A DNA stretch of 52,227 nucleotides from a virus (lineage: Duplodnaviria > Caudoviricetes), in the IMG/VR virus record IMGVR_UViG_3300044695_002763, positions 1-52,227 of that record, one strand, 5' to 3'. Of this stretch, positions 1-52,227 are shown piece after piece. The notes below the pieces were generated by a model, which saw only the letters and a program-made list of their open reading frames with translations, did no database searches and was not told where the DNA came from. A program made the translations under genes and the position numbers. Position 1 is the stretch's first letter, and each line of letters opens with the position of its first letter.

Positions 1-26
1 TTTTTAACCCTTTAATACTTTTTAAA

Positions 27-701
27 ATGGCTTTAACAGCACCCGTAGGCGGAACGGCAAACCGCCAAATCGCACCCGAGGGTAGTTACCCTGCGCGCTG
101 CTATCAAATTATCGACCTCGGCACGACAGAACAAGGCGGTATTTATGCAGGCAAAAAACGCAAAGTTCAATTCTTATTCGAGCTACCAACCGAGAAAGCA
201 GTATTCGATGAAAGCAAAGGCGAACAGCCGTACTATGTTCGCAGCATTTACACGCTATCGATGAACGAAAAGGCTTTATTACGCCGCGATGTTTCGGCAT
301 GGCTCGGTAAAAAGTTAACCGATGCCGAAGCCTCAAAGCTCGATATTTTTAAAATGCTTGGTAAAACGTGCATGGTAAATATTGCGCACGTTACCAAAGG
401 CGATAACACGTATGCAAACATTATAAGTTTTGCGCCGCTTATGAAGGGCTACGAATGCCCAGCGCCGATTAACGAGGCGTTTACTTACACCCCGACCGCG
501 CACGACCAACAAGTATTCGCAAAGCTACCCGAGTTTTTACAGGATAAGATTAAGGAATCGGACGAATATAAGGCAATGACAACGGGAAGTTTTAAAAACG
601 ATTTTATACCTAAAACGCAGCCACCTCAGAACTTTGAGGAACTACCCGACATCGACGATATTTTCGGACAAAAAGCGGCTAACGATTTGCCGTGGGATTA
701 A
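27..701 (+). CDS. SSB-like / phage replication protein (resembles NGO0469 family)
   Basis: G.YPARC..IIDLGT, YTLSMNEKA.LR and YANI motifs; acidic DLPWD C-terminus typical of SSBs; conserved in unit B. Confidence 0.6.
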   Translation: MALTAPVGGTANRQIAPEGSYPARCYQIIDLGTTEQGGIYAGKKRKVQFLFELPTEKAVFDESKGEQPYYVRSIYTLSMNEKALLRRDVSAWLGKKLTDAEASKLDIFKMLGKTCMVNIAHVTKGDNTYANIISFAPLMKGYECPAPINEAFTYTPTAHDQQVFAKLPEFLQDKIKESDEYKAMTTGSFKNDFIPKTQPPQNFEELPDIDDIFGQKAANDLPWD

Positions 702-708
702 ATAATAA

Positions 709-729
709 AGGGCGGCAAAGCGCCGCCCT
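709..729 (+). repeat. GGGCGG..CCGCCC intergenic hairpin
   Basis: AGGGCGGC-aaagc-GCCGCCCT; related hairpins at 4608, 4798, 34190, 35248 and 39259. Confidence 0.7.
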
Positions 730-754
730 CTAACCTACAAATAAATAAACATAC

Positions 755-1426
755 ATGAACACGCTTGCAAAGGTACAAATACCAATCGAAAAAATATACC
801 ACGCGATAAATTCGCCTCAAACCTTAAACGCTCAATCGATAGTAGCACGCAACACGGGCGGCGGCGAAGCGCTCTCGGTTCAAAATGTTAGCGAATACAC
901 CGCAATGAACGCCGCTGTAAAAGACGTAAGCGATGCGGTTAAGGCAATCGAAGCCGCCCGTAAAGAGGTAACCACACCGCTCGAACATTTCAAAAAAGAA
1001 CTTATTAAACTCGAAAAGGATGCCACCGCGCCGCTACTCGATTTTATCGAAGATGCTAAAAAGCGCATGGTCGAATACCACGAACGGCTCGAAGCCGAAC
1101 AGGAAGCAGCCGAAGAGAAGCTAATAGCCGAAGCCGCGCAAAGCATGAAAGAAGCCGAAGCGGTTAGCGATGTAATCGCAGCGTTTACCGATAAACTTTA
1201 CGCCACAACAGTAGAAAATAACCAAACGAAAAACATACGCAGCACAATTAAGGCGCGTGTTAACGGCGAAGTTAACTGGGTGAAGGTGCTTTCGGTTCAA
1301 TTCGCATTTAACAACCTGAAGCCCGAAGATTTACTAAACGGCTTGCCCAAAGCAATGAAGGAGCTGGGCGTTGATAACATCGAAGGTATTGAGCTTTACG
1401 AACATAAAACGCAAGTAATCCGATGA
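755..1426 (+). CDS. Coiled-coil phage protein in recombination module, function unknown
   Basis: 223-aa helical ORF, conserved in unit B with mostly synonymous changes. Confidence 0.6.
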   Translation: MNTLAKVQIPIEKIYHAINSPQTLNAQSIVARNTGGGEALSVQNVSEYTAMNAAVKDVSDAVKAIEAARKEVTTPLEHFKKELIKLEKDATAPLLDFIEDAKKRMVEYHERLEAEQEAAEEKLIAEAAQSMKEAEAVSDVIAAFTDKLYATTVENNQTKNIRSTIKARVNGEVNWVKVLSVQFAFNNLKPEDLLNGLPKAMKELGVDNIEGIELYEHKTQVIR

Positions 1427-1818
1427 GAATAGACGATAACACAGCAATAGTCGAAGATAGCTTCGGGAATGGTATAATCGTACGCCGTGGGGGTAACACC
1501 CTACGGCTATCGATTCGGCTTGCAAGTCAAAAAAACGAGCGGCAAATTGGAACGATAGATATGCCAACGCGAACACTAACCATAACACGCAACCGAGCAA
1601 AGCACCTATTAAACAAGGGCAAGGCATACGGCTTAAATCATAAGTTAATCGCTGACGCTACGCGCTTCGATACGGTGCGCATCATTGACGATTACGCAAG
1701 CTGGAGCGTACCGCGTGAGTACATACTCGAAAACGGCAAATTTCTTTTATTTGCAAAGCAAGGCTTCGAGCTTCAAATATTTATTTCACTTGAACAAATC
1801 GAAAAATTTAAGCAATGA
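1423..1818 (+). CDS. Hypothetical protein (unit A-specific slot)
   Basis: ATGA overlaps at both ends; replaced by an unrelated gene in unit B. Confidence 0.6.
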   Translation: MRIDDNTAIVEDSFGNGIIVRRGGNTLRLSIRLASQKNERQIGTIDMPTRTLTITRNRAKHLLNKGKAYGLNHKLIADATRFDTVRIIDDYASWSVPREYILENGKFLLFAKQGFELQIFISLEQIEKFKQ

Positions 1819-2054
1819 AAAGGCAAACAGTAACCGATTATTTATACAATAAAGTGATGGACGTTTTTGTTAAATACCACGAAGAAGATGTACCAACTAT
1901 CGATTTCGGCGCAGTAATAACCGAGGCGTTTATAACAGCCAAAGCAATGGAAGAACGGCAAATTATCGACGCACACGATAGCGGCTACATTGACGGGCAA
2001 GGGCAAAAAAATATGTCAGCCGAACAATACTACAACGATACTTACGAAGTATGA
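1815..2054 (+). CDS. Small phage protein, KQTAV..AKAME..QIIDA type
   Basis: Motif shared with 36358-36570 and 36560-36769. Confidence 0.6.
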   Translation: MKRQTVTDYLYNKVMDVFVKYHEEDVPTIDFGAVITEAFITAKAMEERQIIDAHDSGYIDGQGQKNMSAEQYYNDTYEV

Positions 2055-2632
2055 CACGAGACGAATACATTAAACACCCAGCCACAAGCGCAAGCCGTAT
2101 AAAACGATTTTACACGGGCGATATAAGCTACGTTCAAAAGGCGCTAACCGAGGGCGCTGCGTTTCATTTCGATTTACTTGAGCAGCCCTATGAGCTTATG
2201 CCACCAAACACGCAAAACGTTTATAATGCGATTCACTCGGTCGAAATGTTAGGCGAACTATTTGATAAGTCAGAACACGAATACATTACCCTAAACACGG
2301 TAACCGTTGGCGGCATAACAGTCGAAGGTAAAGGCATGATGGATTTATGCTGGTTAGAGCGCGGTATTATTGCCGATGTTAAAACAACGAGCGCAAAGAA
2401 TATAAAAGCATTCGCCACTGATATGGTAGCACATTGCAATCATGTGCAAGCGGTTTGGTATTCGCTTTTGATGGGCTTTGACCCTCGGCAGTTTTACTAT
2501 ATCGGAGTGCCGCCAAAGGTTAAAAAGTCGGGTAAGTTTACCGACCTCTATTTGTACCGTCATAACGAAGAAGAAATTGCAAGCGCAACGGATTTAATAA
2601 TTAACTACCTGAACCATGAAGGAACGCGTTAA
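2051..2632 (+). CDS. PD-(D/E)XK exonuclease, RecE/DUF3799-like
   Basis: SASRIK, KG.MD, IADVKTT and HVQA.WY motifs. Confidence 0.7.
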   Translation: MTRDEYIKHPATSASRIKRFYTGDISYVQKALTEGAAFHFDLLEQPYELMPPNTQNVYNAIHSVEMLGELFDKSEHEYITLNTVTVGGITVEGKGMMDLCWLERGIIADVKTTSAKNIKAFATDMVAHCNHVQAVWYSLLMGFDPRQFYYIGVPPKVKKSGKFTDLYLYRHNEEEIASATDLIINYLNHEGTR

Positions 2633-2867
2633 ACAAACGAAATTCGATTACCTAAAGCTAATTAGTCAACTCGATAGGCTGATTAAATGGATGCCTGAAA
2701 CGGGTGTCGGGTATCAAAAAAAGTTAACCAAGTGCGCGGAATTTTGGTGGCTGCATAAGGGAACGATACCAGCGAGTACAATAGCAATACTTTTAAAAGT
2801 TGAACGAACCGATTTAATAAACTTACTCAATGCGCAAATCATCGAAAGAGGCACTTACATACGCTAA
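2616..2867 (+). CDS. Hypothetical protein
   Basis: ORF conserved in unit B (37331-37582). Confidence 0.55.
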   Translation: MKERVKQTKFDYLKLISQLDRLIKWMPETGVGYQKKLTKCAEFWWLHKGTIPASTIAILLKVERTDLINLLNAQIIERGTYIR

Positions 2868-3093
2868 CGACCTCGGCGACCTAACAGAGTTTATCGGACA
2901 CACTTACAAAAACGTAGCCGCTTATCTTTTATCATGCGGCTTCGAATACCTCGAGTGCTGTTTTAAGTATCGTAAGGTGTTTAACGACCACGAAAACAAT
3001 CGAAGTATATTAATAGACCTATACGACGAAACAACCGAGCTTAAGGGGCGCGTTGAATACATGATAGTTTGTAATAGTATTTACAAACGATGA
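2830..3093 (+). CDS. Hypothetical protein
   Basis: Identical protein in unit B despite synonymous changes. Confidence 0.6.
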   Translation: MRKSSKEALTYANDLGDLTEFIGHTYKNVAAYLLSCGFEYLECCFKYRKVFNDHENNRSILIDLYDETTELKGRVEYMIVCNSIYKR

Positions 3094-3482
3094 AACGCCG
3101 CCCGCCACGCGAAAGCGATATTTATACTGCCATTGCCCGTTACATGAGCTTAAAGCACCCCGAAATACTTTTTAGGTTTGACTTTAGCGCAGGAACTAAA
3201 ATGAGCATGGGGCAAGCAAGGGTTCACAAAAGCATGAACCCGCATCGAGGCTACCCCGATTTATTTATCGCCGCCCCGCGTGGAAAGTTTAGCGGTTTAT
3301 TCATTGAAATCAAAAAAGGCGATTTTAACCCGTTTAAGCGCGATGGAACGCTAAAGCAAGACGAACACCTTACCGAGCAATTTAAAGTCCTTACGCGGCT
3401 TAAAAAGGCAGGTTTCGAGGCATTGTTTTGCTCGGGGTTAGGTGAGTGTATAGAAACGATTGAAAAGTATTTGAATCAATAA
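3090..3482 (+). CDS. VRR-NUC domain nuclease (putative Holliday junction resolvase)
   Basis: GYPDLFI...GLFIEIK...EQ motif. Confidence 0.75.
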   Translation: MKRRPPRESDIYTAIARYMSLKHPEILFRFDFSAGTKMSMGQARVHKSMNPHRGYPDLFIAAPRGKFSGLFIEIKKGDFNPFKRDGTLKQDEHLTEQFKVLTRLKKAGFEALFCSGLGECIETIEKYLNQ

Positions 3483-3488
3483 ATTTTG

Positions 3489-3496
3489 TATATTTG
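3489..3496 (+). promoter_or_regulatory. Bacteroidota -7 promoter element upstream of rep leader RNA
   Basis: TATATTTG (TAnnTTTG); TAAATTTG at the equivalent site in B (38204-38211). Confidence 0.6.
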
Positions 3497-3497
3497 A

Positions 3498-3615
3498 ATG
3501 TTCAGAGGTCGAAGCCTGAATGTAGTTTCAAAAATCTTGAAGCCCTTTGATGGCTGCGAGGCAAGGTTTAACAACCGAGCCGCTTCGACCGCAGCCGCCA
3601 AAGGGCGTTTTTTTT
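3498..3615 (+). ncRNA. Structured leader RNA (hairpin + 9-bp pseudoknot + terminator-like stem) upstream of rep
   Basis: Loop GGTCGAAGC (3507-3515) is complementary to GCTTCGACC (3582-3590); compensatory changes in the unit B copy. Confidence 0.75.
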
Positions 3616-4302
3616 ATGAAAAAATCATTTGTACTATACTGCGACACTTTTGATACGCTCCAGCATTTAAGCGATGAGCAACTGGGTAAGCTAACCCGAA
3701 TGATATTTGAATATCAAATAAGCGGCATAACACCCGAAACAAATAACCCGTTATTTATTGCCTTTGGCTTTATTAAATCGAGCTTAGATAGGGATTGTGT
3801 AAAGTATGAAGAAAGAGCCGAAAGGTCGCGTGAGAACGGCGTTAAAGGTGGTCGACCAAAGAAGAACCAAGCAGGTAAAAAAGAAACCCAAAAAACCCAA
3901 CGGGTTATTTCAGAACCCAAAAAACCTGATAGTGATAGTGTAAGTGATAGTGTAAGTGATAGTGTAAATGAAAATGTTAAAAAAGAAAATAGGGTTTTTA
4001 AATCAGTTATTGAAATAAGGGGTATGACATTTTTTGAAAAAAGCGAAAAAGTAAACGAAGCCTTTAAAGATTTTTTGATTAATCGAATAACGAACAAAGA
4101 TTATCCGACTACTTTAGGTATTAAATCTTTGATGAAAAAAATGCCTCAAATTTATAAAACAGAACAGGAGGCACTCGATGGAATCGCACGAAGCATTGAG
4201 GGTAACTATAAAGGCTTATTCGAACCAAATAAAAACAACAATCCTAAACAACCTAAAACCTCAACAGTAACACGCGCCTCGATGGGGCTAAAGATGCAGT
4301 AA
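3616..4302 (+). CDS. Phage replication initiator (DUF6291-like N-terminus)
   Basis: KSFVLY.D...LSDEQLG.L...IFEYQ and NG.KGGRP motifs, low-complexity linker, upstream of DnaB. Likely start is ATG 3616, not 3547. Confidence 0.7.
   Translation: MKKSFVLYCDTFDTLQHLSDEQLGKLTRMIFEYQISGITPETNNPLFIAFGFIKSSLDRDCVKYEERAERSRENGVKGGRPKKNQAGKKETQKTQRVISEPKKPDSDSVSDSVSDSVNENVKKENRVFKSVIEIRGMTFFEKSEKVNEAFKDFLINRITNKDYPTTLGIKSLMKKMPQIYKTEQEALDGIARSIEGNYKGLFEPNKNNNPKQPKTSTVTRASMGLKMQ
3885..3967 (+). repeat. Repeats inside rep (candidate origin iterons)
   Basis: AACCCAAAAAACC at 3885-3897 and 3914-3926; GTGATAGTGTAA x3 at 3932-3967. Confidence 0.55.
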
Positions 4303-4334
4303 GAAAAAATATTTTTAAAATAATTTAGAAAAAG

Positions 4335-4365
4335 TTTGCAGAATCAAAAAAGAGTTGTATGTTTG
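4335..4365 (+). promoter_or_regulatory. Bacteroidota sigma-70-type promoter (early)
   Basis: TTTG-N19-TATGTTTG. Confidence 0.75.
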
Positions 4366-4393
4366 CTGCATCAAACTCTTAAACACTTACACA

Positions 4394-4600
4394 ATGACAA
4401 CTTCAATTTTAACTACAAAACTTCGAAACGGTGTAACAGTATTAGCAAAAGCTGATAGGTATGGCATAAACGCCGTAGGTTACTCAAACCTAACACAAGC
4501 TAACGCACGCCAAATTAAACTTTCTTTAGAGGGTATTGATTGCTCGGTATATCGCACACCATGTAATATGTCGGTAACATACATTAAAATAAATAACTAA
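4394..4600 (+). CDS. Small early hypothetical protein
   Basis: Start reassigned to ATG 4394, downstream of the promoter; identical in B. Confidence 0.6.
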   Translation: MTTSILTTKLRNGVTVLAKADRYGINAVGYSNLTQANARQIKLSLEGIDCSVYRTPCNMSVTYIKINN

Positions 4601-4607
4601 TCAAAAC

Positions 4608-4633
4608 GGGCGGTTAACAGCCGCCCAACTTTT
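4608..4633 (+). repeat. GGGCGGTTAACAGCCGCCC hairpin repeat
   Basis: Near-identical direct copy at 4798-4822. Confidence 0.7.
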
Positions 4634-4654
4634 AAACCTTTAAACACTCAAAAT

Positions 4655-4798
4655 ATGCTTTACGTTAGAACACCATTACACGGAAATGAATACAAGGTAT
4701 GCGACGAAATTACCGACGAAGTAGTCGCAGTATTCTTTAACCAACAAGACGCTATCGATTACGTCAACTGGAAAACAAATAGGCAAGAAATATTTTAG
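4655..4798 (+). CDS. 47-aa hypothetical protein (not in ORF track)
   Basis: MLYVRTPLHGNEYKVCDEITDEVVAVFFNQQDAIDYVNWKTNRQEIF; A-rich initiation region; flanked by hairpin repeats. Confidence 0.6.
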   Translation: MLYVRTPLHGNEYKVCDEITDEVVAVFFNQQDAIDYVNWKTNRQEIF

Positions 4799-4827
4799 GC
4801 GGTTAACAGCCTCCCAACTTTTACCGC

Positions 4828-6213
4828 ATGAAACCACTACCAAAAATCGAGCAGGCTTTAATATTCCTTTGCCTAAACGCGGACGAAAATTATAAAGAGA
4901 TAATGCCGCAATTAGGCGAACATCTGTTTCAAGATGCCACCGCGCTAAGTTGTTTCAAGCTCATTAAGTCAATTATAAAAGACGAAAAGAAACCGACGCT
5001 CCTAACCATTGCTCAATACAACAAAACCGAAAAAAGCCTAACGCCTCAAAACATTTCGCAGCTTGCAAGCTGGGGCAATGAGTTATCGTACAACGAACCC
5101 GTTAACGATTACATCGCAATATTAAAAGACGAACACATTAAACGCTCCGTTAGCTCAATACTAACCGAGCAAGCGTTAGGTATTGGAACGATGCGCAGCG
5201 GCGTTGAAACAGCAACCGAAATAATTAAACGCCTTAACTCTTTAATTGAAGAGGGTAGCCCGACCGATAATATCATAAACATGGCTCAACTATCCGACGA
5301 AGAAAGGCAAGCATATTACCGCCGAGCCGCTTTGTATCAGTCAGGGCAAACGAGCGGCTTAAACACAGGCTTAACCGCCTTAAATCGTTTTACGGGTGGC
5401 TTTCATCCCGAGCTAATAATCTTAGCTGGTCGCCCGTCGATGGGTAAAACAGCCCTCGCACTATTTCACGCGGTGCAGTTTGGCGAGGCGGGCGTTTATT
5501 TCAACCTCGAAATGAATCGTAGCCAGTTAGCGCAGCGCCTTATATTGCAGCACGGCGAAAGCCTCATTAATAGCGCACGCCTGCGCGATGGTAACCTAAC
5601 GCAACCCGAGTTGCACGCGTTTGAGCAATCGATAGGCAAAACAGAACAGCTCCCTATTTTGATTTATGACAAAGCGCGTTGCGGTGTTCATGAAACGGTA
5701 AGGATATTGCGACGTGAGGTGCGTAAAAATCGTTGTAAGTGGGCTATAATTGATTATTTGCAGTTAATGACTATTGAGGGCTTTAAAGGCGGTAATCGCG
5801 AAGCTGAGGTAGCTGAGATAAGCCGAACGCTAAAAGCCGCGCAAAAGGAGCTTAACATACCGATTATCGCACTTGCTCAATTGAGTAGGCAAGTTGAACA
5901 ACGAGCCGATAAACGACCGATACTTTCAGACCTTCGCGAGTCGGGTAGCATCGAACAGGATGCCGATACCGTGATGTTTGTTTGGCGACCTTCATATTAC
6001 GCGCTTAATGAGGATAACGGAACGCCCTATACGAACGATGTATTTTACTTATTCGAAAAGCATAGGCAAGGCTCAACGGGTGAAGTACGTTTTAAGCATA
6101 ATGAAACGCTAACGCATTTTAGCGATAACGGCGGCAATACTGGCAGCACCTTTTTACCAGTTAAGGAAACCTCAATACTACCTAACGAAACATTTGATTT
6201 TACGCCGTTTTAA
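4828..6213 (+). CDS. dnaB: Replicative DNA helicase, DnaB family
   Basis: GRPSMGKT Walker A, IIDYLQL, AQLSR, SDLRESGSIEQDAD. Confidence 0.95.
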   Translation: MKPLPKIEQALIFLCLNADENYKEIMPQLGEHLFQDATALSCFKLIKSIIKDEKKPTLLTIAQYNKTEKSLTPQNISQLASWGNELSYNEPVNDYIAILKDEHIKRSVSSILTEQALGIGTMRSGVETATEIIKRLNSLIEEGSPTDNIINMAQLSDEERQAYYRRAALYQSGQTSGLNTGLTALNRFTGGFHPELIILAGRPSMGKTALALFHAVQFGEAGVYFNLEMNRSQLAQRLILQHGESLINSARLRDGNLTQPELHAFEQSIGKTEQLPILIYDKARCGVHETVRILRREVRKNRCKWAIIDYLQLMTIEGFKGGNREAEVAEISRTLKAAQKELNIPIIALAQLSRQVEQRADKRPILSDLRESGSIEQDADTVMFVWRPSYYALNEDNGTPYTNDVFYLFEKHRQGSTGEVRFKHNETLTHFSDNGGNTGSTFLPVKETSILPNETFDFTPF

Positions 6214-6452
6214 TGACCACCGAAGAACGCATAATCGATTACATGACAAACTATGAACCCGAGCAAGGCGAATTTAAAGAAGGCGTTACGCATTACACCG
6301 ACACCCTTAAAACACATCGAAGCTATGCAGCGCAATTAATCAGCGCGCCGCGCACCTCGATAGCCTACCGATTGTATTTAAAACGCTCGCTCGATTGGTT
6401 AAAGCTCCTAAAAAAACACGGTATTAATTTGCAAAACATAATCAAAAAATGA
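6213..6452 (+). CDS. Hypothetical protein
   Basis: Conserved in B (41771-42010). Confidence 0.6.
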   Translation: MTTEERIIDYMTNYEPEQGEFKEGVTHYTDTLKTHRSYAAQLISAPRTSIAYRLYLKRSLDWLKLLKKHGINLQNIIKK

Positions 6453-6466
6453 CTATATTTGCAGCA

Positions 6467-6676
6467 ATGGAAGCAACACCGAAACCGATTTCGAAGCGTG
6501 GTGGTCGCCGTGAGGGTGCTGGGAGGTCTAAGCAATACGGCGAACAAACCGCTACGTTATGCTTTCGCGTACCGCAAACGCACCGCGAAAAAATTACGGC
6601 AATGGTTCGCGCATACCTCGAAGGATTAAAGCTCGAATACAAATCAAAGAAACACGACCCCGAGTATGGATGCTAA
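6467..6676 (+). CDS. Small DNA-binding protein (RGGxRxGAGR motif, possible RHH)
   Basis: KRGGRREGAGR followed by a beta-alpha segment; TATATTTG at 6454-6461. Confidence 0.55.
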   Translation: MEATPKPISKRGGRREGAGRSKQYGEQTATLCFRVPQTHREKITAMVRAYLEGLKLEYKSKKHDPEYGC

Positions 6677-7049
6677 ATTGTTAATCATACCGTGTGCGAT
6701 TGAATCGGTAGCCACGCGCCGCGATAAAACGATTAAGGTAACAATCGGAACGCAGGAACTAACGCCCGAACAAACCAGCGCGTTATTTAGTCAATGGATG
6801 GGCGGCGTAGGTGTTATGGCATTTAAGGGCGAACAATTCAATTACAACGACGAACAGCTTTTAAATAACCTTAAACTCGATGCCGCCGAACTCGGAAGCA
6901 AAACACCGAGCCAGCGGTTACGCGCAACGCTTTACGTTCTGTTTGAACACGCGTCCGAAGGTCATAAGGATTTTAACGGCTTTTATGCGGCAATGATGGA
7001 GCGATTTATTGAAATGGTTAAAAAACGAATCGATACTTATAATTTGTAA
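6666..7049 (+). CDS. Conserved phage hypothetical protein
   Basis: KTPSQRLR..LY motif; conserved in B. Confidence 0.6.
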   Translation: MDAKLLIIPCAIESVATRRDKTIKVTIGTQELTPEQTSALFSQWMGGVGVMAFKGEQFNYNDEQLLNNLKLDAAELGSKTPSQRLRATLYVLFEHASEGHKDFNGFYAAMMERFIEMVKKRIDTYNL

Positions 7050-7061
7050 TTTTGTAATACT

Positions 7062-7205
7062 ATGCCACTATTTCAAGGAGATACGCAAACGATTATAAGC
7101 ATGAACATTCGCAAGTTAGTTAGCGAAGGTTATTCAAACGAGCAAGCCGCCGCGATAGCATACGCTGAAGCCGAGAAATACCGCAAAGCAAGAAACAAGA
7201 AATGA
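7062..7205 (+). CDS. 47-aa basic phage protein (MPL..G...IS.NIR.L..EG...QA.AIA type; not in ORF track)
   Basis: Frame conserved in B (42620-42763); ATGA overlap with the ParB-like gene. Confidence 0.65.
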   Translation: MPLFQGDTQTIISMNIRKLVSEGYSNEQAAAIAYAEAEKYRKARNKK

Positions 7206-7783
7206 GCGTACAACTAATAAACATATCCGAGCTAACGGTTAACCCGAATAACCCACGCATTATTAAGGACGAAAAATTCGATAAGCTGGTGCAATCGATT
7301 AAGGAGTTTCCCGATATGCTAAAATATCGTCCGATAGTTGTGGACGAGAACAACGTTATATTAGGCGGTAATATGCGTTTTAAGGCGTGCAAAGCTGCCA
7401 AGCTAAAGCAAGTGCCAGTTATGAAGGCAAGCGAGCTTACAGAGGCTCAAAAGCGCGAATTTATAATTAAGGATAACGTAAGCGGCGGCGAGTGGGATTG
7501 GGCGGTGCTTCAAAACGAATGGGACACCGAACAGCTCGATGCGTGGGGGGTGGATATACCCGACTTCGAAGATAACATGACAAACAACGAAGATTATGAA
7601 GGGTTAGACCAATTATCTAAATTAGATAAGTTTATGAATGCAGAATTAAAAAGAATGTTTTTGGTTTATGAAAACCAAACATTTGAAAAGGTTGTAAGGT
7701 GGTTTGAAGAAAAACAAACAAAATACAACTGCGAAGACAACAGCACGTTAATTTTAAAACTAATGGAAAATGAAAACATTTGA
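7202..7783 (+). CDS. ParB/Srx-like N-terminal domain protein
   Basis: NPNNPR.I, L..SI..F, RPIVVDEN..ILGGN.R motifs. Confidence 0.8.
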   Translation: MSVQLINISELTVNPNNPRIIKDEKFDKLVQSIKEFPDMLKYRPIVVDENNVILGGNMRFKACKAAKLKQVPVMKASELTEAQKREFIIKDNVSGGEWDWAVLQNEWDTEQLDAWGVDIPDFEDNMTNNEDYEGLDQLSKLDKFMNAELKRMFLVYENQTFEKVVRWFEEKQTKYNCEDNSTLILKLMENENI

Positions 7784-8600
7784 GCTTACTAAAATACGTG
7801 ATTGTAGCGAACTAATAAAACAAACGCCATCAAAAATCGGTTACAATACTTTAATTGATAGCGATACTATATTTACAAAAAACGGCAAAAACGTAGGGGT
7901 ATATATAAAAATAAAACACGAATTGATTAACGAAATAAGGAAGGCGGCTTTGGAAACAAAATATGTTAAAACATATAGAACTCGAAGGGCTTTACCTACT
8001 CAATCAAGTGTTTTTGGTTCGCTTCCAAGAATTCCATTAAGAAATGATTATTGTAGGTTTTCTTCACAAACAAAAAACGAAAAGAAAAATACTCAACGTT
8101 TATTTACATTTATGGAAGTGTTAACAGGCATATATAAAAAATACTTGCCCGAACAGTATAACCATGATTTAAAAGTAATAAGCGAAAATGTTAACCAAGA
8201 TTACCTATTAAAAGAAAACCAACCTTTTGCAACCGCAAACATTAATGTAAACCACGCTATAAAGTACCACAAAGATACGGGCAATTTTAGGGGAAACTTA
8301 TCAAATGTATTAATTTTAAAAAGTGGTATTAGCGGCGGGGAACTTGTTTTCCCTGAGTACGGTTTCGCGCTTGAACAAAGCGACAGCTATCTATCAATTT
8401 TTGACGGGCAAAACGAAATACACGGAGTAATGCCAATTGCCAAAACGGGCGAAAACCCATACCGCGCATCAATAGTGTATTACACTTTAGAAAACATGAA
8501 GCATTGTTACCCTTTTAAAATGGAAGTCGAAAGGCTGCAAAAAGTAGCCACTAAAAGAGCTGCAAATAGGGCAAGCAACAAAGACCCAAGGTCAAAATAA
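7770..8600 (+). CDS. 2OG-Fe(II) dioxygenase, TET/JBP-like
   Basis: HKD (HxD), GGELVFPEY, distal H in EIHGVMPI, R in YRASIVYY. Confidence 0.7.
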   Translation: MKTFELTKIRDCSELIKQTPSKIGYNTLIDSDTIFTKNGKNVGVYIKIKHELINEIRKAALETKYVKTYRTRRALPTQSSVFGSLPRIPLRNDYCRFSSQTKNEKKNTQRLFTFMEVLTGIYKKYLPEQYNHDLKVISENVNQDYLLKENQPFATANINVNHAIKYHKDTGNFRGNLSNVLILKSGISGGELVFPEYGFALEQSDSYLSIFDGQNEIHGVMPIAKTGENPYRASIVYYTLENMKHCYPFKMEVERLQKVATKRAANRASNKDPRSK

Positions 8601-8618
8601 TACAGCGAAAAAACAGCG

Positions 8619-8933
8619 ATGCCAAAGCCTGAGAACATAGAGCCACATAAATTTAAGAAAGGGCAAACGGGAAACCCTAACGGGAGACCGCGTAAGCTGC
8701 CCGAACTTGATAAGCTATTAGCCGATGTGTTAGGCGAGGAAAAGGACGGCGTAACAGCGGGCGAAGCGATATTAAAAGCAATACGCGCACGCGCCGCTAA
8801 AGGCGATGTAAGGGCTGCGGAGCTATTGTTAGACCGTGCATACGGTAAGCCGAAGCAAAGCATTGATAACACCATCACCACCACCGAGCCGCTTGTTATC
8901 ATTCGCACCGAACCGAGTAAACCAGCCGAATGA
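8619..8933 (+). CDS. terS: Terminase small subunit (putative)
   Basis: FKKGQTGNPNGRP and LLDRAYGKP motifs; immediately upstream of terL. Confidence 0.7.
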   Translation: MPKPENIEPHKFKKGQTGNPNGRPRKLPELDKLLADVLGEEKDGVTAGEAILKAIRARAAKGDVRAAELLLDRAYGKPKQSIDNTITTTEPLVIIRTEPSKPAE

Positions 8934-10246
8934 ATTTTACACTAACTGAAACACAAACCACAGCCTTCGACATGGCGACCAACGGGGACAAAAGAGTAAT
9001 TGTCTTCGGGGGCGCTATACGATAACCGCCCCCGCTCGAAAGTGTGGGGGCAAAGATTCGCGGCGGTAAAACGTATTGGCTTCTATTAACTCTAACATCA
9101 CTTTGTTTAACATATCCTCGCAGCCGTTGGGCGATTATTCGTAAAAGCCTACCCGATTTAAAGCGTACCACGTTCCCGAGCTTTGCCTCAATAATGATGG
9201 ACGGCGTAAGTAGTTACGTTAAGAATTGGAATAGGGAAACGAACGTTATAACTTTTACAAACGGTTCGGAGCTTATGTTTATGGCAGAATCGTTTGACGA
9301 CGATAAAGACCTTAACCGCTTTCGAGGTTTAGAGATTAACGGCGCGGGCTTAGACGAAGTAAACGAATTACAGGAAGTAACATTCTACAAAGTTCAGGAA
9401 CGTATAGGCTCGTGGAATAAGGCACATGGTAAACCGCCTATCGTTTGCCTCGCAACGTGCAACCCCGCTCAGAACTGGGTTAAGTCAATTATATACAACC
9501 GATACCGCGAAAACACATTGCCCGAACGTTGGGCTTACATACCGAGCCGAATAACGGATAATCCACACATCGCGCCCGAATACCTCGAAGCGCTAAAGGA
9601 ATTACCGCCTATTCAATATGCTCGATTCGTTGAGGGCGATTGGGACGTACTCGATGACGTTGCAAACCCGTTCTTATACGCTTGGAGCGACGAAAAGCAC
9701 ATCGACGATAGCGTAACACATAACGCACACTTACCGACGTTTATAAGCGTCGATTTCAACATTAACCCGTTATGTGCTTTGGTTATTCAAAACGTTGGCA
9801 GCACGGCTACGGTAGTGGATGAAATAAAGATTGAGCGCGGCTCTATAGATGCGTTCTGCGATGCGGTCGAAGCATTGAACATACCAATGGGCTTAATACG
9901 TATAACAGGCGACGCAATGGGCAAAGGCGGCACAATACAGGAGCGCGATAACTCGAGCGCATACATTCAGATTAAACGCCGCCTCAAGTTAGCCGATAAT
10001 CAAATAATAATACCAGCGAACCCGCGCCACGTTAACAGCCGTATTGATTGCAACACGGCACTAAAGAAACTCGATATTCGCGTAAATAGTAAAAACTGCA
10101 AAGGGTTCGTTTTCGATGCTAAGCAAGTACAATGCAACGCGGACGGGCAAATAATAAAGAGCAATAGAAAAAACATTACGGAGCGTGCCGACTTTTTAGA
10201 TTGTTTTCGTTACTTTGTAAACGCAATTCTAAAGCGATACCTATGA
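8930..10246 (+). CDS. terL: Terminase large subunit, interrupted by a 39-nt in-frame insert containing TAA (9023-9061)
   Basis: Colinear with intact terL of unit B (44653-45930); Walker A GAIR//GGKT, Walker B LDE, TCNP, nuclease VDFN. Confidence 0.85.
9023..9061 (+). other. Candidate translational bypass (coding-gap) element
   Basis: CGA|TAA...hairpin...ATT CGC|GGC; absent from unit B. Confidence 0.6.
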
Positions 10247-10596
10247 GCGTTTGTTCACCTTGCTTCGATTCAGGCATTCAAGTAGCTTACTGTAACGGCG
10301 GTATAGCGTTTGGATTTGTAGAACCCGAAACTAACTACACCATAACGCTAAAACACAACGCAACGAATAAGCTGCAAGTGTTTAACGCCGAATCCGATTT
10401 GGATGGGCTGCTAACCATTACGGGAGCGAAGATAGATAACGGGCAAGGCTACACGCTCGAGTTAGCAGGCTGCAATAAGTTTACGATTTGCGAAGTCGAA
10501 TACGATTGCATTAGCTTTAGCGTGGCTAACATTGAAATAATCAGCGAAGAACCCGAAGTAATTAACTTAATGGAATGCGTAGAATGCAACGGATAA
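10243..10596 (+). CDS. Hypothetical protein (beta-rich, Cys-containing)
   Basis: ATGA overlap with terL stop; conserved in B. Confidence 0.55.
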   Translation: MSVCSPCFDSGIQVAYCNGGIAFGFVEPETNYTITLKHNATNKLQVFNAESDLDGLLTITGAKIDNGQGYTLELAGCNKFTICEVEYDCISFSVANIEIISEEPEVINLMECVECNG

Positions 10597-10793
10597 AATC
10601 AATATTACACGGCTGGTATCTTTGGGTAACATCGAACAAGGAAGCGAACGCGCTAAGTGATACGCGAACACCTATTTGTAACTTATGCCAACATCGCAAC
10701 AAGGCTTTAAACCTTTGTACGGCGTGCGGTTGTTTCTTGCCCGCTAAAACGCGGGTTAAAGATGCTGAATGTCCACACGACTACTGGATATAA
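10584..10793 (+). CDS. Small Cys-rich putative zinc-binding protein
   Basis: C..C...C..CGC.L.AKTR...CP..W pattern. Confidence 0.6.
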   Translation: MQRIKSILHGWYLWVTSNKEANALSDTRTPICNLCQHRNKALNLCTACGCFLPAKTRVKDAECPHDYWI

Positions 10794-10795
10794 AA

Positions 10796-11059
10796 ATGAC
10801 TGGGTTCATCCTCTGCCAAGCGTTCTTGAGTGAATCGCTCGATACCGAGGATGAAACCCTTCGCGAATTAACCGAGCGCGATATTGGGTTCGTAGAGGTG
10901 CTGATAAACGTAAACGATATAAGCCACGTTTTTAGCGGCGAGTATGAAGATTCAATAATTCAACTGCGTAGCGGCAATATCATAAAAGTAAAAAATGACA
11001 TCGACCACATTATCCAACAAATTAGGCGGGCGACTGCGCTCAATATTTTCGCGCAATAA
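10796..11059 (+). CDS. Small hypothetical protein
   Basis: Conserved in B. Confidence 0.55.
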   Translation: MTGFILCQAFLSESLDTEDETLRELTERDIGFVEVLINVNDISHVFSGEYEDSIIQLRSGNIIKVKNDIDHIIQQIRRATALNIFAQ

Positions 11060-11657
11060 GGCAAACCCCGAGTTACCTAAATACAACTTAGTCCAGCTAT
11101 TCAGTAAAGACGGCTTTAGCTATTACCGTTTCCCAAAAGAAACCTCGTTACCGCTCGAACGCTTTGCAATGAGTATGAGTTTACTCGAGCGATTAAGTAG
11201 CGGGCTTTCGGGTTCTGAGATGGAAGCAATACTAACTGAAATGGAAAAGGCTTTAGGCGCTGGTTTAACGAACCCGCGCAACGCCGCGTTAGTTGCTACC
11301 TACATACACGTTATTCGTGAAAGGCAAAACACGGTAATACACCGCGACCTATTGTTGAACATTGCCGCAACGTGGGTAATACGCTCGGACGAAAACCCCG
11401 CGATTATAAACCCCGATATTCACGAATCGAAACTAAAACTATTTGAGGCGATGGCAGAGGAGGGGTCGCACGATTTTTTTACAGGTTTGGATATCGAGCC
11501 GCTGAAACCCTTGTTACGTATGTCGCCCGACGAGTTAACGACATTATGGGATTACAACCGAGTCCAAATACAAAAGCTGCACGAAACCTTAGCGGCGTTG
11601 AGTTCTCACCGCGACGACGGGCAAAGCAAGCGCAAGACAAATTTAGGGAGCAAGTGA
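10995..11657 (+). CDS. Tail assembly chaperone (gpG-like, putative)
   Basis: Directly upstream of tape measure; A_AAT_TTA slippery site at 11639-11645. Confidence 0.6.
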   Translation: MTSTTLSNKLGGRLRSIFSRNKANPELPKYNLVQLFSKDGFSYYRFPKETSLPLERFAMSMSLLERLSSGLSGSEMEAILTEMEKALGAGLTNPRNAALVATYIHVIRERQNTVIHRDLLLNIAATWVIRSDENPAIINPDIHESKLKLFEAMAEEGSHDFFTGLDIEPLKPLLRMSPDELTTLWDYNRVQIQKLHETLAALSSHRDDGQSKRKTNLGSK

Positions 11658-11767
11658 TGCACATCGCGGGCGGTAACGTTCTCGAGTTTAAAGAATTAAT
11701 GCAATCCGATATTGACGTTTTTTTGATTAAATTTGAGGTGTTCTATAAGCAACACCAAAATGGCTGA
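11639..11767 (+). CDS. -1 frameshift extension of tail chaperone (gpGT-like)
   Basis: -1 frame reads REQVMHIAGG...QHQNG; site and frame conserved in B (47323-47451). Confidence 0.6.
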   Translation, partial: KFREQVMHIAGGNVLEFKELMQSDIDVFLIKFEVFYKQHQNG

Positions 11768-14519
11768 AGTCTTAATCAAATATAAAGCCGACGCGGGCGA
11801 CCTCGAGGCGATTGTAAATAAGATAAACAAGGTTAACGACGATGTAGTTAAAAGCGCAACGGAGTCGAGTAAGCGGGTTGGTGATGAATTTAAAAAAATA
11901 GGAGCGACCGCAGTAAACGCTTTTGCTAACCAACAATTAGCGGGGGCGGTTAAAAACCTCAATACTCAAGTTGCTGGTCTTACAACAGGGTTAAGACTAA
12001 ACGTAGACGCTTTAAAAAAGTTTGATAGCGCAACAGATAATACCACCGATAGCTTAAAAGATTTCGACGAGGAAGTAAAAAAGACTAATAAAATATTAGT
12101 TCAATCGGCTCAAGACGTTGCAAAGTACGAAGATAGGCTACGCGAATTATCGGTCGCAGGGCAGCGCAACACAGACGAGTTCAAAGATATTGCGAAGGCG
12201 GTCGGCGAATATAAGTCGGCTATTATTGCAGCCGATAGGGCTGTTGATTTATACGCTAAGTCAACCGATGCCGCAACGGGTCGAATAGGCGAGCTTGAAG
12301 ATAAACTATACGACTTAGCTTTAGCTGGGAAAGCGAATACCAAAGAGTTTAACGACTTGGTAAAAGAGGTTGCAACGGTTAGGCGCGCTGTAATTGAAAC
12401 CGATGCGCAGGTCGATGCGCTTGCGCAACGCGGCGCTAAGTTAAAAGGCTTCGTTCAAAGCGTTGAATTAGTTGGCGTAGCTTTTCAAGCTGTCGAAGGC
12501 GCAGCCGCTTTAACGGGCAAAGAAAACGAAGAACTGCAAAAGACTTTAGTAAAGTTGCAGGCAATCATGGCTATAACCTCAGCGCTCGAACAAGGGCGCG
12601 TTATTATCATGGAGCAGCTTGCAGCTAAAACGGGTATCGCTGGTTTGGCAATGAAAGCCTATACGTTTGTTACCAACGGCGCTGCAACCGCTACTAAAAT
12701 TTGGCGCGGTTTGTTAGTGGCAAGTGGTATAGGTGCTGTTGTGGCAATACTTGGAACGCTTGCCTCTAAATTCTTGGATAACAAGGAAGCGACAAACGAA
12801 GCAGCCGAAGCAGCAAAGGAGTACCAAAAAGCTATTGACGACTTAAATAGAACGGCTGCGCAATCAGCAGTTAAAGCGGGTAACGCTCAAATAGAATTAT
12901 TACAAAAGCAAGGTAAAATAACCGAGGAACAGGCTAAACGCTTAATAGTTTTTAATGAATTGCAAACGGGCTTATCCGATGCCGCTGTTAGCGCTAAAGA
13001 CAAAGAAACCGAAGCGCTTAAAAGGCTTGAAGAACAAAAAGCCCTCGATATAAAAACATTTGGTAAAGTTACTAAAGCAACCCAAGAACAATTAGGCAAA
13101 GATTTACTCGCTATTGAAACCGAAAGGAGTAATAAAGAAAAAGAGTTACGAGCGCAAGCCGAAATAGAAATAATAAACATAAGTAACGAGCGAAAAGAAA
13201 AAGAAAAAGAAAACGCAAAGAAAGCCGCTGAAGACTTAGCCAAAGCTCGCGAAAACTTAGCTAACTTAGAACTGGATGCCCTACAAGCATCTTTAGATGA
13301 ACGCGAATCTATACTTAATGAAAGCAATAATAAAATTGCAGAACTTGAAAAGGCGTTTATTGATAGCAAGTTTAAGAAAGGAAGTGACGAAGAAATAAAA
13401 CTACAAAACGCAATACAATCTATTAAGGAAGACGCGACAAAGCAAATTGCAGCTATTGACCAAAAGGCTTTAGAAGAAAAGATTGCAAAAGAAAAGGAAG
13501 CCGCCGAAAAGATTGCCGAAGAACAAAGAGCCGCCGCCGAATCGTCAATAAATACCCAAATTAATTTAGTTAAGGAATTAGAAATTGAACTGGGTAGTTC
13601 TTTGGAGCGCCGCGTTGAGTTAATTAATTTAGAAGCCGACCAGCGTAAGTTGTCTGCTACAAATAGTATTAAAGACGAAAAGGAACGAGCAAGTGCAATC
13701 GAGTTAATCAATGCGGAAACTCAGCAAAAAATAAGGGATGAACAAAAGAAAACAACCGACCAAGCGGTCAATGATGCTTTCGAGATTGCCGATGCGGTTG
13801 CAAATACTTTAGGCGCTATTGTAGAATTACAGGGCGCACAATCACAGGCGCGCATCGATGAAATAAATAATACAGCAACTTTAGAACAGGAAGCGATTAA
13901 TAAGAGCTTAGAAAGCGAAGCCGATAAGCAGCGTAAACTCGATGCTTTACGCTTGCGCACAAGCCGACAAATAGCAGCCGAAAAGACAAAGCAGGCTAAA
14001 TCAGAAAGGGCGTTAAACGTGTTTAAGGCGGTAATTGATACCGCAGCCTCGATAACTAAAACGGGTGCGCAGCTCGGTTATCCTGCGGCTATTCCTTTTC
14101 AAGTTGCGGCGGGTGTTATCGGTGCTACTCAAATCGCTACCATATTAGCGCAGCCGTTACCTAAGTTTAAAAAAGGGGGTATCGTAGGGGGTCGAAGCCA
14201 CGACGCGGGCGGTACTATAATCGAAGCCGAGCGCGGTGAATTTGTAGTTAACCGCAACGCAGTAACGCGCCACCGTTCCGAACTCGACGCTTTAAACACA
14301 TCGAGCGCGGCGTTTAAGCGTTTAATAGATGAGCGATATGTACGCCCTGCTTTAAATTACTACATGGGCAAAAAGGAGCGCGCTATTAACGTCAATGCTT
14401 CATTAAACAGTAAAGGCATGGAGAAAGAAATTAAAGGCATGAGGCGCGACCTAAAGCGTAATAAAACGATTGTAAATATTAACGGAAATGATTCGCGGTA
14501 CGCATGGCATCTGAATTAA
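11760..14519 (+). CDS. Tape measure protein
   Basis: Long Ala/Glu/Lys-rich helical protein with hydrophobic segments and an F..GG.VGG.SH..GG C-terminal motif. Confidence 0.8.
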   Translation: MAEVLIKYKADAGDLEAIVNKINKVNDDVVKSATESSKRVGDEFKKIGATAVNAFANQQLAGAVKNLNTQVAGLTTGLRLNVDALKKFDSATDNTTDSLKDFDEEVKKTNKILVQSAQDVAKYEDRLRELSVAGQRNTDEFKDIAKAVGEYKSAIIAADRAVDLYAKSTDAATGRIGELEDKLYDLALAGKANTKEFNDLVKEVATVRRAVIETDAQVDALAQRGAKLKGFVQSVELVGVAFQAVEGAAALTGKENEELQKTLVKLQAIMAITSALEQGRVIIMEQLAAKTGIAGLAMKAYTFVTNGAATATKIWRGLLVASGIGAVVAILGTLASKFLDNKEATNEAAEAAKEYQKAIDDLNRTAAQSAVKAGNAQIELLQKQGKITEEQAKRLIVFNELQTGLSDAAVSAKDKETEALKRLEEQKALDIKTFGKVTKATQEQLGKDLLAIETERSNKEKELRAQAEIEIINISNERKEKEKENAKKAAEDLAKARENLANLELDALQASLDERESILNESNNKIAELEKAFIDSKFKKGSDEEIKLQNAIQSIKEDATKQIAAIDQKALEEKIAKEKEAAEKIAEEQRAAAESSINTQINLVKELEIELGSSLERRVELINLEADQRKLSATNSIKDEKERASAIELINAETQQKIRDEQKKTTDQAVNDAFEIADAVANTLGAIVELQGAQSQARIDEINNTATLEQEAINKSLESEADKQRKLDALRLRTSRQIAAEKTKQAKSERALNVFKAVIDTAASITKTGAQLGYPAAIPFQVAAGVIGATQIATILAQPLPKFKKGGIVGGRSHDAGGTIIEAERGEFVVNRNAVTRHRSELDALNTSSAAFKRLIDERYVRPALNYYMGKKERAINVNASLNSKGMEKEIKGMRRDLKRNKTIVNINGNDSRYAWHLN

Positions 14520-16465
14520 AGTTTTTAATCGATAACCTCGATAGGGGGCAACCATTAAACCCCGAGGACTTTGGTATAACAATAAACGAGGACGAAACAA
14601 TAGGGGCGCGAATAGTTTCGTTTGATAATGAGCTAACGTTTGGCGGTGATGTGTTCGGCTACCTTTACGCTAAACTCGAAACCTCGGGATACTGCGAACT
14701 GGTTCGCGTAGAGGTGCAATACCTTTGCGAATCTAATGGCGTTTGGGAACGTTTAGTAGATGGTTATATAATTGCAACGGAGTCTAACTTTTTGCTCGAT
14801 AGGTGTCAGGTTAAGACAAAGGTTTACGACGAAACGTTTAGCACAAAGATTAACAATAACAAGTCAATACCATTTTCGCTACGCCTTACAACATCGAAGA
14901 ACGGTACGCCAATAACGCCACCAACTATTCGACGGCTCGATATATTCGACCCTGCGATGGGTACATGGTATCCTAATTTTACTTATGGGTATGGAGTTTA
15001 CGATGTGTTCGCGCATTTAGTAAACTGCATGAGCGACGGGCTGGTAGATTTTGCCTCTAACCTTTTTGATTATACCGACCCGACAAACGACATACCAGTA
15101 TACACGCAGGGCAATATGTTACGAACGCGCACCGATATTGAAATCTCGGCTACGTTTGAACAGTTGTATTTAACTTTAAAACAAAAGTTAAACCTCGGTA
15201 TGGGTTTCGAAAGGCAAGCAAACGGGCGACCTTTATTGCGGATTGAACCCGTTAGCTATTTCCAACAATCAACAGCGTCGGTTAATCTTTACGACCAGCC
15301 CGAAATCGAAATGAAGTTCGATGTATCGAGGCTTTACGCTTCGGTTAATTTTGGTTCGTCGCCTTATTTATTCCCGAACGAGTGCAACGGGGGCGACGGC
15401 TTTTGTTTATTTCCGCAACCAGTATTTCAGGGCTTTCGTGATGAATCTTTTGGCTTCGTTGGTGAGTGCAATACATCGAATGTATTAAACTTAAAAACGA
15501 GCGACGTAGTGTTCGACCATAACGTTATCGAAGATATATTAAGGTTTCAAAGTCAAGACCACGAATTAACCCCTATAATAATTCAAAGCGATTACCGTAG
15601 CCGATTTGCGCCTAATTCATTTAGTGCGCGGGTTTATAATCTAACGGGGCTAACGATTCCATTTTACAACCTTAACTATTCTAACGAGGGCGTTTCGAGT
15701 AATTGGTTAAATGGCTTTCCTAATTCTTTGCAAGGTTTCTTTAATCAAGGAGACCCATTGTTAACGCCGTTTTTAGCGCGTGTAATAAACGCACCTACGC
15801 TACCTTCATGGGAAATTATAAATACTACATCAACTTCGTATAGTGAATATAGCGGCGACTTTATCCCGTTTAATAATGAGATTATAGACACGGGAAATAA
15901 CTTTAACGTTCGAAGGTATCGCGTGCCGTTCTCGGGTATTTATACTTTTAACCTTTCTTTAGTTTCTTTACCAAGTGTAGGCAACAGAACTTTGATAGGA
16001 ATTATAAAACGTTTAGATGGTTTGGGCAATGTTCAACAAGAGGTACAAGGTACACCCGTGAGCGGTGGCATTGCATTGAACACAACCGCAGCCGCTACCT
16101 TTTATTGTAATGAAGGGGATTTAGTTGTAGCTGATATTACAGGCGCTTCGAGCGTTGGACCTCAAATCGAAACTATTCAAATAAACGTGCTTTCGTTTTT
16201 TGAAGGCGAAGGCACAAACTTTCAAAGCCCCGATTTACAGCCCGTAGATATTAACGACGTGCAAGCCTATCTATACAAGTTTAAGCGCCCGTTAAGCATG
16301 GCAGAGATAAACGCGATAACAAGCGAAACATCGAAGCCTATTTTATTAGGGCGCAAAGATGATAGCCTCGCGGTTACGCCTACCTACATTAAAAACATTC
16401 AAATAGAATCAGTAATGCGCAAGGGCGCACAATTCGAGCTACGTTCTAACAAACTACTTCCATGA
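14504..16465 (+). CDS. Tail tip/baseplate structural protein with C1q-like segment
   Basis: Follows TMP; IPFNNEIID.GNNFN...Y.VPFSGIYTF. Confidence 0.55.
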   Translation: MASELKFLIDNLDRGQPLNPEDFGITINEDETIGARIVSFDNELTFGGDVFGYLYAKLETSGYCELVRVEVQYLCESNGVWERLVDGYIIATESNFLLDRCQVKTKVYDETFSTKINNNKSIPFSLRLTTSKNGTPITPPTIRRLDIFDPAMGTWYPNFTYGYGVYDVFAHLVNCMSDGLVDFASNLFDYTDPTNDIPVYTQGNMLRTRTDIEISATFEQLYLTLKQKLNLGMGFERQANGRPLLRIEPVSYFQQSTASVNLYDQPEIEMKFDVSRLYASVNFGSSPYLFPNECNGGDGFCLFPQPVFQGFRDESFGFVGECNTSNVLNLKTSDVVFDHNVIEDILRFQSQDHELTPIIIQSDYRSRFAPNSFSARVYNLTGLTIPFYNLNYSNEGVSSNWLNGFPNSLQGFFNQGDPLLTPFLARVINAPTLPSWEIINTTSTSYSEYSGDFIPFNNEIIDTGNNFNVRRYRVPFSGIYTFNLSLVSLPSVGNRTLIGIIKRLDGLGNVQQEVQGTPVSGGIALNTTAAATFYCNEGDLVVADITGASSVGPQIETIQINVLSFFEGEGTNFQSPDLQPVDINDVQAYLYKFKRPLSMAEINAITSETSKPILLGRKDDSLAVTPTYIKNIQIESVMRKGAQFELRSNKLLP

Positions 16466-18108
16466 GTTACACATCCATACCAAATCAACCAATATTATTT
16501 AACAGCGTTTTACCCGAGCAATGTGAGGGCTGTAATAGTAATTTTGCGCAGCTTGCCGATTTTAATGACCAATTATTTTGGCAGCTCGAAGCGGGGCAAT
16601 GTGGCGAGGTTGAGTTCTTTGGCGAAACATTGGTCGAACCTTGGACACAGGACGGCAGCACGATTACGGGCGGTGGCACAAGCACAGGCGGCTACATTGC
16701 AAGCTACTTGCGTTATGATGTGGTGCAAAATTTTATCGTTACCATAACCGTAAGCGATATTGTAGGCGTGCTAAGGGTAACAATAAACGGCGGCTCGTTT
16801 CTCGATGTATCAACACAAGGCACACACACGCTATATTTAACAACCTCTGACTTAACAAGCAATGCAGTTTTAATAGGCTTTAGCAATGGCACGCAGCCCT
16901 TCGATGGTTCATTCATTATCGACAGCGTTGTGCCAGTTCCAAACGGCGGCTTATTCGCTGGCATTGTGGATGCCGAAACGCTTGCAGTTGTTCAAGTGTT
17001 AGACCCTGTTATTACAACGAGCCAACAATATTTAACGGCTGCAATTAATTTAAGCGATTACGATATTGAGGCGGGCTGCTATCGATTAGCGATTGCGGAC
17101 TATTGCGAGAATACTTGCGGGCAATACTTCATATACAATCCTTACTTTAATGGAGACCCTTTATGTATTGATTGCTTGCCTATCGGTTGGACTTCCGTTC
17201 CAACAGTAGGCTCGGATGATTGGGTCGTTGATGGTGGCGAAGCAACGATTAATTTAACCGCCTTAGGCAATTCGGCGAACCTTGTTTCAATTACTGAGCT
17301 TTGCGAGGATACGGATTACTATGTCGAAATAGAAGTCGAATCGATAAGCAATGCAAGATTGAGGTTTGCCGTTGATGGTATAGGCTACGGCTCTTTTATA
17401 ACTACGGCGGGAACGTATAGCTTTACAATTACTGTAACAAGTGGCGGCGCGGTTAGTTTAGCAGGCTCGCAACTTGGGGCTTCACTCGATGGGGATATAG
17501 TTGTTAAGCGTGTAACGGTTCGAGCCGATAAGAATTGGGCTAAGTACGATAAGTATAGCGACCTTATAAGCATTGGAGATTATTCGGACGATTGCAGATT
17601 TTTTAAGATAGAAGGGTGCAACGGCGAAAACCAATTTGGATTAGGTTTTTATGGCACTTCGTTTTTAGCTGGTATTCGATTAGAGGGGCGACGATTCCAA
17701 CCGCAATACGATACCGATACCGATTTATTTAGATATGCTTCGGGGCGTTGGCAGGCAAGTTATGTAGACCGCAAAAAGAAATTGAGCTATTATTTTGGGC
17801 GCTTGCCCGAATACGTTTTAGATTTTCTTTCGATTGTTTTCTACTTCGATAATTGTTACATAAACGGCGACTTAGTTTTCCCAGCCGATAATGAGTTCCC
17901 TACAATCGAATATGATAATGCAGACGATTTAGGCGCGTTAACGATAGACTTGTATAATAAGCGCGATAAGGTGCGTAAAACGGTTTGTGTTGGCGTGGAT
18001 GCTAATTGCCTACCATCGATATTAGATAACGACTCAGAGCCGTTTATATTAACGCAGGATAGCGAGCGTTTAATTACGCAAGATGTGATTAACTTATATC
18101 AAGAATAA
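16462..18108 (+). CDS. Virion structural protein (tail-associated)
   Basis: Beta-rich; C-terminal ILTQDSERLITQDVINLYQE motif. Confidence 0.5.
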   Translation: MSYTSIPNQPILFNSVLPEQCEGCNSNFAQLADFNDQLFWQLEAGQCGEVEFFGETLVEPWTQDGSTITGGGTSTGGYIASYLRYDVVQNFIVTITVSDIVGVLRVTINGGSFLDVSTQGTHTLYLTTSDLTSNAVLIGFSNGTQPFDGSFIIDSVVPVPNGGLFAGIVDAETLAVVQVLDPVITTSQQYLTAAINLSDYDIEAGCYRLAIADYCENTCGQYFIYNPYFNGDPLCIDCLPIGWTSVPTVGSDDWVVDGGEATINLTALGNSANLVSITELCEDTDYYVEIEVESISNARLRFAVDGIGYGSFITTAGTYSFTITVTSGGAVSLAGSQLGASLDGDIVVKRVTVRADKNWAKYDKYSDLISIGDYSDDCRFFKIEGCNGENQFGLGFYGTSFLAGIRLEGRRFQPQYDTDTDLFRYASGRWQASYVDRKKKLSYYFGRLPEYVLDFLSIVFYFDNCYINGDLVFPADNEFPTIEYDNADDLGALTIDLYNKRDKVRKTVCVGVDANCLPSILDNDSEPFILTQDSERLITQDVINLYQE

Positions 18109-18113
18109 TTTTG

Positions 18114-18203
18114 TAAATTTGTGTAACATTTGAGCAATCCATTTTAGGTGTCAGGCTTACGACCTATCAAACCGAAGCCGAAACAATAAACACCTTTTAA
18201 ATT
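18114..18203 (+). promoter_or_regulatory. Promoter (-7 TAAATTTG) and structured 5' leader
   Basis: GGCTT/AAGCC stem; AGGTGT/ACACCT pairing next to the start codon. Confidence 0.45.
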
Positions 18204-18743
18204 ATGGGATGCGTTTCCTATTGCGATGTATCGCTACTCGAACATAATTTGGTGGACTGTAACGAGTACAAACTCGGCGGTGTTTCAGCGGTAATCGTTG
18301 GCGCTTGTAATGTAACCGTAGCCGACCCGTCGGACGCGGTAGAAATTGCAGCGTTGTTAGCGAGCGGTGAAGCCCGTTTGATTGAAGACATTCGTTTCGC
18401 TCTGCCTGCTGGTTCGCCTGTAACGGTAGATTCACCTATCGGCTGCGGTACGCCGATTCGTATTAATGAAGACCGCACCGCCACGCTATACGATGCCAAC
18501 GTAACAGATGAGAATAACCTCTTTTGGAACGATGTAAACAACCGCCGTGTCGGTTGGATTATGGCTTATATGTGTGATAGCGGTAAGATTATTTTTATCG
18601 ACCCGCCAGTTGGAATTACAACGAGCGCTAACTTTATTTTGCCTGAGCAGAATAACGAATTGCAGCGCTACGAAGTAACGTTCTCATGGCGCGATAAAGA
18701 TATCCCAACTCAGTACAATGCACCAGTTGGAATCTTCAGCTAA
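18204..18743 (+). CDS. Major tail tube protein (putative)
   Basis: 179 aa, beta-rich, own promoter; assignment by size and context only. Confidence 0.45.
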   Translation: MGCVSYCDVSLLEHNLVDCNEYKLGGVSAVIVGACNVTVADPSDAVEIAALLASGEARLIEDIRFALPAGSPVTVDSPIGCGTPIRINEDRTATLYDANVTDENNLFWNDVNNRRVGWIMAYMCDSGKIIFIDPPVGITTSANFILPEQNNELQRYEVTFSWRDKDIPTQYNAPVGIFS

Positions 18744-19686
18744 TTTATTGAACCAACAGAAGCACGCCCCGTCAAATGTCGGGGTTGTGCTTTTTGCGTT
18801 TGGTAAACCGCACTATTACGGCGCGGCTTATAACTTAGCGTTTTCTATTAAGCGTTTCAATAGCGAGCTTAAAATTGCCCTTTTCGTTGACGATACCGAT
18901 AAGGTTTATGGCTACGCTCACGGGGTTGCGGATTACGTCGATTCAATAAATAAGATTAATCCCGAACACTTAACAACGGGCGGCAAGTTAGACCCCGCCA
19001 AACTTAAAATTAATCTTTACGATTATCTACCCTTTGAGCATAACATTTACCTCGATGTTGATGCCGTAGCGCTAAAGGATTTAGAGCCTATGGTTAACGA
19101 ATTGATTAACGCGGGTAAACACTACATAAGCCATACCGTAGGCTATCACACCATACAGCAAGGGCGTGCAATACCTTCCATGCAATGGGCGTGGGCAGAT
19201 GATATATGGCAGCATTTCGAATTAAGCGATACGGCTGTATTACCAGCGATTAATAGCTCGATTCAATACATATACAAGGGCGAAGCCTCTAAACGTTTAT
19301 ACGACACGGCTAAAGAGCTTTACTATAATAATCCTTTGCCCGTTAATAAGCTGCGCATGAAATGGGGCGGCGGGCAACCCGATGAGCTTTACATGAATAT
19401 CGCGATGGCTAAGTTAGAAATAGACCCCGCGATTATTAGCGTAGGTCATACCGACGGAAGCGAAAACGGTTATATTCATTTTGCAATGCAGCGCCGTTTA
19501 TCGTTCGAACAAATAACAGAGCGATTCTATTTACAATCGTATTACGGCGGGCAAGGATTTACACCCTTGTTTTACGTTGAGTGGCTCGATAGACTTTTAA
19601 AAAAATGGTTTGCCGAAAGTGGCAAGCAGCACATTCACTTCATAAACCGAATAACATCGAATAAGTATGCGGGAAACAAAAAGTAA
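18718..19686 (+). CDS. GT-A fold glycosyltransferase
   Basis: IYLDVD (DxD), KINLYDYLPFE, INSS and PDELY motifs. Confidence 0.7.
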   Translation: MHQLESSANLLNQQKHAPSNVGVVLFAFGKPHYYGAAYNLAFSIKRFNSELKIALFVDDTDKVYGYAHGVADYVDSINKINPEHLTTGGKLDPAKLKINLYDYLPFEHNIYLDVDAVALKDLEPMVNELINAGKHYISHTVGYHTIQQGRAIPSMQWAWADDIWQHFELSDTAVLPAINSSIQYIYKGEASKRLYDTAKELYYNNPLPVNKLRMKWGGGQPDELYMNIAMAKLEIDPAIISVGHTDGSENGYIHFAMQRRLSFEQITERFYLQSYYGGQGFTPLFYVEWLDRLLKKWFAESGKQHIHFINRITSNKYAGNKK

Positions 19687-20278
19687 AAAGGTAGTCGCAG
19701 CCAAAGCCGAAAAGCATATCGAAATTTACGGGCTTGAGCCACTACCCGAAAAGGTTTTAGTAACTACCGAAACATTTAGCGAAGTACCGCGCCACGGGTG
19801 GAATAGTGAAGCTGATGTGTGCGAGTTTATCGGTTCGTTGATTAAGATGCAAGGCGCTAAAGCCGTTTTAGAAATTGGTGTTTTTGAGGGTGAAACTTCT
19901 GTTAAAATGATTGAGGCGCTACCGATAGGCGGCTATTATGCAGGCATCGATATTAACGACCACCGCAAACATAAGTTAGAACGCAGCGGCATTGCTGTTG
20001 ATTTTATTTTAGGGCAATCGATACCCGTGATAAAATCAATGCCAGCAAACCATTTCGATTTTATATTCGTTGACGGCGACCATAGTTGGGCTAACATTCT
20101 ACCCGAGTTTAAAGAGCTTGAGCGCGTAATTGCAAACGGCGGTATAATTGCCTACCATGATACGCTACACATTACCGACGTAAGCGAGTTAATGCGCTAC
20201 GTTAACCATTTTAACTATAACGTAGTTACGCTCAATACTTCCGAGGGGCGTGGCTTATCAATATTGCAGAAACTATGA
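19667..20278 (+). CDS. Class I SAM-dependent methyltransferase (Methyltransf_24-like)
   Basis: VLEIGVFEG, FDFIFVDGDH, GGIIAYHD. Confidence 0.8.
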   Translation: MRETKSKKVVAAKAEKHIEIYGLEPLPEKVLVTTETFSEVPRHGWNSEADVCEFIGSLIKMQGAKAVLEIGVFEGETSVKMIEALPIGGYYAGIDINDHRKHKLERSGIAVDFILGQSIPVIKSMPANHFDFIFVDGDHSWANILPEFKELERVIANGGIIAYHDTLHITDVSELMRYVNHFNYNVVTLNTSEGRGLSILQKL

Positions 20279-20355
20279 AAGCACTAAACTTTTGCCGTTC
20301 TAAGTCGTGCGGTTCGCACGTTATCGTTAACCCAACTTCTAAAGCAGTCGCGTAA
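20275..20355 (+). CDS. 26-aa mini-ORF coupling the MTase and portal genes
   Basis: ATGA and TAATG overlaps fill the gap exactly. Confidence 0.45.
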   Translation: MKALNFCRSKSCGSHVIVNPTSKAVA

Positions 20356-22265
20356 TGGCATTAACACCCGAGGAAATCGACAAAGTAGTAAATCGTTTTG
20401 CGGCTAAGTTTAGGGGCTGGAGCGAAGCGAGTCGCAGTTCGCCGTTAAACCCAATAACAAAACAGCGACAAGGCGTAAGCCAGTACCCCGAGTATTGGGA
20501 TGGGTATAACTACGCGGCTAAAATGTACGATAGTATTTTACCGCATACACGCCCCGACATTTATCCCGAACATTTGCTTAGTGTTCGCGCCCCGAATCAA
20601 ACCGACGTACAAGCGCAATACATAAAGGCTAATTATAAGCCCACTACCTTAAGCGTATTTGAGGATTTTAAAGCAACGGTAAGCCGTGCTTTCGCCGACC
20701 AAAATTGGAGTATTAAATACTACCCTGAGTTAGACGAACGTTTTGGCGAAGATAGTTTCCAGCGGTTCGTTAACGAGGAAATAAAGAAATTTGGCAGCGT
20801 TGAGGCGTTTGTTAAAACGATGCTACCGACTTTAAAACTTGTAGACCCGAACGGCATTATCGCCATTGAACCCGAGGACGTAGAAACAGTTTCAAGCAAA
20901 AACGACGACAGCGAAGTTATAAGCAATGAGCTTTTAAAACCAATGCCGCATTACTATTCGTGTAAGTCGATTGTAGGGCAAAGATTTGGAGAATACTACT
21001 TAGTTATTACCGACGATTACAGCAATGTAAAAAGCGGTTCTAAGATGGAGAAAAGCGGTATCGTTTTAGAGCTTTACGACGATACCAATATATGGAAGAT
21101 TTACCAAACGGGTAAAAAAGCCGATATGGAATTTAGCGAACCCGTGCTTTACTTTCAGCACAATTTAGGGTACGTTCCATGCCATAAGCTAATGGGTACG
21201 CCTCAGCTAATTAATGATGAAATAGCGTTTCAATCCCCGTTTATTACCGCCGTGCCTTTCTTAGACCAAGTGGTACTGGATGAAAGTTATTTACAAATAA
21301 GCAAAGCGACAAGCGCATTCCCGTTTATGGTGGCGTTGGGTGAGGTTTGCGACTTTATCGACCGCGAAGGTAATAAGTGCGTAGACGGGCAATTGTTCGA
21401 CCCTATTAACGGCGGTTATCGTACTTGCCCTTCCTGTAGCGGTGGCGGTTTAAAGTCGCGTTTTAGCCCTACGGGTATGCTTTTAATCAAGCCTAAGACC
21501 TCAGTAAGCGAAGGCGATAGCGGTATAAGTGGCGAATACTTAAAGTTCGTTTCGCCGCCTATGGATACGCTCAACTTTTTGCGCGTTGAAATAGATAACC
21601 AAATGAAAAAAGCCCGCGCTATTTTACACCTACCAACGAGCGATAGTTTGGCAGGCGTTGGCGAGGGCGTAACGGCTACGGGTAGCTTAAATAAGATGCG
21701 CAGCTTATATGCGTTTTTAAAGCCTATTTCAGACCAGTTATTCAGCTTGTATGAGTTTATACTTGTAACAACGGGGAAAATGCGTTACGGCGACTTATTC
21801 GGGGGTGTTACGTTGGTATATCCTACGACCTTTGATGTAAGCACACCGAGCGATTATTTAGCGGTAATAGGTGAAGGTATCGCGGCGGGTGTACCGCCTT
21901 CGGTTACGTTTTCAAACGTTTACAATTACATTAAGGCAATCCACTATACCGACGAGGAAACGAGCGCGGTTTATGATTTGATTATAAACGCCGACGAACT
22001 TTTATTAATGAGTAGCGCCGATATTGCGGCGCGGGTTGCGAATGGTACGGTAGAAAAATGGCAGGATGTGTTACACTTTAGCGCCCCTCAGTTAGTAATG
22101 GAATTAATCCGTAACTATATTCCAACAGAGGAAGCCCCGAGGTTTACCGATTTACCGCAACAGGAGCAAGTCGTAGCGCTGCGTAACATTGCAGCCTCGA
22201 AGGTACGCGAGCAATTAGACCCAATACAAACCGCGCAACGCGATTTATTAAATGGCATCGCTTGA
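20355..22265 (+). CDS. Portal protein (putative)
   Basis: 636 aa, HNLGYVP motif, directly upstream of the MuF-like gene. Confidence 0.6.
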   Translation: MALTPEEIDKVVNRFAAKFRGWSEASRSSPLNPITKQRQGVSQYPEYWDGYNYAAKMYDSILPHTRPDIYPEHLLSVRAPNQTDVQAQYIKANYKPTTLSVFEDFKATVSRAFADQNWSIKYYPELDERFGEDSFQRFVNEEIKKFGSVEAFVKTMLPTLKLVDPNGIIAIEPEDVETVSSKNDDSEVISNELLKPMPHYYSCKSIVGQRFGEYYLVITDDYSNVKSGSKMEKSGIVLELYDDTNIWKIYQTGKKADMEFSEPVLYFQHNLGYVPCHKLMGTPQLINDEIAFQSPFITAVPFLDQVVLDESYLQISKATSAFPFMVALGEVCDFIDREGNKCVDGQLFDPINGGYRTCPSCSGGGLKSRFSPTGMLLIKPKTSVSEGDSGISGEYLKFVSPPMDTLNFLRVEIDNQMKKARAILHLPTSDSLAGVGEGVTATGSLNKMRSLYAFLKPISDQLFSLYEFILVTTGKMRYGDLFGGVTLVYPTTFDVSTPSDYLAVIGEGIAAGVPPSVTFSNVYNYIKAIHYTDEETSAVYDLIINADELLLMSSADIAARVANGTVEKWQDVLHFSAPQLVMELIRNYIPTEEAPRFTDLPQQEQVVALRNIAASKVREQLDPIQTAQRDLLNGIA

Positions 22266-23163
22266 CGAACTGATTAAAAAAAAGATTCGGTTATTCGAAC
22301 AGATACCGAAGGATATGGCAACGAGCGCGGAACGTGCGCAGCTTGACGCGTGGCGAACCGTTGAGCCGTTGCTTCGCGATATGGACGTAGATAGCGACGG
22401 GAATATAACTCAAACGGATGCCAACATAAACCGAATCGGATTAATAGCCGACGAACTCAATAAGGTTTTAGCGGGTGGCGAATACAAAGACGCCGTTTCA
22501 AAGTTCCTAACTCAGATTCAAGAGGGCGTAAACCTATCAACTGAAATAGCGCAAAAGTTTGAGGCTGGTTTTGAGCCTACCGAAGCGCAGCGGCGTTTAG
22601 TTCAAATAAGCCAACAGAACGCGATTAATTCTTTTTTTGGTACTGGATTAAGGGAGCGTGTTACACAACCGTTTTTAGAGCAGCTAACGGCTAATGTAGC
22701 GGCACGCGCACCGCTTAACCAAGCCGTAAAAGCATTAAGCGCAACGATAATCGGTAACAATAACATCGACGGTAATTTATTAGGTCATATCAAAACAACC
22801 GCCTCAACAGCGCAAGCGATAGCCGACCGTAGTTTCAGCGCAGCCGTTAACGAGGAAGTGGGTATACAATGGTTTCAATACTTAGGGGGCGAAATACCTA
22901 CGACGCGCCCGTTCTGCGAACATAGGCAAGGGCAAATATTCCACAGAAAAGAAATTGAGGCTTGGGGCAACGGTCAAAACAGCGCTGGCATAAATGATAT
23001 TAGAAATGGAACTTGGGCGGGGCAAATAGACGGAACGGATAGCCGCACTATTTTTACGTTTGTTGGCGGTTGGAATTGCCGACATGATTTAGTACCGTAC
23101 CCGCCTTCTAAAGTACCCGAAACGGTTAAGGCTCGCGCAAGGGCTGAGGGTTATATTGATTAA
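22252..23163 (+). CDS. Head morphogenesis / minor capsid protein (MuF-like)
   Basis: Y.GG....TRPFC and GGWNCRH motifs. Confidence 0.7.
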   Translation: MASLDELIKKKIRLFEQIPKDMATSAERAQLDAWRTVEPLLRDMDVDSDGNITQTDANINRIGLIADELNKVLAGGEYKDAVSKFLTQIQEGVNLSTEIAQKFEAGFEPTEAQRRLVQISQQNAINSFFGTGLRERVTQPFLEQLTANVAARAPLNQAVKALSATIIGNNNIDGNLLGHIKTTASTAQAIADRSFSAAVNEEVGIQWFQYLGGEIPTTRPFCEHRQGQIFHRKEIEAWGNGQNSAGINDIRNGTWAGQIDGTDSRTIFTFVGGWNCRHDLVPYPPSKVPETVKARARAEGYID

Positions 23164-23200
23164 TTGTTTTGCAATTTCAAATTAACTATCTTTGTGCTAA

Positions 23201-23458
23201 ATGAAATACTTACTACTAACTGACGGCAAGATTATACACGCATCCGACGTTGTGGCAAGTAATCTAATGACACGCGGTGCGCGTGAATTGAAATTAAAAC
23301 AAATAGAAACCCCTATAATTTATGGCAATGAAACCCGAGGAGGCGATGGAGTTAATCAAATTCCTAAACCTCGACGAAGCCGAAAGCCTCGAAACGGCGA
23401 AGGAGAAATTCCAAACGAATTGGATAGACCAAAAAGAACACGCCGCGACGCTCGGTAA
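23201..23458 (+). CDS. Small hypothetical protein (3' part overlaps scaffold gene)
   Basis: TATCTTTG at 23187-23194 just upstream; extent uncertain. Confidence 0.35.
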   Translation: MKYLLLTDGKIIHASDVVASNLMTRGARELKLKQIETPIIYGNETRGGDGVNQIPKPRRSRKPRNGEGEIPNELDRPKRTRRDAR

Positions 23459-24146
23459 ACTTAACGGCTCAATAGCGAATGTTGTAAAGCGTGCATTTGA
23501 ACCGTTTGGCGTTACGTTAACAGACGAAGATTTTAAAGAGCAAAAGAGCTTAGACGTAATTCGTAACGCAGCCGAACGCGCTAAAAGCGAATACGAAAAG
23601 CAGCGCGAGGAATGGGAAAAGAAATCGTCATCGAATGGCGCGGCTGAGTTAGTAGCTGAATGGGAGAAAAAACATAAAACACTTGAGCGTAAATACAGCG
23701 AAGTTGAGCAAGCGCGGCAAGAAGCGTTAACGCAGTTTGAAAGCTACAAAACGCAAGCCGCTGAAGAACAAAAAGCGATTAAGGTAAGCAGCGTATTTGA
23801 GCGCGAACTTGGTGCTTTGAAGTTAGACCCAACCGTGAATGAATACACGATTAAAGGCTTTAAATCGGCTATAAACGAAAAGTTTATTATAGACTTAGAA
23901 GATGATGGGAGCGCGTTTGTAAAAGACCGTAAGACGGGCGAACGCTTAAAATCCAAAGATAAGGCAGGCGCGTTTTTAGGTGTTAACGATGTGTTGATAG
24001 CCGAAGCAACGGCAGCGGGTATCATTCAAAAAAACCCACACGCGGGCAAGCCATTAAACAGGCAGGGCGCGGCTATCTTACCGCCGCTTGAGTTACAATC
24101 CGAGAAAAGAATTAAAGGCGTTAACCCTCGTTTTTTTGTTAAGTAG
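23322..24146 (+). CDS. Capsid scaffolding protein (putative)
   Basis: Charged coiled-coil between MuF-like and capsid genes. Confidence 0.55.
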   Translation: MAMKPEEAMELIKFLNLDEAESLETAKEKFQTNWIDQKEHAATLGKLNGSIANVVKRAFEPFGVTLTDEDFKEQKSLDVIRNAAERAKSEYEKQREEWEKKSSSNGAAELVAEWEKKHKTLERKYSEVEQARQEALTQFESYKTQAAEEQKAIKVSSVFERELGALKLDPTVNEYTIKGFKSAINEKFIIDLEDDGSAFVKDRKTGERLKSKDKAGAFLGVNDVLIAEATAAGIIQKNPHAGKPLNRQGAAILPPLELQSEKRIKGVNPRFFVK

Positions 24147-24148
24147 CC

Positions 24149-24421
24149 ATGCCAATATACGAAGGTTATAACGTAACGGCATCCGACCGCGAGGGCAAGA
24201 AATACAAAGCCGTTGACGCTGAAGGAAACGAGGTGCATTTTGGCGCGTCGGGTTATCGAATAAAGGTAGGCACGGATGCGGGTAATAATTATTGCGCCCG
24301 TAGTAACGGCATCCCTTCGCCGCGTTTTTCTGCTAATTGGTGGGCGCGTCAACTATGGAGCTGCGAGGGTAATCGTTCGGTAAGCGATAAACCTTTTTTT
24401 GGTAAAATCGATTTACCTTAA
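24149..24421 (+). CDS. Small protein resembling DUF5754
   Basis: KKY.A....VHFGA.GY...Y.AR...SANWWAR.LW. Confidence 0.5.
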   Translation: MPIYEGYNVTASDREGKKYKAVDAEGNEVHFGASGYRIKVGTDAGNNYCARSNGIPSPRFSANWWARQLWSCEGNRSVSDKPFFGKIDLP

Positions 24422-24465
24422 TACCTTTGTAACGTTCATAACGTGATTAGTATTAGGGTAATTAG

Positions 24466-24497
24466 AAAGGGCTGGTTTCGCTTCCAGTCCTTTTTTA
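24466..24497 (+). terminator. Intrinsic terminator
   Basis: AAAGGGCTGG/CCAGTCCTTT stem followed by a T-run. Confidence 0.7.
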
Positions 24498-24548
24498 TGC
24501 TGTAAATTAAGCAGTTACAAAAAAAGTTTAAATAATTGTATGAAATAG

Positions 24549-24579
24549 TTTGCAGATTCAAATAATGTTTGTATGTTTG
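24549..24579 (+). promoter_or_regulatory. Bacteroidota promoter (early type)
   Basis: TTTG-N19-TATGTTTG. Confidence 0.75.
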
Positions 24580-24607
24580 CAGAGTTAAACATTTAAACAT
24601 TCACACT

Positions 24608-24814
24608 ATGAACACAGCAAACCTAATAAACGAAAACAACGTAGCACAATTTAAGTGCAAAGTTTTAACGCTTGTATGCCCTGCATACGGAACGGCTAAC
24701 TTGTTAAACGAAATTGAAACTGCAATGAGTATGTTTCAATATGAAAACGAAAGCGTTGAAACAATTGTTTTCGATTACTGCTTTTCTTGGCATCAAGATA
24801 AATATTCGATATAA
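24608..24814 (+). CDS. Small hypothetical protein (moron-like unit)
   Basis: Own promoter and terminator; start likely ATG 24608. Confidence 0.55.
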   Translation: MNTANLINENNVAQFKCKVLTLVCPAYGTANLLNEIETAMSMFQYENESVETIVFDYCFSWHQDKYSI

Positions 24815-24838
24815 GTTTTAGCTTTAACCTAACCTTCG

Positions 24839-24866
24839 AGCCTACCTAACAAGTAGGCTTTTTTTT
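24839..24866 (+). terminator. Intrinsic terminator
   Basis: AGCCTAC/GTAGGCT stem followed by T8. Confidence 0.75.
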
Positions 24867-24896
24867 ATTTAATGTTTTGCGTTTTCAAAAAATTAT

Positions 24897-24998
24897 TATA
24901 TTTGCAACAGATAGTTGGGGGCTATCGTATAGAGCTTGGATATTACGTTTCGATATATCTGCCCTTAAATAGACCCCCCGCTATTTAGGGGCTTTTTT
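24897..24998 (+). promoter_or_regulatory. Promoter plus kissing-loop attenuator-like leader
   Basis: TATATTTG; hairpin loop GGGGG complementary to CCCCCC loop of a 12-bp terminator stem (24961-24992) followed by T6. Confidence 0.55.
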
Positions 24999-25004
24999 GT
25001 TCCT

Positions 25005-25320
25005 AACAGGCTGATGAACCGACCAGTTCAGCCGTGAGCATAGGCGAGGAATCGCAATCAAAAGCAGTCGTTAAAGAACTTATAAACTAAGGTATGCGTA
25101 GGTGCGCTGCAAACTCGAGGGGGGCAACACCGACCAAGTGCAAGGGGCTAAAGGCTCAAGTATACCGAGGGGGTTTGTTGAAATAGTTAGCGCGATTGAA
25201 AAGAAGGGACGAGCGGTTAACAACCTCAAATAAAAAAAAGGGGTACACGGGCAATGAATCTTTTAAGTACGATTAAAAATCGTTTAACTTCCTTGCACGG
25301 GAGAACCCCCTCGCTATGCT
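25005..25320 (+). ncRNA. Candidate large structured non-coding RNA
   Basis: No credible ORF; several long-range helices (25037-49/25309-20; 25138-47/25289-98). Confidence 0.45.
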
Positions 25321-25435
25321 TTGAAATGAAAAAAACATTTCGTAAATTTACAGCGCTCAAATGACAAATTATTTTTAGGCGTGAATGTTTGCCGCCTGTT
25401 AAGTGCAAACGTTAAATTTAAAACCTAAAAACAAA

Positions 25436-26482
25436 ATGTCAATTTCTCGCATTTTATCCGAATGCCCGAATGTGCAAATGAGCCTTTCGGAGCTTTTTAT
25501 CGAAGTAGGTCAGCGCGAACAGCTACCTTTCCTCGAGTTCCTTAATTCACCTGAAAACGTAAAGCTAATCCGTCAAGAGGTTTCGACTGGAAACGGCAAG
25601 CTAAAAACCGTTGAGGCTCGTTGGATTCAGCGTTTACCTGAAACAGAAGTAGAAGAAGGTGGTAACATCTTAACTTGTACGGCTACCAACACCTACGGCG
25701 ATAGCACCACTACGTACACGCTTGAAACGACCGACACGTATATCGCTGAACAATTGATTCAGGCTGATGCAATCGCCCGTCATTGTCAAGAAAACAGCCG
25801 TTACGTTCTCGAGTCTATCATGCGTTTAATGGACGTAATGGATAGAAAAGTAGCAAGCGCCGCAGCTACTCAAGCCGTTGCCTCTATCGGCAAATGGGGT
25901 ACTGAGGTTAGCGGTTACTACACCGTATCGGGCGACTGCTTGCGCATTGCAACACGTCAAACAGGCGGGCAAGCATTGAACGAGTTTGCTTTGGCTGACA
26001 TCCTTCAAGCTACGCGCATGGCTAACTACCCAGCTGCACCCGTTGTATTTGGTGGCGCTGAAATGCAGCGTTATGCTAATGCGGTGCAAGCTGGTTGCTG
26101 CACGCAATTCGGTATCGACTTGTTAGCGATTTCGCAGCAGAACGGTTTCGGATTCGCTTACGATGCACGTTTAGCAGCCGCTCAAGGTTCGCAGCTAAAG
26201 AACTTAGCAACGACCGCAGGCGCGATGCAATGGTTATCGTTCAATATGGCAGAATGGAACGCAGGTGTTACACCTGTGGCGGGTAGCAATTACAGCAAAA
26301 CAATTGCTTTTACTCCTGCGGGTTTGCCTGTTGATTTAACCATGAAAGACGATTGCGGTAATTTGTCAATCGTATTGACGCATACTGGTAAACTCGTTAC
26401 ATTACCTGACGATATTTACGAAGCAGGCGACAAATACGCAGGCGTAAATTACGTAAACTGTATTGAGATTGCAAACCCGTAG
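25436..26482 (+). CDS. Major capsid protein (putative)
   Basis: 348 aa, downstream of scaffold gene, followed by a terminator; start likely ATG 25436. Confidence 0.65.
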   Translation: MSISRILSECPNVQMSLSELFIEVGQREQLPFLEFLNSPENVKLIRQEVSTGNGKLKTVEARWIQRLPETEVEEGGNILTCTATNTYGDSTTTYTLETTDTYIAEQLIQADAIARHCQENSRYVLESIMRLMDVMDRKVASAAATQAVASIGKWGTEVSGYYTVSGDCLRIATRQTGGQALNEFALADILQATRMANYPAAPVVFGGAEMQRYANAVQAGCCTQFGIDLLAISQQNGFGFAYDARLAAAQGSQLKNLATTAGAMQWLSFNMAEWNAGVTPVAGSNYSKTIAFTPAGLPVDLTMKDDCGNLSIVLTHTGKLVTLPDDIYEAGDKYAGVNYVNCIEIANP

Positions 26483-26562
26483 CCGCGTCAGTAGGTTTAT
26501 TATCGCAAGCCGATGAAGACCTATTGACGCAAAATGGATTTGATAATCTTGTAACTGAATAA
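26473..26562 (+). CDS. -1 frameshift C-terminal extension of capsid protein (27 aa)
   Basis: A_AAC_CCG heptamer, long hairpin 26485-26530, -1 frame open to TAA 26560-26562. Confidence 0.65.
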   Translation, partial: KPVAASVGLLSQADEDLLTQNGFDNLVTE

Positions 26563-26590
26563 GAGGGGTTTATTGCCCCTCTTTTTTTTT
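26561..26590 (+). terminator. Intrinsic terminator
   Basis: AAGAGGGGT/GCCCCTCTT stem followed by a T-run. Confidence 0.75.
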
Positions 26591-26602
26591 ATCTTTGTGC
26601 TT

Positions 26603-27631
26603 ATGTGCTACGAATCACTTTTAGGCTTACGCGATTGCAACGTCGCAGAACCTACGACGGGATTATATATCGACGAACTCGGTATAAACAATACCTTTTT
26701 AGGGCAACTAATAACCGACCAATATAACAACGGCGTTGAGTTGTTTGAGGATAAACGCGCCTTTGCTTGGAAAAAATTAAGCAGCGATGTTTTAACGCGG
26801 CTTAGTCCAATGATGAAAGCCGATACTATAATCGAATCGAAACGGGTCGGGCAAGTTGTTACCGATTACAGTAACATTCAAACCGCTTTAGGCGCTGGTA
26901 ATTACGGCGGCATTCGTGTAAAGATAAGCCCGAACACGTTAAGCTATCTAAACCTATTTATAAGCGATTTAACGCTTGCAATTGACTCAAGCAATACCAA
27001 TGTACCGATATTAGTTTTCGATATGACTACGCTTCAGCTTATCGATACAATAACGTACACGGCGGGCGGCATCGAATATTATATCGGTAAGGAGTTCGCA
27101 GCAAAGCGCCGCAAGTTGGATTTAGCTTTCGTTTATGAATCAACTATGGACACGGTTAAGTTCATTCCAAAAAAGGGTAGTTGCTATGATTGCGGCGGTT
27201 CGGTTCGTGAGGCGCATATTTGCCCGTTCGTGGACGCAATAGGCATTAACCTAACGACCGACGGCATAAGCGTGTTAAGTAGTTCGAACAATAAATACAC
27301 AACGGGAATGAGTTTAAATTACTCGGTAAGCTGCGACCGTCGGGGCTGGTTGTGTTCGATAGGTAATCAAATGAGTTTAGCGTTAGCCTACGCTACGGCG
27401 GTTGAAATATATAATTACGCGCTAACGGTTAGCCCTAACCAAAGGGCAAACACAAGCGTAATCGTTAACAAGGGCGCAAAGGATTTAGGCGGCATTACAA
27501 CCGCTCGCGATATTGCAGCCGACCAATACAATAATGAGTTAACGGCGATGCTTCAAAATATGCGACTGCCCGACGATAATCATTGTTTCGATTGCCGTAA
27601 AAACATTAAATACGTTACGGCGTTACCATGA
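26603..27631 (+). CDS. Virion structural protein (head completion/adaptor candidate)
   Basis: Follows capsid gene; TATCTTTG at 26590-26597; start likely ATG 26603. Confidence 0.45.
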   Translation: MCYESLLGLRDCNVAEPTTGLYIDELGINNTFLGQLITDQYNNGVELFEDKRAFAWKKLSSDVLTRLSPMMKADTIIESKRVGQVVTDYSNIQTALGAGNYGGIRVKISPNTLSYLNLFISDLTLAIDSSNTNVPILVFDMTTLQLIDTITYTAGGIEYYIGKEFAAKRRKLDLAFVYESTMDTVKFIPKKGSCYDCGGSVREAHICPFVDAIGINLTTDGISVLSSSNNKYTTGMSLNYSVSCDRRGWLCSIGNQMSLALAYATAVEIYNYALTVSPNQRANTSVIVNKGAKDLGGITTARDIAADQYNNELTAMLQNMRLPDDNHCFDCRKNIKYVTALP

Positions 27632-28134
27632 CACCCGAGGAAATTAAAAAGCGAACCGACGCAATTTATAATGAATGGCTATCAGACTTTACGCCACTTT
27701 ATGAAGCACTTGAAGAATTAAAAAGGTTAATGCGTATTAGAATCTTTGAAACTTCGGGCGGTAACCTTAACACGGCGGGCGAAAAAATTCCATTACCCGC
27801 AAGGCGTGGCGGCAATTACAGTACGCCTTATTCACCCGCTTACACAAAAATAAAACAGCGCCGACCTATCCCACTTGAGTTAACGGGCTTTTTACGGCGT
27901 AATTTTTCAACCGAGCCGATACTCGAGCAAGGGTTAGCCGCTGCATTAATGCTTAATGATTTAGAATACGCAAAGGCGCAAGGCTTACAATTTGGTAGAG
28001 AGGTAAACCCGCGTTACACTTTCTTTAGAGGTTACGGTATTATATTTATACCAACTGAGGAAGAAGAAAAAGAATTTTTACGCATACACACACAGTTAAT
28101 AACTGAGCAAATTAATAAACAACTGGGAGCATGA
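27628..28134 (+). CDS. Virion morphogenesis / neck protein candidate
   Basis: Y...K....PL.LTG.L motif; context. Confidence 0.4.
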   Translation: MTPEEIKKRTDAIYNEWLSDFTPLYEALEELKRLMRIRIFETSGGNLNTAGEKIPLPARRGGNYSTPYSPAYTKIKQRRPIPLELTGFLRRNFSTEPILEQGLAAALMLNDLEYAKAQGLQFGREVNPRYTFFRGYGIIFIPTEEEEKEFLRIHTQLITEQINKQLGA

Positions 28135-30659
28135 TTTTAAAAACCATTATAGACCGTTTAAACCAACGAGTAGAAGTAAGTAATATATTCGACCGCATTT
28201 ACGGTTTATGTGAGCTTACAGGCGATAAGGGATGGATTTATTATATAGGCGACGGGCAAGCGCTACCCGTTACGGATTACGATGCTAAAGTAGGTACGCT
28301 ATTTTGGGCGAAGCGCGGCAAAGTAAATATTTCAAAAGTTGAAAATTTAAGGGTAAGCGGATGCAAACAAATGTATTCGACGAAATTTAACCTTTCAGCT
28401 TATGCCGTAGTTCGTAAAAACAATTTACCATGCGATAGCGAGGATGCGGGCGACTGGGTAGCCTCTCGCGTTTTTAAGTTGGTTAGCGGTCGCGATTATG
28501 GTTTTAAAGATATTATCGACGTTGTAAGCTACGAAGTAATCCCGAACGGGTACACGGTAGGCGACAAAACATTACCGCCTAACTTTGAGTTTGCAACGGT
28601 TGTAATCGAGGTTGAGGTTGAAATAGTAAGCGGTTCGGAAGATACTTGTTACGATATTTGCGATACGGGCGACATACCATTACCGCCCGACTTTTTGCCG
28701 TGTAACCCTTGCTTAACCGAGGTTGCTGTTGACGGCATTACAATAATCGGAAACGGTACGCCCGCCGACCCGTTGATTGCAATTGGTGGCGGTACATTAA
28801 TAGCCTTGCCGTTTACGACCGACCATTTAAGCGCAACGGGTAACGCTTACGCGATTGGTAACATCGTTTGGTACAATGGGAACGTTTATCGCTGCATCGC
28901 TGCGAATGATTCAATATTGCCAACTAATACAAGCTATTGGGTTAATCTTGGCGCAGGATTTCCAACGGTTCAACAACCTTCAGATTGGAACTCAACGAGC
29001 GGAAATAATCAAATATTGAACAAGCCAACAATTCCGGTTTTGCCTGCGACAATAGTTGAGGACGTAACCGCAACCGCGCCACTAAGTTCAAGCGGTGGAG
29101 CTACGCCCGACATAAGCATAACGCAAGCGGATAGCACAACAGACGGATACCTTAGCAGCGCAGATTGGAATACCTTCGATGGCAAGTTTGATGTGCCAAC
29201 GGGAACAAACTCGGACTACTTAGATGGAACAGGCGCACCTCAGCCATTCCCAACGCTTACAAATGGCACGGTTACATCGGTTGCGGCAACAGTACCTAAC
29301 CCGACAAACCCAGCATTCAGCGTTGCAGTTCCGAACTCAACCACTACGCCAAGCATTGACATAACTGCAAACGGAGTTGTAAGCCAGTACGTTCGAGGCG
29401 ATGGCTCTTTAGCTAACTTCCCTTTGGGGGGTGGCGGTGGCGCATCGGTTAACTATTACCTCAACGGCTCAATAAGTCAAGGCACGATAGGGGGTAATGC
29501 TTATTTCCAAATGAGCCGCACTCCAGTGCTCGGAGCTGGCACGGACTTTACACGCACAAACGCGCAAGGCAATGGCTATATCGCTCAATTCATAACGGAT
29601 GCAGGCGACCCAAGCCTTTTGGCAATCCCTTCAGGCAATTGGAACTTCGAGACCTATTTTAACGCATCGAGTGGCGGCGGCAATCCGAGCTTTTACATGG
29701 AGCTTTACAAGTACGATGGCGCAACCTTTACGCTAATTTCAACAGGGTCTACAAATCCCGAAGCGATTACAGGCGGCACGGTAGTCGATTTGTACGTTAG
29801 TGCACTTGCAGTACCTTCGACAACTTTGCTTGCAACTGATAGGCTCGCAGTACGCATTTTCGTAACTACATCGGGGCGTAACATTACGCTGCACACTGAG
29901 GACAACAACCTCTGCCAAGTAATCACAACCTTCACCACAGGGCTTAACGCGTTGAACGGATTGACCGCGCAAGTGCAAAACTTTGCAACGGGTACAAGTG
30001 GAACGGATTTCGGGATTACATCGGCAAGTGATACTCACACATTCAACCTACCAACTGCAAGCGCAAGCAATAGAGGCGCATTAAGCACAGCCGATTGGAG
30101 TACCTTCAACGGCAAGTTTAACACACCAAGCGGCACGACTGCGCAATATGTGCGAGGCGATGGAACGCTCGCAACATTCCCGACCTTGCCTACAATATTT
30201 AAGACTACAACAGATAGCGCAGGATTTACAAATAACTCAAACAATGTAGTATATACTCAACTGATTGCAGCAAACACCTTTGCAGCAGGCGATGTTATTC
30301 GCGTTAATTATCGCACAAGAAAAACTGGTACAGCAGGTAATCAAACATTAAGAATATATGTAAATTCCACGGCAGATTTAAGTGGTTCGCCTATATTAGT
30401 TGGTGGTTATCAGAATGCAGGAGCGAATATTTTTTTGACAAATCAAATTTTAAGACATTTGGTTATTAAGACAAGCACAAATAATACTGAGGTTATAATT
30501 GCTAACGCCGTTAGTACTGCATTTGATTATGGATTACAAGGAAGCGTTACAACTTGCGCTATAAATTGGACGCTTGCTCGCTACTTTGTTTTTGCAATTC
30601 AAAACACTCTTTCAACAGATACTAATTTTGGCTCAATGTACTTAATCGAAAAGCTATGA
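28131..30659 (+). CDS. Fibre-like structural protein with CBM5/12-like module and internal repeats
   Basis: YAIGNIVWYNGNVYRCIAAN...PTNTSYW; repeated S.ADW.TF.GKF..P.GT and QYVRGDG. Confidence 0.6.
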   Translation: MILKTIIDRLNQRVEVSNIFDRIYGLCELTGDKGWIYYIGDGQALPVTDYDAKVGTLFWAKRGKVNISKVENLRVSGCKQMYSTKFNLSAYAVVRKNNLPCDSEDAGDWVASRVFKLVSGRDYGFKDIIDVVSYEVIPNGYTVGDKTLPPNFEFATVVIEVEVEIVSGSEDTCYDICDTGDIPLPPDFLPCNPCLTEVAVDGITIIGNGTPADPLIAIGGGTLIALPFTTDHLSATGNAYAIGNIVWYNGNVYRCIAANDSILPTNTSYWVNLGAGFPTVQQPSDWNSTSGNNQILNKPTIPVLPATIVEDVTATAPLSSSGGATPDISITQADSTTDGYLSSADWNTFDGKFDVPTGTNSDYLDGTGAPQPFPTLTNGTVTSVAATVPNPTNPAFSVAVPNSTTTPSIDITANGVVSQYVRGDGSLANFPLGGGGGASVNYYLNGSISQGTIGGNAYFQMSRTPVLGAGTDFTRTNAQGNGYIAQFITDAGDPSLLAIPSGNWNFETYFNASSGGGNPSFYMELYKYDGATFTLISTGSTNPEAITGGTVVDLYVSALAVPSTTLLATDRLAVRIFVTTSGRNITLHTEDNNLCQVITTFTTGLNALNGLTAQVQNFATGTSGTDFGITSASDTHTFNLPTASASNRGALSTADWSTFNGKFNTPSGTTAQYVRGDGTLATFPTLPTIFKTTTDSAGFTNNSNNVVYTQLIAANTFAAGDVIRVNYRTRKTGTAGNQTLRIYVNSTADLSGSPILVGGYQNAGANIFLTNQILRHLVIKTSTNNTEVIIANAVSTAFDYGLQGSVTTCAINWTLARYFVFAIQNTLSTDTNFGSMYLIEKL

Positions 30660-30883
30660 CAAACGTAAACATCACATCAAAGGCTATTCAGTTTTTTTCA
30701 TCCGTTGCGGATGGCGAAATCGATGCGCAACTAATCGCTCCAAATTGGGAGATAGTGGACGAACAAAGTTTGCATATTACTTGTGAGTCAGGCGTGTACT
30801 GCTTTGCAACCACAAGCACCACATTCAACGAGCAACAATTTGATAATTCAGAAGACGCCATTTCGTATCTGAATAATTTGTAA
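30656..30883 (+). CDS. Hypothetical protein (possible fibre chaperone)
   Basis: ATGA-coupled to the fibre gene. Confidence 0.5.
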   Translation: MTNVNITSKAIQFFSSVADGEIDAQLIAPNWEIVDEQSLHITCESGVYCFATTSTTFNEQQFDNSEDAISYLNNL

Positions 30884-30906
30884 ATTAGTGGGCAAATTTT
30901 ACAACT

Positions 30907-31407
30907 ATGGCAGGCGTTAAAGTAACCGATTTACCAGCATTAGGCACGGCAGCCGCAACGGATATTTTGTATATTGTGGATGCCGCTACTGACCAATCAA
31001 AACAGATTGAGGTGCAAGATATCTATTCAGGTATGCCGCAGTTTGAAAGTGGTACATTCACCCCTGTTCCATCAGGCGAAAACGATTGCACAGTTAGTAT
31101 TGTTGGTGATTGCATTTATAGTCGTGTCAATAACGTAGTAACAATATCGTATTATTTAAGCGTCCTAATGGATGGCGGTATAAATACTGGCACATTCAAT
31201 ATGTCAATGCCAGTTGCATCTAATTTCGCAAATGCTCGACAAGCTTTTGGTGTACTTACACCACTAACTAACTCATTCAGCGAATTGGATTATTATATTA
31301 TTGCAGCCGATACATCATTTGACCAAATTACATTTCAAGTCGATATTATAACAGCAGGCAATTCAATTGACTTTGTTGCCAACATTCAATACATCATCAT
31401 ACCATAA
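30907..31407 (+). CDS. Small fibre/decoration-like protein
   Basis: N-terminal KVTDLPA...TD.LYIVD...SKQI module; beta-rich C-terminus. Confidence 0.5.
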   Translation: MAGVKVTDLPALGTAAATDILYIVDAATDQSKQIEVQDIYSGMPQFESGTFTPVPSGENDCTVSIVGDCIYSRVNNVVTISYYLSVLMDGGINTGTFNMSMPVASNFANARQAFGVLTPLTNSFSELDYYIIAADTSFDQITFQVDIITAGNSIDFVANIQYIIIP

Positions 31408-31865
31408 TGCGCAGCACCTCACTTCTCGGTCTAAACCTGATTAAGAAGTATGAAGGCTTGCGCTTGAGCTCCTACCTTTGCCCTGCTGGTGTGCCGACAA
31501 TTGGCTACGGCTCGACACACTACCCGAACGGCAAAAAGATTATTTTAGGCGAAAAGCTCGCAAACGAAAAGGAAGCAACGCAATTGCTACTTGCTACCCT
31601 TGAGCCATTCGAAGCGGCGGTAAATAAGCACCTACCGAATATCAATCAATGCCAGTTCGATGCTTTGGTATGCTTTGCGTATAATGTAGGCACGGGTGCA
31701 TTAATCAAATCCACGCTGCTTAAGAAAGCCAAAGCGAACCACGCAGACCCAAGCATCTTGGACGAGTTCCTAAGATGGAACAAGGCAGGCGGCAAGGTGC
31801 TTGCAGGGCTTACCAATCGCAGACGCGAAGAGGCAAATTTGTATTTCTCACTTTGTAAAGTTTAG
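31407..31865 (+). CDS. Endolysin, GH24 lysozyme
   Basis: IKKYEG.RL..Y.CPAGVPTIGYG, QFDALV.F.YNVG, GL..RR..E. Confidence 0.9.
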   Translation: MRSTSLLGLNLIKKYEGLRLSSYLCPAGVPTIGYGSTHYPNGKKIILGEKLANEKEATQLLLATLEPFEAAVNKHLPNINQCQFDALVCFAYNVGTGALIKSTLLKKAKANHADPSILDEFLRWNKAGGKVLAGLTNRRREEANLYFSLCKV

Positions 31866-31911
31866 GGCCTAATTGCCCCAACACAGACAATGCTTTCGCG
31901 TATTTTAAATC

Positions 31912-32118
31912 ATGCGAAAACGTGCTACTAAACCAAGGCGAATCATAGACATCATTGTCAAGCATTGGCGTAGCACAATAGGAAGCCTTATGATATTAGT
32001 TTCAATCTTTTTGCTAATCTTTAAAGTGATATCAACTGAAACACTCGCGGCAATTGTAGCAACGCTAATAGCCGCTGGGTACATTCCAAAAGCCAAAGAC
32101 GATGCAGCAAGTTCGTAG
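31912..32118 (+). CDS. Holin (putative, 2 TM)
   Basis: Basic N-terminus and two hydrophobic helices, next to endolysin. Confidence 0.6.
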   Translation: MRKRATKPRRIIDIIVKHWRSTIGSLMILVSIFLLIFKVISTETLAAIVATLIAAGYIPKAKDDAASS

Positions 32119-32497
32119 AGATACCGTAAAGATTGCACGCCACAATAAGCTCAATGTGGACACTATGAGCTATGAGGTCGACACTACTTTCGTGCAGGCT
32201 AACAAAGAATCGTATCAGGCGGTGATTTCAGGGGCTTATGTTCACCCAAAGCCCGAAGTAGTTTTAACTGCATTCGATACAATTAGCCCGTGCGATTTGT
32301 CATTATACCCACAGCCAACAGCCTACACGCTCAAAAGTCAACCCGTAAGAAATACCCAAGATTTTGAAACGCCTATGAATTACGATATACTTTTAAACGG
32401 AGTTGTATTTAGCTTTACCCTTTGGCTTTCGGCAAAGTATTTAATCGGGTGCGGCGCTGCGTGGCGCTCGCTTTTTACTGATTTGAGAAACGTATAA
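32102..32497 (+). CDS. Membrane-anchored hypothetical protein in lysis cassette
   Basis: C-terminal hydrophobic helix. Confidence 0.5.
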   Translation: MQQVRRDTVKIARHNKLNVDTMSYEVDTTFVQANKESYQAVISGAYVHPKPEVVLTAFDTISPCDLSLYPQPTAYTLKSQPVRNTQDFETPMNYDILLNGVVFSFTLWLSAKYLIGCGAAWRSLFTDLRNV

Positions 32498-32537
32498 ACA
32501 TTTAGTATAATTTAACACTATTGCTTATTTTTGCAAT

Positions 32538-33104
32538 GTGTCTACCGTTTACATTTTAGAAAATTCTTTAGACCTTTTTTACGTTGTTACCGAAACGGAC
32601 GGTACCATAGTAAGCGCCAACGAACTTTTTAAGCATTACGCGAGCCATATTAAGCCGAAAAACATCGTTGACATAGTTAGCAGCCCCGATGACAAAGAAA
32701 CGTTAATAGAAGCCGTTAAAAGGGCTAAGGATAAACAGCCCGAACCCTCGCGAGTTTACGCCCGAACTAAGCAAAAGAATTTATCCGAGCGTTTTAACGT
32801 TTGGAATATCTACACAATTATGGGCGCGGTGCATTTCATCGGCTTTCAATTAGTCGATGTAACCAGCATAACGGCGCACGAACACGAACGCCAACGGGTA
32901 TTACTTGAGGAATTTAGATTTATGCTTTCGCATGAATTACGGCAGCCCCTAACCTCGGTTAGTGGTTTGGTTAAGTTGATAAGCACGAACAAAGCGATTT
33001 CAGAAAGCGAACGCGCCGACCTTTTGCGAATGTTAGAGGAATCGGTTGTAAATTTGGACGAAGCCGTAAGGGTATTAGTTAAAAAAGCAACACGTCAAAT
33101 ATGA
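32538..33104 (+). CDS. PAS + HisKA (phosphoacceptor) protein lacking the HATPase domain
   Basis: PAS-like ILENSLDL..V.E.DG.I..AN..F; H-box LSHELRQPLTSV.G; stops about 50 aa after the His. Confidence 0.75.
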   Translation: MSTVYILENSLDLFYVVTETDGTIVSANELFKHYASHIKPKNIVDIVSSPDDKETLIEAVKRAKDKQPEPSRVYARTKQKNLSERFNVWNIYTIMGAVHFIGFQLVDVTSITAHEHERQRVLLEEFRFMLSHELRQPLTSVSGLVKLISTNKAISESERADLLRMLEESVVNLDEAVRVLVKKATRQI

Positions 33105-33259
33105 ATGATAAGCAAATTGATAAGCGGCTGATTAAAGTTCTAAAGATTTACCTAACCGAACGCGAAATGCCGCCCAACGTTGCAAAAGCAATACTAAACG
33201 AACAAGCTAAATGCCGTGAAAGAATCGACCAATACATCTCCAAGCTACGTTTGGGCTGA
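33101..33259 (+). CDS. 52-aa hypothetical protein (not in ORF track)
   Basis: ATGA-coupled to PAS-HisKA; MNDKQIDKRLIKVLKIYL... Confidence 0.5.
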   Translation: MNDKQIDKRLIKVLKIYLTEREMPPNVAKAILNEQAKCRERIDQYISKLRLG

Positions 33260-33860
33260 AAGATTGCTATTTTTAGCCGTTTTAAGCCTCTTATTCGTGC
33301 GTTCGTGCAACGAACAAGCGCAAACCACACTAGCAGAACAAAAGTTCGTTAAAACGCGTCTAAACGATTCGATAACGATATACACTCAGGCGCAACAAAT
33401 CACAGAACTTAAGGACTTAACCGAAAAACTGCGTATTGATAAGCCAAAAGCAGCGGTAGAGGTCGTTACGCGCACCGTTTATAAGACTAAAATAGCGTTA
33501 GGCGAACCGATTTATATACATGACACCGTTCCCGCGCTTGTTTTGCCGCGTGAGTTTCAAAAGTTTGAGCGCTGGTTTTCGATTACGGGCAAAATTAACC
33601 GCCTCGGATACCTTCAAATCGATAGTTTAAGCATACCCGCGACTATTTCGGTAGGCATTGGCGACACTTTACGCGGTGTTTTCCCGTTTCGTAAGCGCGA
33701 AAGCGTAATAAGGGTTGCAATTGATAACCCGAACATGGTAGCGGTAGGGCTGCGCAGCTTTGTAATCGAGCAACCGCGCAAAAAATGGTACGAAACAACG
33801 GCGGCGAAGGTCGGTTTCGGGGCGCTTATCGGTTTCGGTATCGCACGAGCGCAAAATTAG
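33216..33860 (+). CDS. Spanin-like membrane protein (putative)
   Basis: N-terminal TM ending in RSC, coiled stretch, C-terminal KKWY..TM. Confidence 0.5.
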   Translation: MKESTNTSPSYVWAERLLFLAVLSLLFVRSCNEQAQTTLAEQKFVKTRLNDSITIYTQAQQITELKDLTEKLRIDKPKAAVEVVTRTVYKTKIALGEPIYIHDTVPALVLPREFQKFERWFSITGKINRLGYLQIDSLSIPATISVGIGDTLRGVFPFRKRESVIRVAIDNPNMVAVGLRSFVIEQPRKKWYETTAAKVGFGALIGFGIARAQN

Positions 33861-33914
33861 GCGCGTTCAAAATCAACACTTTATAAATTATTTTGCATTT
33901 ATTTTTGTAAAAGT

Positions 33915-33945
33915 ATTGCAATTTCAAAAAAGTGTTGTATGTTTG
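33915..33945 (+). promoter_or_regulatory. Bacteroidota promoter (early type)
   Basis: TTG-N19-TATGTTTG. Confidence 0.75.
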
Positions 33946-33981
33946 CAGTGTTAAACAATTACACACTTAAACATTCACGCC

Positions 33982-34182
33982 ATGACAACAGAATTTTCAG
34001 AAATGGGTTTCAGAATTAACCCAACAATCAAAGCGGAAATCGCAAAACGTTTAGCTATTTTAGACAAAATGCACGAGCAGTCTTTTTGGACTAAAGAAAT
34101 GGAAGCGATAGAAGTCGCATTACAAAACGAATTAAACGATTTACTTGCAGCCGCCGACGCTTACGACGCTTGCTTTAACTAA
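33982..34182 (+). CDS. Small early hypothetical protein
   Basis: Downstream of promoter, followed by GGGCGG hairpin (34190-34208). Confidence 0.6.
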   Translation: MTTEFSEMGFRINPTIKAEIAKRLAILDKMHEQSFWTKEMEAIEVALQNELNDLLAAADAYDACFN

Positions 34183-34239
34183 CCCTCACGGGCGGCTAAT
34201 AACCGCCCTTTCTTTTTAAACCTTTAAACAATCATACAC

Positions 34240-34539
34240 ATGGACACAGTTACAATTTTCCGCAATTACCAAAACACAGAATTTTATTTTTACGACCATC
34301 TCAGCGGCGTTATGACAATGCTTGTTAATGACGGCTGCATGAAAGGAATTTACACGCGCTGCGATTCAGGCGCGGCAAACATTTCGCGTAAGTTTCACCG
34401 CGAGCAAGTCGAAGGCGTACCAGTTGAACACCGACTATTTGAACCGCTTGAGCGCAACAAATTCAGCGAACTATTTATCGAGGTTATTGACGGTATTAAC
34501 CGCAACTTAGTACACTCGTTCGAATCTGAGAATCTTTAA
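34240..34539 (+). CDS. Early hypothetical protein
   Basis: 99-aa ORF leading into the SSB-like gene. Confidence 0.6.
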   Translation: MDTVTIFRNYQNTEFYFYDHLSGVMTMLVNDGCMKGIYTRCDSGAANISRKFHREQVEGVPVEHRLFEPLERNKFSELFIEVIDGINRNLVHSFESENL

Positions 34540-34565
34540 TTTTTAACCCTTTAATACTTTTTAAA

Positions 34566-35240
34566 ATGGCTTTAACAGCACCCGTAGGCGGAACGGCAAA
34601 CCGCCAAATCGCACCCGAGGGTAGTTACCCTGCGCGCTGCTATCAAATTATCGACCTCGGTACGACCGAACAAGGCGGTATTTATGCAGGCAAAAAACGC
34701 AAAGTTCAATTCCTATTCGAACTGCCAACCGAGAAAGCGGTATTCGATGAAAGCAAAGGCGAACAGCCGTACTACGTTCGCAGCATTTACACGCTATCGA
34801 TGAACGAAAAGGCTTTATTACGTCGCGATGTTTCGGCATGGCTCGGCAAAAAGTTAACTGATTCTGAAGCCTCAAAGCTCGATATTTTTAAGATGCTTGG
34901 GAAAACGTGCATGGTAAATATTGCGCACGTTACCAAAGGTGAAAACACCTATGCAAACATTATAAGTTTTGCGCCGCTTATGAAAGGCTACGAATGCCCC
35001 GCACCGATTAACGAGGCGTTTACCTACACCCCGACCGCGCACGAACAAGAAGTATTCGCAAAACTGCCCGAGTTTTTACAGGATAAGATTAAGGAATCGG
35101 ACGAATACAAAGCAATGACAACGGCAAGTTTTAAAAACGATTTTACACCTAAAACGCAGCCACCTCAGAACTTTGAAGACCTACCCGACATCGACGATAT
35201 TTTCGGACAAAAGGCGGCTAATGACTTACCGTGGGATTAA
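34566..35240 (+). CDS. SSB-like protein (homolog of 27-701)
   Basis: Near-identical protein. Confidence 0.6.
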   Translation: MALTAPVGGTANRQIAPEGSYPARCYQIIDLGTTEQGGIYAGKKRKVQFLFELPTEKAVFDESKGEQPYYVRSIYTLSMNEKALLRRDVSAWLGKKLTDSEASKLDIFKMLGKTCMVNIAHVTKGENTYANIISFAPLMKGYECPAPINEAFTYTPTAHEQEVFAKLPEFLQDKIKESDEYKAMTTASFKNDFTPKTQPPQNFEDLPDIDDIFGQKAANDLPWD

Positions 35241-35294
35241 ATGATAAAGGGCGGCAAAGCGCCGCCCTCTAACTTACCAAATAAATAAACATAC

Positions 35295-35966
35295 ATGAAC
35301 ACACTTGCAAAGGTACAAATACCAATCGAAAAAATATACCACGCGATAAATTCGCCTCAAACGTTAAACGCGCAATCGATAGTAGCGCGTAACACGGGCG
35401 GCGGCGAAGCGCTCTCGATTCAAAACGTAAGCGAATATACAGCAATGAACGCCGCTGTAAAAGACGTAAGCGATGCGGTTAAGGCAATCGAAGCAGCCCG
35501 TAAAGAGGTAACCACACCGCTCGAGCATTTCAAAAAGGAACTTATTAAGCTCGAAAAGGATGCCACAGCGCCGCTACTCGATTTTATCGAAGATGCTAAA
35601 AAGCGAATGGTAGAATATCACGAACGCCTCGAAGCCGAACAAGAAGCCGCCGAAGCGAAGCTAATAGCCGAAGCTGCTCAAAGCATCAAAGAAGCCGAAG
35701 CGGTTAGCGATGTAATCGCAGCGTTTACCGATAAGCTCTATGCCACCACAGTAGAGAATAGCCAAACGAAAAACATACGCAGCACCATTAAGGCGCGCGT
35801 TAACGGAGAGGTTAACTGGGTAAAGGTGCTTTCGGTTCAATTCGCATTTAACAACTTAAAGCCCGAAGATTTACTAAACGGCTTAGCCAAAGCAATGAAG
35901 GATTTAGGCGTTGATAGCATCGAAGGCATTGAGCTTTACGAACACAAAACCCAAGTAATCCGATGA
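35295..35966 (+). CDS. Coiled-coil protein (homolog of 755-1426)
   Basis: Near-identical protein. Confidence 0.6.
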   Translation: MNTLAKVQIPIEKIYHAINSPQTLNAQSIVARNTGGGEALSIQNVSEYTAMNAAVKDVSDAVKAIEAARKEVTTPLEHFKKELIKLEKDATAPLLDFIEDAKKRMVEYHERLEAEQEAAEAKLIAEAAQSIKEAEAVSDVIAAFTDKLYATTVENSQTKNIRSTIKARVNGEVNWVKVLSVQFAFNNLKPEDLLNGLAKAMKDLGVDSIEGIELYEHKTQVIR

Positions 35967-36358
35967 ACAATTACACCAATACAATAACAAACATTAAACA
36001 CTTAAAACCTATGTACACTTTCACACAATTAACGCATAGTGAAATATGCGAACGAATCGAAACGGCACGCAAGCGCCACAAATTAACTAAAGCGGAGTTT
36101 AGCCGAATGGCTGGTTATACCTCATGCGCTCTAAACAAATGGCTAATTAATACAAGATTTAGCTCGGTATCTTATAACCGCGTAATGGATGTAATCAAAA
36201 AGCTCGATAATTCGCCCGAACAAATCGAAATTAAGTTTACCCCTAAGCCAGTTGAAAAGCAAACCTACGGCGTTTTAAGCATCGAAACTGCTATAAAAAT
36301 GCTAAAGGATGCAGGGTATAAGATTTCTAAACGAGTTGAAAAATGGGAGGAAATCTAA
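35963..36358 (+). CDS. XRE-type helix-turn-helix protein (unit B-specific)
   Basis: IETARKRHKLTKAEFSRMAGYTSCALNKW. Confidence 0.6.
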   Translation: MNNYTNTITNIKHLKPMYTFTQLTHSEICERIETARKRHKLTKAEFSRMAGYTSCALNKWLINTRFSSVSYNRVMDVIKKLDNSPEQIEIKFTPKPVEKQTYGVLSIETAIKMLKDAGYKISKRVEKWEEI

Positions 36359-36570
36359 TGCAAAACAAAATAACAGCCGTTGAATGGTTAGCCGTTCAAC
36401 TTGAAAAGTATTACGGAAATCAAAAAATTACAGATACCGAGGCGTTTATAACCGCCAAAGCAATGGAAGAACTGCAAATAATCGACGCGCACGATAGCGG
36501 ATACATTGACGGGCAAGGGCAAAAAAGTATATCAGCCGAACAATATTACACCGAAACCTATGGAGAATAG
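36358..36570 (+). CDS. KQTAV..AKAME..QIIDA-type protein
   Basis: C-terminal half matches 1815-2054. Confidence 0.6.
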   Translation: MQNKITAVEWLAVQLEKYYGNQKITDTEAFITAKAMEELQIIDAHDSGYIDGQGQKSISAEQYYTETYGE

Positions 36571-36769
36571 ACAAACAGCAGTTGAGTGGTATCATACAAA
36601 ATTAGCAGAGCCAACAACTCAAGCAAAAGATGTAAATACAATATTCCTATTAGCCAAAGCAATGGAGAAGGAGCAGATAGTTGATGCTTTTGATAATGGT
36701 GCTGAAGAATGGACACCGATTGAATATTCAGATGGGCAACATTACTACAATCACAATTTCGAATCATGA
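36560..36769 (+). CDS. Second KQTAV..AKAME..QIVDA-type protein
   Basis: MENRQTAVEWY...AKAMEKEQIVDAF. Confidence 0.6.
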   Translation: MENRQTAVEWYHTKLAEPTTQAKDVNTIFLLAKAMEKEQIVDAFDNGAEEWTPIEYSDGQHYYNHNFES

Positions 36770-37347
36770 CACGCGAAGAATACATTAAACATCCAGCCAT
36801 AAGCGCAAGCCGTATAAAACGATTTTACACGGGCGACATAAGTTACGCGCAAACTGCGTTAGATGCAGGCGCGGCGTTCCATTTCGATTTACTTGAGCAG
36901 CCTTATGAAAGTATGCCACCAAACACGCAAAACGTTTATAATGCGATTCACGCGGTCGAAATGTTAGGCGAACTATTCGATAAATCGCATCACGAATACA
37001 TTACCCTAAACACGGTAACCGTTGGCGGCATAACGGTCGAAGGTAAAGGAATGATGGATTTATGCTGGCTTGAGCGCGGTATAATTGCCGACGTTAAAAC
37101 AACAAGCGCAAAGAATATAAAAGCCTTCGCCGCTGATATGGTAGCGCATTGTAACCATGTGCAAGCGGTTTGGTATTCGCTTTTGATGGGCTTTGACCCT
37201 CGGCAGTTTTACTATATAGGAGTACCGCCAAAGGTTAAAAAGTCGGGTAAGTTTAGCGACTTGTATTTGTACCGCCATAACGAGGATGAAATCGCAAGCG
37301 CAACGGATTTAATAATTAACTATTTGAACCATGAAGGAACGCGTTAA
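36766..37347 (+). CDS. PD-(D/E)XK exonuclease (homolog of 2051-2632)
   Basis: Same motifs. Confidence 0.7.
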   Translation: MTREEYIKHPAISASRIKRFYTGDISYAQTALDAGAAFHFDLLEQPYESMPPNTQNVYNAIHAVEMLGELFDKSHHEYITLNTVTVGGITVEGKGMMDLCWLERGIIADVKTTSAKNIKAFAADMVAHCNHVQAVWYSLLMGFDPRQFYYIGVPPKVKKSGKFSDLYLYRHNEDEIASATDLIINYLNHEGTR

Positions 37348-37582
37348 ACAAACGAAATTTGATTACCTAAAGCTAATTAGCCAACTCGATAGGCTCATTA
37401 AATGGATGCCTGACACGGGTGTCGGGTATCAAAAAAAGTTAACCAAGTGCGCCGAGTTTTGGTGGCTGCATAAAGGAACCATACCAGCGAACACGATTGC
37501 AATACTTTTAAAAGTTGAAAGAACCGATTTAATAAACTTACTCAATGCGCAAATCATCGAAAGAGGCACTTACATACGCTAA
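37331..37582 (+). CDS. Hypothetical protein (homolog of 2616-2867)
   Basis: Homology to unit A. Confidence 0.55.
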   Translation: MKERVKQTKFDYLKLISQLDRLIKWMPDTGVGYQKKLTKCAEFWWLHKGTIPANTIAILLKVERTDLINLLNAQIIERGTYIR

Positions 37583-37808
37583 CGACCTCGGCGACCTAAC
37601 AGAGTTTATAGGACATACTTACAAAAACGTAGCTGCATATCTTTTATCTTGCGGCTTCGAATATTTAGAGTGCTGTTTTAAGTATCGTAAAGTTTTTAAC
37701 GACCACGAAAACAATCGAAGCATTTTAATAGACCTTTACGACGAAACAACCGAGCTAAAGGGGCGCGTTGAATACATGATAGTTTGTAATAGTATTTACA
37801 AACGATGA
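37545..37808 (+). CDS. Hypothetical protein (homolog of 2830-3093)
   Basis: Homology to unit A. Confidence 0.6.
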   Translation: MRKSSKEALTYANDLGDLTEFIGHTYKNVAAYLLSCGFEYLECCFKYRKVFNDHENNRSILIDLYDETTELKGRVEYMIVCNSIYKR

Positions 37809-38197
37809 AAAGCCGCCAGCCACGCGAAAGCGATATTTATTCAGCCATTGCACGTTACATGAGTTTAAAGCACCCCGAAATACTTTTTAGGTTTGACTTT
37901 AGCGCAGGAACTAAAATGAGCATGGGGCAAGCAAGGGTACATAAAAGCATGAACCCGCAAAGAGGTTACCCCGATTTATTTATCGCTGCGCCGCGTGGAA
38001 ACTTTAGCGGTTTATTCATTGAAATCAAAAAAGGCGATTTTAAGCCGTTTAAACGCGATGGAACGCTAAAGCAAGATGAACACCTTACCGAACAATTTGA
38101 AGTCCTTACGCGGCTTAAAAACGCAGGTTTTGAGGCTTTGTTTTGCTCGGGCTTAGATGAGTGCATTGAAACGATTGAAAAGTATTTGAATAAATAA
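37805..38197 (+). CDS. VRR-NUC nuclease
   Basis: GYPDLFI...FIEIK. Confidence 0.75.
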   Translation: MKSRQPRESDIYSAIARYMSLKHPEILFRFDFSAGTKMSMGQARVHKSMNPQRGYPDLFIAAPRGNFSGLFIEIKKGDFKPFKRDGTLKQDEHLTEQFEVLTRLKNAGFEALFCSGLDECIETIEKYLNK

Positions 38198-38214
38198 ATT
38201 TTGTAAATTTGAAA

Positions 38215-38327
38215 CGTTTAGAGGTGGAATCCTAAACGAAACGAAATTAACTTATCGCCCTTTGGGTTTACGAGGCAAGGTGTATCCGAGCCGATTCCAC
38301 CGTAAATTTCAAGGGGCTTTCTATTTT
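38215..38327 (+). ncRNA. Rep leader pseudoknot RNA, unit B variant
   Basis: Loop GGTGGAATC (38223-38231) pairs with GATTCCACC (38293-38301). Confidence 0.75.
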
Positions 38328-38954
38328 ATGAAAAAATCGTTTGTACTTTATACGGATAACTGGGTAACATTAAAGCACCTTTCTAATGAGCAACTCGGAG
38401 AATTAATGCGAATGCTTTTTGAATATCAAATCGAAGGTGCAACGCCTGAACCGTCAAACCCTCTATTTATTGCTTTCGGGTTTATTCGCTCCGCTATGGA
38501 TAGAGATTTAGAAAAATGGAACGAACGAGCTGAACGTGCGAGGGTTAATGGTTTAAAAGGTGGACGACCAAAAGAAAACCAAGATGGTTTACAAGAAACC
38601 CAAAAAACCCAGTCGGTTAAATCAAAACCCAAAAAACCTGTTAATGTAAGTGTAAGTGTTAATGATAGTGTAAGTGTTAATGTAAATGCAAATGCTAACG
38701 CTAACTTTAAAAAGTGGAGCGAGCAAGATTTGATTGAAGCTATGACACCTTACAAGGATAGATACCCTAAAGAACTTTTAAACGCTTTCTTTAACTATTG
38801 GACTGAGCCGCTCGCAAACGGTAAAATACGTTTGACCTCTCAAGACGCTTGGGATACTGGTCGAAGGTTGGTAACATGGAATAAACGCGACACCGATAAA
38901 CAACCTAAAAACTCAACAGTAACACGCGCCTCGATGGGGCTAAAGATGCAATGA
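38328..38954 (+). CDS. Replication initiator (DUF6291-like N-terminus, different C-terminal domain)
   Basis: MKKSFVLYTD; C-terminal FFNYWTE...WD..RRL.TW. Confidence 0.7.
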   Translation: MKKSFVLYTDNWVTLKHLSNEQLGELMRMLFEYQIEGATPEPSNPLFIAFGFIRSAMDRDLEKWNERAERARVNGLKGGRPKENQDGLQETQKTQSVKSKPKKPVNVSVSVNDSVSVNVNANANANFKKWSEQDLIEAMTPYKDRYPKELLNAFFNYWTEPLANGKIRLTSQDAWDTGRRLVTWNKRDTDKQPKNSTVTRASMGLKMQ

Positions 38955-38985
38955 CAAAAATATTTTTAAAATAATTTAGAAAAAG

Positions 38986-39016
38986 TTTGCAGAATCAAAA
39001 AAGAGTTGTATGTTTG
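38986..39016 (+). promoter_or_regulatory. Early promoter
   Basis: TTTG-N19-TATGTTTG. Confidence 0.75.
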
Positions 39017-39044
39017 CCTCATCAAACTCTTAAACACTTACACA

Positions 39045-39251
39045 ATGACAACTTCAATTTTAACTACAAAACTTCGCAACGGTGTAACAGTATTAGCAAA
39101 AGCTGATAGGTATGGCATAAACGCCGTAGGTTACTCAAACCTAACACAAGCTAACGCACGTCAAATTAAACTTTCTTTAGAGGGTATTGATTGCTCGGTA
39201 TATCGCACACCATGTAATATGTCGGTAACCTACATTAAAATAAATAACTAA
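39045..39251 (+). CDS. Small early protein (homolog of 4394-4600)
   Basis: Identical protein. Confidence 0.6.
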   Translation: MTTSILTTKLRNGVTVLAKADRYGINAVGYSNLTQANARQIKLSLEGIDCSVYRTPCNMSVTYIKINN

Positions 39252-39306
39252 TCAAAACGGGCGGTTAACAGCCGCCCAACTTTTTAAATCTTTAATATTT
39301 TATACT

Positions 39307-39498
39307 ATGGAACGCAAAACAGTCAAAACAGAATTTGAAATAACAACAACATCAGAGGGTAAAATATTTGCAAAAGTTGGCGATATAATAATTATTTCAA
39401 ACCGCGATTCAGAGCATTACAATGTACATAAAGTGAATGATACTAAAATATTTTCGCGGTGGATGCGTAAAGGATGGATTAACGCAAAATGTAACTAA
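39307..39498 (+). CDS. Hypothetical protein (unit B-specific slot)
   Basis: Replaces 4655-4798; follows hairpin 39259-39277. Confidence 0.55.
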   Translation: MERKTVKTEFEITTTSEGKIFAKVGDIIIISNRDSEHYNVHKVNDTKIFSRWMRKGWINAKCN

Positions 39499-40884
39499 AT
39501 GAAACCACTACCAAAAATCGAGCAGGCTTTAATATTCCTTTGCCTAAACGCGGACGAAAATTATAAAGAGATAATGCCGCAACTCGGAGAACACTTATTT
39601 CAAGATGCCACCGCCCTAAGTTGTTTTAAGCTCATTAAGACAATCATAAAAGACGAAAAGCAACCGACGCTCCTAACCATTGCCCAATATAACAAAACCG
39701 AAAAAAGCCTAACGCCGCAAAACATTTCGGAGCTTGCAAGCTGGGGCAATGAGTTATCGTATAACGAACCCGTTAACGATTACATCGCAATTCTAAAAGA
39801 CGAACACATTAAACGCTCAGTTAGTTCAATACTTACCGAGCAAGCGTTAGGAATTGGAACCATGCGCAGCGGCATTGAAACCGCAACCGAAATAATAAAA
39901 CGCCTTAACTCTTTAATCGAGGACGGTAGCCCGACCGATAATATCATAAACATGGCTCAACTATCCGACGAAGAACGGCAAGCATATTACCGCCGCGCCG
40001 CTTTGTTTCAGTCGGGTAAAACGAGCGGATTAAACACGGGCTTAAGCGCCTTAAATCGTTTTACGGGTGGCTTTCATCCCGAACTAATAATCTTAGCGGG
40101 TCGCCCGTCGATGGGTAAAACCGCCCTCGCACTATTTCACGCGGTGCAATTTGGCGAGGCGGGTGTTTATTTTAACCTCGAAATGAATCGAAGCCAGTTA
40201 GCGCAGCGCCTTATTTTACAGCACGGCGAAAGCCTAATTAATAGCGCACGCCTTCGCGATGGTAACCTAACACAACCCGAACTACACGCGTTCGAGCAAT
40301 CGATAGGTAAAACAGAAAAGTTACCTATTTTGATTTACGATAAGGCTCGATGCGGCGTTCATGAAGCCGTTAGGATATTGCGCCGAGAGGTTCGTAAAAA
40401 TCATTGTAAGTGGGCTATAATCGATTATTTGCAGTTAATGACGATAGAAGGCTTTAAAGGCGGTAATCGCGAAGCTGAGGTAGCTGAGATAAGCCGCACA
40501 TTAAAAGCCGCGCAAAAGGAACTAAATATACCGATTATCGCACTTGCGCAATTGAGCAGACAAGTTGAACAACGCGCCGATAAAAGACCGATACTTTCAG
40601 ACCTTCGCGAGTCGGGTAGCATCGAACAGGATGCCGATACCGTTATGTTCGTTTGGCGACCTTCATACTATGCGCTTAATGAGGATAACGGCACGCCATA
40701 TACAAACGACGTTTTTTACTTATTCGAGAAACATCGGCAAGGCTCAACGGGCGAGGTAAGGTTTAAGCACAATGAAACGCTAACCCACTTTACAGATAAC
40801 GGCGGCAATACGGGTAGCACCTTTTTACCAGTTAAGGAAACGGCAATACTACCTAACGAAACATTTGATTTTACACCGTTTTGA
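39499..40884 (+). CDS. dnaB: DnaB helicase
   Basis: Same motifs as unit A. Confidence 0.95.
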   Translation: MKPLPKIEQALIFLCLNADENYKEIMPQLGEHLFQDATALSCFKLIKTIIKDEKQPTLLTIAQYNKTEKSLTPQNISELASWGNELSYNEPVNDYIAILKDEHIKRSVSSILTEQALGIGTMRSGIETATEIIKRLNSLIEDGSPTDNIINMAQLSDEERQAYYRRAALFQSGKTSGLNTGLSALNRFTGGFHPELIILAGRPSMGKTALALFHAVQFGEAGVYFNLEMNRSQLAQRLILQHGESLINSARLRDGNLTQPELHAFEQSIGKTEKLPILIYDKARCGVHEAVRILRREVRKNHCKWAIIDYLQLMTIEGFKGGNREAEVAEISRTLKAAQKELNIPIIALAQLSRQVEQRADKRPILSDLRESGSIEQDADTVMFVWRPSYYALNEDNGTPYTNDVFYLFEKHRQGSTGEVRFKHNETLTHFTDNGGNTGSTFLPVKETAILPNETFDFTPF

Positions 40885-40895
40885 TTTTTAATTTT

Positions 40896-41756
40896 ATGAA
40901 TGTACTGAGTTTATTTGATGGCATGAGTTGTGGGCAAATCGCACTTAATAATTTAGGTTTTAAAATCGAAAATTATTTTGCAAGTGAGATAAAAAAACAC
41001 GCTATACAATGCACTTTAGATAATTTCCCAAATACTAAACATATTGGGGATGTAACAAAAGTAAAAGGTGTTGATTTGCCTAAAATTGATTTATTAATAG
41101 GTGGTAGCCCATGTCAAGATTTTAGTAGGGCAAATAGTGTAAGAGACGGGTTAAAAGGAATGAAATCAATGTTGTTTTATGAATATATAAGATTGCTTGA
41201 GGAAACAAAACCTACTTACTATTTACTTGAAAACGTAATTATGGACGATTTAGGATATAATACAATAAGCGATTTATTAGGAACTGAGCCAGTAAGATTA
41301 TGCGGTAGCAGAGTAAGCGGAGCATTAAGAGATAGATTATTTTGGACTAATATAGGGCCTGAGTATAGGGATTTATTTGGCAACAGAAAGAGCGCGATAC
41401 CACAACCAAAAGATAAAAAGATAATGTTAAACGATATATTAGAATATGGTTATTCAGATAAGAAAAAACATACTTGTTTAAATACAAGTTGTGGGCGAGA
41501 TGCAAATCAAAGATATATGTTGCATAGATATGCAACGACAGGAATGACAACCATAATTTATACAGATAAAACAATGGACGAAAAAAAGGGGGTACGGTAT
41601 TGCACACAAACAGAGATTGAAAGATTGCATAATATACCCGAAGGATATACACGAAACTTAAATAAAGCACAAGCTGGCAACTTAATTGGTGATGGGTGGA
41701 CTGTTGGAATAGTTGAACATATCTTTTCTTTTTTGAATGGTTTTGAAAAAAAATAA
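40896..41756 (+). CDS. DNA cytosine-C5 methyltransferase (unit B-specific)
   Basis: LSLFDG (motif I), GGSPCQ (IV), ENV (VI), IGDGW (X). Confidence 0.85.
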   Translation: MNVLSLFDGMSCGQIALNNLGFKIENYFASEIKKHAIQCTLDNFPNTKHIGDVTKVKGVDLPKIDLLIGGSPCQDFSRANSVRDGLKGMKSMLFYEYIRLLEETKPTYYLLENVIMDDLGYNTISDLLGTEPVRLCGSRVSGALRDRLFWTNIGPEYRDLFGNRKSAIPQPKDKKIMLNDILEYGYSDKKKHTCLNTSCGRDANQRYMLHRYATTGMTTIIYTDKTMDEKKGVRYCTQTEIERLHNIPEGYTRNLNKAQAGNLIGDGWTVGIVEHIFSFLNGFEKK

Positions 41757-41770
41757 ATTTTGTTTAAAAC

Positions 41771-42010
41771 ATGACCACCGAAGAACGAATAATAGATTAC
41801 ATGACAAACTATGAACCCGAGCAAGGCGAATTTAAAGAGGGCGTTACGCATTACACCGATACCCTTAAAACGCATCGAAGCTATGCAGCGCAATTAACGA
41901 GCGCGCCGCGCACCTCGATAGCCTACCGATTGTATTTAAACCGCTCGCTCGATTGGTTGAAGCTGCTAAAAAAACACGGCATTAATTTGCAAAACGTAAT
42001 CAAAAAATGA
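41771..42010 (+). CDS. Hypothetical protein (homolog of 6213-6452)
   Basis: Homology to unit A. Confidence 0.6.
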   Translation: MTTEERIIDYMTNYEPEQGEFKEGVTHYTDTLKTHRSYAAQLTSAPRTSIAYRLYLNRSLDWLKLLKKHGINLQNVIKK

Positions 42011-42024
42011 GTATATTTGCAGCA

Positions 42025-42234
42025 ATGGAAGCAACACCGAAACCGATTTCGAAGCGTGGCGGTCGCCGTGAGGGTGCTGGTAGGTCGAAGCAATACGGCG
42101 AACAAACCTCGACGTTATGCTTTCGCGTACCGCAAACGCACCGCGAAAAGATTACCTCAATGGTTCGCGCATACCTCGAAGGATTAAAGCTCGAATACAA
42201 ATCAAAGAAACACGACCCCGAGTATGGATGCTAA
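42025..42234 (+). CDS. RGGxRxGAGR small DNA-binding protein
   Basis: Homology to unit A. Confidence 0.55.
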   Translation: MEATPKPISKRGGRREGAGRSKQYGEQTSTLCFRVPQTHREKITSMVRAYLEGLKLEYKSKKHDPEYGC

Positions 42235-42607
42235 ACTATTAACCATACCGTGTGCGATTGAATCAGTAGCCACACGCCGCGATAAAACGATTAAGGTAAC
42301 AATCGGAACGCAGGAACTAACACCCGAACAAACGAGCGCGCTATTTAATCAATGGATGGGTGGCGTAGGTGTTATGGCATTTAAAGGCGAACAATTCAAT
42401 TACAACGATGAACAGCTTTTAAATAATCTTAAACTCGATGCCGCCGAACTTGGAAGCAAAACACCGAGCCAGCGCCTACGCGCTACCCTGTACGTTCTAT
42501 TCGAACACGCGCCCGAAGGTCATAAGGATTTCAACAGCTTTTACGCGGCAATGATGGAGCGCTTTATTGAAATGGTTAAGAAACGAATCGACACTTATAA
42601 TTTGTAA
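42224..42607 (+). CDS. Hypothetical protein (homolog of 6666-7049)
   Basis: Homology to unit A. Confidence 0.6.
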   Translation: MDAKLLTIPCAIESVATRRDKTIKVTIGTQELTPEQTSALFNQWMGGVGVMAFKGEQFNYNDEQLLNNLKLDAAELGSKTPSQRLRATLYVLFEHAPEGHKDFNSFYAAMMERFIEMVKKRIDTYNL

Positions 42608-42619
42608 ATTTGTAATACT

Positions 42620-42763
42620 ATGCCACTATTTAACGGCGACACGCCCGAAGTAATACAGATGAACATTCGCAAGCTAATAGGCGAAGGTTACTCAAACGAG
42701 CAAGCGATAGCGATAGCATACGCGGAGGCTGAGAAATACCGCAAAGCAAGAAACAAGAAATGA
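42620..42763 (+). CDS. 47-aa basic protein (homolog of 7062-7205)
   Basis: Frame conserved. Confidence 0.65.
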   Translation: MPLFNGDTPEVIQMNIRKLIGEGYSNEQAIAIAYAEAEKYRKARNKK

Positions 42764-43299
42764 GCGTACAACTAATAAACATATCCGAGCTAACGGTTAA
42801 CCCGAACAACCCGCGCATTATTAAGGACGAAAAGTTCGATAAGCTGGTGCAATCGATTAAGGAGTTTCCCGATATGCTAAAGTATCGCCCGATAGTAGTG
42901 GACGAGAATAACGTTATTTTAGGCGGTAATATGCGTTTTAAAGCGTGCAAAGCTGCCAAGCTAAAGCAAGTACCCATTATGAAGGCAAGCGAGCTTACAG
43001 AGGCTCAAAAGCGCGAATTTATAATTAAGGATAATGTAAGCGGCGGCGAGTGGGATTGGGCGATGTTGCAAAACGAATGGGATACTGAACAGCTCGATGC
43101 GTGGGGCCTAGATGTGCCGAGTTTTGAAACACAAGACTATTCAGATAAAAACGAAGAAATTGATATAGATTCTTTAGATTTTGAAATGATTATAAAACTT
43201 AAATATACCGAAGAAGAGTATAATTTAGTTCGTAATCAATTAAGTAAAATAGCTTCAACACCTGAGCAAGCGGTTTGGAAATTATTAGGCAATGAGTAA
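42760..43299 (+). CDS. ParB-like protein with alternative C-terminus
   Basis: First ~118 aa near-identical to unit A, then unrelated. Confidence 0.8.
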   Translation: MSVQLINISELTVNPNNPRIIKDEKFDKLVQSIKEFPDMLKYRPIVVDENNVILGGNMRFKACKAAKLKQVPIMKASELTEAQKREFIIKDNVSGGEWDWAMLQNEWDTEQLDAWGLDVPSFETQDYSDKNEEIDIDSLDFEMIIKLKYTEEEYNLVRNQLSKIASTPEQAVWKLLGNE

Positions 43300-44323
43300 A
43301 TATAGGTTTCCATATAAGTGGTATTTAAAAGACGGCTATCCTCAAAGCAATGGCTTAAAAGTGTTCGGCACTTTTATTTGTGGGGGTGGCTCAACTATGG
43401 GCTATAAATTAGCTGGCTTTGAGCATTTAGGAGGCGTTGAAATAGACCCACCAATAGCAGACGTTTATAAAACTAATCACAACCCAAAATATTTGTTTGT
43501 TGAAGATATTCGAGATTTTGCGAATAGACTAGACTTTCCTGAAGATTTATACAACCTTGATATTTTAGATGGTTCGCCGCCTTGCAGTTCGTTTAGTATG
43601 GCAGGCAATCGTGAAAAAGACTGGGGCAAAACAAAAGTATTTAGGGAGGGGCAAGCAGAACAGCGATTAGATGATTTATTTTTTGATTACATACGACTTG
43701 CAAAAAAGTTACAGCCAAAAGTTGTTATAGCTGAAAATGTAAAAGGATTAATTCAAGGCAATGCAAAGGCATACGTTCACAGGATAAAAAAAGAGTTTGA
43801 AGCTGCAGGATATAAAGTTCAATTGTTTTTGCTTAATGCTGCGAGTATGGGCGTACCTCAAAAACGCGAAAGGGTATTTTTTATTTGTCAAAGAAACGAT
43901 TTAAACTTTCCTAAATTAGAATTAAATTTTAATGAAGAGTCAATAAAATTAGGTGAATTCATAGATAGCTCAAAAGGATTAAATTTATCAAAAGACGGAA
44001 AGTTATATTCAGATTGGTTACAAAGAATAGAAACAGATAAAAATTTTGGAGATATTTGTTTAAGAACAGAAAAAAAACAAAAAAGCTTTGGAAGAGTTTT
44101 GATTAAAAAAAATGATTATGCTCCGACAATTGTAAGCGGAAATCAATATATTTATTTTGATGAATTTAAAGAAATATCAAATCAAGATATTCAACAAATA
44201 GGTAGCTATCCTCTTGATTACAACTTTAAAAAGATTGAGCCAAAGTATTTAATAGGTATGTCAGTTCCTCCTGTTATGACCGCACAGATAGCAACTGAAA
44301 TTTATAATCAATGGTTTAAGTAA
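43292..44323 (+). CDS. DNA cytosine-C5 methyltransferase
   Basis: F.CGGG, GSPPCSSFS, ENV, PQKRERVF, GMSVPP. Confidence 0.85.
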   Translation: MSKYRFPYKWYLKDGYPQSNGLKVFGTFICGGGSTMGYKLAGFEHLGGVEIDPPIADVYKTNHNPKYLFVEDIRDFANRLDFPEDLYNLDILDGSPPCSSFSMAGNREKDWGKTKVFREGQAEQRLDDLFFDYIRLAKKLQPKVVIAENVKGLIQGNAKAYVHRIKKEFEAAGYKVQLFLLNAASMGVPQKRERVFFICQRNDLNFPKLELNFNEESIKLGEFIDSSKGLNLSKDGKLYSDWLQRIETDKNFGDICLRTEKKQKSFGRVLIKKNDYAPTIVSGNQYIYFDEFKEISNQDIQQIGSYPLDYNFKKIEPKYLIGMSVPPVMTAQIATEIYNQWFK

Positions 44324-44341
44324 TACAGCGAAAAAACAGCG

Positions 44342-44656
44342 ATGCCAAAGCCAGAAAACATAGAGCCACATAAATTCAAGAAAGGGCAAACGGGAAACCC
44401 TAACGGGCGACCCCGCAAGCTGCCCGAACTTGATAAGCTGTTAGCCGATGTATTAGGCGAAGAAAAGGACGGCGTAACTGCGGGCGAAGCGATATTGAAA
44501 GCAATTCGCGCACGCGCAGCTAAAGGCGATGTAAGGGCTGCGGAATTATTATTAGACCGTGCCTATGGTAAACCGAAGCAAAGCATTGACAATAATATAA
44601 CAACAACTGAGCCGCTTGTTATCATACGCACCGAACCGAGCAAACCGAATGAATGA
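44342..44656 (+). CDS. terS: Terminase small subunit (putative)
   Basis: Homolog of 8619-8933. Confidence 0.7.
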   Translation: MPKPENIEPHKFKKGQTGNPNGRPRKLPELDKLLADVLGEEKDGVTAGEAILKAIRARAAKGDVRAAELLLDRAYGKPKQSIDNNITTTEPLVIIRTEPSKPNE

Positions 44657-45930
44657 ATTTTACGCTAACCGAAACACAAACGACCGCGTTCGATTACGCC
44701 GTTAATGGCAGTAAACGCGTTATTGTTTTCGGGGGCGCGATTCGAGGCGGCAAAACGTATTGGCTTCTATTAACTCTAACATCGCTTTGTTTAACATACC
44801 CGCGTTCGAGGTGGGCGATTATTCGTAAAAGCCTACCCGATTTAAAGCGTACCACTTTCCCGAGCTTTGCCTCAATAATGATGGACGGGGTAAGTAGTTA
44901 CGTTAAGAACTGGAATAGGGAAACGAACGTTATCACTTTTACAAACGGCTCGGAGCTTATCTTCATGGCTGAAAGTTTCGACGACGATAAAGACCTTAAC
45001 CGCTTTAGAGGTTTAGAGATTAACGGCGCGGGCTTAGATGAAGTAAACGAATTGCAGGAAGTAACATTCTACAAAGTTCAGGAACGTATAGGCAGTTGGA
45101 ATAAAGCGCATGGTAAGCCGCCTATCGTTTGCCTCGCAACGTGCAACCCCGCTCAAAACTGGGTTAAGTCGATTATTTACAACCGTTACCGCGAAAACAC
45201 ATTACCCGAGCGTTGGGCGTACATACCGAGCCGAATAACCGATAACCCACACATCGCGCCCGAATACTTAGATGCACTAAAAGAATTGCCGCCTATTCAA
45301 TACGCCCGTTTCGTTGAGGGCGACTGGGATGTATTAGACGACGTTGCTAACCCGTTCTTATACGCTTGGAGCGACGAAAAGCACATCGACGATAGTGTAA
45401 CGCACAACGCGCATTTACCTACGTTTATAAGCGTCGATTTCAACATTAACCCGTTATGCGCTTTGGTTATTCAAAACGTTGGCAGCTCGGCTATGGTAGT
45501 GGATGAAATAAAGATAGAGCGCGGCTCGATAGATGCGTTCTGCGATGCGGTCGAAGCATTGAACATACCAACGGGCTTAATACGCATAACAGGCGACGCA
45601 ATGGGCAAAGGTGGTACAATACAGGAACGCGATAACTCGAGCGCTTACATTCAGATTAAACGCCGCCTTAAGTTAGCCGATAACCAAATAATTATACCAG
45701 CGAACCCGCGACACGTTAACAGCCGTATCGATTGCAATACCGCGCTCAAGAAACTCGATATACGCGTTAATAGTAAAAATTGCAAAGGCTTTGTTTTCGA
45801 TGCTAAGCAAGTGCAATGCAACGCGGACGGGCAAATAATAAAAAGCAATCGAAAAAACATTTCTGAGCGTGCTGACTTTTTAGATTGTTTTCGTTACTTT
45901 GTGAACGCAATTCTAAAGCGATACTTATGA
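44653..45930 (+). CDS. terL: Terminase large subunit (intact)
   Basis: GAIRGGKT Walker A, LDE Walker B, nuclease domain. Confidence 0.9.
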   Translation: MNFTLTETQTTAFDYAVNGSKRVIVFGGAIRGGKTYWLLLTLTSLCLTYPRSRWAIIRKSLPDLKRTTFPSFASIMMDGVSSYVKNWNRETNVITFTNGSELIFMAESFDDDKDLNRFRGLEINGAGLDEVNELQEVTFYKVQERIGSWNKAHGKPPIVCLATCNPAQNWVKSIIYNRYRENTLPERWAYIPSRITDNPHIAPEYLDALKELPPIQYARFVEGDWDVLDDVANPFLYAWSDEKHIDDSVTHNAHLPTFISVDFNINPLCALVIQNVGSSAMVVDEIKIERGSIDAFCDAVEALNIPTGLIRITGDAMGKGGTIQERDNSSAYIQIKRRLKLADNQIIIPANPRHVNSRIDCNTALKKLDIRVNSKNCKGFVFDAKQVQCNADGQIIKSNRKNISERADFLDCFRYFVNAILKRYL

Positions 45931-46280
45931 GCGTTTGTACACCTTGCTTCGATTCAGGCATTCAAGTAGCTTACTGTAACGGCGGTATAGCGTTCGGATT
46001 TGTAGAACCCGAAACTAACTACACGATAACGCTAAAGCACAACGCAACGAATAAGGTTCAAGTGTTTAACGCCGAATCCGATTTAGATGGGCTGCTAACC
46101 ATTACGGGAGCGAAGATAGATAACGGGCAAGGCTACACGATTGAGTTAGCAGGCTGCAACAAGTTTACGATTTGTGAAGTCGAATACGATTGCATTAGCT
46201 TTAGCGTGGCGAACATTGAAATAATCAGCGAAGAACCCGAAGTAATTAACTTAATGGAATGCGTAGTATGCAACGGATAA
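45927..46280 (+). CDS. Hypothetical protein (homolog of 10243-10596)
   Basis: Homology to unit A. Confidence 0.55.
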   Translation: MSVCTPCFDSGIQVAYCNGGIAFGFVEPETNYTITLKHNATNKVQVFNAESDLDGLLTITGAKIDNGQGYTIELAGCNKFTICEVEYDCISFSVANIEIISEEPEVINLMECVVCNG

Positions 46281-46477
46281 AATCAATATTACACGGCTGG
46301 TATCTTTGGGTAACATCGAACAAGGAAGCGAACGCGCTAAGTGATACGCGAACGCCTATTTGCCAATTATGTCAGCATCGCAATAAGTTGTTAAACGTTT
46401 GTAATGAGTGCGGTTGTTTCTTGCCCGCTAAAACGCGTGTACAAGATGCGCAATGCCCGCACGACTATTGGAGCTAA
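46268..46477 (+). CDS. Cys-rich small protein
   Basis: Homology to unit A. Confidence 0.6.
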   Translation: MQRIKSILHGWYLWVTSNKEANALSDTRTPICQLCQHRNKLLNVCNECGCFLPAKTRVQDAQCPHDYWS

Positions 46478-46479
46478 AA

Positions 46480-46743
46480 ATGACTGGGTTCATCCTCTGC
46501 CAAGCGTTCCTGACCGAGTCGCTCGATACCGAGGATGAAACCCTTCGCGAACTAAGCGAGCGCGATATTGGGTTCGTTGAGGTGCTAATAAACGTAAACG
46601 ATATAAGCCATGTGTTTAGCGGCGAAACTGAAGATTCAATAATTCAATTGCGTAGCGGCAATATCATAAAAGTAAAAAATGACATCGACCACATTATTCA
46701 GCAAATTAGGCGTGCGACTGCGATTAATATTTTCGCGCAATAA
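46480..46743 (+). CDS. Small hypothetical protein
   Basis: Homology to unit A. Confidence 0.55.
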   Translation: MTGFILCQAFLTESLDTEDETLRELSERDIGFVEVLINVNDISHVFSGETEDSIIQLRSGNIIKVKNDIDHIIQQIRRATAINIFAQ

Positions 46744-47341
46744 GGCGAACCCCGAACTACCTAAATACAACTTAGTTCAGCTATTCAGTAAAGAAGGCTT
46801 TAGCTATTACCGATTCCCAAAAGAAACTTCATTACCGCTCGAACGCTTTGCCATGAGTATGAGTTTGCTCGAGCGCTTAAGTAGCGGGCTTTCGGGTTCT
46901 GAAATGGAAGCAATACTAACCGAAATGGAAAAGGCTTTAGGCGCTGGTTTAACGAACCCACGCAACGCCGCGTTAGTTGCTACCTATATACACGTTATTA
47001 GAGAAAGGCAAAACACGGTAATACATCGCGACCTATTGTTGAACATTGCCGCAACGTGGGTAATACGCTCGGATGAAAACCCAGCGATTATAAACCCCGA
47101 CATTCACGAAGCTAAACTAAAACTATTTGAGGCGATGGCAGAGGAGGGGTCGCACGATTTTTTTACAGGTTTGGATATCGAGCCGCTGAAACCCTTGTTA
47201 CATATGTCGCCCGAAGAGTTAACGACATTATGGGACTACAACCGAGTTCAAATTCAAAAGCTACACGAAACGTTAGCGGCGTTGAGTTCTCACCGCGACG
47301 AAGGGCAAAGCAAGCGCAAGACAAATTTAGGGAGCAAGTGA
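46679..47341 (+). CDS. Tail assembly chaperone (with -1 extension to 47451)
   Basis: A_AAT_TTA at 47323-47329. Confidence 0.6.
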   Translation: MTSTTLFSKLGVRLRLIFSRNKANPELPKYNLVQLFSKEGFSYYRFPKETSLPLERFAMSMSLLERLSSGLSGSEMEAILTEMEKALGAGLTNPRNAALVATYIHVIRERQNTVIHRDLLLNIAATWVIRSDENPAIINPDIHEAKLKLFEAMAEEGSHDFFTGLDIEPLKPLLHMSPEELTTLWDYNRVQIQKLHETLAALSSHRDEGQSKRKTNLGSK

Positions 47342-47443
47342 TGCACATCGCGGGCGGTAATGTTCTCGAGTTTAAAGAATTGATGCAGTCCGATATTGAC
47401 GTTTTTTTGATTAAATTTGAGGTGTTCTATAAGCAACACCAAA

Positions 47444-50146
47444 ATGGCTGAAGTTTTAATTAAGTACAAAGCCGACGCGGGCGACCTCGAAGCAACGGTT
47501 AACAAGATTAACGAAGTAAATAACGAGGCGGTTAAGTCGGCTCAAAAGACTTCGGATAGGGTAGCCACCGAGTTTAAGAAAATGGGTAGCTCTGCCGTTA
47601 ACGCTTTTGCAAATCAGCAGCTTAAGGGCGCTATTAATAACTTAAATACCGAGGTTAATACTTTAACCAATAGCGTAAAAAAGTTTGATGCTGAAGCGCA
47701 AAAGACTAATAAGGTATTAGTTCAATCGGCTCAAGACGTTGCTAAGTACGAAGATAGGTTACGCGAATTGTCGGTAGCTGGTCAAAGGGCAACGCAAGAA
47801 TTTGAAGATATAGCGAAAGCGGTCGGTGAATACAAGTCGGCTATTATTGCCGCTGATAGGGCTGTTGATTTATACGCTAAGTCAACCGATGCCGCAACGG
47901 GTCGAATAGGCGAGCTTGAAGATAAGCTATACGATTTATCTTTAGCAGGGAAATCCAATACGCAAGAGTTCAAGGACTTGGTTCGCGAGGTTGCTAATGT
48001 TAAACGTGCGATAGTTGAAACCGATAAGCAAGTCGATTCGTTCGTTGAACGCTCGAGGGGCTTTGGTACGGTAGTGCAAAACATTGAGTTAGTCGGGAAC
48101 GCATTTCAAGTAGTCGAAGGTGCGGCGGCATTGTTCGGAGATGAAAACGAGGAACTACAAAAGACGCTCGTTAAGTTGCAAGCCATTACAGCTATTACCT
48201 CGGGTATTGAGCAAGCGCGTTTAATATTAATCGACCAAACGGCTCAAAAGACGGGAATCGCAGCGGTGGCGCAAAGGGCTTACGGGTTAGCGGTTGGTCA
48301 ATCAACGGGAGCGTTAAAGATATTTAGAATCGCATTGTTAGCTACGGGAGTTGGAGCTTTAGCCCTCGGATTAGTTGCTTTGATTAATAATTTTGATAAG
48401 GTTAAAGCCGCTTTACAAAATTCAATACCAGGATTTAAAACCGTTAGCAACGCAATTGGAAATGTAGTCGACACTATTAAAGAATGGGTAGGCGCATCCG
48501 ATGATGCAGAGCGCGCGGGGGCTGCATTTGAAAACGCGTCTAAAAAGCAAAAGGCGGCTTCGGATGCAACAGTTAAAAATATTGAGCGGCAAATAGCTTT
48601 AGCCGAATCGGCAGGGCGTTCAACCGTTGAGCTTGAGATACAACGCGAGCAAGCAATCATAAAAGCTAACCAAGCAATTATAGCCGACTATGTTAAAAAG
48701 GCAGGAACATTAAGCCAATTAAGCGATGAAGAAAAGGCAAAAGCTAAAGAGGTAAACGACGCAGCGGTTCAGGCTGTATTTGACGCGAGCGCTGAAATAA
48801 CTATTATAAGAAACAAAGCGTCCCAAGAAGCAAACGACAAAGCTAAAGAGGACGCAAAGAAAAGAGCCGATGCCGAAAAGAAAGCTGCTGAAGATTTAGA
48901 GAAAGAACAAAAAGAGCTCCTCGATAAGCGAATTAAAAACCAACAAGCCGCTAACGATTCAATCGCGGCATCGCGCGAAGCCGACTTACAAGAAGAACTC
49001 GCAGCCGTTGCGGTTGCTGACGATGCGAGCTTTCAGTTACGCATCGAAAGTTTAGAAAAGCAAAAGGCAATCGAGATAGCCGCCGCCGAAGAAGCGGGGC
49101 TATTAACTTACGAAATCGAAAAGAAATATACCGAGCAAATAGCCGCTTTAAAAGCCGCGCAAGCGCAAAGCGAAATAAACACGCGTATAAATACCCTTAA
49201 GCAATTAGAAGCCGCCGAGGGTAGCACGTTAGAGCGCCGCATTCAATTAATCGAAGAACAAGCCAACGCTCAAAAGCTACAAATAACCAACAGCATAAAA
49301 GACGAAAAGGAACGCGCGAGCGCGATTCTATTGCTTGAAACCGAAACGCAAAACGCGATACGCGAGGAACGTAAGAAAACAAACCAGCAAACAATAGATT
49401 ACGCTTTTGAGGTTGCTGATGCGGTTGCAAATACTTTGGGCGCTATTGTAGAATTACAGGGCGCGCAATCTCAGGCGCGTATTGATGAAATAAACAATAC
49501 AGCAACTTTAGAACAGGAAGCCATTAATAAGAGTTTAGAAAGCGAAGCCGATAAGCAACGTAAACTCGATGCTTTACGCTTGCGCACAAGCCGACAAATA
49601 GCAGCTGAAAAGACAAAGCAAGCTAAATCCGAGCGGGCGTTAAACGTGTTTAAGGCGGTAATTGATACCGCAGCCTCGATAACTAAAACGGGTGCGCAGC
49701 TCGGTTATCCTGCGGCTATTCCTTTTCAAGTTGCGGCTGGTGTAATTGGTGCTACTCAAATCGCTGCCATATTAGCGCAGCCGCTGCCTAAGTTTAAGAA
49801 AGGGGGTATTGTAGGAGGTCGAAGCCATGAAGCGGGCGGTACTATAATCGAAGCCGAGCGCGGCGAATTTGTAGTTAACCGCAACGCAGTAACGCGCCAC
49901 CGTTCTGAACTCGATGCCTTAAACACATCGAGCGCGGCGTTTAGGCGTTTAATAGATGAGCGTTACGTTCGCCCCGCATTAAATTACTACATGGGCAAAA
50001 AGGAGCGCGCTATTAACGTCAATGCTTCATTAAACAGTAAAGGCATGGAGAAAGAAATTAAAGGCATGAGACGCGACCTAAAGCGTAATAAAACGATTGT
50101 AAATATTAACGGCAACGATTCGCGGTACGCATGGCATCTGAATTAA
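47444..50146 (+). CDS. Tape measure protein
   Basis: Homolog of 11760-14519 with divergent middle. Confidence 0.8.
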   Translation: MAEVLIKYKADAGDLEATVNKINEVNNEAVKSAQKTSDRVATEFKKMGSSAVNAFANQQLKGAINNLNTEVNTLTNSVKKFDAEAQKTNKVLVQSAQDVAKYEDRLRELSVAGQRATQEFEDIAKAVGEYKSAIIAADRAVDLYAKSTDAATGRIGELEDKLYDLSLAGKSNTQEFKDLVREVANVKRAIVETDKQVDSFVERSRGFGTVVQNIELVGNAFQVVEGAAALFGDENEELQKTLVKLQAITAITSGIEQARLILIDQTAQKTGIAAVAQRAYGLAVGQSTGALKIFRIALLATGVGALALGLVALINNFDKVKAALQNSIPGFKTVSNAIGNVVDTIKEWVGASDDAERAGAAFENASKKQKAASDATVKNIERQIALAESAGRSTVELEIQREQAIIKANQAIIADYVKKAGTLSQLSDEEKAKAKEVNDAAVQAVFDASAEITIIRNKASQEANDKAKEDAKKRADAEKKAAEDLEKEQKELLDKRIKNQQAANDSIAASREADLQEELAAVAVADDASFQLRIESLEKQKAIEIAAAEEAGLLTYEIEKKYTEQIAALKAAQAQSEINTRINTLKQLEAAEGSTLERRIQLIEEQANAQKLQITNSIKDEKERASAILLLETETQNAIREERKKTNQQTIDYAFEVADAVANTLGAIVELQGAQSQARIDEINNTATLEQEAINKSLESEADKQRKLDALRLRTSRQIAAEKTKQAKSERALNVFKAVIDTAASITKTGAQLGYPAAIPFQVAAGVIGATQIAAILAQPLPKFKKGGIVGGRSHEAGGTIIEAERGEFVVNRNAVTRHRSELDALNTSSAAFRRLIDERYVRPALNYYMGKKERAINVNASLNSKGMEKEIKGMRRDLKRNKTIVNINGNDSRYAWHLN

Positions 50147-52089
50147 AATTTTTAATTGATAGCCTCGATAGGGGTCAACCATTAAACCCCGAGGACTTTG
50201 GTATAACAATAAACGAGGACGAAACAATTGGAGCGCGCATAGTTTCATTCGATAATGAGCTAACGTTTGGCGGTGATGTGTTCGGATACCTTTACGCTAA
50301 ACTTGAAACGTCGGGCTATTGTGAATTGGTTCGTGTAGAGGTGCAATACCTTTGCGCCTCGGGAACTTGGGAGCGTTTAGTTGATGGCTATATAATTGCA
50401 ACGGAGTCTAACTTTTTGCTCGATAAGTGTCAAGTTAAAACAAAGGTTTACGACGAAACTTTTAGCACAAAGATTAACAATAATAAGTCGATACCGTTTT
50501 CGCTACGCCTTACAACCTCAAAGAACGGTACACCAATAACGCCGCCAACTATTCGACGCCTCGATATATTCGACCCTGCGATGGGTACATGGTATACTAA
50601 TTTTACTTATGGCTACGGCGTTTACGATGTGTTCGCGCATTTAGTAAACTGCATGAGCGACGGGCTTGTAGATTTTGCCTCTAACCTTTTTGATTATACC
50701 GACCCGACAAACGACATACCAGTATATACGCAGGGCAATATGTTACGAACCCGCACCGATATTGAAATCTCGGCGACGTTTGAGCAATTGTATTTAACTT
50801 TAAAACAAAAGTTAAACCTCGGTATGGGTTTTGAAAGGCAAGCGAACGGGCGACCATTATTGCGTATTGAACCCGTTAGCTATTTCCAACAATCAACAGC
50901 CTCGGTTAATCTTTACGACCAGCCCGAAATCGAAATGAAGTTCGATGTATCGCGGCTTTACGCGTCTGTTAACTTTGGTTCGTCGCCTTATTTATTCCCG
51001 AACGAGTGCAACGGGGGCGACGGCTTTTGCTTATTTCCGCAGCCAGTATTTCAAGGCTTTCGTGATGAATCTTTTGGCTTTGTTGGTGAATGCAATACTT
51101 CGAACGTATTAAACCTAAAAACGAGCGACGTTGTGTTCGACCATAACGTTATTGAAGATATTTTACGATACAATAGCGAAGCCTACGAATTAAGCCCTAT
51201 AATAATTCAAAGCGATTACCGTAGCCGTTTCGCTCCTAATTCATTTAGTGCGCGGGTTTATAATCTAACGGGGCTAACGATTCCATTTTACAACCTCAAC
51301 TATTCTAACGAGGGTGTTTCGAGTAATTGGTTAAATGGTTTTCCTAATTCTTTGCAAGGGTTCTTTAATCAGGGCGACGCATTGTTAACCCCATTTTTAG
51401 CGCGAGTAATAAACGCCCCAACGCTACCATCGTGGGAAATTATAAATACTACATCAACTTCGTATAGTGAATATAGCGGCGACTTTATCCCTTTTAACAA
51501 TGAGATTATAGACGCAGGAAATAATTTTAACGTTCGAAGGTATCGCGTGCCGTTCTCGGGTATTTATACTTTTAACCTTTCTTTAGTTTCTTTACCAAGT
51601 GTAGGCAACAGAACTTTAATAGGAATAATAAAACGTTTAGACGGTTTAGGCAATGTTCAACAAGAGGTGCAAGGTACACCCGTGAGCGGTGGGGTTGCGT
51701 TGCTTACAACCGCTACGGCTACTTTTTATTGTAATGAAGGCGATTTTGTAGTAGCCGATATTACAGGCGCTTCGAGCGTTGGAACTCAAATCGAAACAAT
51801 ACAAATAAACGCGCTTTCGTTTTTTGAAGGCGAAGGCACAAACTTTCAAAGCCCCGATTTGCAACCCGTCGATATTAACGACGTGCAAGCCTACCTATAC
51901 AAGTTTAAACGCCCGTTAAGTATGGCAGAAATAAACGCGATAACAAGCGAAACATCGAAGCCTATTTTATTAGGGCGCAAAGAGGATAGCCTCGCGGTTA
52001 CGCCGACCTACATTAAAAACATTCAAATAGAATCAGTAATGCGCAAGGGCGCACAATTCGAGTTACGTTCTAACAAACTACTTCCATGA
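50131..52089 (+). CDS. Tail tip/baseplate protein
   Basis: Homolog of 14504-16465. Confidence 0.55.
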   Translation: MASELKFLIDSLDRGQPLNPEDFGITINEDETIGARIVSFDNELTFGGDVFGYLYAKLETSGYCELVRVEVQYLCASGTWERLVDGYIIATESNFLLDKCQVKTKVYDETFSTKINNNKSIPFSLRLTTSKNGTPITPPTIRRLDIFDPAMGTWYTNFTYGYGVYDVFAHLVNCMSDGLVDFASNLFDYTDPTNDIPVYTQGNMLRTRTDIEISATFEQLYLTLKQKLNLGMGFERQANGRPLLRIEPVSYFQQSTASVNLYDQPEIEMKFDVSRLYASVNFGSSPYLFPNECNGGDGFCLFPQPVFQGFRDESFGFVGECNTSNVLNLKTSDVVFDHNVIEDILRYNSEAYELSPIIIQSDYRSRFAPNSFSARVYNLTGLTIPFYNLNYSNEGVSSNWLNGFPNSLQGFFNQGDALLTPFLARVINAPTLPSWEIINTTSTSYSEYSGDFIPFNNEIIDAGNNFNVRRYRVPFSGIYTFNLSLVSLPSVGNRTLIGIIKRLDGLGNVQQEVQGTPVSGGVALLTTATATFYCNEGDFVVADITGASSVGTQIETIQINALSFFEGEGTNFQSPDLQPVDINDVQAYLYKFKRPLSMAEINAITSETSKPILLGRKEDSLAVTPTYIKNIQIESVMRKGAQFELRSNKLLP

Positions 52090-52227
52090 GTTACACATCC
52101 ATACCAAACCAACCAATATTATTTAACAGCGTTTTACCCGAGCAATGCGAGGGCTGTAATAGCACCTTTGCGCAGCTTGCCGACTTTAACGACCAACTAT
52201 TTTGGCAGCTCGAAGCGGGGCAATGTG
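52086..52227 (+). CDS. Structural protein, truncated by window end (homolog of 16462-18108)
   Basis: MSYTSIPNQPILFNSVLPEQCEGC... Confidence 0.6.
   Translation, partial: MSYTSIPNQPILFNSVLPEQCEGCNSTFAQLADFNDQLFWQLEAGQC

What the first reader, a model, noticed from the sequence alone, without database searches (positions are those of the whole stretch)
8930..9064. 39-nt stop-containing insert in the terminase Walker A motif with the layout of a programmed ribosomal bypass
Seen: unit B reads ...FGGAIR-GGKT. Unit A reads ...GGG GGC GCT ATA CGA | TAA CCG CCC CCG CTC GAA AGT GTG GGG GCA AAG ATT CGC | GGC GGT AAA ACG. Removing 9023-9061 restores the exact motif. An Arg codon (CGA, 9020-22) is followed immediately by a stop, and Ile-Arg is repeated at the far end (CGC, 9059-61); CGA and CGC are normally read by the same ICG tRNA. 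Two mutually exclusive hairpins are possible: CGGGGGCG(9007-14)/CGCCCCCG(9027-34), which encloses the take-off and stop codons, and GCCCCCGC(9028-35)/GTGGGGGC(9044-51), capped by a C-GAAA-G loop. The upstream 31 codons are ATGA-coupled to terS and keep 28/31 residues with many synonymous changes, and the downstream gene is undecayed, so this essential gene does not look dead. Known precedents for take-off/stop/hairpin/matched-landing are T4 gene 60 and the byps of Magnusiomyces mitochondria. Inference: a compact hop element that may throttle TerL level or gate packaging. Alternatives are a micro-intron, stop readthrough, or a split protein restarting at GTG 9044.
Basis: partly seen in the sequence, partly recalled or inferred. 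Interest (0 to 1): 0.92.

Follow-up and report, generated by a model that had tools for sequence, protein, structure and literature searches.

The report
Homing-endonuclease-linked ribosome-hop cassette in terminase
A 39-41-base hairpin-containing insert that breaks the ATP-binding motif of a lake phage's essential DNA-packaging gene is real, conserved, and travels with a homing endonuclease gene, so it looks like an independent counterpart of the ribosome-hopping cassette of phage T4 gene 60.

Summary
Unit A's terL carries a 39-nt stop-containing insert (9023-9061) between Arg31 and the GGKT of Walker A; unit B lacks it. The insert is not an assembly error. Logan contigs of 4 lake-water runs hold it, and 57 further contigs carry a homologous 39-, 40- or 41-nt insert at the same site.

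All 58 read ATA CGA before the gap and CGA/CGC/CGT as its last codon. All have a frame-0 stop inside the gap. All have a 9-10-bp GNRA-capped hairpin that covaries and is rich in G-U pairs.

The 40- and 41-nt lengths exclude readthrough. 33 of 58 have no start codon for a restart. Five complete insert-bearing genomes have no second terL. terL remains under strong purifying selection (dN/dS 0.03).

New here: 29 of 56 assessable insert-bearing loci have a NUMOD4-HNH homing endonuclease gene abutting terL, against 0 of 51 insert-less loci. The first 29 codons co-segregate with the insert, while the gene body is mosaic.

Best reading (about 0.68): a mobile endonuclease-plus-bypass cassette, convergent with T4 MobA/gene 60. 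The hop itself is inferred, not shown.

The parts
8619..8933 (+). terS (small terminase, DUF5681), overlapping terL by ATGA
   Evidence: ORF list; PF18932, E 1.2e-17
8930..9022 (+). terL 5' segment, codons 1-31, ending in ATA CGA (Ile30, Arg31 = proposed take-off codon at 9020-9022). It carries the D-M-A signature found in 58 of 58 insert alleles.
9023..9061 (+). 39-nt coding gap. It holds the frame-0 stop TAA (9023-25), the spacer UAACC, the hairpin, the A/U-rich spacer AAAGAUU, and the landing codon CGC (9059-61).
   Evidence: alignment with unit B; homologous gaps of 39, 40 and 41 nt in 57 other contigs
9028..9051 (+). Hairpin GCCCCCGCUC-GAAA-GUGUGGGGGC (10 bp with one U-U mismatch, GNRA tetraloop)
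   Evidence: Fold -19.2 kcal/mol for 9020-9064, z -2.39. Covariation: 93.8% of cells paired, 5 of 10 pairs changed on both sides, 0 of 500 shuffles reach it.
9059..9061 (+). Proposed landing codon CGC (CGA, CGC or CGT across relatives)
   Evidence: CGA 26, CGT 19, CGC 13 of 58
9062..10246 (+). terL 3' segment, from GGC GGT AAA ACG (GGKT of Walker A) to the stop: 394 codons
   Evidence: ORF 9044-10246; PF03237; dN/dS 0.03 among insert-bearing alleles
44653..45930 (+). Unit B terL, uninterrupted allele (425 aa), used as comparator

Best explanation
The 39-nt insert is the coding gap of a mobile cassette that has invaded terL of a group of lake-water phages.

The full cassette has three parts:
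- a NUMOD4-HNH homing endonuclease gene wedged between terS and terL, whose 3' end overlaps the terL start;
- the first 31 codons of terL in a cassette-specific version (Asp-Met-Ala at residues 14-16, ending ATA CGA);
- a 39-41-nt non-coding gap.

Unit A of the window has the last two parts and has lost the endonuclease gene.

Inferred function: the endonuclease cuts uninterrupted terL alleles of co-infecting relatives in or near the very conserved Walker-A-coding DNA, and repair copies the cassette in. The gap breaks up that sequence in the carrier, so the carrier is not cut.

Inferred decoding:
1. With peptidyl-tRNA-Arg (anticodon ICG) on CGA in the P site, decoding of the next codon is poor. 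That codon is a stop in 17 of 58 alleles; otherwise it is TGG, TGT or GGT with a stop 1 or 7 codons on.
2. A GC-rich GNRA hairpin starts 5-6 nt downstream.
3. The weak I-A wobble pair lets go and the ribosome slides over the hairpin.
4. The same tRNA re-pairs with the CGA, CGC or CGU that lies 7-10 nt beyond the stem, after an A/U-rich spacer.
5. Translation resumes at GGN GGN AAR, giving the normal P-loop GAIR-GGKT and a 425-aa TerL.

Shown here: the insert, its conservation, the hairpin, the matched codons, the endonuclease link, the cassette-like inheritance and the selection on terL.

Inferred only: the cleavage target, the immunity role, the tRNA identity and the hop itself.
For: 1. The insert is real and widespread. 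26 of 79 terL relatives that cover the site carry it. A pattern that fixes only the flanks and leaves the take-off codon and the gap free finds 45 IMG/VR contigs (41 dataset prefixes by my count of the listing) and 18 JGI contigs, 6 of which I dropped as duplicates by equal contig length. The total is 57 contigs plus unit A. Contigs of 4 lake-water runs bridge the gap.

2. Matched codons. In 58 of 58 the codons before the gap are ATA CGA, and the last gap codon is CGA (26), CGT (19) or CGC (13). In 53 insert-less alleles the same Arg codon is CGA 23, CGT 19, CGC 8, AGA 2, AGG 1, and the Ile codon is ATT 32, ATA 21. Neighbouring codons 27-29 vary synonymously among insert alleles, and median dS over their codons 1-31 is 0.49. 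The invariance of ATA CGA is therefore a constraint.

3. No other decoding works for all alleles.
- Gap lengths are 39 (21), 40 (1) and 41 (36), and 58 of 58 have a frame-0 stop within the gap.
- 33 of 58 have no ATG, GTG or TTG in the landing frame upstream of GGKT.
- 28 of 58 have a stop codon immediately 5' of the landing codon.
- A hop from ATA to ATT fits only the 39-nt form.

4. Hairpin. On 34 distinct sequences, 93.8% of cells pair and 5 of 10 pairs change on both sides. The covariation score is 0.448 against 0.188 in shuffles (0 of 500 reach it), and slid partners give 38-58% paired. The loop is GAAA in 52 and GCAA in 6, both GNRA. By my sum of the table, 58 of 340 cells are G-U or U-G. 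These would be A-C mismatches on the other strand, so the structure belongs to the sense RNA.

5. The first CGH triplet after the loop is the landing codon in 55 of 58.

6. The gene is in use.
- With the gap removed, 28 of the 30 full-length genes among the first 36 insert alleles are open to codon 425 or 426.
- dN/dS for codons 32-425 is 0.032 within the monophyletic 39-nt clade (dS 0.45) and 0.036 over all insert alleles, against 0.044 for insert-less alleles.
- Five insert-bearing genomes rated 97-100% complete, one with terminal repeats, hold only this one terL.

7. Endonuclease link. The ORF between terS and terL has NUMOD4 (E 1e-11), HNH_3 (E 7e-9) and a weak HTH_7 match. It is present directly upstream in 29 of 58 insert alleles, absent in 27, and not assessable in 2. 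It is found in 0 of 53 insert-less loci, 51 of which have at least 600 nt upstream.

8. Cassette inheritance. On a tree of codons 1-29 the insert state needs 2 changes. On a tree of the 600 nt after the gap it needs 19, at least 10 of them forced by well-supported branches (104 rows, 52 with the insert and 52 without). D-M-A at residues 14-16 occurs in 58 of 58 insert alleles; the Met15 codon occurs in 0 of 53 insert-less alleles.

9. Precedent. The T4 gene 60 gap belongs to the MobA endonuclease cassette. Its relatives show wobble-matched take-off and landing codons, a stop or rare codon after take-off, stem-loops with UUCG or GNRA loops, an A/U-rich 3' gap, and frequent loss of the endonuclease with retention of the gap (bioRxiv 10.1101/2022.08.31.505936, sections 10 and 11 read).
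Against: - No RNA or protein evidence exists. No RNA run holds the stretch, so splicing is not excluded and no junction peptide is known.
- In 41 of 58 alleles the codon after CGA is a sense codon (TGG 37, GGT 3, TGT 1) rather than a stop. I did not measure how rare these codons are in the unknown host.
- Unlike T4, the conserved hairpin does not contain the take-off codon. The pairing that would enclose it has no covariation support.
- 3 of 58 alleles have a cognate CGA inside the 3' arm of the stem, before the landing codon.
- Take-off is at codon 31, so the nascent chain barely fills the exit tunnel. The D-M-A signature may be mere linkage to the cassette rather than a nascent-peptide signal.
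- The phage's genes show no Shine-Dalgarno motifs, so the mini-SD that helps landing in T4 may have no counterpart here.
- In longer contexts the fold is not better than shuffles. The window 72-nt stretch gives z -0.78, with 50 of 200 shuffles as good; L030 gives z -0.86.
- The endonuclease's target and the host's tRNA-Arg are unknown.
- 2 of the 30 full-length insert alleles checked have premature stops (L064, L114).
- Many contigs may come from related lakes or time series, so they are not fully independent.
Confidence: 0.68

Rival explanations
1. RNA-level removal. The 39-41 nt are cut out of the mRNA and the ends joined, by an unknown self-catalysed or enzyme-catalysed reaction that recognises the GNRA hairpin. 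This would be a micro-intron, so the ribosome would read a continuous message.
For: - The element is an RNA-level structure. It covaries and is rich in G-U pairs on the sense strand.
- Homing endonuclease genes elsewhere are usually tolerated through introns or inteins (recalled general knowledge).
- No RNA data exclude it.
- Variable gap length (39, 40, 41 nt) is as compatible with splicing as with hopping.
Against: - 39-41 nt is far below the size of group I or II introns, and Rfam gives no match at E up to 1 on 8600-9500.
- By reading, no bulge-helix-bulge or paired-loop layout lies at the junctions.
- Unit A has no RNA ligase or RtcB-like gene among the 38 ORFs scanned with Pfam and no tRNA gene.
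- Splicing gives no reason for a repeated Arg codon at both borders, one invariant (CGA, 58 of 58) and the other varying only at the wobble position among bases read by one tRNA.
Confidence: 0.1
2. Dead allele kept by drive. The insert inactivates terL. Carriers are selfish or defective genomes that survive because the endonuclease cassette spreads by homing, and because co-infecting insert-less relatives supply TerL in trans.
For: - Insert-less alleles co-occur in the same runs (loose end at 9055 in X1; joints 8923 to 9055 in X3 and X4).
- Both alleles lie in the same record (unit B).
- The cassette shows clear signs of horizontal spread.
- 2 of the 30 full-length insert alleles checked have premature stops.
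Against: - dN/dS is 0.032 at dS 0.45 within a well-supported all-insert clade. 28 of 30 genes are open.
- A dead gene would not keep the take-off and landing codons, the frame relation and a covarying hairpin through 34 distinct variants.
- 27 carriers have lost the endonuclease gene and so have no drive, yet they keep an intact terL body.
- Complete carrier genomes have no second terL.
Confidence: 0.08
3. Split protein. The 31-residue N-terminal peptide and a C-terminal protein, restarted inside the gap (GTG 9044 in the window), are made separately and assemble.
For: - In the window, GTG 9044 opens a 400-aa frame whose start MGAKIRGGKT recreates an [AG]xxxxGKT motif.
- 25 of 58 alleles have some ATG, GTG or TTG in the landing frame.
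- Endonuclease insertions that split T4-like genes into two working proteins are described.
Against: - 33 of 58 alleles have no canonical start in the landing frame. In 28 of 58 a stop codon directly precedes the landing codon, so nothing upstream of CGN GGN GGN AAR can be part of a restarted protein.
- GTG is GCG in L009, L015 and L067.
- The strand that precedes the P-loop (VIVFGG) would be on a separate 31-aa peptide.
Confidence: 0.04
4. DNA-level excision. The insert is removed from a fraction of genomes during infection, by a precise deletion or switch, and only those genomes express TerL.
For: Short imperfect direct repeats flank the gap (ATACGA and ATTCGC in the window).
Against: - No contig with unit A's flanks lacks the gap. 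The insert-less pieces seen in the runs carry unit-B-type flanks. Contigs do drop rare variants, so this is weak.
- The 41-nt forms have only CGA repeated.
- Excision would not require a sense-strand RNA hairpin with G-U pairs.
Confidence: 0.03

Closest known systems
Phage T4 gene 60 coding gap with the MobA homing endonuclease cassette, and its relatives in Straboviridae-type phages (bioRxiv 10.1101/2022.08.31.505936, sections 10-11 read; T4 record AF158101)
   Same: - A non-coding gap of tens of nucleotides sits inside a highly conserved motif of an essential enzyme gene.
- Take-off and landing codons are matched, or differ only at a wobble base read by one tRNA.
- A stop or another codon follows take-off, with in-frame stops in the gap.
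- A stable tetraloop hairpin is present (GNRA loops occur in some gene 60 relatives).
[quoted passage not shown]
- There is physical linkage to an HNH-family homing endonuclease gene, frequent loss of that gene with retention of the gap, patchy distribution, and a cassette-specific N-terminal coding segment upstream of the gap.
- By eye, T4 reads GAGATTATT before its landing GGA, and the 41-nt forms here read AAGATTAT before CGA.
   Different: - The gene differs (terL P-loop, not topoisomerase II Toprim).
- The take-off codon differs (Arg CGA, not Gly or Asp codons).
- The gap is 39-41 nt, not 50.
- The conserved hairpin starts 5-6 nt after the take-off codon instead of containing it.
- Take-off is at codon 31, not 46.
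- The endonuclease gene lies upstream of the whole gene and does not split it into two genes.
- The genome lacks Shine-Dalgarno motifs.
- No sequence similarity was seen between this endonuclease and the T4 gp60.1 product annotated between mobA and gene 60 (BLASTP E 22). That is a poor test, because mobA is annotated as a pseudogene in T4.
- The hop here is not demonstrated.
Streptomyces phage Hau3 terminase, candidate bypass of two 10-nt blocks that begin with the rare codon UUA (PMC10732093, passages read)
   Same: A proposed translational bypass inside a phage large terminase gene; the inserts are absent from relatives; conserved protein sequence lies across the junction.
   Different: - The Hau3 blocks are 10 nt long and are thought to be triggered by a tRNA-limited UUA codon, with a proposed lysis-lysogeny role.
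- The passages read mention no endonuclease link.
- They occur at different positions in the gene, and only 3 of 100 genes had them.
- The gap here is 39-41 nt with a covarying hairpin, and the take-off codon is not rare at this site.
byp elements of Magnusiomyces mitochondria
   Same: Short inserts (27-55 nt as I recall) with matched take-off and landing codons that are skipped by the ribosome.
   Different: Byps occur many times in many genes and are thought to derive from dispersed mobile GC clusters (recalled). Here all 110 hairpin instances in 1.44 Mb of held loci lie at the one terL site, and there is one copy in the window.
Free-standing HNH homing endonucleases of phages with NUMOD4 and HNH_3 domains
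   Same: The ORF upstream of terL in 29 carriers has NUMOD4, HNH_3 and a weak C-terminal HTH match. It lies next to a conserved essential gene, and its neighbourhood shows marker co-conversion.
   Different: Ordinary free-standing endonuclease genes protect their own genome by point differences in the target (recalled). Here a non-coding gap accompanies the endonuclease gene.

Membership tests
Programmed translational bypassing, gene-60-like (functional class) | Take-off and landing codons readable by the same peptidyl-tRNA | tested here: met
   CGA before the gap in 58 of 58. The last gap codon is CGA 26, CGT 19, CGC 13. That one tRNA-Arg(ICG) reads all three is established bacterial knowledge, not tested for the unknown host.
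Programmed translational bypassing, gene-60-like (functional class) | Stop or poorly decoded codon in the A site at take-off | tested here: inconclusive
   The next codon is TAA or TAG in 17 of 58. It is TGG, TGT or GGT in 41 of 58, with a stop 1 or 7 codons later. All 58 stop within the gap. Host codon usage is unknown.
Programmed translational bypassing, gene-60-like (functional class) | Conserved stable mRNA stem-loop in the gap | tested here: met
   A 9-10 bp stem with a GNRA loop: 93.8% paired, 5 of 10 pairs with double changes, 0 of 500 shuffles reach it. It does not include the take-off codon.
Programmed translational bypassing, gene-60-like (functional class) | Nascent-peptide signal upstream of take-off | tested here: inconclusive
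   D-M-A at residues 14-16 in 58 of 58 carriers; the Met15 codon in 0 of 53 non-carriers. This is confounded by linkage to the cassette.
Programmed translational bypassing, gene-60-like (functional class) | Shine-Dalgarno-like element a few nt 5' of the landing codon | tested here: inconclusive
   The G-run of the 3' arm ends 7-10 nt before the landing codon, followed by an A/U-rich spacer. None of 36 gene starts read shows an SD motif.
Programmed translational bypassing, gene-60-like (functional class) | A single polypeptide made across the gap | not testable with these tools
   No RNA or protein data; no RNA run holds the stretch.
T4 MobA/gene 60 cassette (homologous family) | Insertion in the topoisomerase II large-subunit gene with a MobA-type endonuclease | tested here: not met
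   The host gene is terL (PF03237). No similarity to T4 gp60.1 (E 22).
Magnusiomyces-type byp elements | Many dispersed copies in several genes | tested here: not met
   One copy in the window. 110 of 110 hairpin instances in the held loci lie at the terL site.
Group I or group II intron, or other known RNA family | Match to a curated covariance model, and adequate size | tested here: not met
   No Rfam match at E up to 1 in 8600-9500. The element is 39-41 nt.
Intein or in-frame protein insert, or stop-codon readthrough | Insert length a multiple of three and an open frame | tested here: not met
   37 of 58 inserts are 40 or 41 nt. All 58 have a frame-0 stop in the gap.
HNH homing endonuclease (the ORF upstream of terL in relatives; absent from the window) | NUMOD4 and HNH_3 domains above Pfam's gathering scores | tested here: met
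   L013, L057 and L030: NUMOD4 42.5-45.4 bits (cut-off 23.4) and HNH_3 34.9-37.3 bits (cut-off 24.8). Cleavage activity was not tested.
Large terminase, Terminase_6N type | Pfam match, with the Walker A GxxxxGKT at the insert site | tested here: met
   PF03237, E 9.9e-10 for unit B and 4.2e-9 for the unit A 3' segment. The motif GAIRGGKT is read.

The most novel reading that the evidence does not exclude
The gap is not hopped over but removed from the mRNA. It would be a 39-41-nt micro-intron defined by a GNRA hairpin and carried by a homing-endonuclease cassette, and so a kind of RNA splicing not known in bacteria or their viruses.

A second bold reading, within the best explanation: ribosome hopping has evolved at least twice as the way homing-endonuclease cassettes make a target-breaking insert harmless. 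Here it would work without Shine-Dalgarno pairing, with the refolded hairpin taking the positioning role.
Probability: 0.1. Interest if true: 0.95.

Novelty: new variant of a known kind. Interest (0 to 1): 0.88.

Why it matters
Long-range programmed bypassing has rested on one experimentally dissected case, T4 gene 60, and its homologues. The other cases are mitochondrial byps and a weakly supported 10-nt case in a Streptomyces phage terminase. The authors of the comparative gene 60 study still call the cassette unique.

An independent cassette would show that the hop is a recurrent evolutionary solution and not a T4 oddity. This one differs in four respects: the gene, the take-off codon, the position of the hairpin, and a host range that probably lacks Shine-Dalgarno use.

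It comes with 34 natural sequence variants, including compensatory stem changes, three landing codons, three gap lengths and five A-site codons. Together these form a ready-made mutational series for testing which features a ribosome needs to take off, slide and land.

It also gives a testable model for how a homing endonuclease can target the most conserved DNA of an essential gene, the P-loop, without killing its carrier.

For annotation, such terL genes are currently called as two ORFs or as pseudogenes.

Tried and rejected
Searches that found nothing:
- BLASTN of 8600-10300 against GenBank phages gave no match.
- terL relatives in 185,579 prokaryote genomes: none confirmed, so there is no host or prophage lead.
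- PDB sequence search with TerL gave no match at E up to 0.01.
- Rfam gave no match.
- No terminator-like site lies in 8400-9600, so the hairpin is not an intrinsic terminator.
- The window has no tRNA genes.
- No RNA holder is listed for the stretch, so expression and splicing could not be examined.

Ideas considered and dropped:
It is present in the window, but 0 pairs change on both sides, shuffles equal the observed values, and the G-run is GGT GGT in several clades.
- Outer helix joining the take-off and landing regions. It is predicted for L057 but not conserved in the TAA-CGA forms (read). I did not count it formally.
- Dispersed repeat or MITE. There is a single copy in the window, and all 110 instances in 1.44 Mb of loci are at terL.
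- A hop from ATA to ATT. It fits only the 39-nt forms.
- Frameshifting plus translation of the gap. A stop directly precedes the landing codon in 28 of 58.
- Alternative genetic code. The window's genes are open under table 11, and the 40- and 41-nt gaps rule it out.
- A second terL copy in carriers: none in 5 complete genomes.
- Similar hairpins downstream of 59 more distant homologues of the endonuclease (L165-L223): none with at least 8 bp and a GNRA loop within 900 nt.
- An endonuclease, RNA ligase or RtcB in unit A: none among the 38 ORFs scanned with Pfam, 36 of at least 120 aa and two smaller. Most ORFs under 120 aa were not scanned.

Literature. Six full-text searches found no report of a bypass-like gap in a terL Walker A or of an endonuclease-linked gap outside gene 60. 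Subscription journals are mostly not in that library, and supplements were closed.

Rows dropped before counts:
- L076 does not reach the site.
- L062 lacks the gene start.
- L081-L115 were collapsed onto L004-L079 where the contig name was the same.
- Six JGI contigs (L118, L119, L123, L127, L132, L133) were treated as duplicates of IMG/VR contigs because length and sequence context agreed.
- 14 of the 94 matches were never shown.
Full report
**What the window is.** The record is a 52,227-base virus contig that holds one and a half genomes. Unit A (1-34539) is followed by unit B (34540-52227), a mosaic relative that is 78-97% identical in blocks with some cassettes exchanged. Both units have terS (DUF5681) followed by terL (PF03237). 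No tRNA genes are present. None of 36 gene starts I read has a Shine-Dalgarno motif. This suggests, but does not show, a host such as Bacteroidota.

**The observation.** Unit A reads GCT ATA CGA, then 39 nt that begin with TAA and end with ATT CGC, then GGC GGT AAA ACG. Unit B reads GCG ATT CGA GGC GGC AAA ACG. The alignment has a single 39-column gap. Unit A's frame stops after 31 codons. A 400-codon frame is open from GTG 9044. With the gap removed in silico, the gene is open for 425 codons, as in unit B.

**Is it real?**
- Logan contigs of four lake-water runs cover 9023-9061 without gaps. Three have no differences, and the X2 contig has 5 other letters over 700 bases. In the same runs, pieces of an insert-less allele with unit-B-type flanks also occur.
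- Among 80 IMG/VR loci found with unit B's TerL, 79 cover the site and 26 carry an insert at exactly this place: 16 of 39 nt, 1 of 40 nt and 9 of 41 nt.
- A DNA pattern that fixes only the coding flanks, and leaves the last base of the Ile codon, the Arg codon and the gap free, returned 45 IMG/VR contigs and 18 JGI contigs. After removing duplicates I have 57 contigs plus unit A, 58 in all.

**Anatomy across the 58.**
- The two codons before the gap are ATA CGA in 58 of 58.
- Gap length is 39 (21), 40 (1) or 41 (36).
- The last three bases of the gap are CGA (26), CGT (19) or CGC (13), followed by GGN GGN AAR.
- The codon after CGA is TGG (37), TAA (16), GGT (3), TAG (1) or TGT (1).
- A frame-0 stop lies within the gap in 58 of 58: at once in 17, after one codon in 7, after seven codons in 34.
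- The centre of the gap is a hairpin, CCCC-N5-GNRA-N5-GGGG (GGGA in one allele), with the loop GAAA in 52 and GCAA in 6.
- The hairpin is preceded by a variable 6-nt spacer and followed by an A/U-rich spacer such as AAAGAUU, AAAGAUUAU or AAAUAAUAA. All length variation sits in this 3' spacer.

In insert-less alleles (n = 53), the Ile codon is ATT 32 and ATA 21. The Arg codon is CGA 23, CGT 19, CGC 8, AGA 2, AGG 1. Among insert alleles, codons 27-29 vary synonymously and median dS over codons 1-31 is 0.49. The fixed ATA CGA is therefore a constraint and not just shared ancestry.

**The hairpin is a selected RNA structure.** On 34 distinct sequences, 93.8% of cells pair and 5 of 10 pairs change on both sides. 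Examples are the closing pair (A-U 22, G-C 7, C-G 4, G-U 1) and the pair at columns 30/41 (U-A 16, G-U 11, C-G 5). The covariation score is 0.448 against 0.188 in shuffles (0 of 500 reach it). Sliding the partner by 1-3 columns gives 38-58% paired (the first 17 sequences gave the same picture). By my sum of that table, 58 of 340 cells are G-U or U-G, so the helix belongs to the sense-strand RNA.

Thermodynamically the window's 45-nt core folds at -19.2 kcal/mol (z -2.39), and L057's 74 nt at -29.8 (z -3.96). In other, longer contexts the z-scores are weak: -0.78, -0.86 and -1.87.

It is impossible where the Gly codons are GGT GGT.

**What the gap cannot be.**
- Readthrough or a protein insert: 37 of 58 gaps are not multiples of three, and all contain a frame-0 stop.
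- Restart: 33 of 58 have no ATG, GTG or TTG in the landing frame. In 28 of 58 a stop codon directly precedes the landing codon, so the open landing frame begins with that very codon.
- Frameshifting: ruled out by the same stops.
- Known RNA families: none.
- Terminator: none.
- Dispersed repeat: no.
- Pseudogene: 28 of the 30 full-length carrier genes checked among the first 36 alleles are open after removal of the gap. dN/dS for codons 32-425 is 0.032 within the well-supported all-insert clade (dS 0.45), against 0.044 among insert-less alleles. Codons 1-31 give 0.11 in both sets.
- A second terL: five carrier genomes rated 97-100% complete have only this one.

**The new element: a homing endonuclease.** In L013, L030, L057 and L061 an extra ORF of 178-196 codons lies between terS and terL and overlaps the first 20 nt of terL. 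It has NUMOD4 and HNH_3 domains above Pfam's thresholds and a weak C-terminal HTH match.
- It is present directly upstream of terL in 29 of 58 carriers, absent in 27 (unit A among them) and not assessable in 2.
- It was found in none of 53 insert-less loci, 51 of which have at least 600 nt upstream.
- Its close homologues (66% identity or more) all lie in carrier contigs, plus one contig that ends before terL.

**Cassette inheritance.**
- All 58 carriers have Asp-Met-Ala at residues 14-16. None of 53 non-carriers has the Met15 codon.
- On a tree of codons 1-29 the insert state needs 2 changes. On a tree of the 600 nt after the gap it needs 19, at least 10 of them forced by well-supported branches. 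A whole-gene tree needs 5.
- In L057 the first 90 nt or so resemble carriers of other clades (82-87% identity) more than its own insert-less clade-mates (67-76%). The reverse holds downstream of the gap.

Thus the endonuclease gene, the 5' end of terL and the gap move together into diverse terL backgrounds, with the right-hand junction at or just after the gap. This is the signature of homing with co-conversion.

**Interpretation.** This is the layout described for T4 gene 60 and the MobA cassette. There, a homing endonuclease comes with a coding gap that disrupts the conserved target and is bypassed by the ribosome. The endonuclease is often lost while the gap stays (T4 annotation). The shared sequence-level features are listed under Closest known systems.

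I therefore read the window's insert as the coding gap of an independent, endonuclease-linked bypass cassette from which unit A has lost the endonuclease gene. The decoding model that fits all 58 alleles is a take-off of peptidyl-tRNA-Arg from CGA and a landing on the CGH at the end of the gap. The first CGH after the hairpin loop is that codon in 55 of 58. The three exceptions have a CGA buried in the 3' arm.

That CGA pairs weakly through I-A wobble, that the hairpin sits at the mRNA entrance when CGA is in the P site, and that it refolds behind the ribosome are inferences from general knowledge of ribosomes and of gene 60. They are not results.

**What weakens it.**
- There is no RNA or protein evidence, so splicing is not excluded.
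- Most alleles have a sense codon after take-off.
- The hairpin does not include the take-off codon.
- Take-off is early, at codon 31.
- Shine-Dalgarno help is unlikely.
- The endonuclease's target is unknown.
- The contigs are from lake metagenomes that may be related.

**Comparison and novelty.**
- It works like gene 60 but is not a member of that family. The host gene, the codon and the hairpin position differ. There is no similarity to T4's gp60.1, the product annotated between mobA and gene 60.
- It differs from the Hau3 terminase candidate, which has 10-nt blocks triggered by UUA.
- It differs from mitochondrial byps, which are dispersed.

Six literature searches found no description of it.

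I rate it a new variant of a known kind, of high interest, with the hop at about two in three. The endonuclease-linked mobile cassette as such is much more certain.

Noticed in passing
window 1-34539 and 34540-52227: The record is one and a half genomes: a complete unit A followed by a partial, mosaic unit B (blocks of 78-97% identity, some segments replaced). This is either a chimeric assembly of two co-occurring strains wrapped around a circular or terminally redundant genome, or a mixed concatemer. Both terL alleles also co-occur in the same sequencing runs.
   Followed up: partly
window 7770-8600 versus 43292-44323 and 40881-41756: Upstream of terS, unit A has a Tet/JBP-type 2OG-Fe dioxygenase (PF12851, E 1.6e-19). 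Unit B has a C-5 cytosine DNA methyltransferase (PF00145, E 5e-47) at that place and a second methyltransferase-like ORF that unit A lacks. The two strains have exchanged a DNA-modification module.
   Followed up: no
L064 and L114 (terL after removal of the gap): Two insert-bearing terL genes have premature stops, at codons 268 and 229. These may be sequencing errors or genuinely decayed copies.
   Followed up: no
L008, L120, L122, L138, L142 (ORF upstream of terL): The endonuclease at the same position is only about 55% identical to the L013 type in these contigs. The cassette therefore carries deeply diverged, or exchanged, endonuclease genes. Four of them (L120, L122, L138, L142) have the GCAA loop; L008 has the GAAA loop.
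   Followed up: no
L060, L063, L064, L070, L085, L086 and others, 3 nt before the landing codon: In 28 of 58 alleles a stop codon, in the landing frame, directly precedes the landing codon (in the alleles listed it is TAA). Whether this helps landing, or only stops ribosomes that are in that frame, is open.
   Followed up: partly
L224 (T4) 2803-2852 versus alignment A3: T4 reads GAGATTATT before its landing GGA, and the 41-nt forms here read AAGATTAT before CGA. The resemblance was noticed by eye and its significance was not tested.
   Followed up: no
window, 36 gene starts: Upstream regions are A-rich and lack AGGAGG-like motifs, which hints at a host with Shine-Dalgarno-independent initiation. 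No host was identified; there was no match in 185,579 prokaryote genomes.
   Followed up: partly
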